A stretch of 64,000 nucleotides of DNA from a virus (taxonomy: Duplodnaviria; Caudoviricetes): positions 2,559 to 66,558 of IMG/VR virus record IMGVR_UViG_3300029305_002894; one strand, 5' to 3'. Under the pieces are notes generated by a model. That model searched no databases. It was not told where the DNA came from and saw only the letters and a list, made by a program, of their open reading frames with translations. The position numbers and the translations under genes were made by a program. Positions 1-64,000 of the stretch are shown here, piece after piece (the first letter of the stretch is position 1; every line of letters starts with the position of its first letter).

Positions 1-39
1 GAAATTTTAACAGAACAAAATGATTAAGGCGGTGTAAGA

Positions 40-2874
40 ATGGCAAAATCACAAAAAAATCAAACTTTTGTGTTAAAAATTAATACTGGATATCTATCTA
101 AGAATAATTGGCACCTAACACTTAAGTTAAGTGAAATTAGGAGAAGACCTCAGCTTGTAGTTAGCTTGGGGTCATCTCAAGTTCTTAGGTGGATGCCAGA
201 ATTAACTGGAAAACACGACGCTGATATTGAAGCGTCAAAGATTAAACAAGAAATTAAATACTTAAAAAAACAAGGCAATTCGTTAGAAAATAAGAAAAAA
301 ATTAGTCAAAAATACGATGAGTTGTATGAATTACAGTTTCAACCACATTATATGATGCTTGTTATGGATTCTACTAAAGATTACCAGTATGCGTACAAAC
401 ATGGCTTTTCTATCACGATTGATTATGGACATAAAACAGAAACAGTAGAATATAAAAGATTTCTTGGCACTGCTGGTTCTATAAAGAAAAGTACAATTAT
501 GTTTGTAAATAGAAATATTCATAGTCAATTGGTAGAGAGGATTAACAATGGACGTTACGAGGGACCACAAACAAACGAAGCGGTTAAAACTTACAATGGA
601 AAAGAATTGAATTATAAATTTATACCAGCTAAAATTAATGCTTATTTTGCTCTTCAGTGTTCAGCAAGTATACCCGTCCCTTGGCCTCGTGTTATTGTGG
701 TTGATGACGCTAGCACTAAATTCAGAGATGTTGTAAGAATAGTGAAGAATACTGGCGGAGAAAACCCAGAATGGCCTAGTGTAAGCGAAGCAAAAGAAAT
801 AGAGATTGAAATTAATACCTGTGATGGCATGGGTTTTATATCACCTGAGATGAGTGCTAAGTGGGCAGAGGCATTAAATGAGGGTTCAGAGCCTTTGTCT
901 GGGTTTAATACTCGTTGTGCTTTCCTAAAAGGTATGGTATTTACGGTTGATTTTAAAAAATTCGCAGAAGAGGTCGCACATACCTACATCATCAAAGATG
1001 CTTGGGGTGATGAGCGAGATGTTAGAGACACAGACGTTATTTTAACCGTATCAATGCTAAAACTATGGAACTCATACGCTGGATACGAAGATTATTACAA
1101 TAATTGTATGAAAAATGGGTATGAATTTTGTATAGCAAAGAGCACACCTCACGATCTTCGCAATGTTCATACTACTAATTATCAGTATTTACAAGATTTT
1201 CGCTTCACAGACAAGCAAATTGATGAACTTATAGAACCAACTGTGACAAAAATTAAGGACTGTCTTGGTTTAGACTGGCGAAAACTGATTTTATATATGT
1301 GTGGTTCAGGGCTAGACGAGAAAAATGTGTTACATATGGAGCCTATATGTAAGGCAATTATGGCTAATCCAGAGCTAATAAATGACCCTTATGTTAGGTC
1401 AAAGGTTAGTAGAATGATACAAAAACGCATAAATTCTGCTAAAATTGGTGTTTTAGATGTCAATGGAGATTATGCAATTGCTGGAAATGACCCATATTCT
1501 TTATTACAAAGCATTTTTGGGCTAGAAATTACAGGATTATTAAAAGCAGGAGAGTGCTACCATAAATATTGGTCAGATAATGGCGCAGAAGAAATATGTG
1601 TGTTTAGAGCACCAATGACTTCGATAGAAAATGTTTGTAAACTTAAAGTCGTAACAAGTCCAGAAATGGAAAAATGGTATCAGCATATTAAAACTTGTAT
1701 TCTTTTAAACAGTTGGGATACAACAGCGATTAGATGTAATGGAGAAGACTACGATTCTGATTCAAATTTTTGCACTGACAATAAAGTTTTACTTGAAGCA
1801 TTCGAATATAAAACAACTTTAATGTGCGAACAAGAAAGTAGTGTTAAAAAAGTGCCTACCGAAGAAGATTATGTTAAATCAGACATAAATGGTTTTGGCG
1901 ATTCTATAGGAAGTGTTACAAATAAAGCTACAAATATGATTTCTTTAAGAGAACAATTCGATAAAGATAGTGAGGAATATAAGCGTTTGACATATCGAAT
2001 AAGCACAATGATGAATTATCAACAGAATGCTATCGATAGAATAAAAGGCGTTGTTGCTAGACCTGTACCAAAAGAGTGGCTTGATTCACGTTTGTTTAAA
2101 ATTAAAGAAGAAGATGATGAAGCAACAATTCTTGATAAACAAATTAATGTAAATATAGCTGCGGAAGTTAAACCTTGGTTTTTTATTTATCGTTATTCTC
2201 ATTTAAAATCAGAATTAGATAAATATATGAAATCAGTAAAATCAAATTGTAAGATTCGTTTTGGTAAAAATTTAGACGAGTTATATGTAGATGATAATAA
2301 GTCGGAAGAAGAACAGCTTTTTATATATAATTATGAAAAATATATGCCAATTAGTAGAGCTCCTGGTACAATGAATCGTATTTGTTGGAGAATAGAAGAT
2401 GAATTTCAAACTACTGACGTGTTACCAGATGTTGAATTTGATTATTCGATATTAAAAAGCAATGCAGAGTACACAGAAGAAGAATATAATTCCATTAAGC
2501 AATTATACGAAGAATATAATGCTAATATGCAACTGTTTTTAAAAGGGGTTAAAAAGAATGACTCTCAAAAAGAAGAGCGAGATGCCTTTGTTGCACAAAT
2601 AATAGAAGAGTTTTCTAATGCTTGTTATACTGTTTGTCCCGATAGTGAGGTTTTAGCAAATATCATTGTTGATGTGTGTTACACAACTAACAAAAATAAA
2701 TCATTTGCATGGGAAGTAGCGGGAGAAGAAATTTTTAATAATGTATTAAAAAACAATGGATATGTGTTAAATATACCTATAAAAGATGATAATGGTGATA
2801 TAGAGTTTGGTGGACAAAGATTTGCGTTACAAACCAAACAGATTGGAGGTGGTTTAGATGTTGATTTTGAATGA
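40..2874 (+). CDS. yonO: YonO-like single-subunit DNA-dependent RNA polymerase (RdRP-related double-psi barrel family)
   Basis: 944 aa with CDGMGFIS, FRAPMT and catalytic-loop NGEDYDSD (DxDxD at 1747-1761) motifs; lies upstream of the late structural genes as in SPbeta. Confidence 0.85.
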   Translation: MAKSQKNQTFVLKINTGYLSKNNWHLTLKLSEIRRRPQLVVSLGSSQVLRWMPELTGKHDADIEASKIKQEIKYLKKQGNSLENKKKISQKYDELYELQFQPHYMMLVMDSTKDYQYAYKHGFSITIDYGHKTETVEYKRFLGTAGSIKKSTIMFVNRNIHSQLVERINNGRYEGPQTNEAVKTYNGKELNYKFIPAKINAYFALQCSASIPVPWPRVIVVDDASTKFRDVVRIVKNTGGENPEWPSVSEAKEIEIEINTCDGMGFISPEMSAKWAEALNEGSEPLSGFNTRCAFLKGMVFTVDFKKFAEEVAHTYIIKDAWGDERDVRDTDVILTVSMLKLWNSYAGYEDYYNNCMKNGYEFCIAKSTPHDLRNVHTTNYQYLQDFRFTDKQIDELIEPTVTKIKDCLGLDWRKLILYMCGSGLDEKNVLHMEPICKAIMANPELINDPYVRSKVSRMIQKRINSAKIGVLDVNGDYAIAGNDPYSLLQSIFGLEITGLLKAGECYHKYWSDNGAEEICVFRAPMTSIENVCKLKVVTSPEMEKWYQHIKTCILLNSWDTTAIRCNGEDYDSDSNFCTDNKVLLEAFEYKTTLMCEQESSVKKVPTEEDYVKSDINGFGDSIGSVTNKATNMISLREQFDKDSEEYKRLTYRISTMMNYQQNAIDRIKGVVARPVPKEWLDSRLFKIKEEDDEATILDKQINVNIAAEVKPWFFIYRYSHLKSELDKYMKSVKSNCKIRFGKNLDELYVDDNKSEEEQLFIYNYEKYMPISRAPGTMNRICWRIEDEFQTTDVLPDVEFDYSILKSNAEYTEEEYNSIKQLYEEYNANMQLFLKGVKKNDSQKEERDAFVAQIIEEFSNACYTVCPDSEVLANIIVDVCYTTNKNKSFAWEVAGEEIFNNVLKNNGYVLNIPIKDDNGDIEFGGQRFALQTKQIGGGLDVDFE

Positions 2875-3655
2875 AGAGAGATATGCTCAAAGTTTATATA
2901 ATGGAAACAACGATACAATTAAGTCAGTAGTAGCTAAAATTGGCTATCTTACAAGATATAATCTTTATTCTCTCGAATATAATGACGAGGATAATTATAA
3001 ATATACCGTGCAATGGATGAACGAAAACCATAGCAACTTTGATGAAAGTTATTATTCTAATTTGATTTCAGATGCTATTAAAAGGGCGCATAAAATTCCA
3101 TTTTATCATATTGAAAACATCAAAATTACCCAATCTGAGTTAGATTTGATTGTTTCTTTGGACAATTTAAGAGCAGAAAAGGTGTTATTTGTGTTGTTAT
3201 GTATGGCAAAACAGCAAAGCGTTATTAATGGGTTCACTAATGGTTTGGTTAGATATTCTCTTCCAGACCTATGTAAAACAGCAAGAATATCTGTACCAGC
3301 AGACGATAGAGAGTATATTTTATATAATATAGTACAAAAGGGGCTACTTGAGTGCCCCAAAAAGAACGATACTAAGTGTTTAATTGTTAATTTTATCAAT
3401 GAAGATAACGATGTGGTGTTAGAGCTTGATGAAACTGATTGTCAAGAGCTTGCTTATGTTTATCTTAATTGGAAGAATGAAGGAAAAGGATATACTAGGT
3501 GTCAACGGTGCAATAAGTTAATCAAACAAAGCAAAACTAGGCCACGTAAGTATTGTGAAGAATGTGCTGAAATAGTTGAAAGAGAAAATTCTAAAGAACG
3601 AGTTAGGCGCTATAGAGAAAAATGTAACGAAAATCTCACACAACAAAATGATTAA
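2858..3655 (+). CDS. Hypothetical protein with C-terminal C4 zinc finger and basic tail
   Basis: 265 aa; CQRC...YCEEC followed by KERVRRYREK; overlaps the RNAP gene end by 17 nt; RBS GGAGGT upstream. Confidence 0.7.
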   Translation: MLILNEERYAQSLYNGNNDTIKSVVAKIGYLTRYNLYSLEYNDEDNYKYTVQWMNENHSNFDESYYSNLISDAIKRAHKIPFYHIENIKITQSELDLIVSLDNLRAEKVLFVLLCMAKQQSVINGFTNGLVRYSLPDLCKTARISVPADDREYILYNIVQKGLLECPKKNDTKCLIVNFINEDNDVVLELDETDCQELAYVYLNWKNEGKGYTRCQRCNKLIKQSKTRPRKYCEECAEIVERENSKERVRRYREKCNENLTQQND

Positions 3656-3785
3656 AAAACAAGTAGGAAAAACCTAGGCGTATTTAATTTGGTAAAAAAT
3701 AGTGTCGAGATTTTCCTAATGGATATAAAGGAAAACGCTTAGTATTTTCCTATCAAAAATAAAAGAATTAAAAGGAGAACAAAAC

Positions 3786-4418
3786 ATGGAAGAAATTAAA
3801 CTCGAAGAATTACTCGAATGTGTTCCAGAAGGCATACCTAACATGCAACTACCAGACCCAATTTTAAGAAATCGCTACCGTGATGAGAAAGATAGAATAT
3901 TTTGGGTAGATGATCAAATTGACGCACCAACGCTTGATTTGGTAAAAATGATTATGCGTTGTAATAAAGAAGACAAAGGCATTTCCGTTGAACAACGTAA
4001 ACCAATAACGATTATGATTGATAGTCCTGGTGGTTCTGTAGAGGTGTTACTTACCTTAGTTAAGGCAATCGCCATTAGTAAGACACCTGTTAGAACAGTA
4101 TGTTATTGCACAGCTTATAGTGCGGCGGCCGATTTACTTGCTTGTGGGCATAAAGGATTAAGATATGCGTTACCAGGCACTAACATAATGATGCACGCAG
4201 GAAGTTGTGCTTATCAAGGTACAGCTCAACAAGTTGAAGCAGCAAAGAAGTTTTACGATGCAATGGGCAAAAGAGTTACTGACCATGTTTATAGCATGAC
4301 TAACATAGATACTAAAACGCAAAAGAAAATGAGAGACGATTATTATTTTAATGAAGAACAAGCTTTACAACTTGGTGTAATAGATCATATTGTAGAGGAT
4401 TTTGATGAAATAACGTAA
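3786..4418 (+). CDS. clpP: ClpP-like serine protease subunit
   Basis: IDSPGG, AYSAAADLLACG (nucleophile Ser) and IMMH motifs; 210 aa; RBS AAGGAG. Confidence 0.85.
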   Translation: MEEIKLEELLECVPEGIPNMQLPDPILRNRYRDEKDRIFWVDDQIDAPTLDLVKMIMRCNKEDKGISVEQRKPITIMIDSPGGSVEVLLTLVKAIAISKTPVRTVCYCTAYSAAADLLACGHKGLRYALPGTNIMMHAGSCAYQGTAQQVEAAKKFYDAMGKRVTDHVYSMTNIDTKTQKKMRDDYYFNEEQALQLGVIDHIVEDFDEIT

Positions 4419-4432
4419 GGAGCTGAGTTCAT

Positions 4433-5146
4433 ATGGCAAAAACAAATAATAAACAAACTGTAAAAGTAGACGCACCAAGAACACTAGAAGATCACCCTTT
4501 TTACGGATTAAAATTGGACGATGACCAAAAGATTTTTAGAGACGCTATTTGGAATCCTGAAAAATTAGTTGTTTTTTGCAATGCCAAGGCGGGTACTGGT
4601 AAAACATTAATAGCTACAGCGACAGCAGATTTATTGGTTCAGTATGGTAGATATGAAGGAATTGTTTATATCTCAGCCCCTACTCAAGAAGGAAAATTAG
4701 GTTTTTTACCTGGAGAAATCGCAGAAAAAACACTTATTTATAATGAGCCATTTTTTGAGGCTTTAGTTAAATTAAATATTAATCCACAAACAAAAGTTAA
4801 GCAATTACTTGATGTTGTAAATCTAAAAAACGGAGAAGGATACATAGAAGCAATAACGCACGTTTACCTTCGTGGTTGTAACTTTGAAAATAAGGTTGTA
4901 ATTTTAGATGAAACACAAAATTATTATTGTGATGAGCTTAAGAAAACTCTTACTCGTATGAGTGATAACTGTAAGGTTATTGTGATTGGACATAGCGGGC
5001 AAATAGATTTATATCATAATCCTGAAAACAGTGGATTTGTTCGTTATTTAAATCATTTTAAAGATGACCCAAGAACAGCAGTATGCGAACTTAAAACTAA
5101 TCATCGTGGTTGGATTTCAAGTCATGCAGATGATTTAGAATATTAA
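4433..5146 (+). CDS. phoH: PhoH family ATPase
   Basis: Walker A AKAGTGKT; LGFLPG, YLRG, ILDETQN, LTRM, GHSGQIDL and final NHRG motifs match the PhoH pattern. Confidence 0.9.
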   Translation: MAKTNNKQTVKVDAPRTLEDHPFYGLKLDDDQKIFRDAIWNPEKLVVFCNAKAGTGKTLIATATADLLVQYGRYEGIVYISAPTQEGKLGFLPGEIAEKTLIYNEPFFEALVKLNINPQTKVKQLLDVVNLKNGEGYIEAITHVYLRGCNFENKVVILDETQNYYCDELKKTLTRMSDNCKVIVIGHSGQIDLYHNPENSGFVRYLNHFKDDPRTAVCELKTNHRGWISSHADDLEY

Positions 5147-5160
5147 AAGGAGAAAAGATT

Positions 5161-5385
5161 ATGGCAGAAAAGGTAATCAAACAGATGAAAGTGAGTGCGA
5201 GTGGCATTCTTAATATCGAAGACAAAGATGTTTTGATTGAGGTAGAAGATGTTGGGACATTTAGTTTAAAGAAATTATTAGTTAATTTTGATGGATATAA
5301 AGTTAAACTCTCTTGTTCGTATGACGAAGAACAGAGTGTACCCGAAGAAGTTGAAGTAGATAAAGAAACTGGTGAAATAATTTAA
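5161..5385 (+). CDS. Small conserved phage protein (YonK-like)
   Basis: 74 aa, RBS AAGGAG; beta-rich GILNIED...LKKLLVNFDG pattern and position resemble SPbeta YonK (recall). Confidence 0.5.
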   Translation: MAEKVIKQMKVSASGILNIEDKDVLIEVEDVGTFSLKKLLVNFDGYKVKLSCSYDEEQSVPEEVEVDKETGEII

Positions 5386-5531
5386 ACACAATGGGCTGGG
5401 TGAAATTCCCTAGGTCCACCTACGGAGGGGATGTTCCCCTCCAAAATTAAACTACCATCATTGTAGTTTTTACTCTTAATTGGTGCAGGTGTAAATGTAT
5501 TAAACAGCCAAAATAATTTAAGGAGTGAAAG

Positions 5532-5636
5532 ATGATGTTTGATTTTAATACAGATAACTGTAATGCTTTAGCGCTTGCTTTATATTTACAGGTTCTTGCC
5601 GAATTAAATGGCAACAAACACAGAGATAACGATTAA
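5532..5636 (+). CDS. Putative 34-aa protein MMFDFNTDNCNALALALYLQVLAELNGNKHRDND
   Basis: AAGGAG RBS at 5520-5525, ATG 5532, TAA 5634-5636; below the ORF-track cutoff. Confidence 0.4.
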   Translation: MMFDFNTDNCNALALALYLQVLAELNGNKHRDND

Positions 5637-5659
5637 CTACAAATCTTTATCTTTTACAT

Positions 5660-5736
5660 TGCAGAGTAGAGAAGTTGGTCATCTCGCCGTCCTCATAAGT
5701 CGGAAATCATTGGTTCGAATCCAATCTTTGCACCCA
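5660..5736 (+). tRNA. tRNA with CAU anticodon (Met/fMet/Ile2 unresolved, atypical)
   Basis: Acceptor TGCAGAG/CTTTGCA, D-stem GAGA/TCTC, anticodon loop CT-CAT-AA, T arm ATTGG-TTCGAAT-CCAAT, encoded CCA. Confidence 0.8.
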
Positions 5737-5739
5737 TTT

Positions 5740-5815
5740 GGGGAATTAACTCAGTTGGCAGAGTGTCTGCCTTGCAAGCAGAATGTCGCAGGTTCGACTC
5801 CTGTATTCTCCACCA
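5740..5815 (+). tRNA. tRNA-Ala(UGC)
   Basis: Acceptor GGGGAAT/ATTCTCC with G3:U70; anticodon arm TCTGC-CT TGC AA-GCAGA; TTCGA loop; CCA. Confidence 0.95.
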
Positions 5816-5986
5816 TAAAGGAACTGATTTATGTGAAAAGCATATAGTCAAAGCTCTCTTGACGATAATTATAACCATCGGTTTAGCCGACTCTGCGGGG
5901 CGAGGTTGAGAGAAAGTGTGCGATAGCTACGGGGTATAATCAGAGATTTCACGGACGCAAATCTATCCTTAAAAATGTAGCAAATT

Positions 5987-6063
5987 GACCCATTGGTGCA
6001 GTTGGTTAACACGCTTGCCTGTCACGCAAGAGATCAGCGGTTCAAGTCCGCTATGGGTCGCCA
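5987..6063 (+). tRNA. tRNA-Asp(GUC)
   Basis: Acceptor GACCCAT/ATGGGTC, G73, anticodon arm CTTGC-CT GTC AC-GCAAG, CCA. Confidence 0.95.
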
Positions 6064-6066
6064 ACA

Positions 6067-6221
6067 AACACAATACAACGAAGAATATTGAGGTTAATGT
6101 ATTCTAAGGCAATTGATAGGGGTAACCCACCAAAGAGCTAATAGGATTTTTCTAATACTGAAATTGCATAGGTATTAGACTTTGTTGACCTAACTCTACC
6201 CAAGGCAATTAGTATTGTGTT
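6067..6221 (+). ncRNA. Candidate structured RNA between tRNA-Asp and tRNA-Asn
   Basis: Perfect 10-bp closing stem AACACAATAC/GTATTGTGTT enclosing several hairpins; family unknown. Confidence 0.35.
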
Positions 6222-6227
6222 AAATAT

Positions 6228-6302
6228 TCCTCTATAGCTCAGCGGTAGAGCCCGCGGCTGTTAACCGCGTTGTCGTAAGTTCGAGTCTTACTGGAGGAGC
6301 CA
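6228..6302 (+). tRNA. tRNA-Asn(GUU)
   Basis: Acceptor TCCTCTA/TGGAGGA, anticodon arm CGCGG-CT GTT AA-CCGCG, TTCGA loop, CCA. Confidence 0.95.
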
Positions 6303-6419
6303 AAAGGTATGGTTTTGTTGTTACGAAGCTATAGATTCACTTCTAGTTGGAGTGAAGTACGGGTTATGTTGAATAACTACTCTGAATCTGGATACTTAGA
6401 TATCTTGATTCAGATAAAT

Positions 6420-6496
6420 GCCCAGTTGGAGAAGCGGCTTAACTCACCACCCTTTCACGGTGGCATTCGCGTGTTCGAATCACGTACTGGGTACCA
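6420..6496 (+). tRNA. tRNA-Glu(UUC)
   Basis: Acceptor GCCCAGT/ACTGGGT, anticodon arm CCACC-CT TTC AC-GGTGG, T arm GCGTG-TTCGAAT-CACGT, CCA. Confidence 0.95.
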
Positions 6497-6575
6497 GGCA
6501 TAAAGTATATCGCTTGAAATAGAGTAGAACTTGTGAAATACGCCCCTATATACGGCGAGGAATAGTATATATTAT

Positions 6576-6651
6576 GCTTCGGTAGCTCAACTGGCAGAGC
6601 AGCTGATTTGTAATCAGCAGGTTGATGGTTCGATTCCGTTCCGAAGCTCCA
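6576..6651 (+). tRNA. tRNA-Thr(UGU)
   Basis: Acceptor GCTTCGG/CCGAAGC, anticodon arm GCTGA-TT TGT AA-TCAGC, TTCGA loop, CCA. Confidence 0.95.
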
Positions 6652-6715
6652 ATAATAAAAGTTGCACTTTAAATTGCACTTTAAATGATTAAAATAAAAG
6701 AAAGGAGAAGAAATT

Positions 6716-7042
6716 ATGACAATAACAAAAGACCAAATGGCAAGGGTGTTAGCTGAAAAAACTAACTTTTATTTAAAAGACATCAAAGATGTGCTTTCAG
6801 CAATGGACGACTATGTAAAAGAAGTTTTTGCGGAAGTTACTGACGACGAAGAAATTTCTATTAGAATAGTAGAAGGTATCGCTGTCGGCTGTAAGGTGAT
6901 ACCAGAAAGAGAGCGTGTCAACCCTCAAGACCAATCACCAGTCATTGTTAAAGCTACTGTAAAACCTTTTGCGAAGTTTAGTGATGTCTTTAGGAGCACC
7001 ATCCAAAAAAATTATGAACGTAAAAAATCAGAGGACGCATAA
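6716..7042 (+). CDS. HU/IHF-like histone-like DNA-binding protein
   Basis: 108 aa; N-terminal helices (TKDQMARVLAEKT) and arm motif ERERVNPQ...PVIVKA..KPFAKFS. Confidence 0.7.
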   Translation: MTITKDQMARVLAEKTNFYLKDIKDVLSAMDDYVKEVFAEVTDDEEISIRIVEGIAVGCKVIPERERVNPQDQSPVIVKATVKPFAKFSDVFRSTIQKNYERKKSEDA

Positions 7043-7060
7043 TATTATGTGTTCTCTTTT
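7030..7060 (+). terminator. Intrinsic terminator
   Basis: AGAGGACGCATA-ATAT-TATGTGTTCTCT hairpin followed by a T-run at the end of the HU-like gene. Confidence 0.6.
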
Positions 7061-7093
7061 TATATATAGAAGAATTTATGAGGAGAAAATTTT

Positions 7094-8317
7094 ATGAAAG
7101 AAAAAATTAAACAAATAATAGAAGGTAAAGACGAATACAAAGCACTATGGGATGTAGGTAAAGCAAAAGACGCAGGTTTATTAGAAGACATCACGTGGCC
7201 CGAAATAGCCGAAGTTTTTAACAAACAATACCGTGAAGACGAAACTTGTTATTATGATTCGAGTGCGTATAGGAAGAAATATAGAAACTATATAGACGCT
7301 TACGAGCAGTTATTTAGTAAAGATAATTTTACTGAAAAACAAAATTCCGAATATGTGGCTCAAAAAAGAGAATTGCAAAAATTAAAAATTCAAATTCAAA
7401 CTGAAAAACTTGAGAATAACAAATGGCTTCGTGAATATGCTAGAGACGAATTAATTGCAGAGCATATTTGTAGTGCAATTAAAGAACTCAAACCATTAAG
7501 TATTCCAAAGTGTAGAAATATTGGTGCAAAACCTAAAAGTGCCATTTTGGGTTTTGGCGATGAACATTTTGGTACAGAGTTTACTATATATGGACTTTAT
7601 GGTGAAGTTATCAACTCTTATAGTCCAGAAATATTTGAGCAAAGAATGTGGGATTTATTTTATAAAGTATTAGAAATTGTAGAAAAAGAAGATATTGAAT
7701 TATTACATATTTTTGCACTTGGGGATTTTACAGATGGTGTGCTTCGCTGTAGTCAGTTAATGAAATTAAGATATGGGGTTGTTGAAGGTACCGTAAAATA
7801 TGCTGATTTTATTTCAACTTGGCTTAATGAATTATCTAAACATGTAAATATTAGATATCAAATGACCTTTGGGAATCATAGCGAGCTGCGCATGTTAAAT
7901 CAGCCAAAAGGCACTTTCAAAGATGAAAATACTGGTTTGTTTGTTAGAGAGATGATTAAAACTCGTCTTGAAAATAATCCTAATTTTGAAATGATTATTA
8001 ATCCAACAGGATTGATATTTGATAAAGTAGCTGGTTTAAATGTTTTAGCCATACATGGCGAAGTTAAGGATATGGAAAGGGCAATGAAAGATTTTTCTAG
8101 TACATACAACACAGATATTTCAATTCTTATTGGTGGGCATATGCATCACTATAAAGCAGAAGTTGTTGGTGTTAATAGAGAAGTTGTTAACGTGCCTTCG
8201 ATTATTGGTATAGATGATTATTCGATGTCTTTAAACAAAACATCTAATCCAGGTGCAACACTTTTAATGGTCGAGCAAGATGCAGGAATTAGTGTTGAGT
8301 ATAAAATTAAACTTTAA
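7094..8317 (+). CDS. Calcineurin-like metallophosphoesterase (YonJ-like)
   Basis: GDEHFG, GDFTDG, GNHS, IHG and GHMH metal-binding motifs after an N-terminal coiled-coil region. Confidence 0.75.
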   Translation: MKEKIKQIIEGKDEYKALWDVGKAKDAGLLEDITWPEIAEVFNKQYREDETCYYDSSAYRKKYRNYIDAYEQLFSKDNFTEKQNSEYVAQKRELQKLKIQIQTEKLENNKWLREYARDELIAEHICSAIKELKPLSIPKCRNIGAKPKSAILGFGDEHFGTEFTIYGLYGEVINSYSPEIFEQRMWDLFYKVLEIVEKEDIELLHIFALGDFTDGVLRCSQLMKLRYGVVEGTVKYADFISTWLNELSKHVNIRYQMTFGNHSELRMLNQPKGTFKDENTGLFVREMIKTRLENNPNFEMIINPTGLIFDKVAGLNVLAIHGEVKDMERAMKDFSSTYNTDISILIGGHMHHYKAEVVGVNREVVNVPSIIGIDDYSMSLNKTSNPGATLLMVEQDAGISVEYKIKL

Positions 8318-8391
8318 TATATAACATTTTTATTACATCATTAACATTCAAAATGTTATATATATAAAATAAATGTTAAACAAAACAAAAT

Positions 8392-8426
8392 GATTGCAAC
8401 TGTTTTTGGTTGCAATCTTTGTTTTT
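8392..8426 (+). terminator. Intrinsic terminator-like hairpin
   Basis: GATTGCAAC-N8-GTTGCAATC (9-bp stem) then TTTGTTTTT. Confidence 0.55.
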
Positions 8427-8462
8427 AACTAAAAATGATTAACTAAAAAGGAAGAGAAAATT

Positions 8463-8702
8463 ATGGAAAACAAAAATGTAAAAAGTAAACTATGTTTTGA
8501 CATGCGTGTATGTCGTAAGCTTATTCATATGGGTTGCAATGTAATTGATTGCAAACCTTTAAAAACAGATAAAACAAGAACAGTTCTTGTTTTTGAAGAC
8601 AATGAATTGTTCCAAAAGGCTTTTGAAGAAGTTACAGCTGAGTTTAAGGCCAAAGATGAACTTAAAAAATCACAAGAAGAAAAACCAGAAATGATAGACT
8701 AA
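8463..8702 (+). CDS. Small conserved phage hypothetical protein
   Basis: 79 aa, RBS AAGGAAG; family not identified. Confidence 0.55.
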   Translation: MENKNVKSKLCFDMRVCRKLIHMGCNVIDCKPLKTDKTRTVLVFEDNELFQKAFEEVTAEFKAKDELKKSQEEKPEMID

Positions 8703-8739
8703 TGTCGTAGCGACAAATCTATAAAGGAGGTGGACGCTT

Positions 8740-9912
8740 ATGGCAGGAAAACCAATGGGAAAATCTAAGCCCATGAAAAAGATAGAAGATATTCCTAAAA
8801 AAGAAGAATTTTTATGCTATTGTTGTGGTGAAATTAAACCTCGCTCTAAGTTTTACACTTCTACAGATGCATTTAATTCTGTTGGGGTAATTTGTTATTG
8901 CAAAGACTGTTTGGAGAAGATTGCGAGAAATTATAATAATAATTACAAAGAATTCGGAGATGTCACTAAAACCTCTTTAATGGAGGCATGTGAGAGAATG
9001 GATGTGCCATATTTGGAACGAGTTTGGGAGGCTTCGGTTAACGAGGTTAACGATCCTAGTTTAAAAAAACCAAAGACAAATGTATGGGCAGCCTATGCTA
9101 AGAATATCAAACTGCATAATTATAACGGTTTGCGCTGGAGAGATGGGGATTTGTTTAAGAACAATGAGCAATCAAGCGTATCTACTGACGAGGATGTAAT
9201 TAAAAATCCAGATGTTTGGAACGAGTACCAAACTAACAAGAGAGATATTATACGACTTGTTGGCTACGATCCATTTCAAAATTATCCAGCAAAAGAAGAT
9301 TTACCAGTATTATATGCACAATTAATTAGTTTTATTGATGAAGAAACTAAAAATGATGGTATGAAGATGAATGCGGTTATACAAATCGTACAAGCATTCA
9401 ATCAAATACAAAAGATTAATGATGCAATTAATGTATTATCTTCAGATGTTACCAAATTAAATAGTAATAATGGCACAATCAAAGGGCACGCAGATACAAT
9501 TTCAAAGCTTCTTTCTGGTGCAAATGCATTAGCTAAGGATAATGGAATTTCTGTAAACTTTAATAATTCAAAATCCAAAGGACAAAACACTCTTACTGGG
9601 AAAATGAAAGAGTTAGATTTAATTGGATTTAGAGATGCAAAAATTAATATGTATGATATTGATTATTGCAAAGGTATGCAACAAGTAGCTGAAATAAGTG
9701 CAAAAGCACAAGTTGATCAAATTGGATTTGACGAAAATGTAATGAACGAAATATCAAATATTAGACGTGAACTTGTTGATGATTTGCAAAAACAAAGAGA
9801 TAAAGCCGTAGAACGAGCAAGATTACTACTTGTTGAAAACAAAGATTTAAAAGAATTTATAAAAGAAAAAGGATTAATTGACGAGTTTGGGAAGGTGATT
9901 GACAATGAGTGA
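8740..9912 (+). CDS. Zn-finger phage protein upstream of terminase (possible small terminase subunit)
   Basis: CYCCG and CKDC motifs, C-terminal coiled coil, overlaps TerL start; function inferred from position. Confidence 0.45.
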   Translation: MAGKPMGKSKPMKKIEDIPKKEEFLCYCCGEIKPRSKFYTSTDAFNSVGVICYCKDCLEKIARNYNNNYKEFGDVTKTSLMEACERMDVPYLERVWEASVNEVNDPSLKKPKTNVWAAYAKNIKLHNYNGLRWRDGDLFKNNEQSSVSTDEDVIKNPDVWNEYQTNKRDIIRLVGYDPFQNYPAKEDLPVLYAQLISFIDEETKNDGMKMNAVIQIVQAFNQIQKINDAINVLSSDVTKLNSNNGTIKGHADTISKLLSGANALAKDNGISVNFNNSKSKGQNTLTGKMKELDLIGFRDAKINMYDIDYCKGMQQVAEISAKAQVDQIGFDENVMNEISNIRRELVDDLQKQRDKAVERARLLLVENKDLKEFIKEKGLIDEFGKVIDNE

Positions 9913-11947
9913 TATTATCTTAACTGAACAACAAATAATTGAAAACTGTATAGAAGATTGTTTTGAGGGGTTTAAAGACTTATGTAAAGAACTTGGAGAT
10001 ATTTTTTATGAAGGTGGAATTTTCGTAAGACCAAACTTATATGATATGACTACAAAAAAATATCGTGAAAAATTAAATTTGGCAGAATTTTTACAATGGG
10101 GAAGAAGAAATCCTTCACGATTTATCGAGGAGGTTTTTGGTGTTCAATTAATGGACTATCAAAGATATCTTATTGATAGTTCTTGGAATAAACCATTTGT
10201 GGCTTGGGCAATGAGCCGTAACGGAGGGAAATCTGTACTCGCTGCATTGTTTATTATGGCAAAAATGCTACTTATTCCAGGGTTTAAAGCATACATACTT
10301 GCCGGAGTTGGCTCACAATCTATTGAATTGTTTACCAAGATGGAACAATTTGCTATGAAGAACATATCTTCTTTTACTAATTTAAATGACGTGTTCCAAA
10401 GCAATGTTGTTAAATCGCAAGCCAACTCAAGTGGTTGGGTACATAATCCAGCTTCATATACTGTAAGAACTTATGGTGGCTCACAGTGTTTTACATTGAA
10501 CGGTGCGTTCGATAATAATAGAAGTAAACGTTCAAATCTTAATGTATACGACGAAGCAATGAATGCCCCAGATGAACTGTTTCACACCTCTGAACCGTTT
10601 ACCACTCAGAACTCTGAGTTTAAAATGGGTAAAGATTTTAATGCAGAAGACTTAATGGCAGAACCAATTCCATTTCCAAACCAATTACTATATTGCTCAT
10701 CGGCAGGAAGAACCGATCAGTATTTCTTTAAAAAATATAGGGAATTTTCAATTCGTATGTTTGCTGGTGATAAACGTTATTTTTGTGCGGATATCTCTTG
10801 TGATGTGATTATTAACGCAACAGTGCATAACAAAATATGGCCAGTACCATTATTAACTCAAGAAAAAGTTGACCAAGCAATGCGTGAAGATAAAGAGGCG
10901 GCACTTCGAGAATATAAAAACATTTTTACTTCCGAAGGTGGAGATGGTCAAATTATCAAAAGGGCGACAATTATTAAAAACTCCGTTATTAGACCACCAA
11001 GGCTCAAAAATGATGGTGGTGATAGTAAGTGGGGTTTATTTTATGACCCTGCTCGTTCTAAAGATAACTCTGTTATTTTTATTCCAGAATATTATCAAGA
11101 TCCAGTAGTTGGTTGGAAAATGAGAATTCAAAATGTTGTTAACTTAATTAACATAGAAAAAAAACACAAAACACCAATGACAACTCCAAATCAAGTTAAA
11201 GAATTTAAAAAGTTGTTATTAGCATATAATGGTGAACAAGCTGCTGATTATGAAAATATAATTAGCATTGGTATAGATGCCGGTGCTGGTGGTGCAGGTG
11301 TTAACATTAGCGACTTCTTTTGGGAAGATTGGTTTGATGACAAAGGTGTTATGCACAGAGGTTTAATTGATAAGGAGTATAGCCCAGAGGAAGTTAAATT
11401 ATACCCTAATGCTATCACGGATAAAATGAGATTAATACAACCTTCCAAGTATAAGGTAGAAATGTTTAAAGCTCTGATTGAAATGACAGATATGAATCTT
11501 ATTGAATGGCCAGCAGAATATGATGGTCGTGGTTATTTAATGATGATGTACGAACATAATACAAAAACTGGAGTAAAAACACTAAGATATATAGAACCAA
11601 CAGAAAAAGAAGTAAAAGAACTTTCTAAAAAGGGAATTGAAATTGTTAGAGAGCCCTATCATCTTAATTCCGATGAAGAGGTTGCATTAAAACAAATTGA
11701 TGCAATGAAAAACGAACTTGTTAATATATATAGATTTAAACAAGCTAGTGGAAATGATAGGTTTGATTTGGCACCTGATAAGGTAAACAAAATGCACGAT
11801 GACCGTGCGTATGTTTGTGCAATGGGTGCTTGGGTATTACAGCAATTAAGAAGAGAACACTTGGTTACTCGTAAAAAACCTACATACAATATTATAGATA
11901 AACTGCCCGTAACACGGGCCAAACCAATAAATAAATTATTCGGATAA
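9899..11947 (+). CDS. terL: Terminase large subunit
   Basis: Walker A SRNGGKS, Walker B VYDEA, nuclease motifs YDPARSKDNS and HDDRAY; followed by portal. Confidence 0.9.
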   Translation: MTMSDIILTEQQIIENCIEDCFEGFKDLCKELGDIFYEGGIFVRPNLYDMTTKKYREKLNLAEFLQWGRRNPSRFIEEVFGVQLMDYQRYLIDSSWNKPFVAWAMSRNGGKSVLAALFIMAKMLLIPGFKAYILAGVGSQSIELFTKMEQFAMKNISSFTNLNDVFQSNVVKSQANSSGWVHNPASYTVRTYGGSQCFTLNGAFDNNRSKRSNLNVYDEAMNAPDELFHTSEPFTTQNSEFKMGKDFNAEDLMAEPIPFPNQLLYCSSAGRTDQYFFKKYREFSIRMFAGDKRYFCADISCDVIINATVHNKIWPVPLLTQEKVDQAMREDKEAALREYKNIFTSEGGDGQIIKRATIIKNSVIRPPRLKNDGGDSKWGLFYDPARSKDNSVIFIPEYYQDPVVGWKMRIQNVVNLINIEKKHKTPMTTPNQVKEFKKLLLAYNGEQAADYENIISIGIDAGAGGAGVNISDFFWEDWFDDKGVMHRGLIDKEYSPEEVKLYPNAITDKMRLIQPSKYKVEMFKALIEMTDMNLIEWPAEYDGRGYLMMMYEHNTKTGVKTLRYIEPTEKEVKELSKKGIEIVREPYHLNSDEEVALKQIDAMKNELVNIYRFKQASGNDRFDLAPDKVNKMHDDRAYVCAMGAWVLQQLRREHLVTRKKPTYNIIDKLPVTRAKPINKLFG

Positions 11948-11959
11948 GGAGGTGAGATA

Positions 11960-13468
11960 ATGGCTCAGCAAGAAAAAACAACTAAAGAAAAAATTGAATA
12001 TTTATCAAAGCAAGAGCAAGGAAAGGCTGCGTTTGCCGCACTAAAGGGTGCGTTACAGTTGATTAACCTTGAAAAGGGTAAAACAATTACTTCGAATATA
12101 TTCAACAAAGAGAATTTGCGTGCATATCTTCGTAATCCTGGTACTGAAAGTAACCAGAAGAATTTGCGTAAGTTAAGTAATTATCTTTACAACGTGTCTC
12201 ACGTCTATAGAAGAATGATAAACTACAAGGCAGAACAGATTACTTGTAAGTCTTGGACGGCATACCCTATTCTCGATTTGGCGCAAGAAGTTGATACCGA
12301 AACGCTAAAACAGGAGTACGGTAGAATTACTCGTATTGTAAATAATATGCATATGGAACAGCAGATTTTGAAAATAATGTTACGAGCATGGAAGAATGAT
12401 ATTTCTGTTGGCTACATTTATGGTGACCCAGAAGGAGATGGGAGTTTTTACATTCATCCTTTAGATTTGGATTATGTGCGTATATATAGTTCTTCATTTT
12501 ATCAAGGAGTGCTTGGTGTAGCGTTTGATATGAGCTATTTTAGAACATATCCAGATGATCTTGAGTACTACGATAAGGAGTTCCAAAAGCTATATAGACA
12601 ATATGAAAGTGACAATATTCGTTGGAAAGAGTTGCCTATTGAAAAAACAATATGTATTAAAATTAATATAGACAACTTAGACTTTCCACTTGTTCCATTT
12701 GCTTCGTTATTGGAAGAAATTATAAACCTTGAAGATTTACAAGCTGTCCAAAACGTTGTTGATGAACTTGGGGCATATAAGTTGCTTTGGGCAAAGATAG
12801 GAACGCTAAGTGGTACAAATCAACCTGATGACTTTGAAATTGATTTAGATTTGGCGGCAGACTTCTATAACAAACTATTAGATATTGTGCCAGACGGGGT
12901 TACATTAGGTATGTCTCCTATGGATTTGGAGTTGATAGATTTTGGTAAAAACTCGGCAGCAGATGATGTCAATACATTAAGTAAAGCGTATTCTTCATTG
13001 ATCGAAAGCAATGGTAGTATTGTGTTAAACTCTAATAGAATTACCAATAGTGAAAGCTTCAAAAAAGCGATGCTTGTAGAATGTCTTGATGCAATGAAGC
13101 CGGTCCAACAAATTAACGCATGGTTAAATTTGTATTTGCGTAATACATATAAGATTGAAAATTGGATGGTAGAATATAGTGATATATCGCCTTATTTTGT
13201 TGAGGATAGAATTAAACTACTAAAGGAAGCTGGTGGAATGTCATTACCAGTGAAACTTGAATACTATTCATTACTTGGTGGCAATCCGGCAAAAGAACGC
13301 GGTATGTCTGTGCTTGAAAAAGCATTGGGACTTGGAACTACCGAATGGAATCAACCTTTAGTTTCATCAAATACTCAATCGGGTAATGCATCTGACAAAG
13401 AAGGAGCCCCAATCAAAGACGGAGATGATTTGTCCGACGAAGGTGTGGCAACCAGAGATAAGAAATAA
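11960..13468 (+). CDS. Portal protein
   Basis: 502 aa directly after TerL; helical/beta pattern and acidic tail (PIKDGDDLSDEGVATRD) typical of portals. Confidence 0.75.
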   Translation: MAQQEKTTKEKIEYLSKQEQGKAAFAALKGALQLINLEKGKTITSNIFNKENLRAYLRNPGTESNQKNLRKLSNYLYNVSHVYRRMINYKAEQITCKSWTAYPILDLAQEVDTETLKQEYGRITRIVNNMHMEQQILKIMLRAWKNDISVGYIYGDPEGDGSFYIHPLDLDYVRIYSSSFYQGVLGVAFDMSYFRTYPDDLEYYDKEFQKLYRQYESDNIRWKELPIEKTICIKINIDNLDFPLVPFASLLEEIINLEDLQAVQNVVDELGAYKLLWAKIGTLSGTNQPDDFEIDLDLAADFYNKLLDIVPDGVTLGMSPMDLELIDFGKNSAADDVNTLSKAYSSLIESNGSIVLNSNRITNSESFKKAMLVECLDAMKPVQQINAWLNLYLRNTYKIENWMVEYSDISPYFVEDRIKLLKEAGGMSLPVKLEYYSLLGGNPAKERGMSVLEKALGLGTTEWNQPLVSSNTQSGNASDKEGAPIKDGDDLSDEGVATRDKK

Positions 13469-13482
13469 CAAGAGGTGATGTT

Positions 13483-13665
13483 ATGGAAAAGAAATTTATT
13501 GTAACAAAAGATGGCCAAGTTGCAACTAAGTTTATTGCGGCCGGACTACAGCTCGTCAGTGAAATCGCAGGTGTATACACATTTGTTAATAAAATACCTA
13601 AAAATTTTACATTCGACGAGATAGATAAGACAAAATATTGTTTTACCAATAAACTACATTTGTAA
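13483..13665 (+). CDS. Small hypothetical protein
   Basis: 60 aa with RBS GAGGTG between portal and protease/scaffold. Confidence 0.55.
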   Translation: MEKKFIVTKDGQVATKFIAAGLQLVSEIAGVYTFVNKIPKNFTFDEIDKTKYCFTNKLHL

Positions 13666-13717
13666 TCTCCTTTTGGAGTTTTACATAAACAAAACTAAAA
13701 AAAGGAGGTGGAGATAA

Positions 13718-15382
13718 ATGCCAAAGAAAATTTTAACGCTTGATAATTTATATCAGTTCTTTGTACAACAAAACCAAGCAGTGAATTTTAGTGCAAAAGA
13801 ATCTGGCAAACCTATTGTGGTTTCTGTGCCTGGCAGTTTCGAATTAACCAAAGATGATATGCCTGGTATGTTGCAAACAAAGATTAAAGTTTGCCATACG
13901 GAACTAAACAGAAATGGTTCTTTTATATCTGAAGAAAACATGTTGAAAGCAATGCCAACATTGAAATATAGACCGATTCTCGCGTACATTCACCAACTTA
14001 AAGATGGTACATGGGATTTTTATGCTCACAACATTGAAATTGTAGAAAACGAAAATGGCGAAGAAGATATTGTTTATATTGAAAATCAAGTTGGTTGCTT
14101 TACAGCAGATGAACCATACTTAGAATATGATGCAGAACAAGATAAAACTTATGTTATGGCTAACGCAGTTATTCCAGAAGAGTACACAAAAGCCGCAGAT
14201 ATTATTCGTAGAAAGAATGGCACCAAGGTAAGCTGTGAGTTGGTGATTAACGAACTTTCTTACAATGCTAAAGAAAAATATCTTGATTTAACTGATTTTA
14301 TATTCGGCGGTTGTACTCTACTTGGTTGCGACGACGAAGGTAACGAAATCGGAGAGGGAATGTTGGGCGCGAGACTTGACATCACAGATTTCTGCCACAA
14401 AGAGCCTACATTTAATTATCAAAACAAATTGATTGAAATACTTGAAAAGCTTGATTTTACGCTTTCAAGTTTCAATGATAAAAATTTAAATAAAGGAGGA
14501 GGAGAAGCTGTGAATAAGTTTGAAGAATTGTTACAAAAGTATAACAAGGCTACTGAAGATATCACTTTTGAAATCGAAGGGTTATCTGACGAAGAACTTG
14601 AAGCAAAATTCGAAGAAATTTTCGGTGAAGCTACTGAACCAGTTACAGAAGATCCTGCCACAGAAGGAGCTCCTGCTTCTGAGGGTGACGAGGGTGATCC
14701 TGTTGCTGAACCAACTTCCGACCCAGTTGTCGAAGAATCTGTGGTTGCAGAACCAGTTGTTGAAAATGCAAAGTTTATAAAGACTTTTACAATTGAATTA
14801 AGCCATGAAGATATTCATACGGCCTTGTATAATTTAATTGCACAATACGAAGAAACAGATAATTGCTGGTACTTTATTCGTGAAGTTTTTGATGATTATT
14901 TTTATATGCAAAGTTGGTCTGTGAACAAATTATACAAACAAAGCTACAAAGTTGATGGCGAAAACGTATCACTTGAAGGTGACAGACAAGAAGTATTTGA
15001 AATTATAGTTACAGAATCTGAAAAACTTGCTATTGAAAAACTTCGTAAAGACTATTCTGCACTTGAGGTTAAATACAACGAGCTTGCAGAATTTAAAGCC
15101 AACTATGATGCCGCTCAACTTAAGGCCGAAAAAGAAGCTATTCTTAATAAAGAAGAATATGCTTGCTTGGCTGAAAATGAAGCGTTCAAGAAGTTGGTTG
15201 ATGAAGCCGATAAATATTCAGTTGAAGAACTTTCTGTTAAAGCTGACTTGGTGCTCGCCGCTTATGCGAAAGCTACATTCTCTGCTAATAAAGTGGAAGA
15301 TGAAAAGCAAACTGCTATGAAGTTTAGCATTAAGAGTAATGATAAGGCTAAGAAAAAGGTTTATGGCGATTTATTTGATTAA
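13718..15382 (+). CDS. Prohead protease-scaffold fusion (YonD-like)
   Basis: N-terminal CHTELNRNGS and KVSCEL (His/Ser) segments, acidic Pro-rich linker, coiled-coil C-terminus; position before capsid genes. Confidence 0.6.
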   Translation: MPKKILTLDNLYQFFVQQNQAVNFSAKESGKPIVVSVPGSFELTKDDMPGMLQTKIKVCHTELNRNGSFISEENMLKAMPTLKYRPILAYIHQLKDGTWDFYAHNIEIVENENGEEDIVYIENQVGCFTADEPYLEYDAEQDKTYVMANAVIPEEYTKAADIIRRKNGTKVSCELVINELSYNAKEKYLDLTDFIFGGCTLLGCDDEGNEIGEGMLGARLDITDFCHKEPTFNYQNKLIEILEKLDFTLSSFNDKNLNKGGGEAVNKFEELLQKYNKATEDITFEIEGLSDEELEAKFEEIFGEATEPVTEDPATEGAPASEGDEGDPVAEPTSDPVVEESVVAEPVVENAKFIKTFTIELSHEDIHTALYNLIAQYEETDNCWYFIREVFDDYFYMQSWSVNKLYKQSYKVDGENVSLEGDRQEVFEIIVTESEKLAIEKLRKDYSALEVKYNELAEFKANYDAAQLKAEKEAILNKEEYACLAENEAFKKLVDEADKYSVEELSVKADLVLAAYAKATFSANKVEDEKQTAMKFSIKSNDKAKKKVYGDLFD

Positions 15383-15415
15383 ACCAAATAGTGATATAAA
15401 TCACGAAAATTAAAT

Positions 15416-15438
15416 AGAGCCCTTAAGGGTTCTTTTTT
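15416..15438 (+). terminator. Intrinsic terminator
   Basis: AGAGCCC-TTAA-GGGTTCT followed by TTTTT. Confidence 0.6.
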
Positions 15439-15486
15439 AATACAAAAAATAAAAAAATTATAATTAAAATTTAGGAGGAAAAAATT

Positions 15487-15963
15487 ATGGCTCAAGATAT
15501 CATGAATAAACACTATGTTGCTGAAATTTCTAGAGTAGCAGCTGTGTATGGTACTGGACACATCCTTTCTGTTGAAATGGATGAAAATCGTGATAATGGT
15601 TCACTCGTTGCTATTGATGCATACAAAGGTGGCGAATATTACGGTGTAAAACCTTTTGCTGGCACACTTAACGCAAAGGTTATTGAAGTTGTTTATAATA
15701 GCAACTTAACTATGGTTCGTTTCGAACTTCAAGAAGATTGTGATGCTTATTTCATTCACAACCCTGAAACTATGCCTAACGATTTCTTAAAATCATATAA
15801 AGAAAGACATTGTTTCTATAACGCAAAAGGTGACCGCGTTAGAGCTTATCCTATGGTTAAGCATGATGTGTTTGCTGTTTCTGCGGACGCATTTGGTGAT
15901 ACAGTTCCTACTGTTGGACAATCTGTTACTTGGACAGATGGCACTGGTTACGTGGCTGAGTAA
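15487..15963 (+). CDS. Capsid-associated (decoration/cement-like) protein
   Basis: 158 aa, beta-rich, strong RBS AGGAGG, immediately before the major capsid gene. Confidence 0.5.
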   Translation: MAQDIMNKHYVAEISRVAAVYGTGHILSVEMDENRDNGSLVAIDAYKGGEYYGVKPFAGTLNAKVIEVVYNSNLTMVRFELQEDCDAYFIHNPETMPNDFLKSYKERHCFYNAKGDRVRAYPMVKHDVFAVSADAFGDTVPTVGQSVTWTDGTGYVAE

Positions 15964-15986
15964 TTTTATAAGGAGGATAAAGAATT

Positions 15987-17096
15987 ATGGCTAATTTTAT
16001 GAGATTTGATAGCACTGCAAAGTGTGCATTTAATAACGAACCTGAACAATTTGCTAACTTCCAAAAATTATTGACTGATGCAGCAAAGAAAAATGTTCAA
16101 GATTATTCTAAAGAAGAAGTAAAATCTAAAATTATTGAAAAGTTTAGAGCTGCCTTAGGTATTGAACCTACTGATAAGCCTAGTCAAGTTAAAAGAGCTG
16201 TTAGAGCAAACAGACAGCTTGTTTATGCTTTGATTGAAGAAACTATTGATGAAATGATTCATACTGGTTGGACCGAAGGTAACAAATTCTTCGACCAATT
16301 TGTTGAATACAAAAACCTTGCTTTGGATGACGAAAATGAGTTCTATGTAGAAGACGACTCTATTTTGAGTGTATCTAAAGTTTCAGGTAATCATCACAAC
16401 ATGATTCGCCAAAAGCTCGGAGCAGGTACACGCTTCTCTGTAGCTGGCGAATGGTACGGAATCAAAATTTATGAAGATTTTGAACGTCTTTTAACTGGTG
16501 CGGTTGAATGGAGCACTTTCGTTATGAAAGTTACTGATGCAATCAATCGTTACCTTTATGATGCCCTTTATGCAGCTCTTAGAGGTGCTAAAGACAGCCT
16601 TGGTGCTAACTGGGTTAAAAGTGCATCTCTTGAAACAGCTAACAAAGCAACTCTTGTTAAACTTTGTCAAGATATCGAAATGGCTACGGGTAGCCCTGTA
16701 ACAATTTTTGGTGCACGTTCAGCTTTGTCTGCTTTAACAGCTATGTCTGATGTTAATTGGATTTCTGAAGCAATGAAAAACGAATATCATCAAAACGGCG
16801 GTATTTTAGGTAACTGGGAAGGATTTACGGTTGCAGAAATTGGTCAAGGCCTTAAGAGAGGTGCTGGTATCAATAGTGCTTCTGTTGAATATCAACTTGA
16901 TACGGACAGATTGTATATCATTCCTACCGGTGTTAACCAAAAATTCATCAAGGTTGTTAACTATGGTGAAACCCAAGTTGACCAAGTAGCTGATAATAGC
17001 ACCAACAGAGATGGCTCACACGAATACGAAGTGCTCTATAAAATGGGTATCAACGTTATTCTTAACACGGTATTTGGTGTTTGGGAAATTATCTAA
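15987..17096 (+). CDS. Major capsid protein (HK97-like fold inferred)
   Basis: 369 aa after protease and decoration genes; strong RBS AAGGAGG; biased codon usage. Confidence 0.8.
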   Translation: MANFMRFDSTAKCAFNNEPEQFANFQKLLTDAAKKNVQDYSKEEVKSKIIEKFRAALGIEPTDKPSQVKRAVRANRQLVYALIEETIDEMIHTGWTEGNKFFDQFVEYKNLALDDENEFYVEDDSILSVSKVSGNHHNMIRQKLGAGTRFSVAGEWYGIKIYEDFERLLTGAVEWSTFVMKVTDAINRYLYDALYAALRGAKDSLGANWVKSASLETANKATLVKLCQDIEMATGSPVTIFGARSALSALTAMSDVNWISEAMKNEYHQNGGILGNWEGFTVAEIGQGLKRGAGINSASVEYQLDTDRLYIIPTGVNQKFIKVVNYGETQVDQVADNSTNRDGSHEYEVLYKMGINVILNTVFGVWEII

Positions 17097-17130
17097 TTTA
17101 AAACAATAAGGAATAAAAGGAGAAAATAGT

Positions 17131-17700
17131 ATGGCAGATACAAAAACTAAAGCATCTGTAGAAGATGCTATCGAAGAAACCGTTAAAGAAGAAACTGTTG
17201 AAGAAGTTGTTGTTAAAGAAGTTAAATCTACTCAGAAAAAGATTAATAAACCTAAGCATGATTCCGGCGAATTAGTACCTTGTAGAAGTGTACGTTTTGG
17301 TGAATTAAGATTAATTGGACCCAAAACTCGTATGCCTTACAGCTGGGCCAACGAAGGTGATGTGAGAGAAGTTGAATATCAAGATCTTTTATCTTGGAAA
17401 GCTTTGGGTTCTAAATATCTATACGAACCAATGATTATCATTGAAGACGAGGATATTTGCGAAGAATGGAAAGCAGACTTTGGTAAATTGTATGATGATT
17501 TACAACAAATAGATTTAAAAGCATTATTTAAACTTCCACTTGGTCGTTTTAAGGCACAGTTGCAAAAATTGCCTACGGGTATGAAATCTACTGTTCAAAA
17601 CATGGCATATGCAATGATTCAAGATGGAACGCTTGACAGTTTGTCTATGATTAAAGCAATTGACGAAATTCTTGGTACGGAACTTAAAATGCTTATCTAA
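17131..17700 (+). CDS. Conserved head-module protein (YonA-like)
   Basis: 189 aa, low-complexity N-terminus then VPCRSVRFGEL domain; position after the capsid gene. Confidence 0.45.
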   Translation: MADTKTKASVEDAIEETVKEETVEEVVVKEVKSTQKKINKPKHDSGELVPCRSVRFGELRLIGPKTRMPYSWANEGDVREVEYQDLLSWKALGSKYLYEPMIIIEDEDICEEWKADFGKLYDDLQQIDLKALFKLPLGRFKAQLQKLPTGMKSTVQNMAYAMIQDGTLDSLSMIKAIDEILGTELKMLI

Positions 17701-17714
17701 GGAGGCACACACCA

Positions 17715-18146
17715 ATGACCTCTTATGCTGAAATTTTTAATTTAGCTTTATCGGAAATTACCGATCCTTCTCTGGCACAATGGCCGGAGGAGGATCTTTC
17801 CAATGAGTTGTATAAGTGGTTGCAAAAAGCAATCGGTAAATTGCCACAGATTCGTTCTGAGGTAGTTGAACGCGACGATTTTAAGCCCGCAAACGCCGAT
17901 ACTCTTGGTTTTGCGAACGATTTGTCGGATACCGTAAAAACAGTACTTGCGTTGGGAATTACTAGAGAATGGCTTAGACCTCAAATTTCATCTACGCTTA
18001 ATACTTGGCGGCAGTTTTCAAAGAAAGAAGGTTATTCGCAGGCGGAACACTTAAAGCAACTTATGGCACTTGATGAAAAGTACAAACTCGAAATCAAGAA
18101 ATTGCTTCGTGACAACACATATGTTAATAACGAATATTTTGATTAA
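17715..18146 (+). CDS. Putative head-tail adaptor
   Basis: 143 aa helical protein; FSKKEGYSQAEHLKQL segment; neck-gene position. Confidence 0.5.
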   Translation: MTSYAEIFNLALSEITDPSLAQWPEEDLSNELYKWLQKAIGKLPQIRSEVVERDDFKPANADTLGFANDLSDTVKTVLALGITREWLRPQISSTLNTWRQFSKKEGYSQAEHLKQLMALDEKYKLEIKKLLRDNTYVNNEYFD

Positions 18147-18149
18147 GGG

Positions 18150-18461
18150 GTGTTTACTATGGAAAATAATTATACAAACATCCCATTAAATCAAATTGAA
18201 AAACAAAAACGTCATTTTTATGGAGCAATCATCAATATACTTCACATTCATGATGCTGACAGCCCATTTGTGGACGCAACTATACAAACAGTTATTAATG
18301 AAATATTGGGTTCAAATAAACTATTTGGGTATCAAGCCGAAGTACTTACCATTGTAAGTAATCTTGAAACGGCGAGAGAGTGCCCAGAGCAGTTTCGTAA
18401 ATGTATTCTTGATGCTGCCAATATGGTAGATAAACTCAAAGGCGGTGATTTTAATGTATGA
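18150..18461 (+). CDS. Hypothetical neck-region protein
   Basis: 103 aa ORF tightly packed between neck genes. Confidence 0.5.
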   Translation: MFTMENNYTNIPLNQIEKQKRHFYGAIINILHIHDADSPFVDATIQTVINEILGSNKLFGYQAEVLTIVSNLETARECPEQFRKCILDAANMVDKLKGGDFNV

Positions 18462-19530
18462 AGAGTTTCGTAATAGGATGAGCCGAAGAGGAAGTTTTAT
18501 GGGCGAAACTATGCGTATACAATCTGATGCAGTTGTTAATGCAACTTGGTTAAATTCTGTGGCGGCACGCCGTGTACAAGTCAAATGGTTAAATCGTGGT
18601 TTACCGCTTGAGTACAAAAGCCCTGATGAGTTTGAAGACCCTATAGATGCACATTTTGAGTCAAAGAGTGCATACAGTCTTAACAGTGGTGAATCTCCTT
18701 ACTATTTAACATTCCGTCCAGGCGAGTTGAAGAGACATCCTGAAATTAAAGTTGGCGCGTATGTAAGTATTCCAAATACGGACAATATTCCAGAATGGTG
18801 GATGATTGTTTTCATTGAAGATGATAACGAACTTAAAAAGTTACAAATACTAAAATGTAATTGGACTTTCGGTTGGGTTGTAGATGGAAAGATTTATCAC
18901 CACCTTGGCGTACTTCGTCATGGTAGTTCTACCAGAGAGGCTGATGAAAATGCATACACAACCGTGGTTAATGGCAATGGGATAATATGGATGGCAACAA
19001 ACACTGATACTCAAACCATTAGACCTGGACAACGACTTTTGATTTCGGACGAAGGTCGTATGCCCCCGCTTTGCTATAATGTGGCTACAATTACTGATAC
19101 AATGCCCATTGGCGTTACAAAATTTGTAATTTCACAAGGCACATTTGATGCAGTCCATGATAACGCAGAGCTTATGCTTGCTAATTATTATGATAGTAAT
19201 GTAGAGCCCGAAGAGAGCGAATCTGATACAGAAATTCTTGGTACGGCAATCATTACTTACAATGGTACGCAACCTACTATTAAAGTAGGAGGCTCATACA
19301 AGGTCTTTACGGCTTCATTTAGCGACGAAAATATTGTGGTCGATAAATGGCTCGTCAGCGATGAAAACGGCGATATTTCGACCGATACAAGCAATTATAC
19401 AATTGAATATTTAGATAAACAAATGAAACTTAAGATAGCACTTAATTATGAATTGATAGGAAAGGTGCTCATCGTTCAAGTGATTGGCAGTGACGGTAGT
19501 ACTGCCGAAATCAGAGTGGAGGTGGTATAA
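18454..19530 (+). CDS. Putative head-closure/joining protein with C-terminal Ig-like domain
   Basis: Likely ATG at 18454 in the 18445 frame; beta-rich N-terminal part; IKVGGSYKVFTA Ig-like C-terminus. Confidence 0.45.
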   Translation: MYEEFRNRMSRRGSFMGETMRIQSDAVVNATWLNSVAARRVQVKWLNRGLPLEYKSPDEFEDPIDAHFESKSAYSLNSGESPYYLTFRPGELKRHPEIKVGAYVSIPNTDNIPEWWMIVFIEDDNELKKLQILKCNWTFGWVVDGKIYHHLGVLRHGSSTREADENAYTTVVNGNGIIWMATNTDTQTIRPGQRLLISDEGRMPPLCYNVATITDTMPIGVTKFVISQGTFDAVHDNAELMLANYYDSNVEPEESESDTEILGTAIITYNGTQPTIKVGGSYKVFTASFSDENIVVDKWLVSDENGDISTDTSNYTIEYLDKQMKLKIALNYELIGKVLIVQVIGSDGSTAEIRVEVV

Positions 19531-19531
19531 A

Positions 19532-20053
19532 ATGAAACGTGATATTCAAAATATTGATGATGATATTATTCGCAAAAAACGTATTATTGAACAAACACTC
19601 TATTCTGATGAAGATATCGTGGAGTTACTTGATAACTCAGATATTGATCCGTCTTGTCCAGAAGAATTGGTATATTCGTCTATATATCCATTTATACGAA
19701 TTCCTGGCACACAAGATAAATCAAAAAATTTCATCACCTTTTCGGTAAGCGACATGGGTCGTATACCAGGTAACGAAGTGATGAAATCTCAATATGTCCA
19801 ATTTGTTGTTTTTGTACACAAAGATTTAGTAAAAACAAAATATGGTATGGCTAGACACGATTGTTTGAGTTATATCATTCGTGATATTTTTCATCTGTCC
19901 AATAAACTTGGACCACAAATGAATCTTGTTTCTAATCTTGAGGGTGCAACAGATACAGATTATATTACTCGTACACTTAAATTCGAATTAGTAGATGATA
20001 ATTCTACTAAACCATTAAGAACTAATCCTCGTGAATATACTTACAAGAGGTAG
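19532..20053 (+). CDS. Putative tail terminator/completion protein
   Basis: Likely ATG 19532 after GGAGGT; alpha/beta pattern ending YITRTLKF; position before the tube gene. Confidence 0.45.
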   Translation: MKRDIQNIDDDIIRKKRIIEQTLYSDEDIVELLDNSDIDPSCPEELVYSSIYPFIRIPGTQDKSKNFITFSVSDMGRIPGNEVMKSQYVQFVVFVHKDLVKTKYGMARHDCLSYIIRDIFHLSNKLGPQMNLVSNLEGATDTDYITRTLKFELVDDNSTKPLRTNPREYTYKR

Positions 20054-20056
20054 TTT

Positions 20057-20851
20057 ATGGAAGGATTTCAAGTAGACGAACTTAAACTGTATATGTCAGA
20101 AGATATAAAAATTGCAAATGGTATTATATTAAAGTGTCCTAAAATTAAAGATGTTGCAGAATACGGTGAAAGTGAATATTTTGCCATGGTGCAAACATTA
20201 TGTGCGACACCAAGTAGTATGAAGGTACAACTTGATGATATGAAACTTAACTATATGAAAATTAAAGATTTTGAACTTTTTATGATGGTAGCACAGTCAT
20301 TAAGTATAGAATCAACTAGGCTTCTTTTAGGAGATTTAGATTTAAGGAAATTTAAGCCTCACGCTATCAAAGATAGTGAAGAAGTTGTTTTGGTCTACGA
20401 GGGCACAGAGAATGATGAAAGTCCCATTATAATTAATCCAATTATTTATGAGGTTTTGGTGACTTACATTCGTAAGATGCACAATTTTAGGAAACAAGTA
20501 GATAAGGCTGGTAACGAAATTACTCGTAGACAATTAATTCGTTTAGCTCGTCAAGATGCCGAGATGGCAAAGAACAAACCACATGAGTCTTTTTTAAGAC
20601 CAGTAATTTCGGCGGTCAAATGTCGTCAAGGATACTCAATGGATTATATAAAACAGATGGGTATTTTTGAATTAATGGATGATTTGTCAAGATTAAATAT
20701 TATAGTTCAAGCTGATGCCGCATTAGGTGGTATGTATAGTGGTTTTGTTGACACTAAGAAAATGGACAAAACAGTATTAAATTGGACAAGAAATATAGAA
20801 GAAGATGTAAAAGATAATGGCAAAGCAATTGCCGATGGAGTGGTTAGATAA
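20057..20851 (+). CDS. Conserved tail-module protein (possible assembly chaperone)
   Basis: 264 aa; position next to the tube gene. Confidence 0.4.
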   Translation: MEGFQVDELKLYMSEDIKIANGIILKCPKIKDVAEYGESEYFAMVQTLCATPSSMKVQLDDMKLNYMKIKDFELFMMVAQSLSIESTRLLLGDLDLRKFKPHAIKDSEEVVLVYEGTENDESPIIINPIIYEVLVTYIRKMHNFRKQVDKAGNEITRRQLIRLARQDAEMAKNKPHESFLRPVISAVKCRQGYSMDYIKQMGIFELMDDLSRLNIIVQADAALGGMYSGFVDTKKMDKTVLNWTRNIEEDVKDNGKAIADGVVR

Positions 20852-20911
20852 CCGCTTTAACTTAAATTATTAAAAATAATATAAAATTTTTATTAAATGG
20901 AGGAAATTATT

Positions 20912-21691
20912 ATGGCACAATACGCATTTGATAGAGCGATTTCAGTAGCTGGTACTTATGTTGGCGCAAATGCTGACAAGAAAATTGAAGCTGGTCAGCT
21001 CGCTTTCTGGGCAGAACAAATTACTGAGCCCACGCTCAACTTTACGAGCGAAACCGAAGAAATTATGGACGCACGTAACAACGTAGTTATGGTTCTTCAA
21101 AACGGTAGAGGCGCAACTTTTGGTGCTTCTAACGCATTCTTCAACACTTCTATCCTTGCTGCACAAGTTGGTAGCAAAGTAGAAGATTCTACTGGAGCAC
21201 TTATTTCTAAGTTCGAAATGATTACAGCTGACAAGGATGGCGCTGCTACTCTTACTTATACACCTGTTATTAAAGAAGAAGATGGCGTAGCTCCTGTTGT
21301 TTACGAACTTGAAAGTGACGGTTCTTTCAAGACCGCTACCCCTTCTGTAACTGTAAAAGTTGAAGGTAAGGCAGTTACTGGTGGCGTTAAAGATGGCAAA
21401 TATCTCGTTGTTTATGACATCGAAGCTCCTGCTGGCGAAAGAATTACTGCTCTTGCTGACGCAGAAAATGAATTACTTGATATCACAGCAGAAGTTCTTT
21501 TACGTGACCTTTGTTCTCAAGAAATCTACTTCGCGTTCTTATTCATGAGAGGTAAACTCTCTGGTGAAGCTGAATGGGGTATGGCTAGAGACGGTGCTCA
21601 TGCATTTGAAGTTACCGCAATGCCCGACTACTGTGGCGACAGAAAACTCGTAGATATCGTTATCGTTAAGGACGAAACTCTTAGAGCGTAA
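20912..21691 (+). CDS. Major tail (tube) protein
   Basis: Likely ATG 20912 after GGAGG; beta-rich, strongly biased codons, followed by a terminator. Confidence 0.7.
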   Translation: MAQYAFDRAISVAGTYVGANADKKIEAGQLAFWAEQITEPTLNFTSETEEIMDARNNVVMVLQNGRGATFGASNAFFNTSILAAQVGSKVEDSTGALISKFEMITADKDGAATLTYTPVIKEEDGVAPVVYELESDGSFKTATPSVTVKVEGKAVTGGVKDGKYLVVYDIEAPAGERITALADAENELLDITAEVLLRDLCSQEIYFAFLFMRGKLSGEAEWGMARDGAHAFEVTAMPDYCGDRKLVDIVIVKDETLRA

Positions 21692-21704
21692 TTTTAATAA
21701 TGTG

Positions 21705-21730
21705 TTAAAGGGGAGACAACTCCCCTTTAA
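21705..21730 (+). terminator. Hairpin terminator
   Basis: TTAAAGGGGAG-ACAA-CTCCCCTTTAA, perfect 11-bp stem. Confidence 0.7.
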
Positions 21731-21752
21731 TGCTATTAATTAGGAGGCATAT

Positions 21753-21944
21753 ATGGACATTCATGTGTGCAAACAATGTGGTTTGAAATTTGCATATTGT
21801 AGAAAATGTGTTTTTAAACCAATATATTATAAAGATTTAGGATTTTGTAGCAAAGAGTGCTACAGAGAATTTAAAAAAGAAGTTATCCCAACAGTGGATG
21901 TAGAAGTAGTTATAACCGATAAGGATATGTCTACATCTGAATAA
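21753..21944 (+). CDS. Small Cys-rich zinc-finger protein
   Basis: CKQC, CRKC and CSKEC motifs; RBS GGAGG. Confidence 0.6.
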   Translation: MDIHVCKQCGLKFAYCRKCVFKPIYYKDLGFCSKECYREFKKEVIPTVDVEVVITDKDMSTSE

Positions 21945-21992
21945 GAAAAGTAGTGTATCCTTATTTTTTTTGAACAAAAGGAGAATAATAAA

Positions 21993-22217
21993 ATGAAAAC
22001 TAGCAAAATAACGGGCCAACCTTTTGATCCCACGAAAGTCATCTATATTACCAATCCAAAACAGCATTTTGCATACGCAAGATATTTTGGTGGTTGGCAA
22101 TATTTTGTAGATATGGATGCTTCATCTGATAAAAGGGATGGCATGGGCGTTTTTATTTGGCAAAAATGTCCTGAGACCCAAGAAGCAAAGCAAAAATGGG
22201 ATAATCACGAGCTCTGA
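21993..22217 (+). CDS. Hypothetical protein
   Basis: 74 aa with RBS AAGGAG. Confidence 0.55.
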   Translation: MKTSKITGQPFDPTKVIYITNPKQHFAYARYFGGWQYFVDMDASSDKRDGMGVFIWQKCPETQEAKQKWDNHEL

Positions 22218-22256
22218 TTGTCCAAAAATAAAAAATAACAAGGAGGTATCTTCGAT

Positions 22257-22733
22257 GTGCAAATAATTAAATTTTTTATTTCTAATCAAAGAGCCTGGCG
22301 CTATACCTCTGGAGTGATTACAGAAGGCGCCAATTTAAAATTCGAATTTATTTTTAAAACAGAAGACTGGAATTCAGCCACAACAAAAACGGCAGTATTC
22401 AGTTACAAAGGAAAAAACTATGAAACACAGCTCGATGCATACAATCAATGCATTGTGCCAAAAGAAGCAATTCACGACCCTTGTTTTAAGGTTTCTTTAT
22501 ATGGTGGAGAAATTCATACTAACACGGTAAAAATTCCGGTTGAACCAAAAGAAGGTGTCAGCGATGGCACAAGTGTTGTATATGTTCCGTCTATTGACCA
22601 AGATAAAATTTTATCGTGGACAATTCAAGAAGCAACAAAAGACATGCCAGTACCTAATCCAGTGGATTTAAACTTGGCTGACGACTGGGTAGAAGATGAA
22701 ACAGAAAGCGAATATGAGTGGGAGGAAGAATAA
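22257..22733 (+). CDS. BppU-like beta-sandwich fibre/baseplate attachment protein
   Basis: GTG start after GGAGGT; FEFIFKTEDWNSATTKTAVF...CIVPKEAI pattern typical of BppU N-terminal-like domains. Confidence 0.45.
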   Translation: MQIIKFFISNQRAWRYTSGVITEGANLKFEFIFKTEDWNSATTKTAVFSYKGKNYETQLDAYNQCIVPKEAIHDPCFKVSLYGGEIHTNTVKIPVEPKEGVSDGTSVVYVPSIDQDKILSWTIQEATKDMPVPNPVDLNLADDWVEDETESEYEWEEE

Positions 22734-24061
22734 TGGCTAACGTAAGATTTATTAAAACAACTAAACTTAAGTATCTTAATCGTGATACATATGATGAGAA
22801 TGCCTTATACTTCTGTCAAGATACCAACGAAATTTTCAAAGGTCAGTCAGTTTATACAGATGGTGTACGTGTTATACCAACAAAGGCAGATTTACCAGAA
22901 TGCAAATGTGCAGCAGATGGTGTTGTGTATTACATTACCGAAACACGCAATGGTTATACATTGTCGCCTGATAGAACTGAATGGTTACAGACTATTTATG
23001 CACCTGTAACCGATGCTTACACAGTGCCTGAAAGCGAAATATATAATACGGTAACGACAGTTGGTGCTGTACGCGATATCGAAAACGCAATTTATACATA
23101 TGTAGATCAAGAGATTGCAAATGTTGAAGTTAGTGGGACGGTTGGCAAAGACGGGCTTTCTGCTTACGAAGTGTGGCTTAACGATGGACATACTGGAACC
23201 GAGTCAGATTTTTTGAATTGGTTGAAGGGCAAAGATGGTGCGAATGGGCAAAACGGAAAAGATGGTGTTGATGGTAAAACGCCTTATATCCAAAATGATT
23301 ATTGGTATATTGATGGAACAAATACTGGCGTAAAAGCAAAAGGTTCTGATGGAGTAAAAGGTGCTGATGGTAAAGACGGATTGAACGGTAAAGATGGTAT
23401 AAGCGGTAAAGATGGAAAATCAGCATATCAAACCTGGCTTGACGCAGGTCACAGTGGAAGCGAAGATGAGTTTTTGCAATGGTTAAAGGGCGACAATGAT
23501 CCATTTGGTGATGTAGTGACATCGATTGGTTTCGAGGGCATTGCCGCTGGCACTTCATTAAAAGGCAAAACGGTAAAAGATGTCCTCATAATGCTACTTG
23601 GTATCAAAGAGGCGCCAAAATCTACCGTAGAGGAGATTATTGGCAATTCAATTCCGTATTATAGTGGCGTAGAAGGCGAAGGATTATCTGAGGTCACATA
23701 CAAACAATTAGATACCGCAACAGCATTATATACTGACCAAGGTTTTTACACAACGACAAACACCAATGGCGTTATAACTAATGCTGGCTATCAAATGGTT
23801 ATTGACGGCAATACAGAGGGTAAAGCACAAACATTTGCGATATGTTCAATTGCAAAAATTGTGACAGCATATCAATATGAACCTACATTACAACAATGGA
23901 TGGATATGGGTTTTGATGGCACTTATTGGATTAAGACTGGTGAGGAAACTAAAATTGTTAATGGTAAAGAAGTGGTGTATACTACATACGCTTATAACGT
24001 AGAAATGATGGGTGACGCTATTACTAATACTGAATATTGGAGATTTGAAGTGGAGGTATAA
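22733..24061 (+). CDS. Collagen-like fibre protein
   Basis: ATG 22733 coupled to the previous stop; GKDG/GxxG triplets and two LSAY(E/Q)xW...G(T/S)ExxFLxWLKG units. Confidence 0.65.
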   Translation: MANVRFIKTTKLKYLNRDTYDENALYFCQDTNEIFKGQSVYTDGVRVIPTKADLPECKCAADGVVYYITETRNGYTLSPDRTEWLQTIYAPVTDAYTVPESEIYNTVTTVGAVRDIENAIYTYVDQEIANVEVSGTVGKDGLSAYEVWLNDGHTGTESDFLNWLKGKDGANGQNGKDGVDGKTPYIQNDYWYIDGTNTGVKAKGSDGVKGADGKDGLNGKDGISGKDGKSAYQTWLDAGHSGSEDEFLQWLKGDNDPFGDVVTSIGFEGIAAGTSLKGKTVKDVLIMLLGIKEAPKSTVEEIIGNSIPYYSGVEGEGLSEVTYKQLDTATALYTDQGFYTTTNTNGVITNAGYQMVIDGNTEGKAQTFAICSIAKIVTAYQYEPTLQQWMDMGFDGTYWIKTGEETKIVNGKEVVYTTYAYNVEMMGDAITNTEYWRFEVEV

Positions 24062-24065
24062 AAAC

Positions 24066-24725
24066 ATGGGAAGAGTTAAAGGCGGTTTATTTGCTATGGT
24101 GTTGGATGCAAATAAACGTTTTCCGCTTGATTCGAGAATGCTCGTTACTAAACGAGAGGACTTGATTAATCCAACAGTTTGGATAACTAATACTCTCACC
24201 ACGGAAGCCACTTACAATGGTATGATTGTAGCGGTTAACTCTGATGGTGAACATAATGGCGTGTATTACCTTACCGACAGAAAGGCTATAACGGCCGATA
24301 ATTATGCGGCATATAAGACCGCATTGGCAACAGGAGAAAATGTTGACACATATTTTGCAATGTGGAAGAAGTTGAGTACGACAGATGATACTTCTGTTGG
24401 TGGTTTGACGCCAGTTGATGGCACAATAGTGATTTCCAATGAAGGAAAATCTATTGGTGTAGCTATCGCTCCAGTTGCTAACAACATACTTACGGCGGTA
24501 GATGGTGGTTTATTTGTTCCGTCTATTCCTGTTAAACTCGCTGACAACACGCATGGGCTTACTATGGTTGATGGCGCGTTAACATTAAATCTAGCAACAC
24601 ACGATTCTGATGGTGCTATGTCTAAAGAAGACAAGATTGCACTTGATGCTGTAATTGAAGATGTGGCAGAAATTAAAGAAACGGTTGGTTTTTTTGAAGA
24701 ATCGATGATGTGGAGAGAAATTTAA
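24066..24725 (+). CDS. Fibre-associated structural protein
   Basis: Likely ATG 24066 after GGAGGT; LDANKRFPLDSR and TTDSDGAMSKEDKIALD-like fibre segments. Confidence 0.55.
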   Translation: MGRVKGGLFAMVLDANKRFPLDSRMLVTKREDLINPTVWITNTLTTEATYNGMIVAVNSDGEHNGVYYLTDRKAITADNYAAYKTALATGENVDTYFAMWKKLSTTDDTSVGGLTPVDGTIVISNEGKSIGVAIAPVANNILTAVDGGLFVPSIPVKLADNTHGLTMVDGALTLNLATHDSDGAMSKEDKIALDAVIEDVAEIKETVGFFEESMMWREI

Positions 24726-24794
24726 AAGATTATTATAAAAGATAAAATAATTAATTTAGTATAAAATAATTTTTATTTATAGGAGGAAACTATT

Positions 24795-26939
24795 ATGGCA
24801 GACATGATCAAATTTTTTAAAGGTTTAGAGGCTTCTTTGCCCGCTTCTGGTGTTAACGGTGCGTTGTATATTACCACCGACGAAGGTGCTATTTATCTTG
24901 GTACCGGCACTGGAATGAAGAGACTTGGTGACTTTGTTCAAGTAGACAATGTTGCATCTCTTCCCGCAAAGGCACACGAAAGTTGTCTCTATTACTGTGT
25001 AGCAGAAAACATTCTTGCAAAATGGAATGGTGCAGAATGGAAACAAATCAACAAACAACCTACAGCTGAAGAATTAAAAGGTCTTCTTGGTTTAGGTTCA
25101 CTTGCTTATCTCAGCGAAGTTTCTGAAGCAAACCTTGGTGCAAGCTTAAAAGAAAAAGTAAACGCTGCTGCTGAAGGCAATCATAGTCACAGCAACAAGG
25201 AACTTTTAGACACCTATACTCAAACAGAAGCAAACCTTGCTGATGCTGTTGCTAAAAAGCACGCTCATACGTTTGTTGAATCTGAACTTAACAAGATTGC
25301 TGACGGCGATGTTGCTAAATGGAATGCAGTTGTTGCAGACCACTTAACTTCTGCTGACAAAACAACTCTTGAAGATGCAATTAAAGAAGCTAAGAAGGCT
25401 GGTACTGACGCTAATACCAACATCGAAACATACAAAGTAACCAATGATGCACGTGTTAAAGCAGTTGAAGATGATATTGCTGAAATCGTTGACGGTACTA
25501 ACGGTATCCTTGCACAAGCAAAATCATATTCTGATGGCAAGCTTGCTACTGCTAAATCAGAAATTTCTGCTGAAATCGACGCTGACGTTAAAGTGGTTAA
25601 TGATGCTTTAGAAGCATATAAGACTTCTAATGATTCTGCTCTTGCTGGCGTAAAAGCAACAGCTGACGCTGCTGCTGTTAAGACCGAAGTTGAATCTGCT
25701 CTTGCAGGTAAGGTTGATAAAGTTGAAGGTAAATCTTTAATTTCTGATACTGAAATCGCAAGATTGGCAAATGTTACTAACTATGATGATACTCAGGTTA
25801 AAGCTGACATCGCTAAGAAAGCAGATTCTGCTACGATGACTACTGAACTTGGCAAGAAGGTAGACAAAGTTGAAGGTTACTCTTTAGTTTCTGATACCGA
25901 AATTGCAAGATTAGCTGACGTTGATAACTACGATGACGCAGAAGTTCGTGGTTTAATCGGTGACAACACAGACGCTATCGCTGCAATTAATAATGCTGAC
26001 ACTGGTATTTTGAAACAAGCCAAAGATTACGCTGATGGCAAAGATGAAGCTATTGCTGCTGCTCAATCTGCCGCTGATAAAGCACAAGAAGAAGTTGACG
26101 CACTTGAAACTTATGTAGGTACAATTCCTAGTGATGAAAAATACGCTGATATCACGAACGTTATTTCTTATGTTAACAAGAAAGCAGAAGAAACTCTTGC
26201 TGCTGCTCAAGGTGGTTCTAGCGAAACAGCTGCGTCTGTTAAACAGCAATTAGATAACTACAAGTCTGAAAACGACACAAGAGTTAAAGCTGCAGAAGAC
26301 GCTATTGACGCTATTGAAGCAGACTATCTCAAAGCTGCTGATAAAGAAGCTCTTCAAAATCAAATTAACACAATAATGAACAACCCTGATGCCGAAGGTG
26401 CTATCAACTCTATTAACGAATTTACTCAATACGTTAAAGACCATGGTACTGTTGCTGACGGTATGAGAACTGATATCAACAAGAACAAGGAAGATATCGC
26501 AGCTATCAATAATGCCGAAACTGGTATCTTAAAACAAGCTAAAGATTATGCAGACGGTCTTGCTGGTAATTACGCTGAAGCTGAACACGACCATGTGGTT
26601 GCTGACATTACTGATTTTGAAACAGTAGTAGAAGCAAGAATTACCGCTAAAGGCTACGCTACTACTAGTTACGCAGATGGTAAAGCTTCTGATGCTCAAG
26701 CCGCTGCGGAAGCTACTGCTGCTGGCGCACTTGCAACAGCTAGAACCGAAATTACTGCTGAAATTGATGCAGATGTTAAGGCTCTTGCTGATGGTCAAGT
26801 TAAGACCAATACCGAAGCTATTGCTACAAAAGCTAACAGTGCTGATGTATATGCTAAAACTGAAACTTTCACAAAAGACGAAGTTAATGCGGCTATCGCT
26901 ACGGCCGTTGAAGAAGCTCATACTTGGGGTTCTTTCTAA
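24795..26939 (+). CDS. Long coiled-coil fibre protein with internal duplications
   Basis: 714 aa; duplicated KVDKVEGxSLxSDTEIARLA and INNAxTGILKQAKDYADG blocks; strong RBS AGGAGG. Confidence 0.6.
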   Translation: MADMIKFFKGLEASLPASGVNGALYITTDEGAIYLGTGTGMKRLGDFVQVDNVASLPAKAHESCLYYCVAENILAKWNGAEWKQINKQPTAEELKGLLGLGSLAYLSEVSEANLGASLKEKVNAAAEGNHSHSNKELLDTYTQTEANLADAVAKKHAHTFVESELNKIADGDVAKWNAVVADHLTSADKTTLEDAIKEAKKAGTDANTNIETYKVTNDARVKAVEDDIAEIVDGTNGILAQAKSYSDGKLATAKSEISAEIDADVKVVNDALEAYKTSNDSALAGVKATADAAAVKTEVESALAGKVDKVEGKSLISDTEIARLANVTNYDDTQVKADIAKKADSATMTTELGKKVDKVEGYSLVSDTEIARLADVDNYDDAEVRGLIGDNTDAIAAINNADTGILKQAKDYADGKDEAIAAAQSAADKAQEEVDALETYVGTIPSDEKYADITNVISYVNKKAEETLAAAQGGSSETAASVKQQLDNYKSENDTRVKAAEDAIDAIEADYLKAADKEALQNQINTIMNNPDAEGAINSINEFTQYVKDHGTVADGMRTDINKNKEDIAAINNAETGILKQAKDYADGLAGNYAEAEHDHVVADITDFETVVEARITAKGYATTSYADGKASDAQAAAEATAAGALATARTEITAEIDADVKALADGQVKTNTEAIATKANSADVYAKTETFTKDEVNAAIATAVEEAHTWGSF

Positions 26940-26971
26940 TTTCAATTAAAAGTGTACAAATTAAAAATGGG

Positions 26972-27003
26972 AGGGGCTACTAATTATTTGGTAGCCCCTT
27001 TTA
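26972..27003 (+). terminator. Intrinsic terminator
   Basis: AGGGGCTAC-N10-GTAGCCCCT followed by a T-run. Confidence 0.7.
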
Positions 27004-27148
27004 TTAAAAATAAAATTTATATAAAACAATTATATAATATAAACATTTAAACAATTAACTTTGAAAACAACAGTTGGCTTTGTAGTCAGAGACGCAAAGA
27101 AACTTTAATATAAAGCCAACAAATTCTTACTTAGAAAGGAGAACGAAT

Positions 27149-27697
27149 ATGGCACTTTTTAAACCTTTTATGGGGAGCCGTACATCGTTAGACGCACAAG
27201 AAAAACACGCTGGATATGCGTATTTCTGTACGGACGATGGCTCATTTCATATAGATTATATAGACGCTAATGGCGTTTTACAAAGAAAACAAATTAACGC
27301 AAAAGATGCGGAAACATTTAACTCACATACTGCCGACGAATTTCTTTTAGAAACTGATATAGATACCGTTCTTGCTCAAGCTAAAGCTTCGGGAGAATTT
27401 GATGGTGCTGATGGAGCTAAAGGTGACGATGGTATTGGTATAGTTTCTGTACAACAAACCACTACATCTACCGCAGATGATGGTAACAATATAATTACAG
27501 TTAGATTAACCAATGGTACTACATCAACTTTTACTGTTCAAAATGGCTCAAAAGGTAGTAAAGGAGATCAAGGTATTCAAGGCGAAACGGGTGCCCCAGG
27601 TTATTCTCCCGTTCGTGGTACAGACTATTGGACTAATGCGGATAAAGCCGAAATCAAATCTTATGTTGATGAGGCAATCCTTGGGGGTGAGTGGTAA
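27149..27697 (+). CDS. Short collagen-like fibre protein
   Basis: GAKGDDG...GSKGSKGDQGIQGETGAPG triplets and PVRGTDYWT motif. Confidence 0.6.
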   Translation: MALFKPFMGSRTSLDAQEKHAGYAYFCTDDGSFHIDYIDANGVLQRKQINAKDAETFNSHTADEFLLETDIDTVLAQAKASGEFDGADGAKGDDGIGIVSVQQTTTSTADDGNNIITVRLTNGTTSTFTVQNGSKGSKGDQGIQGETGAPGYSPVRGTDYWTNADKAEIKSYVDEAILGGEW

Positions 27698-28548
27698 TGA
27701 GCGTAAATTCGAAAATGACGGCATTAGCCGATGCTATTCGTGATAAAACCGGCATAACCAATACTCTTACTTTGGATGAGATGGCGATAGCCGTTCAAGA
27801 CATTGAAGTTGGTGCAGACACCTCTGACGCAACCGCCACATCCGACGAAATCTTTGCTGGTGAAACCGCATACACAGCAGATGGCAAAGTCACTGGTACT
27901 TTTACCATAGAAGAAGAATTAACAGAACAAAATGATTTGATATCACAGATTACGACATTAGTTGCACAGAAAGCAAATCCTCAAGGCGGAACTGACACTT
28001 CTGATGCAACGGCTACGGCGAGTGATATCTTGAGTGGTAAAACCGCTTATGTCAAGGGCTCAAAAATCACTGGTACTATTCCCTCCAAAACGACTGCAAC
28101 TTATACACCAACCACTTCAAACCAAACTATATCAAGTGGAACATATTTGACTGGAACTCAAACAATTAAAGGAGATGCTAATTTAGTAGCGTCCAATATT
28201 AAGAGCGGTACATCTATATTTGGTGTCACTGGTACTTACGAAGGTAGTGGTGGAAGTTCTGGTGGCGGAGGAGTTGAAACTTGTACTGTTACTATGCAAG
28301 GAGGAGCGCCATTAATGGGCAACGAGAAGCTTTGGTATTCTGATGGGACTTCCACTGTACAATCTATATCAATTCCTTCTTTAGGCAACCCAATCACTAT
28401 TACTGTTCTTAAAAATAGTATAGTTTATTCAAATATAACCCTTCGCTCTTCTGTGTGGAATGAAGGCAGTATAAGTTGTCTTACTAGTTCCGATACATAC
28501 GATCAGGCATTCTTTGTAGTGGGCGATGGCACTTTAATATCAGAATAA
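27697..28548 (+). CDS. Thr/Ser/Gly-rich fibre protein
   Basis: ATG 27697 overlaps the previous stop; two DTSDATAT..DI..G.TAY...K.TGT repeats; KGDANLVASNI.SG.SIFGV.GT module. Confidence 0.6.
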   Translation: MSVNSKMTALADAIRDKTGITNTLTLDEMAIAVQDIEVGADTSDATATSDEIFAGETAYTADGKVTGTFTIEEELTEQNDLISQITTLVAQKANPQGGTDTSDATATASDILSGKTAYVKGSKITGTIPSKTTATYTPTTSNQTISSGTYLTGTQTIKGDANLVASNIKSGTSIFGVTGTYEGSGGSSGGGGVETCTVTMQGGAPLMGNEKLWYSDGTSTVQSISIPSLGNPITITVLKNSIVYSNITLRSSVWNEGSISCLTSSDTYDQAFFVVGDGTLISE

Positions 28549-28568
28549 AGACAAGGAGGAATTAAACA

Positions 28569-29771
28569 ATGTCAAATTATAATACAACTTTACAAACAAA
28601 CAATTCCTCTTTAGAGGAAATTATAACACAATTAAATAATATGCCCGATGCAGGGGGCTCAAACCCTGTTCTTCAAGATAAAACTATAACGCCTAGCACA
28701 ACATCTCAAACCGTTAAGGCAGATAGTGGATACGACGGCTTAGATACCGTTATAGTTAATGCTATGCCTACAGCAACACAAGCGACACCGAGTATTACTA
28801 TTAATTCGAATGGACTTATTACGGCAACAGCAACTCAAACGGCTGGTTATGTAACTGCTGGAAGCAAATCTGCTACAAAACAACTAGCGTTCCAAGCCGC
28901 AAAAACAATAACTCCTGGCACAACCAATCAGATTGCGGTTTCTTCTGGTTATTATACTGGCGGAAGCATTACTGTTAAAGGTGATGCAAACTTGGTTGCT
29001 AGTAATATAGTTAGTGGCAAAAGTATATTTGGGGTTGTTGGTACCGCAACTGTTGGTGGCGGAAGTAGTGGTGGAAATACATCTGTGGAAGATGCTATAA
29101 TTACAGGCGCTATTTCTTCTACTTATATCAATGATAGGGTTACATCTATTAAACCGTATACTTTTTATTCTTGTTCAAGTTTAACATCGGTAAGTTTTCC
29201 AGCTTGTATAACCATTGGTAGTTCTGCTTTTTATAAATGTAACAAATTAACATCAGTAAGTTTTTCAGCTTGTAAAAGTATTGGTAGTTGTGCTTTTTAT
29301 TCTTGCACAAGTTTAACATCGGCAATTTTTCCAGCTTGTACAAACATTGGTAGTTCTGCTTTTTGTGATTGTTCAAGTTTAACATCGGCAATTTTTCCAG
29401 CTTGTACAAACATTGGTAGTCAGGCTTTTCATAATTGTAAAAAATTAACATCAGTAAGTTTTTCAGCTTGTAAAAGTATTGGTAGTTGGGCTTTTTATTC
29501 TTGCACAAGTTTAACATCGGCAATTTTTCCAGCTTGTACTTATATTAGGGGTAGTGTTTTTTATGGTTGTTCAAAATTAACTTCGTTGCAATTAGGGGCT
29601 TCTTCGGTGGCAACTTTGAATCATGTAAATGCGTTTTATTCAACCCCAATGTCATTGTCAAGTTATACAGGTTCATTTGGCTCTATTTACGTACCGGCAT
29701 CACTTGTAAACGCCTATAAATCCGCAACAAACTGGGCAACTTATTCTTCTAGAATAACTGCAATAGTATAA
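28569..29771 (+). CDS. Fibre-stalk plus BspA-type leucine-rich-repeat protein
   Basis: Thr-rich stalk then about seven 22-aa xAFxxCxxLTSxxFxACxxIGS repeats. Confidence 0.8.
   Translation: MSNYNTTLQTNNSSLEEIITQLNNMPDAGGSNPVLQDKTITPSTTSQTVKADSGYDGLDTVIVNAMPTATQATPSITINSNGLITATATQTAGYVTAGSKSATKQLAFQAAKTITPGTTNQIAVSSGYYTGGSITVKGDANLVASNIVSGKSIFGVVGTATVGGGSSGGNTSVEDAIITGAISSTYINDRVTSIKPYTFYSCSSLTSVSFPACITIGSSAFYKCNKLTSVSFSACKSIGSCAFYSCTSLTSAIFPACTNIGSSAFCDCSSLTSAIFPACTNIGSQAFHNCKKLTSVSFSACKSIGSWAFYSCTSLTSAIFPACTYIRGSVFYGCSKLTSLQLGASSVATLNHVNAFYSTPMSLSSYTGSFGSIYVPASLVNAYKSATNWATYSSRITAIV
29160..29580 (+). repeat. Tandem 66-bp coding repeat (LRR units)
   Basis: Units start at 29160, 29226, 29292, 29358, 29424, 29490 and 29556; 29244-29341 matches 29442-29539 with one mismatch. 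Confidence 0.9.
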
Positions 29772-29806
29772 ATAACTTAAAAGGATATAAAAGGAGAAAA
29801 AAGAAT

Positions 29807-30787
29807 ATGAAATTGCAAATTTTAATTCCGCAATACAAAGAAACAGAGGAAATCATTAAACCTCTTTTAGATAGTATCGAAATTCAGCAAAACATTGATT
29901 TAAAAAATGATGTAGGAGTAGTTATAGTAAATGACGGTACAGATGTTCGTTTGTCTAAAGATTTTTTAGACCGCTATACTTATCACATTGACTATTATCT
30001 CAACGAACACAAGGGTGTTTCGGCAACGCGCAACGCATGTTTTGACCACGCGACCGCAGATTACGTAATGTTCTGCGACGCAGATGATATGTTCTACAAC
30101 GCTTGCGGATTATACATTGTTTTCCGTGAAATTGAAAACGGTGGCTTTGATAGTTTGGTTTCTGCATTTATAGAAGAATCAAGAATGCCCGAAACTAAAG
30201 AACCTCTCTATATTAATCACGATATGGATAGCACCTTTGTTCATGGCAAAGTTCATCGCAGACAATATCTCATTGATAATAATATTCGTTGGAATGACAA
30301 ATTAACTATTCACGAAGACAGTTATTTTAATTGTTTGTGCCAAAGGTTGGCGAAAGAATTAAAATATTCTCAAACTTCTTTTTATTTGTGGAAATGGAGG
30401 GACGCCTCTGTATGTAGACACGACCCTAAATATATCTTAAAAACCTACAATAATATGCTTGATAGCAATGATGCACTAGTACAACAATTCTTAAATCGTA
30501 AAAGACAAGAAGACGCTCAGTTTTACGTGGTAGGTATGATTTATGATGCATATTTCACTATGAACAAAGATGAATGGTTAAGTCAAGAAAACCAAGATTA
30601 CAGAAGGGCAACAGAAAAAAGATTTAAGGAATACTGGTTGAAATATAAGCAAATACACGATTCTATTCCTCAAGACATAAAGACGCAAATTATTATGGGC
30701 ATTAAAAATAGAATGTATGGCGAAGGAATGGTACTTGAAACGCTAACATTCAATGAGTGGATTAAACAAGTGGAGGCGATAAAATGA
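29807..30787 (+). CDS. Glycosyltransferase family 2 (GT-A fold)
   Basis: ILIPQYKE, VNDGTD, GVSATRNAC, FCDADD (DxD) and IHEDSYF motifs. Confidence 0.85.
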   Translation: MKLQILIPQYKETEEIIKPLLDSIEIQQNIDLKNDVGVVIVNDGTDVRLSKDFLDRYTYHIDYYLNEHKGVSATRNACFDHATADYVMFCDADDMFYNACGLYIVFREIENGGFDSLVSAFIEESRMPETKEPLYINHDMDSTFVHGKVHRRQYLIDNNIRWNDKLTIHEDSYFNCLCQRLAKELKYSQTSFYLWKWRDASVCRHDPKYILKTYNNMLDSNDALVQQFLNRKRQEDAQFYVVGMIYDAYFTMNKDEWLSQENQDYRRATEKRFKEYWLKYKQIHDSIPQDIKTQIIMGIKNRMYGEGMVLETLTFNEWIKQVEAIK

Positions 30788-30972
30788 TAAAAACTGAATT
30801 ATTAAATGATGGAACATTAATTAAACATTATAGCGATGGGGGCTATTTACTCTTGCAAAACGAAACTGGGGTAAAATACGCAGACCCCATAGATGTTGTT
30901 CCTTGTGCGTATACTTATACGGAAACGAATGAGCCAATTGATTTTGGTGAAGAAGAAAATATTAACGAATAA
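30784..30972 (+). CDS. Small hypothetical protein coupled to the glycosyltransferase
   Basis: 62 aa, 4-nt ATGA overlap with the GT2 stop, RBS GGAGG. Confidence 0.6.
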   Translation: MIKTELLNDGTLIKHYSDGGYLLLQNETGVKYADPIDVVPCAYTYTETNEPIDFGEEENINE

Positions 30973-31007
30973 TATTTCTACAATTAAGGAAGTATTGATT
31001 GATTTTG

Positions 31008-31036
31008 AGAGGTGGTATGCAAAAGCCACCTCTTAT
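31008..31036 (+). terminator. Hairpin terminator
   Basis: AGAGGTGGT-N8-GCCACCTCT stem-loop after the LRR-GT2-small gene block. Confidence 0.6.
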
Positions 31037-31091
31037 TAACATGTCCTTTTAAAGGGGCATAATTATAAACTTTGAAAGGAGGATAAATAAA

Positions 31092-31589
31092 ATGGCTAAT
31101 AGATATATATTTCAACTCCGCAGAGGTTGGAAAGATGATGCCTCCGGAAGAGATGACTGGTCAACATATGAAACTCAAGAAAATCACGTAAAACCCCTTG
31201 AGGGGGAACTTGTACTTGAATACGATAATGGTGTTCCAAGGCTGAAAATTGGTGACGGCATTAATGAATTTAGTGCTTTACCATATATGAGTGTAGATAG
31301 TTTTATTTTGCCGACACCTATCTCTGTTACACTTCACGCAGACAAGTGGCAACAGGCTGACGACAAAAGGTATTATCAAGTAGTAACAGTAGATAACGCA
31401 CTAATTACACCGAATAGTAAAGTGGATTTACAGCCAAGTTCGGAGCAACTGACTATTTTTCACGAAAAAGATTTGGCATTTGTTACAGAAAATGAAGACG
31501 GAGTTGTTTCTGTTTTTTGTGTAGGTCAAGTGCCACAAAATGATTATACAATACAAGCTACGGTTATGGAGGTGGTTATAAATGACTAA
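31092..31589 (+). CDS. Fibre protein with hyaluronidase/Mtd-type N-terminal anchor motif
   Basis: FQLRRG...LEGELVLEYD...LKIGDG..FSALPY motif. Confidence 0.6.
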   Translation: MANRYIFQLRRGWKDDASGRDDWSTYETQENHVKPLEGELVLEYDNGVPRLKIGDGINEFSALPYMSVDSFILPTPISVTLHADKWQQADDKRYYQVVTVDNALITPNSKVDLQPSSEQLTIFHEKDLAFVTENEDGVVSVFCVGQVPQNDYTIQATVMEVVIND

Positions 31590-32958
31590 AATTATAGGAA
31601 ACACAACCGCTACGCCTAACCCACAACCAGATTGGAATCAAACAGACGAAACTAAAGCTGATTATATAAAAAACAAACCCACCATCGAAAGTGGCGAAGG
31701 GGAAGGATCCTTAATTCAGGTTTCTAAAGAAGAGGATTATTTGAATCCAGATGGATCTTGGAATCCTGACAAAGCTTTTGATTCCGATGGCAATTTAAAA
31801 CCAGATGCATATAGAAATGGTAAAGCTACCGCTCCAAGAGCTATTGCTTTAGGTGCCAATTGCTCTGCAGAAGGTAAGAACGCGATTGCTTTTGGTGGCG
31901 CTACTAGCGCAATTGGACACACTTCAATATCTGGTGGTAATCAATCTAAAGCTTATGGTAAATATGGAGTAGCCATTGGTGAAGGCACTGCAGCAGGTAA
32001 AGAAGGAAGTAGTTCTGATGGATATGCTGCTGTTGCTCTTGGTTCAGGTACTAATGCTATAGGTAAATTCTCTATGGCAATCAACAAAAACAGCGTAGCA
32101 AATGGGCAATCATCTCTTGCTGGAGGCGAGGGTACTATAGTTGACGGCAAGTATTCTTTTGGTTTTGGCTATAAAAATACAAGTTCTGGAGACTATTCAT
32201 ACGTATTTGGCAATCAAAATATTGTAGATGGTAAAACAAGTATTATAGGTGGTCAAGCTAATACAGTATCAGGTGCAGGTAATCTTATAGCAGGTCATGG
32301 AAATAATGTTATAACCTATTACTCGTTAATTACAGGTGAAAATAACTTTAGTCAAGCAAATCAATATTATTCATTAGTCCAAGGTACCAAGAATATTATA
32401 GATGATACTAATGGTCATTACAAAACTGTTTTAGGCACGAACAATACATTTAAAACAAAATCTTATCCAATAAGTAGCGGTGGTACAATGATTCGAGGTG
32501 GCTACCATCAGTTTGCAAAAGGTGCTAACTTAACTCTTATTAGTGACCATCAAATCGTATTTGGTAATACCAACCAAGAAGATGCAAGTAAGATGTTTAT
32601 ACTTGCAAACGGAACTACGGAAAGAGATTCAGATAATAATATAATTAGCCAATCTCCAAATAATATTTTTACAATAGATTACGAAGGTAATGTTGAAACT
32701 TTAGGCACTATTAAAGCTTATGGAACACCTGTTGATGATAATGATGTTATAAGATTGAAAGAGTTGGACGACGCTATTTCCTTAATCGTTGGTCCAGACG
32801 CAGACGAAGCATTAGATACAATAAAGGAAATTCAAGAATTGCTCGAAGGCGATACAACTGGTGCAGCTGGATTGATTGAACAAGTTAATAACAATGCTAT
32901 GGCAATCAACAATGTAGCAACCACTGAAGACATAGATGCTTTATTTGCAACTGCTTAA
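31582..32958 (+). CDS. Fibre protein with YadA-head-like (Hep/Hag) beta-roll repeats
   Basis: About 14-aa AIALG.N..A.G..AIA.G repeats; N-terminal QPDWNQTDETKADYIKNKP motif. Confidence 0.65.
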   Translation: MTKIIGNTTATPNPQPDWNQTDETKADYIKNKPTIESGEGEGSLIQVSKEEDYLNPDGSWNPDKAFDSDGNLKPDAYRNGKATAPRAIALGANCSAEGKNAIAFGGATSAIGHTSISGGNQSKAYGKYGVAIGEGTAAGKEGSSSDGYAAVALGSGTNAIGKFSMAINKNSVANGQSSLAGGEGTIVDGKYSFGFGYKNTSSGDYSYVFGNQNIVDGKTSIIGGQANTVSGAGNLIAGHGNNVITYYSLITGENNFSQANQYYSLVQGTKNIIDDTNGHYKTVLGTNNTFKTKSYPISSGGTMIRGGYHQFAKGANLTLISDHQIVFGNTNQEDASKMFILANGTTERDSDNNIISQSPNNIFTIDYEGNVETLGTIKAYGTPVDDNDVIRLKELDDAISLIVGPDADEALDTIKEIQELLEGDTTGAAGLIEQVNNNAMAINNVATTEDIDALFATA

Positions 32959-32971
32959 GGAGGGTTAAAAG

Positions 32972-33838
32972 ATGAGTGAAGAAAATAAAAAGTTAATAGA
33001 CCTTGAAGGTCTTAAACACTACAACGATAAATTAAAAGAAAAATTTTATGAGAAAGGTGAAAATATCTCGATACGTCAAGAAGATGGTTATAATGCTATT
33101 TCAATCGCAGATGGGTATTATCCTGATGGCACGGCGAAAAGTTTTGCAGAAATGTCTGGTAGCGGTCAGCTCTACTTACAGCATGATTCCGACCCTCATA
33201 TTGAGCTAACTACTGATATACGCACCGAACGTGAAATGGGAGCAAAGCAAACAATAATTAGACCCGACAAAATTGAGATGCTTAAAATTTCAGATGCTGA
33301 AACTTATTTTAACACATTTCATTTTCCGCCCATAGACAAAGAGTCCGAAACTGGTGAATTTACTTTAGCAACAGAAAAGTATGTTGATGATAAATTTACC
33401 AAAGAAGATGGCACGATTGCTGACATCTTGAAAAAGATTGTGGGTAACGCCTTATTCCCCGAAGGGTTTGTTTATATATCAATGTCACCAACTTCACCAA
33501 AAACATTATACGGTGGAGAGTGGGAAGAACTAGCAAGTGAAAGAACACTATGGATAACTTCAACTACGAATGAAAATAAAATTGCGGGGGATATAGAAGA
33601 AGCAGGGTTGCCTGACCCACAAACAGTTTTTAATGTGCGTTCGGGTAAAGTTAGTATGACAACGGATTATGGCAATCAAGGCGATAGAATTGTTACACAA
33701 GCCGAAGCAACTAATGTAGAAGCAATACCATCACAATTTAACGTAAGAGCAACTAATGAAATTTACGGCAACAGCGACACCGTACAACCACCTGCCATAA
33801 GAGTTTACGCTTGGAAAAGAACTGCTTTGGCAGAATAA
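32972..33838 (+). CDS. Fibre/baseplate protein with T4 gp10/gp12-like C-terminal domain
   Basis: FPEGFVYISMSPTSPKTLYGGEWEEL ... TVQPPAIRVYAWKRTA motifs. Confidence 0.6.
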   Translation: MSEENKKLIDLEGLKHYNDKLKEKFYEKGENISIRQEDGYNAISIADGYYPDGTAKSFAEMSGSGQLYLQHDSDPHIELTTDIRTEREMGAKQTIIRPDKIEMLKISDAETYFNTFHFPPIDKESETGEFTLATEKYVDDKFTKEDGTIADILKKIVGNALFPEGFVYISMSPTSPKTLYGGEWEELASERTLWITSTTNENKIAGDIEEAGLPDPQTVFNVRSGKVSMTTDYGNQGDRIVTQAEATNVEAIPSQFNVRATNEIYGNSDTVQPPAIRVYAWKRTALAE

Positions 33839-33871
33839 ATTAAAAAATAAATTTTTAAGGAGATATAAACA

Positions 33872-34219
33872 ATGGGATTAAAAACAACTAATTACAAAAA
33901 CAAACCAACTGGGTATAATTATCCCGAAGCTTACGCAGTATTTAACGGTTCGATTAGAAAAGTCGGCGATAATTTTGAAGTAGGCTTTAACATCAACGGA
34001 ACAAGAGAACTTGCTCTCAACAATGCGCCTATTGCTGTTGTAAAAGTTCAAGTTCCTGTTAAGAGTTGGGATAGGAAAGAAGATTTAATTGCTCTTGCTT
34101 ATAGAACTGGAAAAGGAACAAGAATTATTCCTGATTATGATAATATTGAAAATCCAAATGCAACTAAAGAAGTGCCTAATGTATTCTATGGTTGGGATGA
34201 TGATATTGTAGAAGAATAA
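33872..34219 (+). CDS. Hypothetical protein (possible fibre chaperone)
   Basis: 115 aa with RBS AAGGAG, directly after a fibre gene. Confidence 0.5.
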   Translation: MGLKTTNYKNKPTGYNYPEAYAVFNGSIRKVGDNFEVGFNINGTRELALNNAPIAVVKVQVPVKSWDRKEDLIALAYRTGKGTRIIPDYDNIENPNATKEVPNVFYGWDDDIVEE

Positions 34220-34329
34220 TTAATATAATGGTTTGCCTCGCTAACAATAACGGGGCAAACCTATAACTTTGAAAACAACGGGACAACCCGATTATATATA
34301 AAAAATAACATAAAGGAGGATACAAAATT

Positions 34330-34725
34330 ATGATTAGAGGTACAACTGCACAATTTAAATTTAAGTTGCCGTATGCAAAAACAGATATTATGCTTGCAAC
34401 GATAAGATTTTGGCAACCCAATAACCCAAATGGCAATTTGCCAATTATTAGATCATTAGACCAAGAAAAATTAAATGATTGCTTTGTTTCTGATGATTCA
34501 AAAGAGTTGTGTATTTCTTTGACTTCAGAAGAAACTATGAGGTTTTCCGATAAATATAAGGCAAGGGTTCAACTTAGGGCACAACACACAGACGGCACAA
34601 CTTTTGGTAGTCGTCCACAAATTATTACGGTGTATCCTATGCCAGATGACATAATAGAACCTACATTGCCTAATGCAAATGAAGAGGGATGGATTATTTT
34701 GGATGGCGAAACCGTTTCTCCTTAA
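34330..34725 (+). CDS. BppU-like small beta protein
   Basis: MIRGTTAQFKFKLP...LTSEETMRF...ARVQLRA motif; RBS GGAGG. Confidence 0.5.
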   Translation: MIRGTTAQFKFKLPYAKTDIMLATIRFWQPNNPNGNLPIIRSLDQEKLNDCFVSDDSKELCISLTSEETMRFSDKYKARVQLRAQHTDGTTFGSRPQIITVYPMPDDIIEPTLPNANEEGWIILDGETVSP

Positions 34726-34741
34726 TAGGTGGTGAAGACAA

Positions 34742-37700
34742 ATGAATGAAGAATTAATTAAAATAGTAACAGAAGACAATTTTGACGTAGAAACCGCAGA
34801 AGTCGTTGAAAGCGAAGTTCATCTTGAGGATTTCGAGCAAAGTGTTGACGTAGAAGAAACGGTTGAGACGGTTGAAGTTGAAACTGTCGAAGAAATAGAA
34901 ATTGAAGTTGAAGAAGCTGTTGGTTGGGTTGGCGGCAATAGTACAAGGCACTACAATTTATCTGGTAGAGACGAAGTAGATCAACACCCAATTACAGCAA
35001 TTACGGGATTGAGAGCAGAACTTAATCAAATCGAAGCCCTTCAAACCGTTTGTTCAGACAAGAAACAGCAAGCAGATTATTATTTATGGGGTGAAACAGA
35101 AGATATTGGGCCAGGTTATTTTGTAAGGCTTGGCAAAGACGGAAAGATATACAAATGCACAAACGAAACAATTGATGGTGAACAAGTAATAAAAACTTAT
35201 CGTACAATAGACATACTAGGTGTTACCGTGAGCGAAGCAGGATTTGTTGGTAATGACAAAAAGATCACTGGAACATGTACGAGTGCAAAAGCCACTAATA
35301 TTAATTATGCCTTGGTAACCACTACAGGTGTTGTTGATGTATTGTGCGGTCATGATGTTATTGTAGGAGATTATGTCTTCCCTACAGTTGGTGGACGAGC
35401 AACAAAATCAACTGGTTCGTATGGTTATTTGGTTACAGCACTTGTGCAAAATGGTGCAATAGTGCAAGAGATAAATAATGACGAAGTTTTATATGCGAGA
35501 ATTGTTTTACAACAAAGTATAACTAATGCAAAAAACATTTCCGACAATGTTGATTATTTATTAAAAGAAGCAAAAAGACTCAATGAGAATATTACCACAT
35601 ATGGTAATACGGCTGAAACAGCATTAAAACATGCTGAAGAATTAGTTGAGGCTGCAAAAAATTCTGCTAACGAAGCCAATAGTAACGCACAAAATGCAGT
35701 TGATGCTGCGGTTGGCGTACAAGACGCTGTAAAAAATATAACTACTTCAAATAATAATACAAGTGAGATTGCGCAACAGGCATCAAAGGATGCAGAAAAA
35801 GCAATCGAAACAGCTAATAGTATTAAATCGGCCGCAATCGAAGAAGCTAATAAAACGGCGGTAGAAGTGGCACAAGAAAATATAGAGCTTATTAAAGCTT
35901 TAGAGTTGAGATTGGATGAATATACTGTTGGCAAATATTCACAAGCTTATGGATTAACTTATAAACAAGCGAAGGCAATTTTGCCTATTGGAATAACATT
36001 TATTCCTATAGATGAAAATCCTGCGGCAACTGGTGCTAAAACAGAATACGAAGAAGTTTACGCTAGTGACGAAGGTGCCGATATTAAACAAACATTTACT
36101 GTTGGCTACTCATACGTATGGGGTAGTGAAGGCTGGCTACTAGAAAACCATGTTCCAAACGTTTCGTTTAATAGAAACATGGTAGAACGCATAGATGGTT
36201 ATTATTGGTTGGTGCCTGAGAATTACAATGATACCGAATATAAACGTGGTACGCTTTATCGTTGGGAAAATGGCAAATGGACTGAAAAAGCAGTGCGTGT
36301 AGAAAATACAATGAGCCGCACTATAGCTCACTTATATCACGAAGATGACACAATTAGACAGTCGGTTAGCACGGTAGATGGTAGGGTGGCTGCGGTTGAA
36401 ACAAAGGTTACCGAAACGGACGCACGTGTTGGACTTGTTGCATCAGTGCCGACAGAGTTGGTTGGTGTTAAACCAGGCAATTACAATAATGAAACTGAAA
36501 AACTCAATATTATATTAAAAGGTGCGACTGACGAAGAAACATTAACTATATTAAAAGCTGATTGGACAGAACATGCAATATCAAAAGGCAATGGCGTACA
36601 TCACTATGTTGTAGGCAAACAATTGCCTTATGATGTTTATACATGTGTGGTTGAAAGTAGAGTTGCAACTTTTACAAAATCTAATATTATTACTTACGAT
36701 GGTGTTAATTTTTACAAGATTAATATTGCAAGTATTATCACTTCTGCAAATGAAGATGGTAGCGACATTCAATTAAATGCAAATAAAATTCAATTTAATG
36801 GACAAGGTATTTTCCAAGATAAAAACGGTAATATTACGCAAATTGATGGTAATTATATTACAACCGGCAAAATAAAAGCAAGTGTAATGGAAGCATCTGA
36901 AATTATAGGTGCTATAAACGAGAGTAATGATACATCATTAAAAATTAATGCAGACCACATAGTACTAGATGGTGCCGATATAAGTTTGGCTGGTAAAAAT
37001 ATAAACTTAACCAGTGACAATATTACGATTAGTTCTACTAACTTTAGTGTTGATTCAAGTGGTAATGTTACTGCAAAATCCGGTACTATTGGTCAATGTG
37101 AGCTAAAAGATGGTCAACTTACAGCAACTCATCTTTCTTCAATTAGCGCAAATCTCGGAGAAGTAACTGCGGGCGTAATACAAAGTCCTGACTATATAGA
37201 TGGTGACGCTATTGTTATATGGGAAACCCCAGAAACAGAAGAGGTTGATAATCCTCCAGTTAGCGTGATGTCTGAGGAAGAAAATGTCGTTGAAGAAGAA
37301 ATTGTTCAAGAAGATGAAAATGTGGTTTCCGAAGAAGAGTATCCCGTTAGCCTTACATCTGAACTAGACGATGGAGAGATTAGCATCGTTTCAGAAGAGG
37401 TTGAGAAAACTCCGTCTATTGGGTTGGTGTATAGTTTTGATGGAACTAGTTACTCTGTAACTGGTGTCGGAACTTGTACGGATACTGACATTGTTATACC
37501 AAGTGTTTATGACGATGGGGTTAATGGTGAACATAGCGTAACAAGTATAGGTTCTTCTGCGTTCTATGGCTGTAGTTCATTAACAAGTATAGAAATACCA
37601 AATAGCGTAACAAGTATAGGTTTTGATGCATTTGAATATTGTAGTTCATTAGAAAACGTGATAATTCCTAACAGTGTTACCTATATAGGTATAGGAGCAT

Positions 37701-40700
37701 TTGCTAGTTGCTCAATAAAAAAAGCAACAATGCCTTGTATTGCAATGGATAGAGTTTTGGTTGGTAATATTAAAGAAACATTAATTGAGGTTACAATCAC
37801 AACAGGAGATATGATAGGCGAATTCGGTTTTAATAATTATACTAAGCTTAAAAATGTAAAAATTAATAACGTAACTTATATAGCAAAAGGTGCATTCAAA
37901 GGCTGTTCTTCGTTAGAAAATATTATCATTCCTTTTATAGGATCAGAAGAAAATAGCACTATAGAGTATCCTTTTGGGTATATTTTCGGTGAAGATAGTT
38001 ATACAAACGGAGTTGCAACAAAACAATATTACTATCAGAACGGAACTGAAACTTCGGCCACTTATTATATTCCTTCAAGTTTGAAGTCAGTAACTGTTTT
38101 GAGAGGAACAATTCCCTATGGGGCGTTTTATAATTGTAGTAACTTAACAAATATAGAGTTAAGAGATTCTGTTACTAGCATTGAAACTAATGCTTTAAGA
38201 AACTGTACTTCGTTAGAAAGCCTTACTTTGCCCTTTGTAGGTAGCAAGAGTATTAGTGATGAAAGCGAGATGGATTACACTACTGTTTTTGGATATATTT
38301 TTGGCTATAGCACAACCAGTTCTAATGGCGCAACTCATCAATACAGCTCTGGTGGTACAAAATATTATTATTATATACCAACATCATTAAAGTCTGTGAC
38401 GATAACTAACGGAGATCGTCTTTGCAGCGGGTCGTTTTATAATTGTAATATGTTAACTTCAGTTATTATTTCCAAAGCGTGGAGTATAGCTAGAGGAGCT
38501 TTTTATGGATGTACTTCATTAGAACACATAACGGTGCCTTTTGTAGGTGTTGGACACGACAACACTTACGATGAATATGAACAAGGAGATGTTTTTGGAG
38601 CAATTTTCGGCTGGATAGAAACAAGCTCTGATGATGATAGTAATGAAAATACGACTTATCAATATTATTACGAAACATATAATTCAAATGGAGAGGGCGT
38701 AGATCATTGTTGTCACTATTATATTCCTACAAGCTTGAAAACAGTACAAGTATCTGGCTCAATTTTTGAGAGAGCATTTTATAATTGTAAAAATTTAACT
38801 GAAATAATAATTTCAAATAATGGTGGAGCATATTATATAGGCGAAAATGCGTTTTATAATTGTAGATCATTAACAAGTATGGAAATACCTAATGGTGTAA
38901 CTAGTATAGGTAGTAGGGCGTTTATGAGCTGTACTGGTTTGACAAGTATAAAAATATCCAATGGTGTAAAAACAATTGGATCAATGGCGTTTAGTTCATG
39001 TCAAAGTCTTAAAAATATTGTAATTCCTGATAGCACAACAGTTATTGGCTCTAAAGTTTTTTATGATTGTAAAACACTTATAAGCGTAACTATTGGTAGT
39101 GGCGTACAAAGTATTGGTACAGAAGCATGCGATAATTGCATTTCTCTTACAAAAATAAACTACACTGGCACAATAGATGGTTGGGTACAAATTAATTTTG
39201 ATAATTATACCGCGAATCCATTATATTATGCTAAAAATTTATATATTAATAATGAGTTAGTAGAATCTGCGGAACTAACCAATGTAACTACAATATCTCA
39301 ATATGCATTCTATAATTGTAATTCAATAGAAAGTGTAATAATTCCATCTTCGGTTAATAAGGTTGGCCAAGAAGCTTTTTGTGGTTGTATCTCATTAACA
39401 GATGTTTATTGTAGTGACTTGACAAAATGGTACGCAATAGATTTTGCTGATGAAACAGCAAACCCCATGAATAACGCAGAGCATTTTTGGGTAGACGACA
39501 CGCTCATAACCAAAATAAAAATACCAGATGACGTAACCGAAATTAAGCAATACGCTTTTAGTGGTTTTGATGATATAACACGTATAGAAATACCTCTTGG
39601 AGTTACCATGGTTGGTGCTAACGCTTTCCAAGATTGTGTTTCTTCGTCAATTTATTGTAAGGTAGAAAGCAAACCTGATGGTTGGAGTGAAAATTGGAAC
39701 TCTTCTAATCGTCCTGTTTATTGGGGTGTTGTTGAAGATTCTGATTACCAAGGTATAAGTTATCTTTTATACCCCGACCTTGACAAAAATCCAAAAGCAA
39801 TAGTTACTGCTTATGATGGAGTTCAACAGCAATTGATTGTTGACACAGTAGAAAATGGTGGTAAAACTTATAATGTTATATCTATCGATGAAGAAGCATT
39901 TAAGGACTGTATTCCTTTGATAAAAGTTACTATTGGTGAGAATGTAGAGAGTATTGGCGAAAACGCATTCTTGGGTTGTTATAAATTAATTGAGGTATGT
40001 AACAAATCATCATTGTTAATAGAAAAAGAAGGTGTAGATAACGGCTGTGTGGCCCTTTATGCCAAAAATGTATATTCGGACGAAAATGAAACAAAGCTTT
40101 CTTTTAATAAAGAAATATTATACCAAGATGTAATGTCTAATATTTTGGTTGGGTATGAGTATGATACAGCTTCGGCTTTTGCTTTAATAACAAGACAAGA
40201 AAAAGATTTTGTTTTATTGTCAGATGATATCACAGAAATATATCAATATGCTTTCTATGGAAATAAAAATATAACTAATCTCGTTATTCCTAATCAAGTA
40301 ACAATAATTGATACAAATGCCTTCAATATAGATACGGGAGATTCTTTGGTAAAAATATTCTATGAAAATAGCGCAGATAAATGGAATAATATTACAAAAG
40401 GCGGTGTGAATCCCGATGGGTTGCCTATATATTACTATAACGAAGAACAGCCTGCGAATGGTCTCTTTTGGTATTGGAACAACCAAAATCAATTTAAGAT
40501 ATCTGCTAACAAAGACGACAATTATTTGATTGATACTAGTTTATTCAAGGTTGGTTTTGATGGAAAAATTAGAGCGGTTGATGGGGATTTTAGTGGCACG
40601 ATAGAGGCAAATGGTGGTACTATAGGAAATCTAAAGATTGAGAATGGAATAAAGGGTTATGATGGTGACTTAGAAATGTTCGCTTTCACCAACGATGGGT

Positions 40701-41773
40701 TGGTTATGGATAGCATAGGCAGTAAGATTCGTGTAGGTAATTTAGAAATAAAAAAAACAAATGAAGGTTCATGTTTACAGACTGAGGGGCCATTGTATAT
40801 TAAAGGCGTGCAAAAAGGTAGTCTTGTAACTAGTATTGATTTAATGACCGAACAAACCAATGATTATCCTATTACAGCAAATTTAAAATTATTAGCAACA
40901 CGAAATAACAATCATAGTGTAAAAATAAAATTAGTTTCTGATACACAATTGTTTTATGCCGCAACTAAAACTTTCTATTATCGTATGCGTCGATATATGT
41001 TTGGTCAATGGACTGATGAATCAATAAAAACAACTAGTTTAACTATATTTGGAGGTCAGACAGAGAGTAAAGAAGTTATTATTTGTGCAGACCTTGACCA
41101 CGGCACAGTATCCAATTATAATCTTCAAATAGGATTGACTGAAAACGATATGGCAAATGGATTAAATATGGATATTATAGAAACAATAAAAGAAGACACG
41201 CAAATTTACCCTCTTGGGAATAATAATTTCATCGAATCTCAAAAACAGGCTACCAATAACATAAAAATAACTGGAAACTTAATTCCAAGCGTTTTAGAAA
41301 ATAGGCTAACGGAATATTCTCTTGGAAATTCACAAGCAAAATGGTTAAGTATATATGCTATATCTGGAAGTATTGATCAGCTTAATACTGCTGCTCAAAC
41401 TATTGATGATTCCGACAGAAACAAGAAAAACACAATAGAACCCATATCTGCTAATTACGAAGCAATCTTTGATACCTTGAGACCAGTAACTTTTAAGTAT
41501 AATAATGGCGAAAGTGATAGGCTTCATACGGGTTTTATTGCCCAAGAAGTGAAAGAAGCTACAGAAAATGCTGGACTAACAACCAAGGATTTTGCGGCTT
41601 ATTGTGAATGGGAAGATAGTAACGGAGAAATGACCTGTGGCTTAAGATATGGAGAATTTATAGCTCTTTGCGTAGATCAAATTCAAAAACTTAAGCTTTG
41701 TGTAGTCGAACAAGACAAAGTGATTAGCGATTTAACAAGCAGATTAGAAGCATTAGAAGAAAAAATGAAATAA
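34742..41773 (+). CDS. Giant tail spike/fibre with BspA-type LRR region and C-terminal peptidase S74 autochaperone
   Basis: 2,343 aa; HYNLSGRDEVDQHPITAITGL motif, coiled coil, many IGxxAFxxCxxL repeats (about 37500-40400), SDRNKK...LRPVTFKY...HTGFIAQEV chaperone motif from about 41410. Confidence 0.8.
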   Translation: MNEELIKIVTEDNFDVETAEVVESEVHLEDFEQSVDVEETVETVEVETVEEIEIEVEEAVGWVGGNSTRHYNLSGRDEVDQHPITAITGLRAELNQIEALQTVCSDKKQQADYYLWGETEDIGPGYFVRLGKDGKIYKCTNETIDGEQVIKTYRTIDILGVTVSEAGFVGNDKKITGTCTSAKATNINYALVTTTGVVDVLCGHDVIVGDYVFPTVGGRATKSTGSYGYLVTALVQNGAIVQEINNDEVLYARIVLQQSITNAKNISDNVDYLLKEAKRLNENITTYGNTAETALKHAEELVEAAKNSANEANSNAQNAVDAAVGVQDAVKNITTSNNNTSEIAQQASKDAEKAIETANSIKSAAIEEANKTAVEVAQENIELIKALELRLDEYTVGKYSQAYGLTYKQAKAILPIGITFIPIDENPAATGAKTEYEEVYASDEGADIKQTFTVGYSYVWGSEGWLLENHVPNVSFNRNMVERIDGYYWLVPENYNDTEYKRGTLYRWENGKWTEKAVRVENTMSRTIAHLYHEDDTIRQSVSTVDGRVAAVETKVTETDARVGLVASVPTELVGVKPGNYNNETEKLNIILKGATDEETLTILKADWTEHAISKGNGVHHYVVGKQLPYDVYTCVVESRVATFTKSNIITYDGVNFYKINIASIITSANEDGSDIQLNANKIQFNGQGIFQDKNGNITQIDGNYITTGKIKASVMEASEIIGAINESNDTSLKINADHIVLDGADISLAGKNINLTSDNITISSTNFSVDSSGNVTAKSGTIGQCELKDGQLTATHLSSISANLGEVTAGVIQSPDYIDGDAIVIWETPETEEVDNPPVSVMSEEENVVEEEIVQEDENVVSEEEYPVSLTSELDDGEISIVSEEVEKTPSIGLVYSFDGTSYSVTGVGTCTDTDIVIPSVYDDGVNGEHSVTSIGSSAFYGCSSLTSIEIPNSVTSIGFDAFEYCSSLENVIIPNSVTYIGIGAFASCSIKKATMPCIAMDRVLVGNIKETLIEVTITTGDMIGEFGFNNYTKLKNVKINNVTYIAKGAFKGCSSLENIIIPFIGSEENSTIEYPFGYIFGEDSYTNGVATKQYYYQNGTETSATYYIPSSLKSVTVLRGTIPYGAFYNCSNLTNIELRDSVTSIETNALRNCTSLESLTLPFVGSKSISDESEMDYTTVFGYIFGYSTTSSNGATHQYSSGGTKYYYYIPTSLKSVTITNGDRLCSGSFYNCNMLTSVIISKAWSIARGAFYGCTSLEHITVPFVGVGHDNTYDEYEQGDVFGAIFGWIETSSDDDSNENTTYQYYYETYNSNGEGVDHCCHYYIPTSLKTVQVSGSIFERAFYNCKNLTEIIISNNGGAYYIGENAFYNCRSLTSMEIPNGVTSIGSRAFMSCTGLTSIKISNGVKTIGSMAFSSCQSLKNIVIPDSTTVIGSKVFYDCKTLISVTIGSGVQSIGTEACDNCISLTKINYTGTIDGWVQINFDNYTANPLYYAKNLYINNELVESAELTNVTTISQYAFYNCNSIESVIIPSSVNKVGQEAFCGCISLTDVYCSDLTKWYAIDFADETANPMNNAEHFWVDDTLITKIKIPDDVTEIKQYAFSGFDDITRIEIPLGVTMVGANAFQDCVSSSIYCKVESKPDGWSENWNSSNRPVYWGVVEDSDYQGISYLLYPDLDKNPKAIVTAYDGVQQQLIVDTVENGGKTYNVISIDEEAFKDCIPLIKVTIGENVESIGENAFLGCYKLIEVCNKSSLLIEKEGVDNGCVALYAKNVYSDENETKLSFNKEILYQDVMSNILVGYEYDTASAFALITRQEKDFVLLSDDITEIYQYAFYGNKNITNLVIPNQVTIIDTNAFNIDTGDSLVKIFYENSADKWNNITKGGVNPDGLPIYYYNEEQPANGLFWYWNNQNQFKISANKDDNYLIDTSLFKVGFDGKIRAVDGDFSGTIEANGGTIGNLKIENGIKGYDGDLEMFAFTNDGLVMDSIGSKIRVGNLEIKKTNEGSCLQTEGPLYIKGVQKGSLVTSIDLMTEQTNDYPITANLKLLATRNNNHSVKIKLVSDTQLFYAATKTFYYRMRRYMFGQWTDESIKTTSLTIFGGQTESKEVIICADLDHGTVSNYNLQIGLTENDMANGLNMDIIETIKEDTQIYPLGNNNFIESQKQATNNIKITGNLIPSVLENRLTEYSLGNSQAKWLSIYAISGSIDQLNTAAQTIDDSDRNKKNTIEPISANYEAIFDTLRPVTFKYNNGESDRLHTGFIAQEVKEATENAGLTTKDFAAYCEWEDSNGEMTCGLRYGEFIALCVDQIQKLKLCVVEQDKVISDLTSRLEALEEKMK

Positions 41774-41783
41774 GGTTATATAT

Positions 41784-41812
41784 GGGAGATGGCACAACGC
41801 CGTCTCCCCTTT
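41784..41812 (+). terminator. Intrinsic terminator
   Basis: GGGAGATGGC-ACAAC-GCCGTCTCCC followed by CTTT. Confidence 0.7.
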
Positions 41813-41835
41813 ATAATGTTTGGAGGAAAAGGATA

Positions 41836-42354
41836 ATGGTAATATGTGGGATAGATGCCAGCACAAACAAAACCGGCATCAGTATATTTAAAGATGGTAA
41901 ATATATTGAGCATACACTCATAGATTTACACAAAGATAAAAAAATAGAAACACGTCTACCAAAAATGATGTGTGAAATCTGTTCATATCTAGATAAGGCA
42001 CAACCCGATAAAATTATTATGGAAAAAAGTGTACTTAAATCAAATGTAGCAACTGTGCAATTACTCAGTATGTTGTCAGGTGCAGTTTTATGTTATGCGG
42101 CACAACATGATATTAAGTTTGAAAACCCAACTCCTTCAGCTTGGAGGGCTCGTGTTGGGTTACAACAATCTAATAAAGTGGAGCGTACAGCACTTAAACT
42201 GGAGGCATTACAAGCCGTTAAACAGGAATATGGACTTGATGTGACCGACGATGAGGCTGAGAGTATTTTGCTTGGCAGAAGTGGCTTTGAGCTACCTAAA
42301 TTAAACATTACCACTGAAGATGTGGATTGGGATTTAGTAGATACGCTAAATTAA
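41836..42354 (+). CDS. RuvC-like Holliday junction resolvase
   Basis: Likely ATG 41836; GIDASTNKTG (Asp), IIMEK (Glu), PSAWR and DDEAESI motifs of the phage RuvC type. Confidence 0.75.
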   Translation: MVICGIDASTNKTGISIFKDGKYIEHTLIDLHKDKKIETRLPKMMCEICSYLDKAQPDKIIMEKSVLKSNVATVQLLSMLSGAVLCYAAQHDIKFENPTPSAWRARVGLQQSNKVERTALKLEALQAVKQEYGLDVTDDEAESILLGRSGFELPKLNITTEDVDWDLVDTLN

Positions 42355-42408
42355 ACAATACAAAATAATTATTGAAGAAGTTTTTTGGATAAAAGGAGAA
42401 ATGTTATT

Positions 42409-42987
42409 ATGAAAATTATTGAATTAGTAGAACAAATTAAAACAAACAAAATACAAAACACAGATTATAAACCTCACGCAGTTGAGGATTTTTTAATGGA
42501 AAACATAAAATTTAAAACTTACTTACCATTTGTAGACAAGCGTGAACTTTGTGCTAAAGTTCTTGAAGCGGCATGTAGTAAAAATGGTGGTTTAATAGAA
42601 GTTGATAGTGTAAGTAGATATATATTATTTACGATGAGTATGCTTACGCATTATACAAATTTGGATTTTGAAAATAATGATGGCCTAGATACTATAGGGG
42701 CTTACGACCTTCTTTGCGAAAACAATTTGCTTAACCCAATATTAGGTTGCATTGGCAACGAATATACGGTTTGCAACAACATGCTTAATATGATGACGGG
42801 TGATATTATGACAAATAATAATAGTGCTGTTACGGTGCTAAACGAAGCGGTAACAAAATTATTAGATATTGTGGACGATTTCGCTGATGTTTTGGCTGAA
42901 AAGGTTGAAGGCTTAAACTTAGATCTAAGTAAATTTGATATAAATAAATTAGAAGGATTATTAAAGAAATTTGAGATTATGAAGTAA
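42409..42987 (+). CDS. Hypothetical protein (possible tail assembly chaperone)
   Basis: Likely ATG 42409 after AAGGAG; helical; two genes before the tape measure. Confidence 0.5.
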   Translation: MKIIELVEQIKTNKIQNTDYKPHAVEDFLMENIKFKTYLPFVDKRELCAKVLEAACSKNGGLIEVDSVSRYILFTMSMLTHYTNLDFENNDGLDTIGAYDLLCENNLLNPILGCIGNEYTVCNNMLNMMTGDIMTNNNSAVTVLNEAVTKLLDIVDDFADVLAEKVEGLNLDLSKFDINKLEGLLKKFEIMK

Positions 42988-42989
42988 AA

Positions 42990-43595
42990 TTGGAGGAGTT
43001 AAATATGAAGGATTTTGGCAAACAATTACAAAAAGAAATCCTAAAACAGATATTAGACACAGAAGTCCCAAAAATTAAAAAAGTTATAAAATATGTTAGC
43101 GAACATGTACAGACGGATTTTGTTAATCAAACTAATACATTAATAGATTTATATTATGAAGGATATGAGCCTGCATCATATGTAAGGACTGAAGATTATA
43201 GAAAAAAACAACCAAGAGATGAGAGGGGAAGGTATTCCAAGAAGGGCGAAGACACAAGAAGACGTGCAAATGATATAAGTTTACGTGAAGCGATAAAAGC
43301 AAAAGGCGAACCCGGTGTTGGTCTCTGTAGATCTATTAATGGTAGCAAATTTGGTTATGAGGCCGGTGTTATGTTTGACCCAGGATATTTTGACACAGCA
43401 ATGAAGCATAGTGTTCGTGGGATTGAAGAATGGGATATTGTTAGCAACTTCCTTTATAGTAACTCTAATGGTGTGGGAAATTTACCACAAATGCAAAGAA
43501 GTCCGGAGGCTGCTACGATATTAGATAGCTTTTGGGCAAATTATGATAGTACATTTGATAAGCATTACAATAATGCATATAGAAAATTTAAATAA
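42990..43595 (+). CDS. Hypothetical tail-module protein
   Basis: 201 aa directly before the tape measure; contains basic QPRDERGRYSK segment. Confidence 0.5.
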   Translation: MEELNMKDFGKQLQKEILKQILDTEVPKIKKVIKYVSEHVQTDFVNQTNTLIDLYYEGYEPASYVRTEDYRKKQPRDERGRYSKKGEDTRRRANDISLREAIKAKGEPGVGLCRSINGSKFGYEAGVMFDPGYFDTAMKHSVRGIEEWDIVSNFLYSNSNGVGNLPQMQRSPEAATILDSFWANYDSTFDKHYNNAYRKFK

Positions 43596-43609
43596 GGAGG
43601 TGGGTATCT

Positions 43610-46600
43610 ATGCCGAATGAAAATATTAAAAAATGGGTCATAGAGATGGATGCCAACACAGAAAAACTTAGAAAAAAGTTAGAGGCTGGCGAGCTCTTAA
43701 AACCAAAAGAAGTACAAAAATTACAAAGTTTTCTTAAGAATATTATAGGCGTTGCCGCAAAAGACGCAGAAACCATTGGTAAAAAAGTAAGCGCTGGATT
43801 TAAAGATATTGATACCAAAGGCCTCGAAGACGCTCTTGAATTCATTAAGGGCATGTTTAAGGATATTAACAAAGGTAAAAATCCTATTAGCGATTGGGCT
43901 ACCGAAGGAGAGAAAACTTACAAGAGATTCTCTCAATTGGAAGCTAGCGTTTCAGAATTAAAAACAACTACAGCAAAATTGGGTGTTGATATTGCTAATG
44001 TTAATCAACAAATGGCGACACTAAATGCTAATACTGACAAGTTTATTCAGTCTTATAAAGCTATTAATCCAAGCAAATTTACTGGAGTTAAAAAAGGTGT
44101 TACTGATACTATAGTTGTTACTAAAAAATTAGATGATACATTTAAGGCTTTGGGAAAGAATACTAGTGGTATTGATAAGGGTTCTAAAAAACTGAGCGAT
44201 TATATAAAATTATGGGAAACGGCCACTGGTAAAAAATATACATTTAAGTTAAGCAAAGATGTAGATTCTCAGTTAATAAGTCTAAGCGACAAACTTGAGA
44301 CGGCAGAATATAAAGTAATCGAACTGCAAAATAAATTGTCTTCAATGCCTACTGACACAAAGTTGCAAAAACAATTTAAAGATGCACAATTAGAATTAGC
44401 AAAACTTTACATACAAGTACAGGATTTTGAAGAAAAATCATGGGGTGACGTAGGTGAAGATTTTGGTTTAGACTTAAAGAAAATACAAAAAGATCTTACC
44501 GAAATACTTGGTAATTTTTCTAAAAAACTTGAGCAAGTTGTTGATAAGATGTCTACCATTAAGATAGACTTAGGGCTACCGGAATATTCGGATTTTGCTA
44601 ATAAAATTAATAACTTTATTGATGGTATAAACGCAGGCAAAGGTGGTACGCTTAAAGATGTCAACCTTACCGCAAAGATTGCAAATGTTAAAGATGTTCA
44701 ATCTAGTGGAATTGATGTTGACACAAAACCAGAAAAGAAAACTAAATCAACAGAAAAATCACCAACTTCAAAAAGATTAGAAGATGAAATTGCAAAATTA
44801 CAAAAGCAAGTTTCAGAAAAAAATACTCAACTCAACGAATTAAAAGCAAAACAAGCTACCGATGATACAAACGATAAACAAAAAGCAGGTTTTCAAACTC
44901 AAATCGATCGTGTTGATAAAGAAATTAAGGCACTCGAAGGCTCTATTGCCGATTACCAATACTTAATTAAAGAAATTGAAAGCAATCCAGGTAGTGGTCT
45001 TGCCAGTGAAGTTAGAAGGTGGCAAACTACTGAAGCTAATATTGGTAGAGCACAAGACCGTATTTTACAAAAAACTAAAGAGTGGAAAAATGAAATTATT
45101 AAAGCCATGACGGTTAGTTCGGAAGAGCTAGACTTTGAATATGGCTGGGACAAGAGTGTGAATGTTGGTGCACAAAACCTAAAATCCGCACTTGAAAACT
45201 ATTTCGCAGATTCGCCTATCAATATTACAATTAATACCGATAGTATTGGTGAGCAAATAAAAGCCGCCATAGAAGAAAAAGGTGTTACTCTTGGTTCTAG
45301 TGGAGGAACGGCTCAATTAAATTCACAAGAAGTTGTGGATATGATTATGTCGTTATTGACTGGTGCGAATGTTAGTGCACAGTCTGAAAAAGCCGTAGTA
45401 GAAACAAAGCAAGAAATTGCCCAACAAGAAGCGGAGGCTGTGAATGCCACTAGTAATGCTGTACAAAACAACACAGAGAAAACTGTAAGATATGTGGCTG
45501 CATTAGACAAACTTGATATCAAATTTACAGATATAATTAGCGCAATCACAGAATTTGCCAACGAGACTATTAATGCCAAAAAACCTGCCAAGGGTGGCAA
45601 AAAAGCACAAGGTCAACTTTCCGCTTGGGGTTTCGATTTTAAGAAAATAGCAAAAGGAGAGTTAAACGAAGCTGATTTTGTTACAATGCTCCAAAATGCT
45701 ATGATGAAAGTTAATGATGATGGTGGTGTACAAGGTGCTCGTGTTATAAATTATTTACAGGGTATTTTGGATGATCCTAAGAATAATTTTGACATAACAT
45801 CTGGTATGGGTGCCGTTATTAATAGGCTTAAAGAACAATTAACGGAACTATTAACACTTTCTGGAGTTAATGTTGAACATGAACTTGCACAGCAAAGACG
45901 TTATGAGCGTTTTGAAATTTATAATAATGTTAAGGATGCGGGTCGCAAATTAGATTACTTGCGACAAATTGGATATACGTCAGTATATAATGATGTTAAG
46001 GCTCGAAACGTACCAGAAATTGAAAAGATTGAAAAAGTACGAAATAAACTAAAAGAAGATGGTCGCAGTACATCTAAATTTGATGAGTTACTAGAACTAA
46101 CTAAAGATTTTAACAACCTTGGTATGTATGATCAAACAGCAATAGACGATTATTGGAATACAGTCGAGTATATGTTTGAAAAACCACGGAAAATATACGA
46201 AAAACTATACGGTCAAGTAAAAAATTTTCAATTCGAAATTGACACCGATAAGGGCACAAAAGAAACAAGTGGGGGACGTGGATATTTAAGCATCCCAGAA
46301 GATGCAAACATTAAAGAAGTAAGAATATACCCTACTCAAGCTTACTTAAACACACACAAGGGCGAAGAATTGCCCGCTTATTTCAATGATAGGCGCAAGC
46401 CACCAAAACGAAATATATTAACAGAAGACCTAGAAGGTGTTACACCATTTAATATTGCAGAAAGAGAAGATGGTGGTATTCGTGGTGGAGATAAAGGTAT
46501 TGACATATTACGCAATACTGCCGAAAAAGCACCAGAGTTGGAGACAAAAGCCAATGAATTGGATGCAAAAATACAAGAATTAATTGACACAATTGAGTTG

Positions 46601-49600
46601 CTTAAAAACGACGTAATGCGTTTGACTCGCACAGAAACAACCAATGTTAGTTTAAAGTCATTAGCTGAAATTGGTACGGAAATTATAAAAACTGAAAACG
46701 AATTAAAAACATTACAAGGCGATTTGAGTGCTGAGTTAGCAAAAATGTCGTCGTATAAAAAAGAAATTCAAGAGATTGAAAAATACAAGTCATATTCTAA
46801 AGAAGAATTGAGTGCAATTGAAAAAGATGCAAGCGACAAAATAGGTCAACGCATGGCACTTGATGCTTTTGAAAGCTTGCGCAATTCTAAAAACCCAACA
46901 AAAGATGCTATTTTTAACGCACGTCAAAAAATGTCCGTATTGGGTGATGACACTATCAACAAAGAGCTTGAATCTTTGTATTCTGAAAGATTAGAATTAG
47001 ATAAAATTCTAAACGACAAAAAGGTTTCGAAAACACGCAAAAACACTGCTCAAAAATTATTTGATCAAAAATTTAATAATTTTATCGCAATGATAAACCA
47101 AGATGCGTTTGATGTTTTATTTAAACAAACAAAAGATGTCAACTTACAATCTGAAACAAAACGTCAAAAAAGAGCACATACTGCTTACTGGGAGCCACAA
47201 AAGTTAGATACGGAAATTGACGACATTAATAAAAATGTTGTTGTTTCAGAGAAAGAACAGTCTAAAATTCAATCAAAGATTGACGAAACTAACAAACAAC
47301 TTGAAAAAAACAAAGCAAATCAAGCAAAAGAAATTACAAAAATTTCTAATATTTTCAAAGAAGTTAAAAGCACATTGCACAAGGAAGCCGAAGATTATGT
47401 TAAACTATTGCAAACCTTAGATCCAAAAAACGAAGGTTATGAAACAGCATTAGCAAAACTACAACAAACTATAGGGGCTATACAAAGTACGCAATCTGTT
47501 TTTGAAAAGTTTAAAAAATCAACTGGTAAAACTAGAAGTAAATTGTTCAGCAAAAATGAAACAAAAGCCATTGACAGTTGGACAGCACAATTTGTTACAG
47601 ACAAACCAGATGTTTTAAGCGACACTCAAGGATTGTTGGTAGATAGAGAAAATGATTTAAATGCCGCAAAAACAGAACGATTAAACACAGAAAATGCATT
47701 AAAAGATGCTACAAATAAGCAAAACACATTAAGTGTTGCTGAAAAAGAAATTGCGTTTGCAAAAGAATATAATCGTTTATTGGCCGAGGAAGAACAACAT
47801 CTTGCCAACATTGCTAAGTTAAAAAAGCAAGGTGCAACCCAAGATGATATTCGTGCAGAACAAGAAGCACTTAATGCTACACGAGAAGAACTTAATAATT
47901 TTCTTGCTAACAACAAAAATAATGATAGACATTTGTATGCACTAGATGAGGCTAAAGAATATACATTACAAATATATAAAGCCAACAAGCAATATTATGC
48001 CGCGGAAAAAGAACTAAATAAAATCAAAAAAGAAGAAGCGGATTTAAACAAATATCCTTTGTTTACACAGGGTGCTGGGCGTTACGAGTTAGACGATTAT
48101 AAAACCGAGTTAGCAAACAAGCGTGCGAAGGAATTCGAGGATGCCGAATACGCTCGACTACGTGAAAAATGGGGCGGTAAGCGTAGACGTGATATATCTG
48201 ATGAAGATTTGGCCGCATATGATGCAGATTACAAACAGCTCGATGAGGACGTTAGGGCGGAACGTAAGCGATATAAAGATTCGTTAAAGGCAGTTACCAT
48301 TGATGGTATTACGCAACTTGCAACCATAACCACTAAAACTGTTAATGGTGTTACCGAAGAAGTTGTTGATGAGGTTATCGATAAGAATTTAAAAACCACA
48401 TTAGCTAAACGCTTAAGAATAGATAGTCGAAAAGAAAACGCACAAAACATTTATGATTCTCGTAAAGATACCGTTAAAGGTCTTGAACGAGAAAAAGAAA
48501 AGGCAATGCGATACGGACAAGTTACCGACGAAGAGGTTGAAAACGATAGTCTTGTTCGAAAACAAAAAGAATATATTGATAAACTCTTTAAGCTTCAAGA
48601 AAAAGAGAAACAATTGGTAGCACAATATGATAGATTAGATAACGAAACAAAATTATATCGTGACAAAAAGAAAAACCAAATGAGTCCCGAAGAGACTGAA
48701 AAGGTTAAAAACTTTAAAGACACAGCTAAAGAACTTGAGAGGGTTCAAGAGCAAATAGATGATTATACAACTCGTGTTGAAAACTACACAGCGGTTATTA
48801 ATCAAAAACCAGAATACACAAAACAAGAAAAGGATGCTACCGTTGAGTTAAGCAAAGCAACTGAAAAACTTACTCATGATAAAGCAGAACTAGCTAAAGT
48901 TCAAACCGAAATTACCGAGTTAGAAGAAAAATACAATGCAATTGCTGACGGTACTCCTGAAAAAGAAGCGGCTTTAGCTGAGTTAGAAAGAAAAAGAAAT
49001 TACCGAGATTCATTAAACAGTAGAATTGACAAAGGTCGTTTAAGTGCAACTTATTGGGCTGGACAAACTGGTAAAACAGAAACTCAACCTGAAACTTCTA
49101 CGCCTACAACAACATCAACCGAAACCACAACTATTAAGGGTGGTTTGTTTGGTGCCCTTGCTGATAGTATTATAAACGGCGTTCGTGAAGGATTTAGTAG
49201 TGTAAGTTTAGACCCAAATCAGTCTGGCATTGCTACGGAAATTACACTTCGTGCAATATTTGATTTACTTAGTGGTGGTGGTGCTTACGGTGAAGAACTT
49301 GATAGAAAGCACGCCGCTTGGCAGGCCGGACATCCTATGGTGCAACAACCTTCTAGGTCTACTGAAATTTCTAGCGAGGAAGAAAAACAAGAAGAAAAAC
49401 CTAAAAAAATAAGTAAAACTCAACAGCAAATGGCGAGATTATCCGAAGAAGGCCAAAAGGTTTGGAAGGATATTACCGATGCTGCTAAGAAAACAAAAGA
49501 AGAAATTGAGGGTTTAAAGAAATCGACACTAACCAATAAGATGTCAAAGTTAGCGCAAGAGGTTTCTACCGAAAGTGATACTGCTACAAAACTAAGGAAA

Positions 49601-52600
49601 CAAGCGCAGTTAACCGAAATGTTCTATGCTTACAAAGGCAAGGATGGTAATTTTGACGATGCTGTTAAAAAGGTAACTGCTTTAAAAGCATTCCAAGGTA
49701 TAACTGATTTTGAAAAGATGCTACTAAGAGACTACAAAGCTCGTGGTGACGCACTTATTAAAGCAGGTTATGGTATTGGTGAGAAGAGTGGTAACTTAGG
49801 TAGAGAGACAAATCCCAAAGCAGATTATAAGGTTGCCGTTGATATTGTTTCACAAGCTCTTAGGGAAGCAGGTTACAATGGAAACATTAAGAACCCAGAA
49901 AAACTTGCAGCGATATGGAGTAAAATAGATAACGAAACAGTTCGTAATGCTGGTAACTATTTGGCTAAAGGTCAAAAAGACGGTATCGAAACAGTGAAAG
50001 GTAAAGCATTGCTTGATGCAATGTTGAAACTAAAAGATGTTGCAATTAAATTACAGCAATCTAAGACTGAAACTATTAGTGGAAAGACTGGCGTAAGTGA
50101 TGAAGTTAAAGCTCAAATATTAGCTTTATTACCAGATATTAAAGCAGAAATTGCCGAAATAAAAGCAGAGATGTCTGAAACTGGTAGCAATCCAGAAAAA
50201 GAAAGTAGGTTAGCAAGTTTAACACAAAAAGAAAATCAAATTACGCAACTATTAGGTCAAAAAGCCGAAGAACAATCGGCCGTAGATGAAGTCGAAGACG
50301 AAGTTCAGACACCACAAACTACCACAGCACAAGGCGGCTTGCCTGCTTGGATTCAAGGCATAACAAGTGCAGTGCAAGGGTTAGACACTGGTACTCTTGC
50401 TAGTATGTTAGGAGTGCAAAAAGAAATTCTTGAGGGTGTTAATATTATCTCTCGTCGTAATTCAGCTGGTAGACCCAATGGTGCTACGGATTTATATGAA
50501 GATTTCCGTAGAATGCTTGAAAGCGATAAGTGGGAAGGCAGAGAACGTGCTAGGTATATGGACTACCAAACTGGTGCGATATCTAATCATATTACTGGAA
50601 CCGTCACAGAGTTAACTGGCGAAGCACTTGATAGATTGTATTCAAATTACACTAAAAGTATGACAATTAATACCCAATTGCATTCACATGCTGGGTTTAA
50701 TGAACCATATTTTTCATCTAAAGATCTATCAACTTTTGTAGATTCTAAAAAGAACAAAGGTATTAGTAAGCAAATTTTAATGTCTGATAAAAACATTACA
50801 TTGCTTGATTTGTCTGAAGTTGCAGACACTAAATTGCAAGAGCTTGTTAATACTCTTACAAATACAGAAAACGACTTTGATAAACTTGGCGAAGTTGCTA
50901 AAAAGTATGGAGCACGCTATGAGACATTGGCGTTTAACGATTTTGAAAAAGATATTACACCACAAAAGCTTACAAAATTTTTAGGCATCAAGGGTGTCGA
51001 ATCTAAGCTTAACGCAACCGAAACCAAGGATGCTGCTATTCAAGGCGTGGCTGAAGAAGCCGCAAAAGAAGCAGCACATGTAGTACAAAAATCAAGTGGT
51101 GCAGCAATCAAGACAACATTTGAGCGTGCTGGTCTTGAAATGCTTAAACACATTGAACAGACTGATGCAAAAGGTAATAAAACTTGGACTACTGATGCTA
51201 GTAATAGATATCAAAAACATATTGGTGCTACTTATAAAGATATTGCTGAACAAAATTTAGGCAATGTTTTTGGAAAAGGAACGGACGCACAAAAAGCATT
51301 AGTTGAATACGAAAATCATTATACAACGCTTAATGAACTTGTTAGACAGTTTAAAACTGCTGATGAAAGTAGTAAGGTTGGAATTCAAACACAAATCAAT
51401 GAGTTAATTCCTACCTTTGATAAGGCAGAAAAGAAATTGCTCGGTTTAATTGCTCGTAAGGATAAGTTCTTAGGCGACGACCAAGCACTTGATACAACCT
51501 TTGGAGCAAAAGAACTTACAAGTCCTCGTAAAAATCTTGAGAAACTTGCTCGTCAAATGTATGGTGGTAATGTTAACCCTGGTGGAAATGTAGCGTTTGG
51601 TGGCTATAAGCGTGGCCAAGGAAGTGGACAGTTATTCGTTGATGTACTTGACGGACAAACTAAAACTATTAAAACACATGTATTAGAAGTTGATAAAGCA
51701 ACTGGTAAAGTTAAAGAATATACTCTTGCTGAAAGTGCACTTAGTAACGCATTCCAAAATGTTAACAAGGCAATGAAGCAAAATGTTAACGTGCTTGCCG
51801 ATATTGCTATTGGTGATGGTCCTAAAAAACAAGCTGAATGGATGGCAAATGCTAGCTCACCACTTTTAGATGCTTATAAAAACACATTCAGTGAAATGCA
51901 AAATTATACAGCACAACTTTTAAATAGTGGCAAAGCACCTTCTCAACAACAACTTGATTACTTGATGCAATTATCCGAAAGGGTAATGGTGCTCGGCAAA
52001 GAGTTACAGAAAACTTCTGGTGAGTTCAAAAACCTTTGGGACGCAAACCCTGATAACATAATCGGAATAGACTTCCATGAGGGTGATACTGCAAGAAGTG
52101 CTATGGAACGCTATGCGGAAATGAATGCTAAGGCAAACACTTCTAAATACGAATTTACAAGCTTTGATAATGACACACTTAAGTACAAGTTAACCAATGT
52201 TAAAGGTGAAGTTCATAATGTTACATTAGAATGGAATGAATTGTATGAAAAAGTTAGAGTTGTTTCGGACAAATCTGTTGGGGCACTCGATCCGTTGGTT
52301 GCTAAAATCGAACATTATAAACAAACGGTTGCTGACGCTAAAGCTAACGATTATTTGTTAGACACAGATGATGCTGAATTTAATGATGCACTTAAAGAAG
52401 TTGAAGAGTTACAGGAACAAGTTAAAGAAGGTACGAAAGACTATAAAGATCTTGAAGAAGCTCGTAGAAAGGCTATTAAAGTAGGCTCTAAGACCGAAAA
52501 GTTAGCAAAGGATAACGAGAAAAAATATGCTGGTACTAACGAGTTAAGAAGTGCTGAAAGACAGAATACTAAAATTCTTGGCACTTTACCTGACACATTT

Positions 52601-53542
52601 GACAAAGAAAAATCTAAGCAATTTCAAGCATATCAAGCAGCTTACAACCAACTTATTGACAAACATAAAGAGTATGTTGATAATAACAAAATGGCGGGTG
52701 TTGACGAACAAAAAGATCTCCAACAACGAGCAGCGTTGGTGCAAAAACTTGGAAAACAATTCTTAGCATCTGCTAATGAAGCTGAAGAGCTAAAACAGAG
52801 AGTTGAGAGTTCGGGTTCATTTATAAACAAGCATGGAAAAGAAACAAAACTTGGTGGCACCAAGGAAGTTTCAACAGAAGGACTTAAGAATCTTAATATC
52901 CTCATGCGCGAGTATGCTAAAGAGGTGCTTGGCGCCGAATTGGCACATGCTAAATTTAATCCTACAACTCGACAGTTAACTGGTGAAATTAGGCAAAACA
53001 ATAAAGTTGTTAGCGACATGGTGGTTAAATATAATGAGGCCACTGGACAGATGTATTTATTCCAAAAACAAGAAAGAGAATCACTTTCTGGATGGCCGGG
53101 ATTAATACATGGGTTTAAGGAAAAGTCAAAAGCAATTGTGCAATACCTTGCAAGTATGACCTCTATTTACAGAATATTTGGTATGATACGACAAGGTATC
53201 ACTTATATAAAAGAAATTGACGCAGCACTTACCGAGTTGCGTAAAGTAACAGATGAAACAGAAGAAACTTATAATAAGTTTTTAGAGACTGCAAGTGAAA
53301 CCGCATTTAGACTTGGTAGTACATTAGTTGAAGTAACTAATGCTACGGCAGAGTTTGCAAAACTTGGGTACTCTATGGAAATGGCTGCTGAAATGGGCGA
53401 AGCGGCGTTAGTTTATGCCAACGTTGGTGACGGCATTGGTAGCGCACAAGAAGCGGCTGATAGTATTATTTCAACATTAAAAGGTTTCAAGCTTGAAGCC
53501 GAAGATGCAATGTTGATTGTTGATAAATTTAACGAAGTGGGT
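43610..53542 (+). CDS. Tape measure exon 1 (3,311 codons)
   Basis: Coiled-coil ORF ending in the TP901-type core (EIDAALTELRKVT...IVDKFNEVG). The ORF track reads on 10 codons into intron 1. Confidence 0.85.
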
Positions 53543-56500
53543 AAATTGTTGCCCTTAGATAACTATATAGGTTAAAAGCCAGGGATGGTTGAGACCTAGG
53601 AAAGACTTGATATTCATAACAAAACAAAACAATCAAAATAATAGGAGGTGAGAGTATGGTATTTCAAAATTTAGTAGGACAAAAATTTGGTTTATTAACC
53701 GTGCAATATAGGGTTGATGATTATATAAAACCAGACGGAAGAAGGGTGTCTAGATGGCATTGCGTTTGCGAGTGTGGTGGACAGAAAGACGCGACAATGG
53801 AATATTTAAAAAGAAATAAATTACCACCATCGTGTGGCTGTTTAACACATAAAAATAGAGTAGAGAAAAACAGAGAAAGTTTTCTTGGTCAAAAATTTGG
53901 AATGTTAACTATTATCGAAGAAAATTTTGATACTCATCTAACCACAGCAACGTGTTTGTGTGATTGTGGTAAAACAATTATAACCACCAGAGCAGACGTG
54001 GTTAGTGGACATACTCAATCATGTGGTTGCCTGCAAAAACAAAGAGCGTCTGAGGCAAATACCAAAGATTGGATTGGATGTGTATCAGATTATGGTGTTA
54101 AATTTTTAAATCGTGCATATCTCAATAGTGAAAATCAGTGGTTGTGGAAATGTAAATGTGGTATTTGTGGTGGTGAATTTATTGCTTTGCCTGCCAAAGT
54201 TAATAATGGTCATATTACTTCGTGTGGCTGTGCTATACAGTCGGCAGGAGAACGATATGTCGCGTCATTATTAGATGGAATGGCGGTGTCATATGATAAA
54301 CAATATAGTTTTTCTGATTGCAAACATAAACAGGTTTTGAGATATGATTTTGCTGTTTTCAATAATAATAAAATATTATATTTAATCGAATATAATGGTA
54401 AACAGCATTATGAACCAATTGAATTTTTTGGCGGGAAACAAGGGTTTAAAAATACTGTAACTAGAGATGTAATCAAACAAGAATATTGTGATACACACCA
54501 TATTCCACTTTTAATTCTACCATATACATTAACCAACGAAGAAATTAAGCAGAAAATTTATGAATATCATTTATCCTTAACGACTGCAGGATGTGCATAG
54601 TAATATGCATATTGAAGTTATCCTTGCATATGCAAGTAATATACAGTCTGAACTCGTAATATAATCTCTATATAAAATACGAGAGATAGGCCGAAAGACC
54701 TATCCGCCACAATATGTGGTCAGTAGTGAATTCACGAAAGTAACAGTTCGAACGACTTCGCCATTACTTCAAAGGGTATTGGCGATGCATTAATGAAATC
54801 AGCATCAGCGTTGAGTGTTGCCGGTAACACGATTGATGAATCGGTTGCGTTAATTACGGCAGCAAACGAGGTGGTAAATTAGTGCCACGTGATTATGGTA
54901 ACATAGTCACTAGTAGATAACTATATAAGTCAAAGGGTGTGGTTCACCAGAGACTTAGGAAAGACTAACAAATTATTATGCATAGTAATTTATTTTTATC
55001 CTCAGAGACTGCGGGAGGTTAATGGTAACATTAATCTTGAAGTTATCCAACCTATTTTATTAGGTTGTAATATACAGTCCAAACTCACGCAATAAACCAT
55101 TTATATGAAACGTGAGAGATAGCCAGAAATGACTATCCGCCATAGAAATATGGTCAGTAGGTGTGGGAACCGAAAGTAATAGATTGACAAGACCCCGATT
55201 CTGTTGGAACGGCGCTCAAGACGCTAACACTTCGCATTAGAGGTGCAAAAACAGAATTACAAGAAGCTGATCTCGATGTTGAAAATATGGCTAACACCGT
55301 ATCTTCACTTCAACAAAAAATACTTGGCTTAACAGCAGGCCGAGTAGACATTATGGCTTCGAATGACGAATTCAAGTCAACTACACAAATCCTTAGAGAG
55401 CTCGCTGCCGTATGGGATACCATGACGGATATCCAACAAGCCGCGTCTCTTGAAGCTCTTGGAGGAAAGAGACAGGCAAATATTCTTGCCTCTATTATAA
55501 CTAACTTCAGCACAGTTGAAGATGTTATAGCAACATCACAAGGTAGTGCTGGTAGTGCGCTTGAAGAAAACGAAAAACGTTTAGATTCCTTCCAAGGTCG
55601 TCTAAACCAACTTACAAGTACTATTCAAACAAAATGGTCAGAAGCGCTTGATACAGAGTTAATAAAAGACGCAATTCAACTACTTACCAAACTAGTTAAC
55701 ACATTAGATTTTAAAGACAGCGCGTTAATAGATTTACTCGATCTCTTAATGAAAGGTTTATCTGGTCTTATGGACTTCTTCGGTGACAACAACCTTGGTT
55801 ATACTCTTATAGCTTTCTTCTCAGCTAGATCTTTAAATAAAAATGGAATATTAGATTTCTTTACAAAAATTAAAGATACTGGTGAGGAAACTATCGAAAG
55901 TTTAACTACTGATATATCTAATTTAAGAGCAGAAAACGAGAAGTTGGTTAAGAAAGGCAAACGTTCTGGTGTTGTTGGTAAAACAAAAGCTAACCAACAG
56001 ATAGCTTTAAACAACGAAGAGATTAAACAAAAAGAAGCGAAGATTACAGAGCTTCAAACTCAAAAAACTAAAGAGAATACTGTGGCTAACGAGCAGAATG
56101 CACAATCTGTTCAACAAGTTGCTAATGCGGAAACTACAGAAAATATAGCCGCACAAAAAGATATAGCTACTACTCAAACCGACAATGTGGTAACTGACCA
56201 AAATACGATTAGCAATCAGCAAAATGCAACATCTAATCAACAGGCTGCAATTGCGGAAAGCACAGATACAGCTGCTACACAAGCTAATATTAATGCAACT
56301 CAGGCTGATACCGTAGTAACTCAACAGAATACAATAGCTAACCAAACAAATGCTAATTCAAATGTAAAAGTTGGTAAGTCTGCAAAGTTAGCTGGCAGTG
56401 GGTTTAAATCTATGGCTGCGGGTATGCTTAAAACCATTGGTATAACATTGGTCTTACAGGGTGCGTTTAGTTTAATAGATGCTATTACAAAAACAATAAA

Positions 56501-59500
56501 AGAATCTACAGAAGATACAATGGACACCTATGAGGAATTGCATGAACATTTTGATGTAATGAGTTCCGATCTTTCCGAACAAAAATCCGAGCTACAAAGT
56601 CTTGAATCTGAATTTGATACCATTCAAGAACAAATTCGTGACATTCAAAAACTTGGTTCCTTATCGTTTACTAAACAAGAGGAATTAAATAATCTCCAAA
56701 AGCAAAGTGCTGAGCTCGAGCGTCAAATTGAGATGCAAAAAATCATCACTCAAAATCAACAGTTAAAAACCAATACTGCCGCTTTAGATGCGGCGACTGC
56801 TTATTTGGGTGAATCTGCCGAAACAGATAAGGCAAGAGCCGAATTCATAGAAGAGGAAACAGAAAAAACAACTCGTTGGACTGATAGTATTGGTGATGTG
56901 TTAATGGGTGCCGGTGCTGTTATGGCTATGATTCCTACAATTGGATGGGTAGCAGGTGCAATTACAGCGGGCGTTGGTGCATTAACAAAATTTGGTGGTA
57001 AGCTGATAGCAGAAAATTCAGCCGAAAACAAATATGACGCACAACAAACCAACAAGCAAACTATCGATAATTACGAAACTAAAAGAAAAGAATTGCAAGC
57101 CGAAATGGATAAGGCATATGCCGAAGGTAATACTGAAAAGTGGAAAGAAGCTCAACAGAAGCTTAATGACTACGAAGGTATGGTTGCTGAAAACATGGGC
57201 CAAATCCAAGAATATATTTCTAGTGTCGATTATAGTACGCTTACAGAGCAAGAAAAGGCACGATATGAAGAGTTAAATCGTATTTTAAATAAATATTCTC
57301 TCGCAAACGGTGGCTCTATTACAAATGCCGTTGGTAGCATTCTTGATTATGATAAGTTTGAACAAACTGGCTATCAAATGGATGCTATTCAAAATCAGCT
57401 CAAAAATGGTGACATTACTTCTGAACAGGCAACACAACAAATTAGAGAGCTACTTAACGCTTCACCTTTATTACGCGAGGAATTAACAAATCTTGGTCTT
57501 GACATAGAAGAACAAGTTATCCCTTCATTTGTACAACTTGGCGAAGCAATGAGAGAAAATGCATCGCTAATGGATTCTCTCGATAAAATTTCAGCAGTTA
57601 CAAGTGCCTTTGATGACCTCGGAAATGCTGTACAAGAATTCCGCACAGAAGGTAGAGCATCTACTGGAACGCTTGAAAGCTTAAATGAAAAATTCGGTGA
57701 AATTGATGGTTTTGAAGAGCTTTATAAAGTTTTAGCAACCGGCGAAGGTGATCTTGAAGGTGCTATCACTAATGTCGCAAACGCTTATGTAGGACAAATT
57801 CAAGCATTAAGTGGCTTAACTGACGAAGAGATTGAAATTATGAAATCTCGTCTTGCCGCAATTGGTGTATTAAATGCCGATGAAGTTATTATGGCAAGAC
57901 AGAAGGGACAACAAATGCTTGAAGACGCTGGTCTTACTTATGGTATTGATTTACAAAACTATGGTACCACCGAACAAGCAAAGGTTGCCATTGCCACGGC
58001 TGCTGGTCTTAACATTGCCGATATTGGTGATGATGAAATTGAAACAATGGCTAAACAGTATGGCGTAGACCTTACTAATTATGCTACCAAAGAAGAACAG
58101 AAAATTGCTATCGCACAAGCTCGTGCAAAAGCGACCGCCGAAATTGATAAAGCTGAGTTAAAAAAGAAATACGATAACAAAGAAATCGACTATTCCGAAT
58201 ACATGACTGGTGTTGAAAAGATAGATAGTTCTATTAATTTTTCAACTAACAAAGATGAAATTTGGAACATTGTCAATAATGCGTTTAAAGATTTTACATT
58301 CGATTTCAATGGTCAAATTGGCATTGGTTCAGACTTTGATGAAAAAACTGGTATGTCTGATGAGCAATCTAAGGCTTGGGAAGAACTTCTTAAAAAATAT
58401 CAACGTGAGCTTGATTTCCTTGCTCACCAAAAAGACCTTATTCAAGCTGAAATAGATGAGGCTGAAGCTAAAGGTTTTATTGCTTCTGAAAAATATTATG
58501 AAGACTTAATTGCGCTCGAAAAAGATGAGCAAGCAGTTCTTATTGCAAAACAAAAGGCAATGCAAGACTTCTATAATGCAAACTCAGCAAGTATGTCAGC
58601 CGACCAAATTGATGAGTGGAACTCTGAAATGCGTGAAACAGCACTTGCTATACAAGAAGCTGAAAACAATATGATTGAGTTCGGTAACACAATCGAAGAC
58701 GTCAAGTGGGAGTATTTTGAAAACGTACGAGAAGACATTGATGCCATAAACGAAGAAATAGAATTTATGCACAGTCTACTCGAAGATGCACCTGTTGCTG
58801 ACGAAAATGGCAATTGGTCAAATGAAGCACTTACACGACTTGGGTTGTATACTCAACAAATGGAAGAAGCGGCATATAGCGCACAAGATTATCAACAGAA
58901 GATTGATGAATTAAACGAATCTACAACGGATGAAGAAAAGAATTCAGATAGATACCGTGATAAGCTTGCGGAATTAGTTGATGGACAACGTGAGGCTATT
59001 AACTCATATGAAGATGCCAAAGATGGTATTGTTGAGCTTAATGAAGCTCGTATTGAAGCAATAAAAGAAGGCATTGAAAAAGAAATAGAGGCCATGAACG
59101 ACCTATTGGATGTTAAGCGCGAAGAGCTTGATGCCGAAAGGGATTTATATGACTTTAAAAAGAACATAGAAGAACAAAATAAGAGTATTGCCGATACTGA
59201 GCGTAAGCTTGCTGCACTATCTGGTTCAACGGCCGCTGAAGATATTGCCGAACGCAAACGTCTCGAAGCTGAATTGCGTAAACAACAAGGCGATTTAGAT
59301 GACACATACTATGATCACTCAATGACAGCTCAACAAAATGCACTTGACGAAGAAGGTCGTTATTTTGAAGAAGCTCAACAACGTCGTATAGAGTCACTTG
59401 AAGCTATGCTCGAAAACACCGAAGAGCTTATCGTTAATTCAATGATGGATGTTATGCTTAACGCTGACACGGTTCATAATACACTAAATGAACAAGCAAA

Positions 59501-60509
59501 CACATACGGTGTAACACTTTCTAAAGAACTCACTCAACCTTGGCTTGATGCTTCTGCACAGGCTATAAAATGGCGTGATGAACTCAAGAAAGATATGACT
59601 GAAGGCGAATGGGCAACAATGATTGGTGAAGGTGGTGCGATTACTGCGTTCTCTAATGGCGTTGCTACAAAACTTGGTGGCTCTTGGGATACAGCAAAAA
59701 CCAAAGCCAAAGCATATTCTGATTTCCTAACTGGCACAGAGCTTAAAAATAATTTATCTGGAGCCGTTACTACATTTACAACTTATCTTCAAAAGATTGT
59801 TGATAAATGGGATGAAATTCGTAAAGCTGCAAATGCCGCTGTATCAGTTACGCCTACTGTTCCTAGCGGTGGTTATACTGGCGGTGGTTCTGGTGACAAT
59901 CCAACCCCATCTCCAAGTCCTACGACTCCCAAAAAAGAAACTCCGAAAGCTAAATCGATGCACGCAGATGGACAATTATATGCAAGAACGGTTGTACCTA
60001 CAAGTCTTACTTCAACACATAAAACTGTTGGTGGTGTAACATATGTACCAATTCCAGGTACTGATTATTATGTTAAAAAGAGTGATGCGCCATTTGGTAG
60101 TGCACCTTACGGCACAAAGAAATATAAGTATTATGCTAAGGGTAGTTTAGGCGTAGATAAAGACCAATGGGCTATCACAGATGAGTATGGCCCAGAACTT
60201 ATGCTTGTTCCAGATGGTACGGGTAAATTGAGTTACTTAAAAGCGGGTACGGGTATCGTGCCAGCCGATATGACACAAAAACTCTTCGAACTTGCTCAAA
60301 TCCCAACGAGTGATTTGATGAGTAAGAACATGACCGCTATTGTGCCAAATATTACAAAGAACGAATTCAAGAACGAATTTAACTTTGATTCATTGGTACA
60401 TGTGGACCATTGTGATCAAAATACTTTAAAAGATTTAGAAAAGATGGTTGATAACAAAATTAACCAATTTGGAAAACAAATGAACTATGCCTTAAAGGGT
60501 ATTAAATAA
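43610..60509 (+). CDS. Tape measure protein, spliced join(43610..53542,54751..54875,55187..60509), 5,126 aa
   Basis: TP901-type core reads continuously after splicing: IVDKFNEVG|NDFAITSKGIGDALMKSASALSVAGNTIDESVALITAANEVV|QDPDSVGTALKTLTLRIRG. Exon lengths 9933+125+5323 = 15381 nt = 5127 codons including stop. Confidence 0.9.
53543..54750 (+). mobile_element. Group I intron 1 (1,208 nt, IA-like) carrying an endonuclease ORF
   Basis: Exon ends GGGT, pairing with IGS GCCC through a U.G pair; P3 GATAACT(53558)/AGTTATC(54616); P7 GACTG(54582)/CAGTC(54644); P7.1, P8 and P9 hairpins; terminal G54750. Confidence 0.9.
53656..54600 (+). CDS. Intron-encoded putative homing endonuclease (three Cys-rich repeats plus Vsr/DUF559-like nuclease domain)
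   Basis: Three G.KFG.LT...C.C.CG...SCGC-like units; C-terminal SAGE...YDF...IEYNGKQHY...RDVIK...IPLLILPY; own RBS GGAGGT; 3' end overlaps the intron core. Confidence 0.8.
   Translation: MVFQNLVGQKFGLLTVQYRVDDYIKPDGRRVSRWHCVCECGGQKDATMEYLKRNKLPPSCGCLTHKNRVEKNRESFLGQKFGMLTIIEENFDTHLTTATCLCDCGKTIITTRADVVSGHTQSCGCLQKQRASEANTKDWIGCVSDYGVKFLNRAYLNSENQWLWKCKCGICGGEFIALPAKVNNGHITSCGCAIQSAGERYVASLLDGMAVSYDKQYSFSDCKHKQVLRYDFAVFNNNKILYLIEYNGKQHYEPIEFFGGKQGFKNTVTRDVIKQEYCDTHHIPLLILPYTLTNEEIKQKIYEYHLSLTTAGCA
54751..54875 (+). CDS. Tape measure exon 2 (125-nt micro-exon, missed by the ORF track)
   Basis: Translates NDFAITSKGIGDALMKSASALSVAGNTIDESVALITAANEV plus GT, the missing segment of the TP901-type core. 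Confidence 0.9.
54876..55186 (+). mobile_element. Group I intron 2 (311 nt, ORF-less, paralog of intron 1)
   Basis: Exon GTGGT pairs with IGS GCCAC (U.G); P2 GTGATTATG-GTAA-CATAGTCAC; P3 GATAACT(54916)/AGTTATC(55041); P7 GACTG(55007)/CAGTC(55075); terminal G55186. Confidence 0.9.
55187..60509 (+). CDS. Tape measure exon 3
   Basis: In frame with the ORF-track ATG at 55287 (33 codons after CAA 55188); two hydrophobic segments; C-terminal YAKG...AITDEYGPEL tape-measure motif. Confidence 0.85.
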
Positions 60510-60530
60510 AAGAACAACAATTAAATAATT

Positions 60531-60567
60531 TAGCACATTGGGGAGAGAAATCTCCCCTTTGGTGCTA
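60531..60567 (+). terminator. Hairpin terminator after the tape-measure gene
   Basis: GGGGAGA-GAAA-TCTCCCC core within an outer TAGCAC/GTGCTA stem. Confidence 0.65.
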
Positions 60568-60642
60568 TAAAAATAAATATGAAAATTACATCTTTAATAG
60601 ATGATTATATATAAATAAAGTAGTTTAAAAGGAGGCAACAAA

Positions 60643-61470
60643 ATGATTGCGATAAAAAAATTGAAGGTAAATGGATACTCTTCAAATGATTTTCCTACAT
60701 TTGATTTAATACTAGATTGCTCAGTGGGAGATTCGGACAACGGAACTATGTCAACTTATTTAACAAGGGAAGGGGTTGCTTCCGAAACATATGACGGTCG
60801 TAGGAAAAACATATCAAATTTAAAATACACGGAAGTGTTCTCACCCAAGGTGACAATTTTAAAGAAAGATTTTAAAGACTTCACAATGGACGAACAACGC
60901 CAAGTACTAAAATGGCTTACAGGAAGTGATAAAGTAACATTTTTTGACTTATATGACGACATTTATTCCGAAGCTCCCATCTACTGTATTTTGGGTTTTG
61001 TGAGTACGATCGAGACATATAAGATAGCCAACCAGAGGACAATAGGATATGTGGTTACCATAGAATCGGTTAGCCCTTTTGCCTATTCTCCAATCAACAC
61101 ATACCAACGCACAATAACAGAACCAACGACATTCATGGTTACTTGCGACAATGACGACACATCATATGTTTATCCTCGTGTCACAGTAAAACATAATGGC
61201 ACGAGCGTAGAAATCAAAAACTCTACAACCAATACAACAACAGCCGTTCGTAATAGTGTTGCTGGTGAAACAGTAACAATAGACGGTGCAAACAAATTGA
61301 TTTATTCTAGTCGTACCAATCGTACTTTTGGTCCAGATTTTGGCACAGATGATATCCACAACCAATGGGTTTGGTTACCACTTGCCGATGGTGACAATAT
61401 GATTACTGTCACAGGAAACTGTGATTTGACGCTTGAATGGAGAGAAGTACGCAAAATTGGAGAATTCTGA
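60643..61470 (+). CDS. Distal tail protein (Dit-like)
   Basis: 275 aa directly after the tape measure; SVSPFAYS, VYPRVTV, ITIDG..KLI and W..L..G.N.I.VTGNC motifs. Confidence 0.75.
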   Translation: MIAIKKLKVNGYSSNDFPTFDLILDCSVGDSDNGTMSTYLTREGVASETYDGRRKNISNLKYTEVFSPKVTILKKDFKDFTMDEQRQVLKWLTGSDKVTFFDLYDDIYSEAPIYCILGFVSTIETYKIANQRTIGYVVTIESVSPFAYSPINTYQRTITEPTTFMVTCDNDDTSYVYPRVTVKHNGTSVEIKNSTTNTTTAVRNSVAGETVTIDGANKLIYSSRTNRTFGPDFGTDDIHNQWVWLPLADGDNMITVTGNCDLTLEWREVRKIGEF

Positions 61471-61525
61471 GATATAAACAAGGAGTAGTTTTATGAAAAT
61501 AATAATATTAAAGGAGGTGTAAACT

Positions 61526-64000
61526 ATGAGACTTACAATTCCTAAAGATCATTTCGATAACCCTAAGCAACCTCGTTTGTTTTTATGCAACACTGGTAAA
61601 AAACGTCTTGGTGAATTGCAAGCCACAGATGTTACACTAGACGGAAAGTGGAATTCTTACTCGACACTTAACTTAACGGTAGATTCTACTTACACAGATT
61701 TAATTACAGGGGAAACAAAACGCCACCCGTTGTTTGATAAACTTGAGGGTTTACGTAATATTGAAGTTGAGGGTGGTTATGGATACTTTACAATTCAAGA
61801 CCCAGATAACAGTATTGGAGACAAAGAAAGCAAAACGATATCGGCGTTTAGTGCAGAATATGGGCTTGGAACCAAATTTTTAGTAGGGTTTAAAATTAAT
61901 AAAGGTGAAGTTGATAGTGTTGAAGTAATGTATAATTCAGATAAGTTTGGTGAAGATTATGATGTTACAAACCAATACACATTAGCTCAATCCGGAGAAT
62001 ATGATGCTTACACAAAATATTACGCAAAAGAATATACGGATACAGATTCTTACACATACGAAAGAGTTCAGGTTGTAGACGAAGATGATTACGAGTTACA
62101 TTTTAATGATAGAGATAAATCTTATCAGCCACTTTATGTGACAGTATACAAAAATGTTCAATTTTATAATAAAAATACCCCAGAGCTATCGTTGTTACAT
62201 TTAATACTTGAGAAGGCACCAGAATGGTCTATTGATGATAGTAAAATGACAACAAAGCTTATGACTAGTGAGAGAAGTTTTGATATTTCAAGAGAAAGCA
62301 TTTATAACTTCCTTGTGAACGATGTAACAGAAAAATTCAATGTCATCATTGAGTTTGATAACATTACCAACACAATCATTCCTTATGAAGCAACAGAGGA
62401 TGGTTTGACCGAAGATGGTACTATTGATCAAGAGTGGGGTAGTGATGTATTCATCTCTAAAGACAACTTAGCACAAGAAATATCGATCCGATATTCTGTT
62501 GACGATATTGTCACTAAACTTCAAGTTTCTGGTGCCGACGACCTATCCTTCCGTGAAGTAAACCTTGGTTCAAACTATATTATGAATCTTGATTATTACC
62601 ACAACCTTAATTGGATGGATGTGGATATCTACGAAGCGTACCAACGCTATCTTGATGCCGTGGCACTTTATGGTCCAAAATATGAAGCTGAAATGCAAAA
62701 GTGGGTTGCGGCGTATAACACTTGGAACGATATGATGAATGCTGTTCCAGTTGAGGGCAATGTAGTTTTAGTAGGAGATGAGTTTAAGAAACTTTACTGT
62801 ACATACACGCCTTGGGATACTGCGTACATAAATCCAGGTATTACATTGAGTAGTTCTAATATAAATCAATATCAAACCTTTGATAATTTGTATTCAACTA
62901 AAAAAGAAACATATACCAACACAGATTATATCGATAAAACAGAACTATCTAATGGAACCATGTTTTGTGTACAAGGCTACAAGTATGTTTATGATAAAGA
63001 TAATAGTAACTTTGTATATCAAGGCAATTTCTTTGACATTAATAAAATTGCATTAATAAACAAATTAAATACCTACCATGTGAATGATGACCTTGATGGT
63101 ACACAAACAGACAATATCTTACTTCGTCTTAAAAACGACAATGATGATGTGGCTACTGTTCGTATTTACGATCCACATAAAGCTGTCACATCTTGGACTA
63201 GTATTCCGAATGAAGCTGTTATCTATAGAAGAGAATTACAACTTAATAATAAATGGAAATATTATGAGCTAGGTAGAAGAATAGATAATTCAACAGATAT
63301 AAGAAATAAAATAACAGAAACACAATTTAATAACTTATTACAACAACACACAACACTTTATATAAGTGATTATATAGTGTCTTATACGATTTACAATGCC
63401 GAAGCTGGTATTAATGGGGCGGAAGTTAAACGTTCTCTTAATGATTGGTTACATGGGTATTTAACAATTGATAATGAAAACCCAGTGTATACAATGAGTC
63501 AGCTGAAAGGTTATAAAATATCTTACATTGGTGTTATGGGCTCATATCTTTGTTTAGCGAAACAAGAAATACAAAACATCGGTAATGGTACATATGTGCC
63601 AACAGAGTATTTACGTTCTTATGGTGTTAAGTTGTTAGAAGAAAAACACAAAGTGTACACAACCATATTCCAAACACAAACCGAAGCGTTATTTTCAAAA
63701 GAAAAGTATCAATGTGTTGTATCTGACGACCAACCTTTGGGTGAATTTCCTAACGGCACTCGCTGGTTAGATTCTAACTCAACGCCAGCACAATTATATT
63801 CATATGTTTGGGATGATAGTACAAGTAAAGGATACTGGCAAAAAATAGATGGAACATTATCTCCCGAAGATAAGGGTGGGTACGAAGATTACGAACGCTA
63901 TCTCGATAATTTCAATAAACTCAAGGCGGTACAAACTGTACTTGCTGAAAAGAGTCGTGAAGCAAACTACTCACTTAATGGACACGCTGTTCCTAACCTT
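61526..64000 (+). CDS. Tail-associated hub/Tal-like minor structural protein (partial, runs off window)
   Basis: RBS GGAGGT, ATG 61526, MRLTIPKDHFDNPKQPRLFLCNTGKKRLGEL...; ERSFDISRESIYNF and IVTKLQVSGADDL..REVNLG segments; no in-frame stop noticed. Confidence 0.7.
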   Translation, partial: MRLTIPKDHFDNPKQPRLFLCNTGKKRLGELQATDVTLDGKWNSYSTLNLTVDSTYTDLITGETKRHPLFDKLEGLRNIEVEGGYGYFTIQDPDNSIGDKESKTISAFSAEYGLGTKFLVGFKINKGEVDSVEVMYNSDKFGEDYDVTNQYTLAQSGEYDAYTKYYAKEYTDTDSYTYERVQVVDEDDYELHFNDRDKSYQPLYVTVYKNVQFYNKNTPELSLLHLILEKAPEWSIDDSKMTTKLMTSERSFDISRESIYNFLVNDVTEKFNVIIEFDNITNTIIPYEATEDGLTEDGTIDQEWGSDVFISKDNLAQEISIRYSVDDIVTKLQVSGADDLSFREVNLGSNYIMNLDYYHNLNWMDVDIYEAYQRYLDAVALYGPKYEAEMQKWVAAYNTWNDMMNAVPVEGNVVLVGDEFKKLYCTYTPWDTAYINPGITLSSSNINQYQTFDNLYSTKKETYTNTDYIDKTELSNGTMFCVQGYKYVYDKDNSNFVYQGNFFDINKIALINKLNTYHVNDDLDGTQTDNILLRLKNDNDDVATVRIYDPHKAVTSWTSIPNEAVIYRRELQLNNKWKYYELGRRIDNSTDIRNKITETQFNNLLQQHTTLYISDYIVSYTIYNAEAGINGAEVKRSLNDWLHGYLTIDNENPVYTMSQLKGYKISYIGVMGSYLCLAKQEIQNIGNGTYVPTEYLRSYGVKLLEEKHKVYTTIFQTQTEALFSKEKYQCVVSDDQPLGEFPNGTRWLDSNSTPAQLYSYVWDDSTSKGYWQKIDGTLSPEDKGGYEDYERYLDNFNKLKAVQTVLAEKSREANYSLNGHAVPNL

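Follow-up and report, generated by a model that had tools for sequence, protein, structure and literature searches.

The locus and its interrupted gene

The stretch of DNA analysed here (64,000 nucleotides, referred to below as the window) comes from a viral contig of 66.5 kb in IMG/VR, which represents an uncultured bovine-gut phage and has an estimated completeness of 41%. Its plus strand carries two large ORFs, 43610..53575 (3321 aa) and 55287..60509 (1740 aa), and between them lies a 1.7-kb stretch that contains an ORF of 314 aa. The initial annotation of this DNA had proposed that the two large ORFs belong to a single tape measure protein (TMP) gene and are joined through a hidden exon at 54751-54875, with an intron on either side of it. 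The features that we recognize in this region are as follows:

43610..53542, plus strand: TMP exon 1; 3311 codons, ending ...FNEVG inside the conserved TP901-type core (from the ORF list, profiles and tblastn)
53543..54750, plus strand: intron 1, predicted group I; 1208 nt
53656..54600, plus strand: putative homing-endonuclease gene (HEG) inside intron 1; 314 aa
54751..54875, plus strand: micro-exon; 125 nt (41 codons + 2 nt), encoding NDFAITSKGIGDALMKSASALSVAGNTIDESVALITAANEV(V)
54876..55186, plus strand: intron 2, predicted group I; 311 nt, without a credible ORF
55187..60509, plus strand: TMP exon 3; 1 nt + 1773 codons + stop, starting (V)QDPDSVGTALKT

The gene is identified as that of a phage tail TMP of the TP901 type by a profile match above the cut-off: TIGR01760, whose cut-off is 28.8 bits, gives 39 bits with exon 1 alone, within the last 110 aa. 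Annotated TMPs from 84 phage records were matched by tblastn as well. A second profile, PF10145, is divided by the inserts, its positions 2-85 being matched in the same last 110 aa of exon 1 and its positions 130-201 in exon 3, by the frame upstream of the ATG of ORF 55287..60509. The 44 positions absent between these two segments make a gap of the size of the micro-exon, and they correspond to the translation of 54751-54873. When the exons are put together (9933 + 125 + 5323 = 15381 nt), they give 5126 codons plus a stop in one frame, with a Val codon split as GT/A at the second junction and with the halves of PF10145 flanking the micro-exon; the conserved core and the frame are restored as exactly as had been claimed. 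No stop codon interrupts the 15.4 kb of exons, a single conserved domain contains both cuts, and the 125-nt micro-exon lacks a start codon of its own.

The U that precedes each intron and the G that ends it, also described earlier, are found as T at 53542 and 54875 and as G at 54750 and 55186. The spliced junctions are predicted to read GAAGTGGGT/AACGAC (exon 1 to micro-exon) and GAGGTGGT/ACAAGAC (micro-exon to exon 3), and the predicted peptides spanning them are ...FNEVGNDFAITSK... and ...ANEVVQDPDSVGTALK..., respectively. A product in which exon 1 was joined directly to exon 3 would be out of frame and would reach a stop after 17 codons.

Agreement of the joins with intron-less alleles

The reference for the joins was the uninterrupted TMP of Brevibacillus phage Sundance, which was compared with the window by tblastn. 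It yields three window HSPs that are contiguous on the query, the first extending to aa 848 and ending at window position 53542, the second covering aa 849-890 at 54751-54876 (50% identity) and the third running from aa 891 onward, beginning at 55188. Alignment to intron-less homologs had been suggested as a check of the predicted joins, and the Sundance TMP fits both of them, with the coordinates of the hidden exon proving to be exact. For intron 2, an intron-less allele in a near-identical bovine-gut phage, described further below, also matches the predicted join. The intron-less form of the first insertion site (site A below) is ...GAAGTGGGTAACGACTTC...

Intron anatomy

Both inserts are identified as group I introns, and this assignment is well supported by the helices that their sequences can form. 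The positions of these elements, all on the plus strand, are:

Intron 1, P1: guide GCCC 53551-53554 with exon GGGU; U.G at the 5' splice site
Intron 1, P10: UUGUU/AACGA, 5 bp
Intron 1, P3: 53558-53563 with 54617-54622
Intron 1, P7: 54582-54586 with 54644-54648
Intron 2, P1: guide GCCAC 54884-54888 with exon GUGGU; U.G at the 5' splice site
Intron 2, P2: 54889-54910, GUAA loop
Intron 2, P3: 54916-54921 with 55042-55047
Intron 2, P4: 54926-54931 with 54952-54957
Intron 2, P7: 55007-55011 with 55075-55079
Intron 2, P7.1: 55015-55038, GUAA loop
Intron 2, P8: 55048-55067
Intron 2, P9: 55084-55116
Intron 2, P9.1: 55118-55137, GAAA loop
Intron 2, P9.2: 55139-55154

The helices that the initial annotation had named for both introns (P1, P3, P4, P7, P7.1, P8 and P9) are all present and the core helices are all intact; the pairings that it had quoted were also found, namely GGGT/GCCC versus GTGGT/GCCAC in P1 and AGGTT/GACCT versus AAGTC/GACTT in P4. 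To these can be added P5, P6, P9.1, P9.2, a further 3' hairpin, P10 and, in intron 2 only, P2. As in the group I core, P7 (GACUG/CAGUC) crosses P3 (GAUAAC/GUUAUC), and the surroundings of P7 (CAGAGACUGC... and ...UAAUAUACAGUC) resemble, by eye, the classical R and S elements. P10 is formed in both introns by the bases immediately 5' of the guide, which pair with the 3' exon, and measures just 2 bp in intron 2. Intron 1, from which P2 is absent, has its ORF in the P6 loop. GNRA tetraloops close L2, L7.1 and L9.1. Between P7 and P3' there is one hairpin, P7.1 (10 bp, GNRA loop, 9 of 10 pairs compensated); a second hairpin in this interval, the P7.2 that is a feature of subgroup IA, was not found there, and extended P9.1/P9.2 elements are present in the window introns.

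Folding of intron 2 with 8-nt flanks gave a minimum free energy (MFE) structure that contains P1, P2, P3, P4, P5, the P6 extension, P7.1, P8, P9, P9.1 and P9.2, so that all of the non-pseudoknot helices were recovered. The MFE has a z-score of -4.4, none of 100 shuffled sequences folded as well, and the structure of the window introns is far beyond chance.

Other kinds of intervening element were considered and rejected. These were a group II intron, an intein and a translational bypass; neither a domain V nor a reverse transcriptase is present, in-frame stop codons occur in both inserts, and the fold is that of group I.

A miss by the general covariance model

The initial annotation had looked to a covariance-model match as a check, and had held that the lack of one would refute its interpretation. 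With RF00028 (cut-off 50 bits) there was no match to the window, to a 2.2-kb segment or to a 341-nt segment, either at the gathering threshold or at E<=10, and none to the whole record at E<=1; one of the relatives described below reaches just 19.9 bits. Control searches with the same model found three strong matches in phage T4 (105, 40.3 and 35.7 bits, two of them below the cut-off) and, in phage Twort, the orf142 introns at 64-101 bits along with other matches at 23-47 bits. Models of this kind may miss phage introns (PMC11878797). Because two of the three T4 matches and several of those in Twort lie below the cut-off, and because all of the structural hallmarks are present, with covariation, we judge the miss to be a limit of the model and not decisive against group I. 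The window lineage is further from RF00028 than are the introns of T4 and Twort.

A model built for the family itself, R1, scores 119.8 bits with the 3' half of intron 1 and 128.2 bits with intron 2, and finds nothing else credible in the window; a weak match at 39245-39338 (E 0.61) was taken as chance. R1 does not match the RF00028-type introns of Geobacillus virus E3 and of a further relative (L017), to which there is hence no profile bridge, and the tie of the window introns to canonical group I therefore rests on architecture and not on a profile. RF00028 is blind to this intron lineage, for which the new alignments and the small covariance model could seed a better one.

Relatives and covariation

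IMG/VR was scanned for the P3'-P8-J8/7-P7' motif. It occurs there at 26 loci, every one of which carries the remainder of the intron. An exact-pattern scan of bacterial genome contigs also returned 26 matches, six of which are real and belong to metagenome-assembled genomes of Lachnospiraceae and other Clostridia; the remaining 20 were rejected as chance since the other intron motifs were absent. R1 found no match under strict filters in 150 further genomes from the family of one bacterial-genome host.

Among ~25 relatives from other phage contigs, compensatory changes occur in 39 of 54 scored pairs. Unguided RNAalifold analysis of ten ORF-less members produced P4, P5, P6, P7, P7.1, P8, P9, P9.1 and P9.2, with 33 of 54 pairs compensated. 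For the 3' half, compared across 22 members, 95% of the cells pair, versus 78% in shuffled controls and 23-40% when the partner is slid, and, scored on a structure drawn up in this analysis, it shows double changes in 31 of 44 pairs; P4/P5 is 99.5% paired in 21 members (8 of 10 pairs compensated). P3 and P7 are unvarying in the close members and covary in the diverged ones, P3 changing from GAUAAC/GUUAUC to GACAAC/GUUGUC or CCUAGC/GCUAGG and P7 from GACUG/CAGUC to GAUCA/UGAUC. The guide changes with the exon as well: 18 relatives present eight exon ends, always with the U.G kept, in the exon/guide combinations GGGU/GCCC, GUGGU/GCCAC, UAGGU/GCCUA, GAGGU/GCCUC, CAGGU/GCCUG, GCGGU/GCCGU, UCGCU/GGCGA and GGAU/GUCC. 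This covariation, drawn from comparison of sequences, strongly indicates that the RNA is functional and has a group I architecture.

The family is almost confined to TMP cores, where it occupies at least five sites (Sundance numbering):

Site A, between 848 and 849: intron 1 and eleven others
Site B, between 890 and 891: intron 2 and the introns of relatives L028 and L016
Sites C, D and E: near 909, near 900 and near 985, respectively

L016 has the same layout of A and B as the window, with a micro-exon of ~114 nt; in L012, exons of 132 and ~51 nt separate three introns of the family; and L017 has three introns within 1.3 kb, two of which are RF00028-positive. Introns that RF00028 recognizes are held at the same TMP sites by Geobacillus virus E3, L017 and Thomasclavelia phage TR-TP1, and that of E3 (48.7 bits) lies exactly at site A, between genes annotated as the N- and C-terminal parts of a TMP. 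A blastn search of 50,697 phage records with the region and with intron 2 gave just short HEG matches and Thomasclavelia phages, the latter alone being found with intron 2.

The presence of two such introns in one gene might be ascribed to a recent local duplication or transposition within the TMP gene, as could be suggested by the relatedness of the two cores and by the similarity of their 5' flanks (AACGAAGTGGGT versus AACGAGGTGGT). However, the lineages follow the sites: intron 1 is most similar to introns at site A in other phages (83-88% identity) and intron 2 to the site-B intron of L028 (79.5% identity), whereas the 3' halves of introns 1 and 2 are just 69% identical to each other. The HEG of L028 differs in its N-terminal region, and the near-identical strain considered below is without intron 2 only. 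A recent duplication is, in the face of these relationships, highly improbable. The P6 loop of the L028 site-B intron contains an additional ~1 kb that includes a nuclease gene, and the fact that this nuclease-bearing intron is the closest match identifies intron 2, at the level of sequence, as an ORF-less derivative of the site-B lineage rather than a recent copy of intron 1. A comparable loss can be seen in L029, a site-A intron from which the nuclease gene has been deleted while ORF remnants were kept.

The predicted nuclease gene of intron 1

The HEG is preceded by a Shine-Dalgarno-like AGGAGG. Its final ~9 codons coincide with P6', P7 and the 5' strand of P7.1, so that the gene ends inside P7.1. 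Its product has three Cys-rich N-terminal repeats and a predicted C-terminal Vsr-like PD-(D/E)xK nuclease domain. The reading frame is intact and has >1000 full-length homologs at 52-73% identity, many of which contain PF10881, a profile that scores 18.8 bits on the window HEG, under its cut-off of 24.7. The PHROGs that were matched carry HNH, homing or intron-encoded nuclease annotation (phrog_559, E 2.9e-36; phrog_9084 'homing endonuclease', 4e-26; phrog_7140 'intron encoded nuclease', 8e-18). A phmmer search of PDB sequences gave nothing credible. The AF2 model of the protein (pLDDT 84) was compared by Foldseek, and its C-terminal domain found Vsr (1cw0, 1vsr) and I-Bth0305I (3r3p) with probability 1.00 and E values of 0.008-0.04, the TMt being 0.75 for 1cw0 and 3r3p. 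In the comparison with homologs, D231, E245, H251, D271 and K274 are invariant; residue 247 is N in the window protein and D in 28 of 32 homologs. The modelled fold resembles those of Vsr and I-Bth0305I, and the protein is a predicted homing endonuclease.

Variation in the cattle gut

The stretch is present in DNA metagenomes of cattle gut and faeces. A near-identical phage, on a 39.8-kb bovine-gut DNA contig, has intron 1 with its HEG (99% protein identity) and skips exactly 54876-55186, and its gene call is a single ORF of 1803 aa that extends from inside the micro-exon into exon 3. Divergence between the two strains is unevenly distributed. In 52526-54758, which comprises the end of exon 1 and intron 1, at most 20 of 2233 letters differ (0.9%); at least 9 of the last 117 letters before 54875 differ in the micro-exon, and 129 of 1711 (7.5%) in exon 3. 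This contig-based comparison suggests a recently exchanged block that ends at the 3' splice site of intron 1, and the shared boundary seems to be the one expected from homing with one-sided co-conversion. In cattle-gut samples, strains that carry intron 2 occur alongside strains that do not, and the same holds for the HEG.

RNA-derived contigs that touch the locus are ambiguous and were not counted as evidence of splicing. One metatranscriptome contig joins 54875 to 55187, and since its micro-exon variants are those of the intron-2-less DNA strain, and it retains the 3' part of intron 1 without the HEG, it might represent either a DNA-level allele or partly spliced RNA. Two contigs from RNA libraries cover nearly only intron 2, at a depth of 9-18 versus ~0-2 on the exons, for which either a stable excised intron or a break in the assembly graph could be responsible.

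Given that neither a direct spliced read nor an RF00028 match was found, the inserts might be regarded as decayed relics that do not splice, with the TMP either broken or made as separate N- and C-terminal proteins; the records of E3 and TR-TP1 do annotate the pieces as separate genes. Such decay is very hard to reconcile with core helices that are all intact in both introns, with stop-free exons cut within one conserved domain around a micro-exon that cannot supply its own start, and with the occurrence of phage variants in several bovine-gut metagenomes, from which we conclude that the phage is circulating. We consider it very improbable that the inserts are relics.

Probable splicing, mobility and selfishness

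It is very probable that the window contains two mobile group I introns, both from the same lineage, that splice three TMP exons into one frame, and that they are, in all likelihood, selfish passengers. According to this interpretation, the two introns would have homed into the best-conserved region of the gene for a 5126-residue TMP, at sites separated by 42 codons. After transcription, each intron would fold into a ribozyme in which the guide pairs with the last bases of the exon, placing the U.G at the splice site. A guanosine would then attack the 5' splice site, and the freed end of the exon would in turn attack behind the terminal G. One such splicing event per intron would join the micro-exon to exons 1 and 3 in one frame. 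The HEG of intron 1 presumably cuts intron-less alleles, whose repair would spread the intron.

The initial annotation had gone further, in reading the arrangement as one that makes tail assembly hinge on two splicing events. Nothing that we found points to splicing as a control of tail assembly; the introns follow the pattern of selfish elements and are most likely passengers rather than a control device. They might nevertheless splice and be maintained as beneficial, either by an HEG that cuts the TMP genes of co-infecting intron-less phages or by splicing that times tail assembly. A competitive advantage conferred by an intron nuclease has been described in a report on phage PhiPA3 (PMC11620839), and both the coexistence of strains that differ in intron 2 and the HEG and the sharply bounded block of high identity that stops at the intron 1 splice site would fit such a role. 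Plain selfish homing yields identical patterns, however, and the patchy distribution of the introns over at least five sites, together with the HEG-deleted L029, is as in a cycle of gain, decay and loss. A benefit to the phage is accordingly an unlikely explanation compared with selfish passage.

A broader scenario is possible, though on balance doubtful. The window introns might form a distinct group I lineage, marked by P7 GACUG/CAGUC and a single P7.1, that has radiated in the TMP cores of large phages of gut Firmicutes through retargeting of the guide to at least five sites, with modular Vsr-type nucleases that drive co-circulating strains to exchange TMP segments with sharp borders and perhaps to compete.

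Implications for annotation

Gene finders and public records split TMPs of this kind into two or three genes plus an 'HNH endonuclease', as in E3 and TR-TP1. Here such a split hides a protein of 5126 residues, and it distorts predictions of tail length. The coexisting cattle-gut strains with and without intron 2 and the HEG constitute a natural homing system that opens no new mechanism, and the main use of the present analysis lies in annotation and in improved intron models.

Comparison with known systems

The initial annotation was borne out in recognizing a related pair of group I introns, the 125-nt exon between them and a restored core; what did not stand, apart from its rule that the lack of a covariance-model hit would refute it, was its view that the arrangement had not been described. 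That view was wrong in substance, as precedents exist in prophages of the Bacillus cereus group, in phage ICP1 and in phage Twort (PMC2504315, PMC10448857, PMC3073962).

According to Tourasse & Kolsto (2008), three sites in the TMP genes of B. cereus-group prophages are occupied by group I introns (TMP-IVS1, IVS2 and IVS3a/b), and several of the prophages have two per gene; related IA2 introns at different sites differ mainly in P1/P10, through which they are retargeted, and a table in the same paper lists a TMP intron in Lactobacillus phage JCL1032 (PMC2504315). The occupation of several TMP sites, the retargeting of the guide at P1/P10 and the loss of the HEG from some introns are shared with the window family. 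The hosts and phages are different, the likeness is one of description, and the passages on these introns make no mention of a 125-nt spacing (PMC2504315).

Close spacing has its precedent in Twort orf142, for which three tandem group I introns and exon skipping were reported (Landthaler & Shub 1999, as cited in PMC3073962 and PMC11878797). Like the TMP gene, orf142 is a tail structural gene, located beside the sheath gene, and its three similar introns are ~80 and ~50 nt apart by their RF00028 coordinates. Unlike the window introns, which have no match, those of Twort score 64-101 bits with RF00028, and the gene encodes a small virion structural protein and not a TMP.

Vibrio phage ICP1 likewise has a TMP gene interrupted by one or more HEG-bearing introns; the gene was called a 'frequently interrupted gene' by Barth et al. 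(2023), who demonstrated splicing by RNA-seq and RT-PCR (PMC10448857). The nucleases of ICP1 are of the HNH-3 type and its host is Gram-negative, whereas the window nuclease is Vsr/I-Bth0305I-like. I-Bth0305I itself is the homing endonuclease of a group I intron in recA of Bacillus phage 0305phi8-36 (3R3P), and its catalytic domain superposes on the C-terminal domain of the window HEG product with a TMt of 0.75 and an rmsd of 3.5 over 120 columns, but the identity is 17%, the Foldseek E value is 0.04 and the likeness covers the C-terminal domain of the HEG.

A close parallel is found in the cultured gut phage TR-TP1 of Thomasclavelia (PQ571309), whose TMP is annotated as three pieces, separated by two 'HNH endonuclease' genes of the DUF2726 type. 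The first insert is RF00028-positive (54.6 bits), and the second matches R1 at 95.8 bits. Its middle exon is 2.2 kb in length, versus 125 nt in the window, and its introns are unannotated in the record. The pair of introns in the window is thus an ordinary example of a habit of selfish elements that has already been described in phages.

Size and mosaic identity of the tape-measure gene

Translated across its predicted splice junctions, the tape-measure gene at window positions 43610-60509 would encode a protein of 5126 aa, in which ~3150 residues precede the conserved core; this is very long among siphovirus-type tape measures. Rfam models match other RNA features of the window as follows.

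5392-5439: DUF3800-XI RNA motif (45.6 bits)
5660-6648: six tRNA genes

Comparison of window positions 52526-56897 with X1, a bovine-gut metagenome contig of a co-circulating strain, gave ~99% identity across the end of exon 1 and intron 1, ~92% from the micro-exon onward and ~83% upstream of 52435. As judged from these sequences, the two strains show a mosaic pattern of identity, and the predicted 3' splice site of intron 1 marks one of its edges.

The nuclease ORF and the intron core

The final ~9 codons of the intron 1 endonuclease ORF (..LSLTTAGCA*, window 54570-54600) overlap P6', J6/7, P7 and P7.1 (5' arm), and ORF-bearing relatives keep this overlap. An intron at the same insertion site in another contig (L029, 2386-2675) shares 88% identity with intron 1 over its 3' half; its nuclease gene is gone while the last codons of that gene are retained, and it is therefore a deletion derivative.

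Clustered introns and tape-measure genes annotated in pieces

Clusters of introns occur in the tape-measure cores of other viral contigs. One such core (L017, 5822-7142) carries three group I introns in 1.3 kb, two of which match the Rfam group I model RF00028 (79 and 70 bits) and flank a single member of the window's intron family (6232-6491); an exon of ~100 nt separates the first and second introns. Another (L012, 4868-5860, minus strand) has three family-type introns, between which lie exons of 132 nt and ~51 nt; the middle intron has covarying P3 (CCUAGC/GCUAGG) and P7 (GAUCA/UGAUC) pairings.

In two named phages, inserts lie between tape-measure pieces annotated as separate genes.

Geobacillus virus E3 (NC_029073), L006 3381-3682: RF00028 match (48.7 bits)
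Cultured Thomasclavelia phage TR-TP1 (PQ571309), 23364-31193 (L059): tape measure split into three annotated genes

The E3 match falls between gp42 ("tape measure N-terminal") and gp43 ("C-terminal"), exactly at the intron 1 insertion site (848|849 in Brevibacillus phage Sundance numbering), and gp42 and gp43 are probably a single spliced gene. The three TR-TP1 genes are separated by two annotated "HNH endonuclease" (DUF2726) genes; one insert is RF00028-positive (54.6 bits) and the other matches R1, the covariance model of the window's intron family (95.8 bits).
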